64,000 nt of DNA from Eledone cirrhosa. Lineage: Eukaryota. The stretch is taken from positions 44,790 to 108,789 of the forward strand of contig CAXHJY010000575.1 of assembly GCA_964016885.1 (NCBI GenBank), given 5' to 3'. Below the pieces are notes generated by a model that was given only the letters and a program-made list of their open reading frames with translations, did no database searches and was not told where the DNA came from. Position numbers and translations under genes: made by a program. Positions 1-64,000 of the stretch are shown piece by piece (the first letter of the stretch is position 1; every line of letters starts with the position of its first letter).

Positions 1-3000
1 GCTGATGAGATGTAATAACATCGAAACTAGTCCAATATTCCTGTCTAGCTTTCTGGAGAATAGAGGAAAGGTGTTTCCTCGAAAACCAGTATGACTCTAA
101 AAACCGGTTTGTCTGTGTGTTTACATACAGAATAGCTGAACACTCACAGTAAAGTGTCCAGTGAAAAACTCGGTACATCTACATATGTACACGTGTGTGT
201 ATTCATATGCATACTAATATTTCAGTATACATATGTGGATGTACATTTTTAACTTAATTGTTTAAGCGTCAGTCATACAAAAGTGAGTTACAAACGAAGC
301 GAAATTTAATTTCGTTTCGTTATTTGTTTTTATCGTCTCCGCTGAACCGGTACGTACTCACGCTCTATGCAAATTAGTCTGCCCACTACTAATTTTCATA
401 GAAAAAGCATATAACGATATGTGCTTTTACGATTCTCTAGAAAGGCCGGAATAGGTAAATATTGCAGATGAGATGTAATAACATCGAAACTAGTCCAATA
501 TTCCTGTCTAGCTTTCTGGAGAATAGAGGAAAGGTGTTTCCTCGAAAACCAGTATGACTCTAAAAACCGGTTTGTCTGTGTGTTTACATACAGAATAGCT
601 GAACACTCACAGTAAAGTGTCCAGTGAAAAACTCGGTACATCTACATATGTACACGTGTGTGTATTCATATGCATACTAATATTTCAGTATACATATGTG
701 GATGTACATTTTTAACTTAATTGTTTAAGCGTCAGTCATACAAAAGTGAGTTACAAACGAAGCGAAATTTAATTTCGTTTCGTTATTTGTTTTTATCGTC
801 TCCGCTGAACCGGTACGTACTCACGCTCTATGCAAATTAGTCTGCCCACTACTAATTTTCATAGAAAAAGCATATAACGATATGTGCTTTTACGATTCTC
901 TAGAAAGGCCGGAATAGGTAAATATTGCTGATGAGATGTAACAACATCGAAACTAGTCCAATATTCCTGTCTAGCTTTCTGGAGAATAGAGGAAAGGTGT
1001 TTCCTCGAAAACCAGTATGACTCTAAAAACCGGTTTGTCTGTGTGTTTACATACAGAATAGCTGAACACTCACAGTAAAGTGTCCAGTGAAAAACTCGGT
1101 ACATCTACATATGTACACGTGTGTGTATTCATATGCATACTAATATTTCAGTATACATATGTGGATGTACATTTTTAACTTAATTGTTTAAGCGTCAGTC
1201 ATACAAAAGTGAGTTACAAACGAAGCGAAATTTAATTTCGTTTCGTTATTTGTTTTTATCGTCTCCGCTGAACCGGTACGTACTCACGCTCTATGCAAAT
1301 TAGTCTGCCCACTACTAATTTTCATAGAAAAAGCATATAACGATATGTGCTTTTACGATTCTCTAGAAAGGCCGGAATAGGTAAATATTGCTGATGAGAT
1401 GTAATAACATCGAAACTAGTCCAATATTCCTGTCTAGCTTTCTGGAGAATAGAGGAAAGGTGTTTCCTCGAAAACCAGTATGACTCTAAAAACCGGTTTG
1501 TCTGTGTGTTTACATACAGAATAGCTGAACACTCACAGTAAAGTGTCCAGTGAAAAACTCGGTACATCTACATATGTACACGTGTGTGTATTCATATGCA
1601 TACTAATATTTCAGTATACATATGTGGATGTACATTTTTAACTTAATTGTTTAAGCGTCTGTTATACAAAAGTGAGTTACAAACGAAGCGAAATTTAATT
1701 TCGTTTCGTTATTTGTTTTTATCGTCTCCGCTGACCCGGTACGTACTCACGCTCTATGCAAATTAGTCTGCCCACTACTAATTTTCATAGAAAAAGCATA
1801 TAACGATATGTGCTTTTACGATTCTCCAGAAAGGCCGGAATAGGTAAATATTGCTGATGAGATGTAACAACATCGAAACTAGTCCAATATTCCTGTCTAG
1901 CTTTCTGGAGAATAGAGGAAAGGTGTTTCCTCGAAAACCAGTATGACTCTAAAAACCGGTTTGTCTGTGTGTTTACATACAGAATAGCTGAACACTCACA
2001 GTAAAGTGTCCAGTGAAAAACTCGGTACATCTACATATGTACACGTGTGTGTATTCATATGCATACTAATATTTCAGTATACTTATGTGGATGTACATTT
2101 TTAACTTAATTGTTTAAGCGTCAGTCATACAAAAGTGAGTTACAAACGAAGCGAAATTTAATTTCGTTTCGTTATTTGTTTTTATCGTCTCCGCTGAACC
2201 GGTACGTACTCACGCTCTATGCAAATTAGTCTGCCAACTACTCATTTTCATAGAAAAAGCATATAACGATATGTGCTTTTACTATTCTCCAGAAAGGCCG
2301 GAATAGGTAAATATTGCTGATGAGATGTAACAACATCGAAACTAGTCCAATATTCCTGTCTAGCTTTCTGGAGAATAGAGGAAAGGTGTTTCCTCGAAAA
2401 CCAGTATGACTCTAAAAACCGGTTTGTCTGTGTGTTTACATACAGAATAGCTGAACACTCACAGTAAAGTGTCCAGTGAAAAACTCGGTACATCTACATA
2501 TGTACACGTGTGTGTATTCATATGCATACTAATATTTCAGTATACATATGTGGATGTACATTTTTAACTTAATTGTTTAAGCGTCAGTCATACAAAAGTG
2601 AGTTACAAACGAAGCGAAATTTAATTTCGTTTCGTTATTTGTTTTTATCGTCTCCGCTGAACCGGTACGTACTCACGCTCTATGCAAATTAGTCTGCCCA
2701 CTACTAATTTTCATAGAAAAAGCATATAACGATATGTGCTTTTACGATTCTCTAGAAAGGCCGGAATAGGTAAATATTGCTGATGAGATGTAACAACATC
2801 GAAACTAGTCCAATATTCCTGTCTAGCTTTCTGGAGAATAGAGGAAAGGTGTTTCCTCGAAAACCAGTATGACTCTAAAAACCGGTTTGTCTGTGTGTTT
2901 ACATACAGAATAGCTGAACACTCACAGTAAAGTGTCCAGTGAAAAACTCGGTACATCTACATATGTACACGTGTGTGTATTCATATGCATACTAATATTT

Positions 3001-6000
3001 CAGTATACATATGTGGATGTACATTTTTAACTTAATTGTTTAAGCGTCAGTCATACAAAAGTGAGTTACAAACGAAGCGAAATTTAATTTCGTTTCGTTA
3101 TTTGTTTTTATCGTCTCCGCTGAACCGGTACGTACTCACGCTCTATGCAAATTAGTCTCCCACTACTAATTTTCATAGAAAAAGCATATAACGATATGTG
3201 CTTTTACGATTCTCTAGAAAGGCCGGAATAGGTAAATATTGCTGATGAGATGTAATAACATCGAAACTAGTCCAATATTCCTGTCTAGCTTTCTGGAGAA
3301 TAGAGGAAAGGTGTTTCCTCGAAAACCAGTATGACTCTAAAAACCGGTTTGTCTGTGTGTTTACATACAGAATAGCTGAACACTCACAGTAAAGTGTCCA
3401 GTGAAAAACTCGGTACATCTACATATGTACACGTGTGTGTATTCATATGCATACTAATATTTCAGTATACATATGTGGATGTACATTTTTAACTTAATTG
3501 TTTAAGCGTCTGTTATACAAAAGTGAGTTACAAACGAAGCGAAATTTAATTTCGTTTCGTTATTTGTTTTTATCGTCTCCGCTGACCCGGTACGTACTCA
3601 CGCTCTATGCAAATTAGTCTGCCCACTACTAATTTTCATAGAAAAAGCATATAACGATACGTGCTTTTACGATTCTCCAGAAAGGCCGGAATAGGTAAAT
3701 ATTGCTGATGAGATGTAACAACATCGAAACTAGTCCAATATTCCTGTCTAGCTTTCTGGAGAATAGAGGAAAGGTGTTTCCTCGAAAACCAGTATGACTC
3801 TAAAAACCGGTTTGTCTGTGTGTTTACATACAGAATAGCTGAACACTCACAGTAAAGTGTCCAGTGAAAAACTCGGTACATCTACATATGTACACGTGTG
3901 TGTATTCATATGCATACTAATATTTCAGTATACATATGTGGATGTACATTTTTAACTTAATTGTTTAAGCGTCAGTCATACAAAAGTGAGTTACAAACGA
4001 AGCGAAATTTAATTTCGTTTCGTTATTTGTTTTTATCGTCTCCGCTGAACCGGTACGTACTCACGCTCTATGCAAATTAGTCTGCCCACTACTAATTTTC
4101 ATAGAAAAAGCATATAACGATATGTGCTTTTACGATTCTCTAGAAAGGCCGGAATAGGTAAATATTGCTGATGAGATGTAACAACATCGAAACTAGTCCA
4201 ATATTCCTGTCTAGCTTTCTGGAGAATAGAGGAAAGGTGTTTCCTCGAAAACCAGTATGACTCTAAAAACCGGTTTGTCTGTGTGTTTACATACAGAATA
4301 GCTGAACACTCACAGTAAAGTGTCCAGTGAAAAACTCGGTACATCTACATATGTACACGTGTGTGTATTCATATGCATACTAATATTTCAGTATACATAT
4401 GTGGATGTACATTTTTAACTTAATTGTTTAAGCGTCAGTCATACAAAAGTGAGTTACAAACGAAGCGAAATTTAATTTCGTTTCGTTATTTGTTTTTATC
4501 GTCTCCGCTGAACCGGTACGTACTCACGCTCTATGCAAATTAGTCTCCCACTACTAATTTTCATAGAAAAAGCATATAACGATATGTGCTTTTACGATTC
4601 TCTAGAAAGGCCGGAATAGGTAAATATTGCTGATGAGATGTAATAACATCGAAACTAGTCCAATATTCCTGTCTAGCTTTCTGGAGAATAGAGGAAAGGT
4701 GTTTCCTCGAAAACCAGTATGACTCTAAAAACCGGTTTGTCTGTGTGTTTACATACAGAATAGCTGAACACTCACAGTAAAGTGTCCAGTGAAAAACTCG
4801 GTACATCTACATATGTACACGTGTGTGTATTCATATGCATACTAATATTTCAGTATACATATGTGGATGTACATTTTTAACTTAATTGTTTAAGCGTCTG
4901 TTATACAAAAGTGAGTTACAAACGAAGCGAAATTTAATTTCGTTTCGTTATTTGTTTTTATCGTCTCCGCTGACCCGGTACGTACTCACGCTCTATGCAA
5001 ATTAGTCTGCCCACTACTAATTTTCATAGAAAAAGCTTATAACGATACGTGCTTTTACGATTCTCCAGAAAGGCCGGAATAGGTAAATATTGCTGATGAG
5101 ATGTAACAACATCGAAACTAGTCCAATATTCCTGTCTAGCTTTCTGGAGAATAGAGGAAAGGTGTTTCCTCGAAAACCAGTATGACTCTAAAAACCGGTT
5201 TGTCTGTGTGTTTACATACAGAATAGCTGAACACTCACAGTAAAGTGTCCAGTGAAAAACTCGGTACATCTACATATGTACACGTGTGTGTATTCATATG
5301 CATACTAATATTTCAGTATACATATGTGGATGTACATTTTTAACTTAATTGTTTAAGCGTCAGTCATACAAAAGTGAGTTACAAACGAAGCGAAATTTAA
5401 TTTCGTTTCGTTATTTGTTTTTATCGTCTCCGCTGAACCGGTACGTACTCACGCTCTATGCAAATTAGTCTGCCCACTACTAATTTTCATAGAAAAAGCA
5501 TATAACGATATGTGCTTTTACGATTCTCTAGAAAGGCCGGAATAGGTAAATATTGCTGATGAGATGTAATAACATCGAAACTAGTCCAATATTCCTGTCT
5601 AGCTTTCTGGAGAATAGAGGAAAGGTGTTTCCTCGAAAACCAGTATGACTCTAAAAACCGGTTTGTCTGTGTGTTTACATACAGAATAGCTGAACACTCA
5701 CAGTAAAGTGTCCAGTGAAAAACTCGGTACATCTACATATGTACACGTGTGTGTATTCATATGCATACTAATATTTCAGTATACATATGTGGATGTACAT
5801 TTTTAACTTAATTGTTTAAGCGTCTGTTATACAAAAGTGAGTTACAAACGAAGCGAAATTTAATTTCGTTTCGTTATTTGTTTTTATCGTCTCCGCTGAC
5901 CCGGTACGTACTCACGCTCTATGCAAATTAGTCTGCCCACTACTAATTTTCATAGAAAAAGCATATAACGATATGTGCTTTTACGATTCTCCAGAAAGGC

Positions 6001-9000
6001 CGGAATAGGTAAATATTGCTGATGAGATGTAACAACATCGAAACTAGTCCAATATTCCTGTCTAGCTTTCTGGAGAATAGAGGAAAAGTGTTTCCTCGAA
6101 AACCAGTATGACTCTAAAAACCGGTTTGTCTGTGTGTTTACATACAGAATAGCTGAACACTCACAGTAAAGTGTCCAGTGAAAAACTCGGTACATCTACA
6201 TATGTACACGTGTGTGTATTCATATGCATACTAATATTTCAGTATACATATGTGGATGTACATTTTTAACTTAATTGTTTAAGCGTCTGTCATACAAAAG
6301 TGAGTTACAAACGAAGCGAAATTTAATTTCGTTTCGTTATTTGTTTTTATCGTCTCCGCTGAACCGGTACGTACTCACGTTCTATGCAAATTAGTCTGCC
6401 CACTACTAATTTTCATAGAAAAAGCATATAACGATATGTGCTTTTACGATTCTCCAGAAAGGCCGGAATAGGTAAATATTGCTGATGAGATGTAACAACA
6501 TCGAAACTAGTCCAATATTCCTGTCTAGCTTTCTGGAGAATAGAGGAAAGGTGTTTCCTCGAAAACCAGTATGACTCTAAAAACCGGTTTGTCTGTGTGT
6601 TTACATACAGAATAGCTGAACACTCACAGTAAAGTGTCCAGTGAAAAACTCGGTACATCTACATATGTACACGTGTATGTATTCATATGCATACTAATAT
6701 TTCAGTATACATATGTGGATGTACATTTTTAACTTAATTGTTTAAGCGTCAGTCATACAAAAGTGAGTTACAAACGAAGCGAAATTTAATTTCGTTTCGT
6801 TATTTGTTTTTATTGTCTCCGCTGAACCGGTACGTACTCACGCTCTATGCAAATTAGTCTGCCCACTACTAATTTTCATAGAAAAAGCATATAACGATAT
6901 GTGCTTTTACGATTCTCTAGAAAGGCCGGAATAGGTAAATATTGCTGATGAGATGTAACAACATCGAAACTAGTCCAATATTCCTGTCTAGCTTTCTGGA
7001 GAATAGAGGAAAGGTGTTTCCTCGAAAACCAGTATGACTCTAAAAACCGGTTTGTCTGTGTGTTTACATACAGAATAGCTGAACACTCACAGTAAAGTGT
7101 CCAGTGAAAAACTCGGTACATCTACATATGTACACGTGTGTGTATTCATATGCATACTAATATTTCAGTATACTTATGTGGATGTACATTTTTAACTTAA
7201 TTGTTTAAGCGTCAGTCATACAAAAGTGAGTTACAAACGAAGCGAAATTTAATTTCGTTTCGTTATTTGTTTTTATCGTCTCCGCTGAACCGGTACGTAC
7301 TCACGCTCTATGCAAATTAGTCTGCCAACTACTCATTTTCATAGGCCGGAATAGGTAAATATTGCTGATGAGATGTAACAACATCGAAACTAGTCCAATA
7401 TTCCTGTCTAGCTTTCTGGAGAATAGAGGAAAGGTGTTTCCTCGAAAACCAGTATGACTCTAAAAACCGGTTTGTCTGTGTGTTTACATACAGAATAGCT
7501 GAACACTCACAGTAAAGTGTCCAGTGAAAAACTCGGTACATCTACATATGTACACGTGTGTGTATTCATATGCATACTAATATTTCAGTATACATATGTG
7601 GATGTACATTTTTAACTTAATTGTTTAAGCGTCAGTCATACAAAAGTGAGTTACAAACGAAGCGAAATTTAATTTCGTTTCGTTATTTGTTTTTATCGTC
7701 TCCGCTGAACCGGTACGTACTCACGCTCTATGCAAATTAGTCTGCCCACTACTAATTTTCATAGAAAAAGCATATAACGATATGTGCTTTTACGATTCTC
7801 TAGAAAGGCCGGAATAGGTAAATATTGCTGATGAGATGTAACAACATCGAAACTAGTCCAATATTCCTGTCTAGCTTTCTGGAGAATAGAGGAAAGGTGT
7901 TTCCTCGAAAACCAGTATGACTCTAAAAACCGGTTTGTCTGTGTGTTTACATACAGAATAGCTGAACACTCACAGTAAAGTGTCCAGTGAAAAACTCGGT
8001 ACATCTACATATGTACACGTGTGTGTATTCATATGCATACTAATATTTCAGTATACATATGTGGATGTACATTTTTAACTTAATTGTTTAAGCGTCAGTC
8101 ATACAAAAGTGAGTTACAAACGAAGCGAAATTTAATTTCGTTTCGTTATTTGTTTTTATCGTCTCCGCTGAACCGGTACGTACTCACGCTCTATGCAAAT
8201 TAGTCTGCCCACTACTAATTTTCATAGAAAAAGCATATAACGATATGTGCTTTTACGATTCTCTAGAAAGGCCGGAATAGGTAAATATTGCTGATGAGAT
8301 GTAACAACATCGAAACTAGTCCAATATTCCTGTCTAGCTTTCTGGAGAATAGAGGAAAGGTGTTTCCTCGAAAACCAGTATGACTCTAAAAACCGGTTTG
8401 TCTGTGTGTTTACATACAGAATAGCTGAACACTCACAGTAAAGTGTCCAGTGAAAAACTCGGTACATCTACATATGTACACGTGTGTGTATTCATATGCA
8501 TACTAATATTTCAGTATACATATGTGGATGTACATTTTTAACTTAATTGTTTAAGCGTCAGTCATACAAAAGTGAGTTACAAACGAAGCGAAATTTAATT
8601 TCGTTTCGTTATTTGTTTTTATCGTCTCCGCTGAACCGGTACGTACTCACGCTCTATGCAAATTAGTCTGCCCACTACTAATTTTCATAGAAAAAGCATA
8701 TAACGATATGTGCTTTTACGATTCTCTAGAAAGGCCGGAATAGGTAAATATTGCTGATGAGATGTAACAACATCGAAACTAGTCCAATATTCCTGTCTAG
8801 CTTTCTGGAGAATAGAGGAAAGGTGTTTCCTCGAAAACCAGTATGACTCTAAAAACCGGTTTGTCTGTTTGTTTACATACAGAATAGCTGAACACTCACA
8901 GTAAAGTGTCCAGTGAAAAACTCGGTACATCTACATATGTACACGTGTGTGTATTCATATGCATACTAATATTTCAGTATACATATGTGGATGTACATTT

Positions 9001-12000
9001 TTAACTTAATTGTTTAAACATCAGTCATACAAAAGTGAGTTACAAACGAAGCGAAATTTAATTTCGTTTCGTTATTTGTTTTTATCGTCTACGCTGAACC
9101 GGTACGTACTCACGCTCTATGCAAATTAGTCTGCCCACTACTAATTTTCATAGAAAAAGCATATAACGATATGTGCTTTTACGATTCTCTAGAAAGGCCG
9201 GAATAGGTAAATATTGCTGATGAGATGTAACAACATCGAAACTAGTCCAATATTCCTGTCTAGCTTTCTGGATAATAGAGGAAAGGTGTTTCCTCGAAAA
9301 CTAGTATGACTCTAAAAACCGATTTGTCTGTGTGTTTACATACAGAATAGCTGAACACTCACAGTAAAGTGTCCAGTGAAAAACTCGGTACATCTACATA
9401 TGTACACGTGTGTGTATTCATATGCATACTAATATTTCAGTATACATATGTGGATGTACATTTTTAACTTAATTGTTTAAGCGTCAGTCATACAAAAGTG
9501 AGTTACAAACGAAGCAAAATTTAATTTCGTTTCGTTATTTGTTTTTATCGTCTCCGCTGAACCGGTACGTACTCACGCTCTATGCAAATTAGTCTGCCCA
9601 CTACTAATTTTCATAGAAAAAGCATATAACGATATGTGCTTTTACGATTCTCTAGAAAGGCCGGAATAGGTAAATATTGCTGATGAGATGTAACAACATC
9701 GAAGCTAGTCCAATATTCCTGTCTAGCTTTCTGGAGAATAGAGGAAAGGTGTTTCCTCGAAAACCAGTATGACTCTAAAAACCGGTTTGTCTGTGTGTTT
9801 ACATACAGAATAGCTGAACACTCACAGTAAAGTGTCCAGTGAAAAACTCGGTACATCTACATATGTACACATGTGTGTATTCATATGCATACTAATATTT
9901 CAGTATACATATGTGGATGTACATTTTTAACTTAATTGTTTAAGCGTCAGTCATACAAAAGTGAGTTACAAACGAAGCGAAATTTAATTTCGTTTCGTTA
10001 TTTGTTTTTATCGTCTCCGCTGAACCGGTACGTACTCACGCTCTATGCAAATTAGTCTGCCCACTACTAATTTTCATAGAAAAAGCATATAACGTTATGT
10101 GCTTTTACGATTCTCTAGAAAGGCCGGAATAGGTAAATATTGCTGATGAGATGTAACAACATCGAAACTAGTCCAATATTCCTGTCTAGCTTTCTGGAGA
10201 ATAGAGGAAAGGTGTTTCCTCGAAAATCAGTATGACTCTAAAAACCGGTTTGTCTGTGTGTTTACATACAGAATAGCTGAACACTCACAGTAAAGTGTCC
10301 AGTGAAAAACTCGGTACATCTACATATGTACACGTGTGTGTATTCATATGCATACTAATATTTCAGTATACATATGTGGATGTACATTTTTAACTTAATT
10401 GTTTAAGCGTCTGTCATACAAAAGTGAGTTACAAACGAAGCGAAATTTAATTTCGTTTCGTTATTTGTTTTTATCGTCTCCGCTTAACCGGTACGTACTC
10501 ACGCTCTATGCAAATTAGTCTGCCCACTACTAATTTTCATAGAAAAAGCATATAACGATATGTGCTTTTACGATTCTCTAGAAAGGCCGGAATAGGTAAA
10601 TATTGCTGATGAGATGTAACAACATCGAAACTAGTCCAATATTCCTGTCTAGCTTTCTGGAGAATAGAGGAAAGGTGTTTCCTCGAAAACGAGTATGACT
10701 CTAAAAACCGGTTTGTCTGTGTGTTTACATACAGAATAGCTGAACACTCACAGTAAAGTGTCCAGTGAAAAACTCGGTACATCTACATATGTACACGTGT
10801 GTGTATTCATATGCATACTAATATTTCAGTATACATATGTGGATGTACATTTTTAACTTAATTGTTTAAGCGTCAGTCATACAAAAGTGAGTTACAAACG
10901 AAGCGAAATTTAATTTCGTTTCGTTATTTGTTTTTATCGTCTCCGCTGAACCGGTACGTACTCACGCTCTATGCAAATTAGTCTGCCCACTACTAATTTT
11001 CATAGAAAAAGCATATAACGATATGTGCTTTTACGATTCTCTAGAAAGGCCGGAATAGGTAAATATTGCTGATGAGATGTAACAACATCGAAACTAGTCC
11101 AATATTCCTGTCTAGCTTTCTGGAGAATAGAGGAAAGGTGTTTCCTCGAAAACCAGTATGACTCTAAAAACCGGTTTGTCTGTGTGTTTACATACAGAAT
11201 AGCTGAACACTCACAGTAAAGTTCCAGTGAAAAACTCGGTACATCTACATATGTACACGTGTGTGTATTCATATGCATACTAATATTTCAGTATACATAT
11301 GTGGATGTACATTTTTAACTTAATTGTTTAAGCGTCTGTCATACAAAAGTGAGTTACAAACGAAGCGAAATTTAATTTCGTTTCGTTATTTGTTTTTATC
11401 GTCTCCGCTGAACCGATACGTACTCACGCTCTATGCAAATTAGTCTGCCCACTACTAATTTTCATAGAAAAAGCATATAACGATATGTACTTTTACGATT
11501 CTCTAGAAAGGCCGGAATAGGTAAATATTGCTGATGAGATGTAACAACATCGAAACTAGTCCCAATATTCCTGTCTAGCTTTCTGGAGAATAGAGGAAAG
11601 GTGTTTCCTCGAAAACCAGTATGACTCTAAAAACCGGTTTGTCTGTTTGTTTACATACAGAATAGCTGAACACTCACAGTAAAGTGTCCAGTGAAAAACT
11701 CGGTACATCTACATATGTACACGTGTGTGTATTCATATGCATACTAATATTTCAGTATACATATGTGGATGTACATTTTTAACTTAATTGTTTAAGCGTC
11801 AGTCATACAAAAGTGAGTTACAAACGAAGCGAAATTTAATTTCGTTTCGTTATTTGTTTTTATCGTCTCCGCTTAACCGGTACGTACTCACGCTCTATGC
11901 AAATTAGTCTGCCCACTACTAATTTTCATAGAAAAAGCATATAACGATATGTGCTTTTACGATTCTCTAGAAAGGCCGGAATAGGTAAATATTGCTGATG

Positions 12001-15000
12001 AGATGTAACAACATCGAAACTAGTCCAATATTCCTGTCTAGCTTTCTGGAGAATAGAGGAAAGGTGTTTCCTCGAAAACGAGTATGACTCTAAAAACCGG
12101 TTTGTCTGTGTGTTTACATACAGAATAGCTGAACACTCACAGTAAAGTGTCCAGTGAAAAACTCGGTACATCTACATATGTACACGTGTGTGTATTCATA
12201 TGCATACTAATATTTCAGTATACATATGTGGATGTACATTTTTAACTTAATTGTTTAAGCGTCAGTCATACAAAAGTGAGTTACAAACGAAGCGAAATTT
12301 AATTTCGTTTCGTTATTTGTTTTCATCGTCTCCGCTGAACCGCTACGTACTCACGCTCTATGCAAATTAGTCTGCCCACTACTAATTTTCATAGAAAAAG
12401 CATATAACGATATGTGCTTTTACGATTCTCTAGAAAGGCCGGAATAGGTAAATATTGCTGATGAGATGTAACAACATCGAAACTAGTCCAATATTCCTGT
12501 CTAGCTTTCTGGAGAATAGAGGAAAGGTGTTTCCTCGAAAACCAGTATGACTCTAAAAACCGGTTTGTCTGTGTGTTTACATACAGAATAGCTGAACACT
12601 CACAGTAAAGTGTCCAGTGAAAAACTCGGTACATCTACATATGTACACGTGTGTGTATTCATATGCATACTAATATTTCAGTATACATATGTGGATGTAC
12701 ATTTTTAACTTAATTGTTTAAGCGTCAGTCATACAAAAGTGAGTTACAAACGAAGCGAAATTTATTTTCGTTTCGTTATTTGTTTTCATCATCTCCGCTG
12801 AACCGGTACGTACTCACGCTCTATGCAAATTAGTCTGCCCACTACTAATTTTCATAGAAAAAGCATATAACGATATGTGCTTTTACGATTCTCTAGAAAG
12901 GCCGGAATAGGTAAATATTGCTGATGAGATGTAACAACATCGAAACTAGTCCAATATTCCTGTCTAGCTTTCTGGAGAATAGAGGAAAGGTGTTTCCTCG
13001 AAAACCAGTATGACTCTAAAAACCGGTTTGTCTGTGTGTTTACATACAGAATAGCTGAACACTCACAGTAAAGTGTCCAGTGAAAAACTCGGTACATCTA
13101 CATATGTACACGTGTGTGTATTCATATGCATACTAATATTTCAGTATACATATGTGGATGTACATTTTTAACTTAATTGTTTAAGCGTCAGTCATACAAA
13201 AGTGAGTTACAAACGAAGCGAAATTTATTTTCGTTTCGTTATTTGTTTTCATCATCTCCGCTGAACCGGTACGTACTCACGCTCTATGCAAATTAGTCTG
13301 CCCACTACTAATTTTCATAGAAAAAGCATATAACGATATGTGCTTTTACGATTCTCTAGAAAGGCCGAAATAGGTAAATATTGCTGATGAGATGTAACAA
13401 CATCGAAACTAGTCCAATATTCCTGTCTAGCTTTCTGGAGAATAGAGGAAAGGTGTTTCCTCGAAAACCAGTATGACTTTAAAAACCGGTTTGTCTGTGT
13501 GTTTACATACAGAATAGCTGAACACTCACGGTAAAGTGTCCAGTGAAAAACTCGGTACATCTACATATGTACACGTGTGTGTATTCATATGCATACTAAT
13601 ATTTCAGTATACATATGTGGATGTACATTTTTAACTTAATTGTTTAAGCGTCAGTCATACAAATGTGAGTTACAAACGAAGCAAAATTTAATTTCGTTTC
13701 GTTATTTGTTTTTATCGTCTACGCTGAACCGGTACGTACTCACGCTCTATGCAAATTAATCTGCCCACTACTAATTTTCATAGAAAAAGCATATAACGAT
13801 ATGTGCTTTTACGATTCTCTAGAAAGGCCGGAATAGGTAAATATTGCTGATGAGATGTAACAACATCGAAACTAGTCCAATATTCCTGTCTAGCTTTCTT
13901 GAGAATAGAGGAAAGGTGTTTCCTCGAAAACCAGTATGACTCTAAAAACCGGTTTGTCTGTGTGTTTACATACAGAATAGCTGAACACTCAGAGTAAAGT
14001 GTCCAGTGAAAAACTTGGTACATCTACATATGTACACGTGTGTGTATTCATATGCATACTAATATTTCAGTATACATATGTGGATGTACATTTTTAACTT
14101 AATTGTTTAAGCGTCTGTCCTACAAAAGTGAGTTACAAACGAAGCGAAATTTAATTTCGTTTCGTTATTTGTTTTTATCGTCTCCGCTGAACCGGTACGT
14201 ACACACGCTCTATGCAAATTAATCTGCCCACTACTAATTTTCATAGAAAAAGCATATAACGATATGTGCTTTTACGATTCTCTAGAAAGGCCGGAATAGG
14301 TAAATATTGCTGATGAGATGTAACAACATCGAAACTAGTCCAATATTCCTGTCTAGCTTTCTGGAGAATAGAGGAAAGGTGTTTCCTCGAAAACCAGTAT
14401 GACTCTAAAAACCGGTTTGTCTGTGTGTTTACATACAGAATAGCTGAACACTCACAGTAAAGTGTCCAGTGAAAAACTCGGTACATCTACATATGTACAC
14501 GTGTGTGTATTCATATGCATACTAATATTTCAGTATACATATGTGGATGTACATTTTTAACTTAATTGTTTAAGCGTCAGTCATACAAAAGTGAGTTACA
14601 AACGAAGCGAAATTTAATTTCGTTTCGTTATTTGTTTTCATCGTCTCCGCTGAACCGGTACGTACTCACGCTCTATGCAAATTAGTCTGCCCACTACTAA
14701 TTTTCATAGAAAAAGCATATAACGATATGTGCTTTTACGATTCTCTAGAAAGGCCGGAATAGGTAAATATTGCTGATGAGATGTAACAACATCGAAACTA
14801 GTCCAATATTCCTGTCTAGCTTTCTGGAGAATAGAGGAAAGGTGTTTCCTCGAAAACCAGTATGACTCTAAAAACCGGTTTGTCTGTGTGTTTACATACA
14901 GAATAGCTGAACACTCACAGTAAAGTGTCCAGTGAAAAACTCGGTACATCTACATATGTACACGTGTGTGTATTCATATGCATACTAATATTTCAGTATA

Positions 15001-44810: not shown

Positions 44811-44962
44811 TACACGGGTGTGTATGATTGTGTATAGAAGATTATATTAATAAGAGGAATTCCAACTTTGTCTGATTTACTCGTTTTATTTACAATCCTT
44901 TAAAATTTATAATGGTATTATAATGAAATAGTATGATAGAATATTAAATTCTAAGTGTTAAT

Positions 44963-45001
44963 TGAACAAGTACTTTCATGCTTTCGCAATCTTCAGGTTC
45001 A
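44963..45001 (-). ncRNA. Minimal type-I hammerhead ribozyme in an orphan ~220-bp island between TA tracts
   Basis: Reverse complement reads TGAAC-CTGAAGA-TTGC(gaaa)GCAT-GAAA-GTAC-TT^-GTTCA. Confidence 0.78.
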
Positions 45002-45034
45002 TAATATGTGGTGACAGTCAAGTTTTCAATTTTC

Positions 45035-45111
<77 letters not shown>

Positions 45112-46422
45112 CGAGAGGGGATCAAAAAGTTCGCGGAATTTTTCAGAAAATATTCTATTTTTCAAAAAATATGATTTACCTTCAATTTATTTTTCTACAT
45201 AGTTGCCATCCAGGTCAATACACTTCACAAGGCGATGCTTCCAGCTTCGAGAGCCGTCTCTAAAGAAAGTTGAAGGCCTTGTTCGAAGCCATGTGTTGGC
45301 AGTGTTTTTAGCTTCTTCAACACCACTAAAACGGGTTCCTTTTAGCATTTCTTTGAGTTTTAGAAAGAGGAAAAAGTCTGATAGGGCTAAATCTAGACTA
45401 TAAGGCGGGTGAGGAAGCACTTCCCATCGAAATTCTCGAAGAACTTCTTTTGCAACCCGGGCAGAATGCGCTGGTGCATTGTCATGGTCAAACAAGATCC
45501 CACCATGAAGTTTCCCTTTTCGTTTCTTGACTAATGCCTCTTTCAGTTTCCTTAAAACATTTGCATAGTAAGCTCCTGTCACAGTTCTTTGACCTTCAAG
45601 ATAATCTATTAGTATCACCCCATCTGAATCCCAGAAAATGGTGGCCATCACTTTTTTATCCGACTTTTGAGATTTGAACTTGATTGGCCCCGATGATCCA
45701 CGCGGAAGCCACTGTTTTGACTGCTGTTTGGATTCAGGATCATACTGTCAGATCCAGGTTTCATCTCCGGTGATGATTCTGGTCAGGAAATGTTCTTCAT
45801 CAACTTCAATTTTGTTTAATATCGCCAAAGACAAATCACTCCGAAGAATCAGCTGATCAGGGCGCAACGCTTTTGGGACCCATCGCACTGAAAGCTTGCT
45901 TAGTCCCAAATTATCGTGCAGAATTGAATTTTCCGAACCATATGAAATGTCTAGGGACTTAGCTAACTGACTAACTGTTATTCTTCGATCTTCTTCAATA
46001 AAAGTCTGAGCAGCCTCAACGTTTGGTCATTTTTTGATGTTCCTAGTCTTCCACTGCGATGGTCGTCTTCAAGGTCGTCTCTCCCTTGTTTGAATCGCTG
46101 AATCCACTTGTAGACAGCAGTTTTCTTTGGAGCAGTAGTACCGTAAACTTTAACTAAAGCCTCCATAATCTGTGTCCCTTTCCTTTTGAGTTTCACCAGA
46201 AACTTGATATTCGATCTTATCTCAAAATAACTATTTTCCATTGTTCCAAAAAGAGGTTTTTTAAAGTGTGTCAGTACTGTACAATAGTCCACGCATAACT
46301 GACTGCAAGTGACTAATAGCAAGGTAAACACCCAGTGACAATGTTCTGACATGTTTAATATTGTTTTAACCTATTTTTTTCTGACTACGATAAAATTCCG
46401 CGAACGTTTTGATCCCCACTCG
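45112..46422 (-). mobile_element. Full-length mariner DNA transposon (~1.31 kb), defective
   Basis: Imperfect ~30-bp TIRs CGAGAGGGGATCAAAAAGTTCGCGGAATTTT / AAAATTCCGCGAACGTTTTGATCCCCACTCG, with TA flanks. Confidence 0.93.
45187..46242 (-). pseudogene. Mariner DD34D transposase, frameshifted or stop-containing
   Basis: HTH N-terminus (VYKWIQRFKQGRDDLEDD.RSGR), ITGDETW, HDNAPAH, HPPYSLDLALSDF. Confidence 0.92.
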
Positions 46423-46456
46423 TATATATGTATGTGTGTATGTGTATGTATGTGTG

Positions 46457-46905
<449 letters not shown>

Positions 46906-47226
46906 ATATGTATGTACGTGTATATATATATATGTATATATGTATATATATATGTATATATGTATATATATATGTATATATGTATATATATATGTATATA
47001 TATACATATATGTATATATGTATATATATACATATATGTATATATGTATATATGTATATATACATGGAGATAAATCTACCAAGAGTTTACGGTAGTGTCC
47101 AATCCGTATGAAGAACTCAATGTAATCCGGATATCATGGAAAGAAGAGATGCAATGAAAAATCACTTTCGGTGAAAGATAAACGGAATACAGAGTCAAAA
47201 TAAAATATTTAAAAAATAATGAATAA

Positions 47227-47269
<43 letters not shown>

Positions 47270-47276
47270 GTATATA

Positions 47277-47308
<32 letters not shown>

Positions 47309-47317
47309 CATATTTAT

Positions 47318-47896
47318 GTCAGGTCACCAGTTGGTACTACAGGTAACATGTATCCCAGTACAACCTGTCTCATGGTAGGGTCATTGGCGACTTAAACTGG
47401 CAACCCCACTTTGGACATCCTGCAGGACTAAAAACCTGTCAAAGAGCAAACGAGCTCTTAAGAGTCAATGGCCATCCACAATCACCGGGAGAGATGACCC
47501 CTTAGCCTTTTTCAAGGCAGAATTCTAGAAGGAAAACTCTGATATAACACCTGCAACCCTGATGGTATCCAATGATGTTGACTTGTTATTCTTTTTGATA
47601 AATATCATCTTGGTTAAGAGAGTGGGACTGGCTTTGTTCAGTGCCTTTGCTCACTATAAAAGCTTCACGGCACAGGCATTGCTTTATATCTGGAGATCTC
47701 TCTGCACTTGTCGTTACATGGTGCCAATCGCCAAGCACTATGTGTCAATAATTGTCACAGGTGTAGTGTTTGTACCAGAGCTTTCAAGTCGCTGCGCTGG
47801 CTGGACTAAAAAGTCACACTCGTTCAGCGCATCGGTAGGGTTTCTCCTACATGGAGATAAAGTAGTGGCCGTACTCGAAAACGAGTTGGCAGCCAC
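47318..47896 (+). mobile_element. Short non-autonomous LINE derivative (RTE-like 5' and 3' ends)
   Basis: The 3' part encodes a frameshifted terminal C2H2 knuckle ([20 protein letters not shown]). The 5' end is structured, and both sides are flanked by TA. Confidence 0.55.
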
Positions 47897-49308
<1,412 letters not shown>

Positions 49309-49377
49309 ATATGAAATATATGAAATATATGAAATATATGAAATATAAGAATCAAAGAACTGTTCAAAACATTATTG

Positions 49378-49424
49378 TGCTTACAGCTGTTTCCTCCAAA
49401 CCGAGGTTTGGATTCTTCGGAGCA
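49378..49424 (-). ncRNA. Hammerhead ribozyme, variant core CCGAAGA, PLE-2 3' pLTR
   Basis: TGCT-CCGAAGA-ATCCAAAC(ctcg)GTTTGGAG-GAAA-CAGCTG-TA^-AGCA. Confidence 0.8.
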
Positions 49425-50867
49425 ATTTATTAATGCATGGACAGTTATATGACCTCCTTTTCAGCCGAGGGACATACCAATACATATTCAAACATTGATA
49501 CATATTCAAACATTGTGGGTCAACATTCATTACAAAATTTAGAGTGGCAGTACACACTTCGAGATTACATTTATATTAATAGGTACAATCAAAAATCAAA
49601 GATATAGGTTAAAGTACAACATGAAGGTAAGTGGTTATATAGTGCAAATGTTATATGTGTGGCACGCATGTGCGTCTTGTTTATATAGTGTGGCAGAGAG
49701 ATATGTGTGGTAGAGGCACTTAGGTAGGTAAATAAGAGTGTTAGGTTGGTAGATCTGGTGGCAAAGTCTTTATATGATTGATGTAGTCTGTGTGTGGAGA
49801 AATATTATAAACATTAAAGATAGTGCAAGCATTAAAAGTGTTATAAGTATTGGAGATGCACAACGCAGGGATGTCACGTAATTCATGTACTTCGGCATTT
49901 TCATGGTCAAGGGAGTGTATATTTCGATTATATGCCTTTCACATAATCCACGACAATCCAGTTAGAGATCGTAGTCTGGTGTTCCTTAGTTCGATACAGG
50001 AGGTTGTTACGTTTCGAGAGACGCCATTGAATACCGGAAGTGTGTGTGTGGCTAAGGGGAGTTAATGCATGCGGGGAGGTAACTCTGGGGTTTCTATATC
50101 TAGCCATTAAAATGTGTCCCAATATGGACCCTAAATTCTATGGTGAGGTGCACCTTCCAAGAGAGACTTTTAAAGCATAAAGTGTACTAACTATAGAGTA
50201 GTTTAACTAAATTATGCTGAAGGGGATCATATTAATATTAAGGTGGATTAACCCATCTTAAGGTGCTACAAATGGAAATTATAGATGATGAGCGAGGATT
50301 CTAAATTAATGATCTCTGTGGTTGTAGTCTGCTCATATGACCAGGCGCGGTGATTGCAGGATTGCTTCAGGACCCAATGATCTCTGGTAAGATCTGGGTC
50401 ATCGCTTGCTACATTGGATGTCGAAAGATAATCGTCCCCAGGCAGGCCAAAGGTCAATCCGCAGTCCTCGCGACCCCTCTCTGACCGTCAGATCATCCAT
50501 ATACGTACAACCCGCACGGCAGTTGCATTGCATTCACTCCCTGCGCTCAGCAGCCCGGTCCTACTGGTCAACAGCGCTACTCGATTAAATCATTTTACAT
50601 CTGTCTAAGGAAGGTGTTTCCTCTGCCCAACACCATCCAACCGATCGATTCATGCTCAAATTACCCTTAGAGCGGTGTAGTGCCGTCCAGGTGGGTGGAT
50701 GTTGTCACACCTGCCGTAGAGGTATAAATGGGTATTTTCCCTGCGAAGGGTTCCAGAGGGATGTCGTTGTTTGTGTTATAATGGATCAGCTAGTGTTGGG
50801 TATGTAGTATAGGGTGTGTCTCTGGTGTTTGATGCTAGATGCGGTGTTAGGTTCCAGTCCGACATTG

Positions 50868-53327
50868 CTATATATAGGGCTTAAAGTTTTGGAAGGAATG
50901 TCTGAGGCGGTGCTGGCAAGTTGCAAACACCTCAGATTTTTTGTTAAGTAGGTTACGGTTGGAGAAGATAATATTGTGTGTCTCTAGTATACAGAGGTTA
51001 CAGAATTTATTAGGTGGTTTGTACGAGGTCGCGCTGCCTATCACTTCCCATTTGAGTGTGTATGGTTTATTTTTAGATTTTAGATAGTGTATGTAGCTAG
51101 AAAGTGAGGTGGAGTTGGCTAGGCTGTGCTTTTTGAACGAGTGGATGTGCGAGTTATATCTAATTTTGAAGCAGTTAGAAGTGGAGCCTACATAGGTTTC
51201 TGAAGAGTTATTAGTCGTGACTGTGCATGAGTATATGACATCCTTAGTTAGGCATTTTTTATCTAAAGGGCAGGTTCTATTAGCTCTACAGTTACAATTA
51301 TTCTGTGCGTTAGTCCGCTGGTTATAATGCAATGCGGAAGTCTGTGTGGTGGATATAGGATTTTGGGTGTTCAGGTTGACAACCCTGGTGTTATTACTTA
51401 TACTAGTGTTATTTCTATTGTTACTGCCGTTGCTATTGTTGCTTGCTACAGTGGTATTTAGAGGGTTTGCATCCCGTTGTGATTTTGTTTGTTGGAAGTA
51501 AGAACTAATTTTACTATTATTGCTGCTAGCTATGTGGTATGCTAAGTTGGGCGTCGTAGAGTATGAGATTTTAATGGTGTTTTTGTTTAAGAGGTTGTGG
51601 TACTTGTGTCCTAGAGGGAAGTTTTTATCTAGTAGTGAGAAGAAAGCCCTAGGTATGTTGGTGGAGACATTTAGGTTGAAAGGAGGGTTGAAAAATGTAT
51701 TATTTCTTCTTCTATTTTTGCTTTTAGTGTTTGGTGTGTTGCTTCCTCCTAAGGCCTCACAGTAGTTTCCATGGTAATGGTTACTTCCGGTGGCACCCTC
51801 CGCTTTGGTGTACTTGTGGTTGCTATTCCTATTATTAGATTTCCTCATGGACATGTTGTGCGAGATGATGTTGTAGCTATGTGTTTTCTTAGGTAGGAAC
51901 TCTATTTCTATATTATGGCCGGAGCTAGCTAATGCTTGATTGTAATATTGTGAGTTTTTGCTAAATATGTTTGCGTCATAGGACAGACTAGAGATTCTAT
52001 TGGACACCCCCTTAGAGATAGAGTTTAATATTGATCTAGGGTGATTAGACTTGGTATCTACGTAAATAAGTTTCTCATTAGGCTTATGGAAAGGTGTATA
52101 TATTTTTGAGTCTAGGTATAGTGTGGCGTCTAGGAAGTTAACATTTTTAGTGTTTTTGTCCATGGTGATACTAAGGTTAAAGTTTTTGAATGTCTTATGC
52201 AGTTGTTTTCTAGTTCTTTCTATATTAAATTTTTTATATTCTATGAGTAGAAGTGCATCATCGCGGTACAAACCACCGTTGAGGTAAGGGAGGTCTTTAT
52301 GGATTTCATTGAGGAGGTATAGGCCGACCAAATCAGTGACCTGCGCCGAGTCACTAGATCCCATGGTTATGTCGAAGTTGTTGTGCGTATCCTTGCGTGT
52401 CCATAGTTGGTCCTCGAAGGTGATTATGGTTTTACGGGCCGCAAGGATGACATCAACCTGGGCTCTAGTCAGGTCGCTATTGGTCATGGCCATGATAAGT
52501 GCCTTATTTAATAGGATAGGGGAAATAGAGGTGTAGTATGAATTGATATCAAATTGAATAAATTTTTTGTTCTTATTATTCTTGATATCCTTAAACCATT
52601 CAATTACTTCACCCGTATTTCCCCATTGTTTAAGGTGTATCTTGTGTTTAATTTGTGGGATGATTTTATCCAAAATCTTCTTGCTGATAATACCAATGTC
52701 GGACTTGGAAGGGCAGATAAGTCTTATCGTGGGGTTGCTGATGAAGTTCTCCTTATGGTCCTTCAGAGAGAATCTAGGGGGGTTCGGAGTGAAAGGTTGT
52801 GTATGCCTCTGTAGTCCTAGTTTAGACACTATATTATAACCCTCTACATTAATATCTTCTAAGTTTTTCAAGGTGGTTTTTTTGTAGCTTTTATGTAGTT
52901 CATTATATATAAACTTTCTATAAGTAATATAATCTAGGCTGTATATGTTATTAGTTTTATCTGCGTGTACAATAATTTTATTACTAGTTTTGAATCCACT
53001 AATAGAAGTGTTAAGTTTGTTTAAGAAGGTGTTGCTTCTAATATGGTGCTTATTGTATTTAATGTTCTTAACTAGTTTAACTAGGTCATTTTCAAAGGAG
53101 TTAAGTAGAGTGTTATGAGGGGGGCTTTTAAAGGTTTTAAAGCCGAAGGAGTCAAAATTGTTAGTATTATTCAAGTTGTTAGATTTGTTTCTATCATAAT
53201 GGAATGTCCTCCATCTCACTCTATTGATAAATGAATTTACACTGTTGATCAGCAATTTCTCATATGTATTCCTGGATGGTATTGGTATGTTCTTGATCGA
53301 CATGGGGAGTTGGTCTTTGATTAGCAT
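50868..53327 (-). CDS. Penelope-like element polyprotein: reverse transcriptase + Cys-rich linker + GIY-YIG endonuclease (819 aa, intact)
   Basis: Motifs ADKT, QFDINSYY, MGSSDSAQVTDLVG, GLYRDD, NFLD, FFNPP, CNC-x5-CPL, VIY..TYVG, CNLC and terminal C-x-H. Confidence 0.95.
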   Translation of the reverse strand: MLIKDQLPMSIKNIPIPSRNTYEKLLINSVNSFINRVRWRTFHYDRNKSNNLNNTNNFDSFGFKTFKSPPHNTLLNSFENDLVKLVKNIKYNKHHIRSNTFLNKLNTSISGFKTSNKIIVHADKTNNIYSLDYITYRKFIYNELHKSYKKTTLKNLEDINVEGYNIVSKLGLQRHTQPFTPNPPRFSLKDHKENFISNPTIRLICPSKSDIGIISKKILDKIIPQIKHKIHLKQWGNTGEVIEWFKDIKNNKNKKFIQFDINSYYTSISPILLNKALIMAMTNSDLTRAQVDVILAARKTIITFEDQLWTRKDTHNNFDITMGSSDSAQVTDLVGLYLLNEIHKDLPYLNGGLYRDDALLLIEYKKFNIERTRKQLHKTFKNFNLSITMDKNTKNVNFLDATLYLDSKIYTPFHKPNEKLIYVDTKSNHPRSILNSISKGVSNRISSLSYDANIFSKNSQYYNQALASSGHNIEIEFLPKKTHSYNIISHNMSMRKSNNRNSNHKYTKAEGATGSNHYHGNYCEALGGSNTPNTKSKNRRRNNTFFNPPFNLNVSTNIPRAFFSLLDKNFPLGHKYHNLLNKNTIKISYSTTPNLAYHIASSNNSKISSYFQQTKSQRDANPLNTTVASNNSNGSNNRNNTSISNNTRVVNLNTQNPISTTQTSALHYNQRTNAQNNCNCRANRTCPLDKKCLTKDVIYSCTVTTNNSSETYVGSTSNCFKIRYNSHIHSFKKHSLANSTSLSSYIHYLKSKNKPYTLKWEVIGSATSYKPPNKFCNLCILETHNIIFSNRNLLNKKSEVFATCQHRLRHSFQNFKPYI

Positions 53328-53576
53328 ATTGGCAATATTATATGTCAGCTCAACGATATGGAGCAGTTAATAGTATTAGTTATACTATTTATGGTTATGT
53401 AAACACAAAACCTTAAGCAGTTGTAAGTATTATACACACACCCTAAATAGTGGTAGGCAGTAATGTATTACTACCTTATTACCAGTAAGTTAAGTAGCTC
53501 AATGTAAAAACATCAGATGATTTACAGAGCAGTTATATGAAATATAAGAATCAAAGAACTGTTCAAAACATTATTG

Positions 53577-53623
53577 TGCTTACAGCTGTTTCCTCCAAAC
53601 CGAGGTTTGGATTCTTCGGAGCA
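53577..53623 (-). ncRNA. Hammerhead ribozyme (CCGAAGA), PLE-2 5' pLTR
   Basis: Identical to 49378-49424. Confidence 0.8.
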
Positions 53624-54557
53624 ATTTATTAATGCATGGACAGTTATATGACCTCCTTTTCAGCCGAGGGACATACCAATACATATTCAAACATTGATAC
53701 ATATTCAAACATTGTGGGTCAACATTCATTACAAAATTTAGAGTGGCAGTACACGCTTCGAGATTACATTTATATTAATAGGTACAATCAAAAATCAAAG
53801 ATATAGGTTAAAGTACAACCTATGGAAGGTGCACCTCACCATAGAATTTAGGGTCCATATTGGGACACATTTTAATGGCTAGATATAGAAACCCCAGAGT
53901 TACCTCCCCGCATGCATTAACTCCCCTTAGCCACACACACACTTCCGGTATTCAATGGCGTCTCTCGAAACGTAACAACCTCCTGTATCGAACTAAGGAA
54001 CACCAGACTACGATCTCTAACTGGATTGTCGTGGATTATGTGAAAGGCATATAATCGAAATATACACTCCCTTGACCATGAAAATGCCGAAGTACATGAA
54101 TTACGTGACATCCCTGCGTTGTGCATCTCCAATACTTATAACACTTTTAATGCTTGCACTATCTTTAATGTTTATAATATTTCTCCACACACAGACTACA
54201 TCAATCATATAAAGACTTTGCCACCAGATCTACCAACCTAACACTCTTATTTACCTACCTAAGTGCCTCTACCACACATATCTCTCTGCCACACTATATA
54301 AACAAGACGCACATGCGTGCCACACATATAACATTTGCACTATATAACCACTTACCTTCATGTTGTACTTTAACCTATATCTTTGATTTTTGATTGTACC
54401 TATTAATATAAATGTAATCTCGAAGTGTGTACTGCCACTCTAAATTTTGTAATGAATGTTGACCCACAATGTTTGAATATGTATCAATGTTTGAATATGT
54501 ATTGGTATGTCCCTCGGCTGAAAAGGAGGTCATATAACTGTCCATGCATTAATAAAT

Positions 54558-54604
54558 TGCTCCGAAGAATCCAAACCTCGGTTTGGAGGAAACAGCTGTA
54601 AGCA
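54558..54604 (+). ncRNA. Hammerhead ribozyme (CCGAAGA), PLE-2 inverted pLTR
   Basis: Identical motif on the + strand. Confidence 0.8.
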
Positions 54605-54810
54605 CAATAATGTTTTGAACAGTTCTTTGATTCTTATATTTCATATAACTGCTCTGTAAATCATCTGATGTTTTTACATTGAGCTACTTAACTTACTGGT
54701 AATAAGGTAGTAATACATTACTGCCTACCACTATTTAGGGTGTGTGTATAATACTTACAACTGCTTAAGGTTTTGTGTTTACATAACCATAAATAGTATA
54801 ACTAATACTA

Positions 54811-55640
<830 letters not shown>

Positions 55641-55652
55641 AAAATATAAGTA

Positions 55653-56568
55653 TTTCTATCTCTATCTGAGCGTGTCCAAAATTTGTTACTGAAGTTAATG
55701 AGAGTTCTTCTGGCTGTTAAAATTATATCTATTTCATTTGTGGTTAGATCAGTATGCTTATAAGCATATGAGAGGGCCTTATTTAGAAGTTTAGGTGTTA
55801 TAGAAGAATAGTATCTAGTAATATCCATCTGGATGAATTCATAGTTTTTCTTATCTTCAATATTCGTGTACCATTCAATGACCTCGTTTGTATTTTTCCA
55901 TAAGCTCAAACTAGATCTCAATTTAAGAGTGGGTAATATTCTATCTATGATGTTTTTACTGATTACTCCTATATCCGATTTCGATGGAGCAATCAGTCTA
56001 ACTGGCATCTCTTTTCTTTTATGATCTTTCAGGTTAATCCTCGGCTGTCTAGGTAAGAATGGCTCAGTTCTTCCTTGTATTCCTAGATTGGTAATTAACT
56101 TATAGGCTTCTTCATTAATTTCAGTAATTTTTGTAATTTTTCCTAAGTTCTTTCAAAATCAGGTCGTTATATTCATTTTGCTTATCCATATAAATTATTA
56201 GTTTTGTCAGATTTAACCAATACTTTGTTAACATTTTTTATTTCAGTGATTTTAGCTTTTAGAGATCTGAGGTATTGGTGACCTATATATGGGTTTTTCC
56301 TAAATTTAATTTTTTTGATTATGCCGAGCATTTCTGTTTCAAAAACCTCCAGAAGTTTGTTATATGGAGGATTTTTTCTTGATTTAAACAAAGATTTAAA
56401 CTGATTGTCGTTGGTTTTTCTTTCAGCATCTTTCTTTTCGAAATGAAAAGCTCTCCATCTTAATCTTCTAATAAAAGAATTTGTCTGTTCTATAGTTTTC
56501 TTCATGTATTCTTCATTTGAAGGTATAGGTATATCTTTGAGGGAAGTCGGGAAGTTTAAGAAATCCAT
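55653..56568 (-). pseudogene. PLE-4 second-unit RT N-terminal part, truncated at (TA)n
   Basis: Same 128-aa N-terminal frame and [12 protein letters not shown].. frame as 59681-58543. Confidence 0.88.
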
Positions 56569-56772
56569 ATTTATAGAATATGCAATCTATTGTATAGAAA
56601 AGCGCTCAACCAGTTGGGAGCAATATATATATTAAAGTGTTAAACAATATTCAATGATTATATCAAAGAGTTTTACAGTAGATTGGAAGCACTCAACGGG
56701 AAAATAATTTTCTGGAGTTATTAATATTAAATATAAGTATTAATAAAATAGATGTTCTTTTGATCAATTACA

Positions 56773-56823
56773 TTTTATTATACATATTTCGGATGTACAA
56801 CAGTACGTCCTCATCAGACAAAA
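56773..56823 (-). ncRNA. Type-I hammerhead ribozyme, PLE-4
   Basis: TTTTGT-CTGATGA-GGACGTAC(tgtt)GTACATCC-GAAA-TATGTA-TA^-ATAAAA. Confidence 0.87.
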
Positions 56824-58079
56824 TATAATGATACATGACATACCCTGAGATGTTAAATGGTTAAGATTTAGTCAAGGTAGTGATTAACCCAAGAGAAAAT
56901 TTTACTTATATCCTATTTATGAGAAAATGCGAAAACGTAATAAATTCATTAGAGAATGTGTGAGTAAGAAAAAACGTTGCATACTGTAACTGTTCTAAAA
57001 GTTTTAAAGTGTATGATACTACGATATATCTAGGAAAACGTCTCATGAATCATAACAGCCAGTGATAGCCACTGGAAAAGGATTTATAAAGAGGGAAAAA
57101 TAAAGAGAGGGGGGGGGGTGATATATGCAGAAGGAAATTTTTTCCGAAAATTAAACGGTTAAATTTGAAAATATTTAATTTATAATATTAGGGTGAAGAC
57201 TCCAGATTTCAGGATTATTTGCTGGTTATCTATATATTATTTATATAAATTCGATAAGTGTGTTATCATTTCTAAACTTCTGAATTTTATGAGAGTAACA
57301 TTTAAAGGATTTAGCTGGCGCATAAAAATGAAATATTATACTGTTGATTATTTACCTAAATTCAAACTTTAACAAATATACCAACATATTAGGTATGTAA
57401 AGCTTTTGAAGTACTTATTGTTAAAAATATTTAAATAACTATTATGTATATAGGTATATATTAATGAGCCAGTATGTTTAAGGTAAATAATAACGACGAA
57501 GATAAAAATAAAATAAGATAATATATTGAAGGATGTTAAGGATAAATATATACCTATGTATAACTGGGTGTAAATGCACTAATTATTCTTCAACCAAGAT
57601 ATCAACATATTATTAGATACAGGGATGTATATATATAGATATATATTAGCTATTATTAGTGTAGTATACTTTAGGTAAATGATAACAGTTATAATTTTAT
57701 CAACGTGTCACATTTAAATATATATATATATATAAGAAAAACAACAATGAGTGCATGGATAATACAGAGTTCAAAATAATGTCTATAATAATTTTTAGTT
57801 TGGATATTTTCTCTATATTTGAATCATATATATAGAAATGTGGCAGGTATATTTAAAATATAAATATATATAAAATATATAACTACATACATATTATAAT
57901 ACATTATTCATACGGATTCAAACTTATATATAAATGTGAATTTTTGCTGCGCTTTCGATCTCTTATTTATTTATAATATAATTGTTTCTACTTTAGACCC
58001 AAGGCCAGCAATTACCCAGTGCATTACTGGTACTTTATTTTATCGACCACGTAAGGATGAAAGGCAAAGTCCCGCGGTG

Positions 58080-59681
58080 TCAAGAGCTTTAAAGAATAGT
58101 TTTGCAATTGGTCTTTTAACTGCGACCGAAGCAGGGGGTGAAAAACATATGACTGGTTTAGATCTAGTTCGTATTCTCGATTTATTTAGCGTATGTGTAT
58201 TTGAATTATAATTATTATATATGTTATTATTTTTATTATTATTAGGAATAATTCTTGGATTGTTATTATCTACATATTCTATATTATTCATATATCCTGC
58301 TCTTTTTAACGCGTTGTTGTAGTATTCTGCATTTTTATCAAATATATCTTTATTAGCTGATATTTTATTAATACGTTTTTGCACACTATTTACTATAGCT
58401 TTTTTTACAGATCTAGGGTGATTTGAATAGTTACTGACATAATTTAAGTTTTCTTTAGGCTTATGAAAAGCGTAATAGAAGCCAGTGTTTAAGTTAAAGG
58501 TAACGTCAAGGAAATTATCTATTTTTGTACCATTTTCTACTTCTAATTAAGGTCGTACGTTTTAAAGAATTCTATTATACTTTTCTTAACTCTATTTAAT
58601 TCTATATTGTTGTCTTTGACCACCGTAAATAAAATGTCGTCCCTATATAAACCACCGGTAATCTCCGGCAGTTTTCTATTTATCATGTTTAATATGAAAA
58701 TTCCCAGAAGATCTGTGATTTGCGCGGAATCGGATGCCCCCATAGTGATATCAAAGTTTCTATCTCTATCTGAGCGTGTCCAAAATTCGTTACTGAAGTT
58801 AATGAGAGTTCTTCTGGCTGTTAAAATTATATCTATTTCATTTGTGGTTAGATCAGTATGCTTATAAGCATATGAGAGGGCCTTATTTAGAAGTTTAGGT
58901 GTTATAGAAGAATAGTATCTAGTAATATCCATCTGGATGAATTCATAGTTTTTCTTATCTTCAATATTCGTGTACCATTCAATGACCTCGTTTGTATCTT
59001 TCCATAAGCTCAAACTAGATCTCAATTTAAGAGTGGGTAATATTCTATCTATGATGTTTTTACTGATTACTCCTATATCCGATTTCGATGGAGCAATCAG
59101 TCTAACTGGCATCTCTTCCTTAAAGTTTCTTTTATGATCTTTCAGGTTAATCCTCGGCTGTCTAGGTAAGAATGGCTCAGTTCTTCCTTGTATTCCTAGA
59201 TTGGTAATTAACTTATAGGCTTCTTCATTAATTTCAGTAATTTTTGTAATTTTTCCTAAGTTCTTTCAAAATCAGGTCGTTATATTCATTTTGCTTATCC
59301 ATATAAATTATTAGTTTTGTCAGATTTAACCAATACTTTGTTAACATTTTTTATTTCAGTGATTTTAGCTTTTAGAGATCTGAGGTATTGGTGACCTATA
59401 TATGGGTTTTTCCTAAATTTAATTTTTTTGATTATGCCGAGCATTTCTGTTTCAAAAACCTCCAGAAGTTTGTTATATGGAGGATTTTTTCTTGATTTAA
59501 ACAAAGATTTAAACTGATTGTCGTTGGTTTTTCTTTCAGCATCTTTCTTTTCGAAATGAAAAGCTCTCCATCTTAATCTTCTAATAAAAGAATTTGTCTG
59601 TTCTATAGTTTTCTTCATGTATTCTTCATTTGAAGGTATAGGTATATCTTTGAGGGAAGTCGGGAAGTTTAAGAAATCCAT
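58080..59681 (-). pseudogene. PLE-4 RT ORF, disrupted; GIY-YIG part missing
   Basis: Motifs [32 protein letters not shown] and CFSPP..LFFKALD; the frame then runs into a SINE fragment. Confidence 0.88.
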
Positions 59682-59885
59682 ATTTATAGAATATGCAATC
59701 TATTGTATAGAAAAGCGCTCAACCAGTTGGGAACAATATATATATTAAAGTGTTAAACAATATTCAATGATTATATCAAAGAGTTTTACAGTAGATTGGA
59801 AGCACTCAACGGGAAAATAATTTTCTGGAGTTATTAATATTAAATATAAGTATTAATAAAATAGATGTTCTTTTGATCAATTACA

Positions 59886-59936
59886 TTTTATTATACATAT
59901 TTCGGATGTACAACAGTACGTCCTCATCAGACAAAA
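59886..59936 (-). ncRNA. Type-I hammerhead ribozyme, PLE-4
   Basis: Identical to 56773-56823. Confidence 0.87.
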
Positions 59937-60599
59937 TATAATGATACATGACATACCCTGAGATGTTAAATGGTTAAGATTTAATCAAGGTAGTGATTAA
60001 CCCAAGAGAAAATTTTACTTATATCCTATTTATGAGAAAATGCGAAAACGTAATAAATTCATTAGAGAATGTGTGAATAAGAAAAAACGTTGCATACTGT
60101 AACTGTTCTAAAAGTTTTAAAGTGTATGATACTACGATATATCTAGGAAAACGTCTCATGAATCATAACAGCCAGTGATAGCCACTGGAAAAGGGTTTAT
60201 AAAGAGGGAAAAATAAAGGGCGGGGGGGTGATATATCCAGAAACCGCGCTCTTACAACGGAGGACACAAGGGCTGCGACCTTTATATCTCAGATAGCTAT
60301 GAAATTTTATTCGCCAAGGGCCCGCTACTGAACAAACTCTCTGAACACTGCCCGAAATGCATGCACAAGAACTTTGCAACTTTCAAATGTGTTAACTTAA
60401 GCCAGTGTTAATGCCCGATGGCTAAAAACGACTTCCCCCTTTTAGCCCCTCCACCTCCATCCTACGCCACCCCCCCCCCCCCACCCCTCCTCAACCTGAA
60501 ATACGGCCACTATGGTTATGTGAGTACCTCTTACCTATGTGCATTTTCTGCCTGTAAAGCTGTTTTTATGTGCCTGTGTTTATGCGTATATTTATGAGT

Positions 60600-60653
60600 A
60601 CTTATTTGTATATATATGTGTATATGTATATGTGTGTATATGTATGTATATTT

Positions 60654-60724
<71 letters not shown>

Positions 60725-60777
60725 GTATATATTTGAGTATATGTATGTGTGTGTGTATGTGTGTATATATGTATGTG

Positions 60778-60808
<31 letters not shown>

Positions 60809-60824
60809 ATATATATATATATGT

Positions 60825-60895
<71 letters not shown>

Positions 60896-61030
60896 TGCGT
60901 ATATATATATGTGTATATATATTTATGTATATATGTAGGTATGTGAATGTTTGTGTATATATGTGTGTATATATATATGTGTGTATGTGTGTGTATGTGT
61001 ATGTATGTGTGTGTTTATATATATATATGT
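60600..61030. repeat. (TA)n/(TG)n compound microsatellite
   Basis: Read directly from sequence. Confidence 0.93.
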
Positions 61031-61031
61031 A

Positions 61032-63386
61032 ACACAGTTGTTGACCCTTACACAACTTTCTTATCATCGCTGGAGACTTCAACGTTCAACTTGGCCCGGA
61101 TGAAGTAAAGTTCACATACAATAGGGTTACTAACCGAAACGGGGAATATCTCAAGGACTTCATGGAAGAATTCAGTCTATTCAGCTCAAACAGCAGCTTC
61201 ATGAAGACCAGAGGCCAGCTTTGGACCTTCGAATACCCAAACCAAAAACGAGCTCAGATTGACTATTTGATATTTCGCAAGAAATGGAGAAACTCAATCA
61301 AAGATTCTAGATCTTATTCCTCCTTTAGCTCTGTTGGCTCAGATCATCGAGTCATCTCGGCAACAATCAAACTTAGTCTCAGGATATCCAAGAGGCCCGA
61401 ACCTCATCCCATGAAAAGAATAGACTGGAAAGCCGTTTCTTCCAACAAACAACTATCCAATAGCTTCACGCTTCAAGTCTATAACAGATTTCAATCTCTC
61501 TCAACTTCTGACATCAATGACGATAATATTGAGGATGTGTATGACTGTCTTAAGCAATCAACAGAGGAAGTTGCACTTGCCACCCTACCTAAAAAGAAAA
61601 GCCGAAGTCAAATGAAACCTAGTGCCTCAGAGAAGATAGTTGAGGCAAGGGCCCATCTTAGGTCAATATCCCAATCTCACCATCAATCACCATCTCAAGG
61701 GAAAAAGATACAGTTTATCATGGCCAAAAAATCACTAGACGACGCTTATCTTAATGCTGAAGCCGACTATATCTCAGGTAGGATTGATCAGCTATCGCAA
61801 CATCACATCAGCAAACACCATCATCTTGCTTGGAAGGTTGTCAAAGATCTTTCAGGCAAAAACTCAAACTCTGCAGTTAGAATCAAAGGAGGCTCTGCCA
61901 AAATACGTCTTGAAAATTGGTCTGCTCATTTTAAAAAACCTTCTAGGGAAAAAGGCCAGACTCCCTGATAACTATCAACTGCCATCCGTTCAGGTTTCAG
62001 AGCCTTTAGGAATCAACACCTCTCCTTTCACCATGCCTGAGTTCAAAGAAGCCATCAAACAGCTCAAAGCCTCAAAAGCCTTTGGGCCGGATAATATACC
62101 TACCTTGATTTGGAAGGATGAGCATTTCCACATCCTTTTGCTCAACTTATGTAACCATACTTTCGAGACCAATAAACCACCTAGCGTCTGGCATGCAGCT
62201 CAAATTATCCCCATGCCCAAAAAAGGAGATCTTTATTTAGCCACCAACTATAGAGGAATTTCTCTCATGGCAATTGCTGCAAAAATATACAACAAGCTTC
62301 TTCTTAACCGCTTAATCCCATTTCTTGAGCCAATCCTTCGTAACAACCAGAATGGATTTAGGAGAGGTAGATCAACACTTAGCCAGATTCTCTGCCTTCG
62401 CTGACTTATAGAAGAGTCCCAAAACCGCAATCTAGACCTTGCACTCATCTTTGTTGATTTTTCAAAAGCCTTCGACTCAGTTGACAGGTCGGGGATGTTT
62501 GAAATTCTACAACTCTATGAGATTCCTGATAAAATCATCGCGGCCATACGTGTAATGTATACAGATACCAAATCAACTGTCCTGGCCCCAGATGGGGAAA
62601 CACCACCTTTCTCAATCCTCGCTGGAATTTTACAGGGCGATACCCTTGCTCCGTATCTATTTATCATTGTTGTGGATTATGTTTTGCGCATGTCTGTGGA
62701 TAAGATTCAGGATAAGGGGATACCAACTACAGCCTAGGAGAAGCTCACGCTACCCAGCAAAATACTTGACCGACACCGACTTTGCTGACGACATCGCATT
62801 GATCAGTCGGTCACTGGAAAATGCTGAGAGTCTTTTGAAGTCATTAGAGCAAGCGTCCATCTGTGTTGGACTGTACCTCAACGAATCCAAGACTGAGTAT
62901 GTGAACAGATGCGCAAACAGCCCAAACTACCCCATCAGAACCCTTAATGGTACCACCCTTAAGCAGGTGGAAGATTACAAGTATCTTAGCTCATATATCT
63001 CCTCCTCCAAAATAGATTTTCTAACCAGGAAGGGTATGGCATGGTCAGCGTGCAATGACATGCACGCCATATGGACATCTCAACTTACCAACAAGCTAAA
63101 TCTGGAAATATTCCAAGCAACCATTAAGCCCATATTACTTTATGGATCCGAAACTTGGACACTAACATCACAACTTGAGAGGAGATTGGATGGCACATAT
63201 ACCCGCCTCTTAATGAGAGTGCAAAACCTATCCTGGAAACGACATTCCACCTTGTCTAAAATCTATGGCAAACTCCCTCGAGCCTCTGCCCTTCTAAAAT
63301 CCCGGAGAGCTCAATTTGCTGGCCACTGTCACCATGCCAGCAATGAAATCATATCCGCTCTCTTGCTCTGGAACCCTGATAATTAG
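61032..63386 (+). pseudogene. Decayed RTE-type LINE (APE + RT), frameshifted, truncated at both ends
   Basis: IIAGDFN, QIDY, SDHR, NYRGISL, QNGFR, FVDFSKAFD, GILQGDTLAP, DFADD and LLYGSETW across 4 frames. Confidence 0.88.
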
Positions 63387-63632
63387 GTCAAATAATTAAG
63401 TCAAATGTTTAAAATCATATGATTCCAGTTCCTCAGTGAAATAAGAACCCAACCAGGAACTGGGCATACCAGAGTATTGACAAAGTTATACACCTCAACA
63501 ACATGTGTACTCGTCTTTACCACACTAATTCGGACTGCCTGAAGAGGTCACAGCCAAAGATGGCTGTCACCGAAATATATATAGCAGTAATAAACGAAGC
63601 CAAATTTTAAACATTTGACTTTATTTTATTTT
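63387..63632 (+). mobile_element. Diverged PLE-1-family pLTR 3' fragment
   Basis: Similar to ~18680-18900; ends in (TA)n. Confidence 0.85.
63534..63588 (+). ncRNA. Type-I hammerhead ribozyme (PLE-1 family)
   Basis: ACTGC-CTGAAGA-GGTCACAGCCA..TGGCTGTCACC-GAAA-TATATA-TA-GCAGT; conserved while the flanks have diverged. Confidence 0.88.

Positions 63633-64000
<368 letters not shown>

What the first reader, a model, noticed from the sequence alone, without database searches (positions are those of the whole stretch)
959..1421. The 463-nt monomer folds almost entirely into stems, with G-U wobbles pointing to the + strand and ends that pair as in a circle
Seen, local stems: GAGGAAA/TTTCCTC; TCTGTGTG/CATACAGA; 17-bp GTACATCTACATATGTA/TACATATGTGGATGTAC; 14-bp AACGAAGCGAAATT/AATTTCGTTTCGTT; CTATG-AAATTAGT/ACTAATTT-CATAG; AAAAGCATATA/TATGTGCTTTT. 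Seen, long-range stems: GTATGACT/AGTCATAC; GTGAGT/ACTCAC; and a 13-bp extension of HHR stem I, ATTCTC(T/C)AGAAAG/CTTTCTGGAGAAT. The imperfect pairs in these stems are G-U on + (A-C on -). The recurrent T/C variant (TCTAG/TCCAG) toggles U-G and C-G. Inference: selection on a viroid-like structured RNA whose post-cleavage ends are juxtaposed for ligation.
Basis: partly seen in the sequence, partly recalled or inferred. Interest (0 to 1): 0.78.

Follow-up and report, generated by a model that had tools for sequence, protein, structure and literature searches.

The report
Retrozyme array with Penelope-like tail
This is a tandem animal-genome repeat whose 463-base unit carries a hammerhead ribozyme motif and is predicted to fold tightly on one strand, so it is likely a known kind of circular-RNA retroelement (a retrozyme); the new part is that its copies end at one site, in a tract resembling the end of a neighbouring Penelope-like transposon that would likely be its helper.

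Summary
The named stems are real. The monomer folds far better than shuffles (circular z -10.1), and better on + than on -, a gap that vanishes when G-U pairs are forbidden. "Almost entirely" overstates it: 67% of bases pair (shuffles 60%), in a branched fold. The unit is one of 32 full copies in a tandem array, with a type I hammerhead at each junction. This is the anatomy of a metazoan non-LTR retrozyme, already described as self-paired circular RNAs. In public runs, 16 of 21 variants at paired sites keep pairing, including four two-sided changes; inside this array only 3 of 24 do. So the family is under structural selection, while the local array grew blind to structure. The 55 nt before that point resemble one of the 3' ends of a co-resident Hydra-clade Penelope-like element (shuffle p about 0.003-0.013). 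That is a candidate helper-recognition site. Expression, cleavage and circularisation are untested.

The parts
1..15227 (+). Tandem array of the 463-bp unit, about 98% alike; 33 hammerhead junctions, 32 full monomers (29 of 463, 2 of 462, 1 of 420 bp). Left end lies outside the window.
959..1421 (+). One monomer between two predicted cleavage sites (after C958 and C1421): the predicted circular RNA
1378..1432 (+). Type I hammerhead: stem I (1384-1390 with 1422-1428, bulge 1382-1383, 1378-1381 with 1429-1432), core CUGAUGA 1391-1397, stem II 1398-1402/1407-1411, GAAA 1412-1415, GUC triplet 1419-1421
   Evidence: sequence; Rfam Hammerhead_HH9 31.5 bits, E 7.6e-6, below the gathering score of 52; 30 of 33 junctions pass a strict core pattern
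1415..1420 (+). Palindromic 6-mer forming helix III: one pair closing a CUAG loop as a monomer, or a 6-bp duplex between two hammerheads (dimer cleavage, inferred)
   Evidence: palindrome, duplex -4.8 kcal/mol; closing the monomeric pair costs 5.9 kcal/mol
975..987 (+). 5' arm of the 13-bp extension of stem I; pairs with 1358-1370
   Evidence: variants 1364 and 1368 keep pairing
1062..1087 (+).
1099..1170 (+). 17-bp stem with inner hairpin; variants 1138, 1155 and 1163 G>A keep pairing, three rare ones break it
1212..1259 (+). Tract resembling the 3' end of the PLE-A pLTR (36 of 47 aligned letters): 13-14 bp hairpin 1219-1247, then a mostly unpaired U-rich stretch 1248-1259 where copies join (TA)n
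   Evidence: table 7
14804..15227 (+). Rearranged right end of the array: 151-bp duplication, deletion of most of the 1219-1247 hairpin, then junction to (TA)n at the equivalent of monomer 1255-1259
15228..16831 (.). (TA)n microsatellite joined to the array, the inferred insertion target
17880..23168 (+). PLE-A, Penelope-like element with Hydra-clade motifs (RWK, DKT, CxCX5C, C-terminal GIY-YIG), ORF in frameshifted pieces, two pLTRs with a minimal hammerhead motif (18810, 22964) followed by the shared tract (18857, 23011)
29297..29447 (+). PLE-A fragment ending in the shared tract and running into (TA)n
63406..63631 (+). Diverged PLE-A fragment (89% alike) ending in the shared tract and running into (TA)n

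Best explanation
This is a tandem array of a 463-bp unit with a type I hammerhead motif on the + strand, likely a non-LTR retrozyme, whose predicted transcript would self-cleave into monomers, would be circularised, and would likely be copied back into (TA)n microsatellites by a Hydra-clade Penelope-like element starting in the U-rich tract at about 1255-1259. Shown: the array, the hammerhead motif, the + strand fold, structure-keeping variation across the family, a recurrent 3' junction to (TA)n, and a moderate likeness of the 55 nt before that junction to PLE-A 3' ends. Inferred from known retrozymes: transcription through the array; cleavage after GUC, probably by two hammerheads pairing through the palindromic helix III; ligation by a host RtcB-type ligase. 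Inferred here: the PLE protein nicks (TA)n and starts reverse transcription inside the RNA, about 300 nt downstream of the 5' cleavage site and 160 nt upstream of the 3' one. A linear monomer could then give only a 300-nt insert, so multi-copy inserts need a circle or an uncleaved multimer. The local array was later enlarged by DNA-level duplication. The retrozyme assignment as a class (this plus the first rival) is about 0.85.
For: Fold and asymmetry. Hammerhead. Family variants: 16 of 21 at paired sites keep pairing against 3 of 24 inside the array (Fisher p 2e-5); 4 pairs vary on both sides against 0.57 expected (p 0.0008). Head-to-tail joints in 3 of 4 runs. Junction: array end and the best-supported loose end shown for X1, 12 contigs at 1259 going into (AT)n, although 32 places on the monomer offer similar TA microhomology. 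Of 926 possible end points on both strands, the best match to two PLE-A ends falls at 1261-1263 and 1255-1257 (scores 47, 48; best more than 10 nt away 37 and 33). Hydra PLEs target (TA)n (PMC8557442 section 11); a PLE starts reverse transcription inside its RNA (PMC11167929).
Against: No RNA evidence was obtained. The tract likeness is moderate and AT-rich: 8-16 of 3000 shuffles reach it, 19-38 of 3000 if position 1225 is masked, and nearly all X1 copies carry A there, which loses a match. Against the whole pLTR the local score is reached by 39 of 1000 shuffles. 2 of 4 PLE-A ends lie further downstream and do not match; 7 ends were tested and the two that match are one family. Single contigs in X5 (1361) and X6 (1071) run on into other sequence at other sites, and 34 loose-end rows were not shown. 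The 12 contigs need not be 12 independent insertions. (TA)n fills 16% of the rest of the window. Three of the four two-sided changes sit in one hairpin, and co-occurrence on one contig is inferred from equal depth values. 1083 T>A mostly occurs without its partner change (15 of 21 on a strict count). G-U-type versus A-C-type variants, 8 versus 4 by my hand count, is not significant (p 0.19). The retrozyme and PLE-A hammerheads are unlike each other. The PLE-A copy here is broken.
Confidence: 0.55

Rival explanations
1. Same retrozyme and same RNA-level selection, but the likeness to PLE-A is chance or convergence of AT-rich ends. Another reverse transcriptase (another PLE family or a LINE) mobilises it, or the junction at 1259 comes from a few founder insertions amplified as DNA.
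For: Moderate p-values that weaken when 1225 is masked; whole-pLTR test 39 of 1000; at least two other PLE families and LINE pieces are in the same window; different hammerheads.
Against: The best match of 926 end points coincides within 4 nt with an independently observed junction, in the same orientation, with the same (TA)n target; the PLE-B and PLE-C stretches tested gave no such match.
Confidence: 0.3
2. An inert satellite DNA. The stems are DNA palindromes kept or made by template switching and gene conversion, and the hammerhead is a relic that is no longer used.
For: Variation inside the array ignores structure (3 of 24 keep pairing) and shared private variants show DNA-level duplication. 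The - strand also folds well (z -6.8). Two letters fixed in this array break pairs present in most X1 copies. This may well describe this particular array today.
Against: Strand asymmetry depends on G-U pairs and nearly disappears with DNA energies; family-wide variants often create G-U pairs rather than perfect palindromes; a two-sided change lies in hammerhead stem II; 30 of 33 cores pass a strict pattern.
Confidence: 0.08
3. Integrated copies of a viroid-like RNA that replicates RNA to RNA, the fold being selected for replication rather than for retrotransposition.
For: Viroid-like size, stability and hammerhead; RNA-RNA replication was raised as a possibility for mussel retrozymes (PMC7229834).
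Against: Branched fold with 67% pairing; no complete hammerhead core on the - strand of the repeat unit; very abundant head-to-tail copies with genomic junctions; no match of a hammerhead pattern in viral or metagenome contigs (exact patterns only).
Confidence: 0.07

Closest known systems
Metazoan non-LTR retrozymes (coral, mussel, axolotl; Cervera and de la Pena 2020, PMC7229834)
   Same: Tandem units, one type I hammerhead per unit, low GC (36%), no LTR/PBS/PPT layout, highly self-paired predicted circle with the hammerhead free to fold, PLEs in the same genome.
   Different: 463 nt against about 170-400 nt for the RNAs described (repeats 150-450 bp; 51-972 bp in the 2026 preprint). A recurrent (TA)n junction and a PLE-like tract were not seen in the text I read; PMC7761336 states that no motif pointing to the helper is known.
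Newt satellite 2 / axolotl HHR_Amex1
   Same: Helix III reduced to one pair capped by a palindromic tetraloop, which needs dimers for efficient cleavage (PMC7229834).
   Different: Here in what is likely an invertebrate; most invertebrate retrozyme hammerheads are reported to have a stable helix III (PMC7761336), though short palindromic helix III is called usual in PMC4209133.
Xenopus retrozymes homologous to PLE pLTRs (bioRxiv 10.64898/2026.07.22.740005)
   Same: Sequence link between retrozyme and the terminal repeat of a PLE.
   Different: There 24 of 57 families match known elements, nearly all PLE termini, and are read as pLTR derivatives. Here only about 50 nt at the insertion junction are alike, the hammerheads differ, and the PLE is of the Hydra clade.
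Hammerhead viroids and satellite RNAs (recalled, not tested)
   Same: Small, structured, hammerhead-processed circles.
   Different: Genome-encoded array; hammerhead on one strand only; no evidence of RNA-RNA replication.

Membership tests
non-LTR retrozyme | Tandem genomic repeats, dimers to large multimers | tested here: met
   32 full monomers; head-to-tail joints in 3 of 4 runs
non-LTR retrozyme | Type I hammerhead in consecutive units | tested here: met
   30 of 33 junctions pass a strict core pattern; Rfam HH9 E 7.6e-6 but below the gathering score
non-LTR retrozyme | Unit of a few hundred bases, GC below 45-50% | tested here: met
   463 bp, GC 36%; slightly above the 150-450 bp of PMC7229834, inside the 51-972 bp of the 2026 preprint
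non-LTR retrozyme | Stable, highly self-paired predicted circle | tested here: met
   z -10.1, 0 of 120 shuffles as low
non-LTR retrozyme | Non-coding, no LTR/PBS/PPT | tested here: inconclusive
   No LTR layout in the tandem array; tRNA-primer sites and ORFs inside the monomer were not searched
non-LTR retrozyme | Expressed as linear and circular RNA; self-cleaves | not testable with these tools
   No RNA run was listed; needs northern blot, RT-PCR and in vitro transcription
non-LTR retrozyme | Target-site duplication | not testable with these tools
   Left end outside the window; no genome held
Hydra-clade PLE (neighbour PLE-A) | RWK, DKT, CxCX5C linker, C-terminal GIY-YIG, (TA)n insertions, pLTR hammerhead | tested here: met
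   Motifs; GIY-YIG E 6.5e-4, below cut-off; junctions; definition. No tree was built.
Viroid / satellite RNA | RNA-to-RNA replication without a DNA phase | tested here: not met
   The sequence exists as a chromosomal array with genomic junctions; an additional RNA-RNA phase cannot be excluded

The most novel reading that the evidence does not exclude
This retrozyme carries a borrowed Penelope-like 3' tail: a ~50-nt tract, folded into a hairpin plus an open U-rich landing strip, that recruits a Hydra-clade PLE protein and fixes the start of rolling-circle reverse transcription on the RNA circle. It would be the SINE-LINE tail rule for circular RNAs, and a defined cis-element naming the helper of an animal retrozyme.
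Probability: 0.5. Interest if true: 0.75.

Novelty: new variant of a known kind. Interest (0 to 1): 0.55.

Why it matters
How animal retrozymes are copied back into the genome is open: a 2020 review says their repeats show no motif that points to the helper (PMC7761336), and a 2026 preprint links them to PLEs by co-occurrence and, in frogs, by pLTR likeness, with limited evidence on the life cycle. This family offers a defined 3' junction, a defined target and a named candidate helper, so the model becomes testable with the in vitro PLE assay of PMC11167929. The contrast between structure-keeping family variants and structure-blind array variants also separates an RNA-level from a DNA-level mode of amplification. 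The fold itself is an expected feature.

Tried and rejected
Rfam at gathering thresholds: 0 matches in 64 kb; miRNA and snoRNA hits below threshold treated as chance hairpins. No RNA holder listed; this says nothing on expression. An exact hammerhead pattern found 0 loci in viral and in metagenome contigs, and a search for PLE-A relatives in metagenomes gave 81 pattern matches, none confirmed, so no distant homologues were available for a proper alignment or R-scape test. No genome is held for this window. Three look-ups in earlier findings returned nothing. The supplement of PMC7229834 could not be read; it may list cephalopod or longer retrozymes. The bacterial promoter scan is not meaningful for this host. 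Derivation of the whole monomer from a pLTR in this window: rejected, only the short tract aligns. A-to-I editing as the cause of the G-U excess: 3 of 11 A/G sites lie in TAG context against 8 of 147 A's, a hint only, since these letters also occur in what look like genomic contigs. The fall in summed depth after 1259 in X1 and X6 fits many copies ending there but was not counted, because contig depth is unreliable. Only 4 control windows passed the filter.

Full report
Observation. Window 1-15227 is a tandem array of a 463-bp unit, about 98% alike, with 33 hammerhead junctions and 32 full monomers. The monomer folds far better than dinucleotide shuffles: linear z -10.4 on + and -7.6 on -; circular z -10.1 and -6.8. 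The +/- gap (-19.8 kcal/mol) was reached by 0 of 120 shuffles. It disappears when G-U pairs are forbidden and is small with DNA energies. The four control windows that passed my filter gave z no lower than -1.5.

Only 67% of bases pair, against 60% in shuffles, and the fold is branched. A strand-neutral count of single mismatches inside helices gives 4 G-U to 1 A-C at strict settings but 6 to 7 at loose ones. The paired ends are hammerhead stem I and its extension; the circular MFE structure equals the linear one.

The ribozyme. The junction reads as a type I hammerhead with cleavage predicted after C958 and C1421. Rfam finds nothing at gathering thresholds but aligns Hammerhead_HH9 end to end at E 7.6e-6. 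30 of 33 junctions pass a strict core pattern; two have a core change and one an extra C after the triplet. Helix III is a palindromic 6-mer, one pair closing a tetraloop as a monomer or a 6-bp duplex between two ribozymes. This is the design of newt and axolotl hammerheads that need dimers (PMC7229834). Dimer cleavage is inferred, not shown.

Selection on structure. I laid 4 of the 6 listed runs on one monomer; all are contigs of unrecorded kind. X1 gave 1042 pieces, and X1, X4 and X6 show head-to-tail joints. Of 35 listed variants, 21 fall at paired sites and 16 keep the pair, 10 alone and 6 with a partner change; 5 break it. On a strict count it is 15, because 1083 T>A mostly occurs alone. 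Co-occurrence is inferred from equal contig depths in X6, and three of the four share one hairpin. Inside the window's array, only 3 of 24 substitutions at paired sites keep pairing (Fisher p 2e-5, and p 0.007 for 2 of 11 recurrent ones against 15 of 20). The two sets were filtered differently (5% share against any copy), and some singletons may be assembly errors. Shared private variants (monomers 4, 8, 11, 13; 5, 16; 7, 10) show DNA-level duplication. Five letters fixed in this array differ from most X1 copies, two of them turning G-C into A-C.

The 3' junction and the candidate helper. The array's right end stops at the equivalent of monomer 1255-1259 and runs into (TA)n. The best-supported loose end shown for X1 is 12 contigs stopping at 1259 and running into (AT)n (13 rows shown, 34 not). 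The window also holds several Penelope-like elements. PLE-A has the RWK, DKT and CxCX5C motifs of the Hydra clade, which targets (TA)n. Just 3' of its minimal hammerhead lies a tract that matches retrozyme 1212-1259 at 36 of 47 aligned letters. Two of four PLE-A ends stop in that tract and join (TA)n. Scanning all 926 end points of the monomer, the best match to those two ends falls at 1261-1263 and 1255-1257. Anchored at 1259, 16 and 8 of 3000 shuffles reach the score, or 38 and 19 with position 1225 masked, where nearly all X1 copies lose the match. The five other PLE stretches tested do not match. Against the whole pLTR the local score is reached by 39 of 1000 shuffles. In the predicted circle 1248-1256 is mostly unpaired, behind a 13-bp hairpin. 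Single contigs in X5 and X6 leave the repeat at other sites. The evidence is moderate.

Mechanism. Inferred from known retrozymes (PMC7229834): transcription, cleavage to monomers, ligation by an RtcB-type ligase. Inferred here: a Hydra-clade PLE protein nicks (TA)n and starts reverse transcription inside the RNA at the U-rich tract, as a lizard PLE starts internally in vitro (PMC11167929). This start is about 300 nt from the monomer's 5' end, so multi-copy inserts need a circle or an uncleaved multimer; the data do not tell these apart, and in the lizard element uncleaved RNA was the main substrate. Unequal exchange then enlarges arrays. The promoter is unknown.

Comparison and novelty. The element meets every retrozyme criterion I could test; expression, cleavage and target-site duplication were not testable. 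The self-paired fold is already known. The host is likely a cephalopod: the degenerate zinc-finger repeats at 34673-34863 and the (TA)n richness resemble octopus DNA (recalled, not tested), and the named relatives of one PLE protein are from molluscs, which is weak. Five literature searches showed no report of a cephalopod retrozyme or of a shared junction tract; the giant squid genome paper only counts 235 hammerhead matches. What I saw: PMC7229834 parts 1-4 of 6, supplement unreadable; bioRxiv 10.64898/2026.07.22.740005 parts 1-3 of 5, supplements not seen; PMC8557442 passages and section 11; PMC4209133, PMC7761336 and PMC6962438 passages; PMC11167929 parts 1-2 of 4. The unseen supplements may bear on the novelty claim.

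Verdict. A real, selected RNA structure belonging to a known class, with one new and testable feature. Interest 0.55.

Noticed in passing
window 50868-53366 (-), repeats 49335-50159 / 53370-54647: PLE-C: an uninterrupted 832-aa frame with DKT, YRDD, CxCX5C and GIY-YIG-like motifs, no Pfam hit, flanked by an 825-bp perfect inverted repeat; its terminal repeat has a hammerhead-like core beginning CCGAAGA. It is the only intact-looking PLE in the window, but its end does not match the retrozyme tract.
   Followed up: partly
window 55653-60242 (-): PLE-B: two partial tandem copies (98.7% alike), each with a minimal hammerhead motif at 56817 and 59930.
   Followed up: partly
window 6976-7395: A 420-bp monomer with a 43-bp deletion that removes the 1329-1354 hairpin and most of the 3' arm of the stem I extension.
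   Followed up: no
run X4, record 9: A single 495-letter contig at depth 9.7 covers the whole unit and closes on itself, in another organism label; 7 of its 11 listed changes are A>G, one making a GNRA-type loop at 1340. It could be a homogeneous array, a trace of host DNA or a circular RNA; the run's kind is unrecorded.
   Followed up: partly
window 1376 and 1430 (table 4): Insertions on both arms of stem I occur together in X4 and X6 contigs and appear to add pairs; this array lacks them.
   Followed up: no
window 30330-33467 (+); 45187-46370 (-); 61045-63386 (+): A 1045-aa LINE frame (endonuclease and RT), a mariner-type transposase in pieces, and a second broken LINE.
   Followed up: no
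window 34673-34863: Degenerate 84-bp C2H2 zinc-finger repeats, resembling those of octopus genomes (recalled).
   Followed up: no
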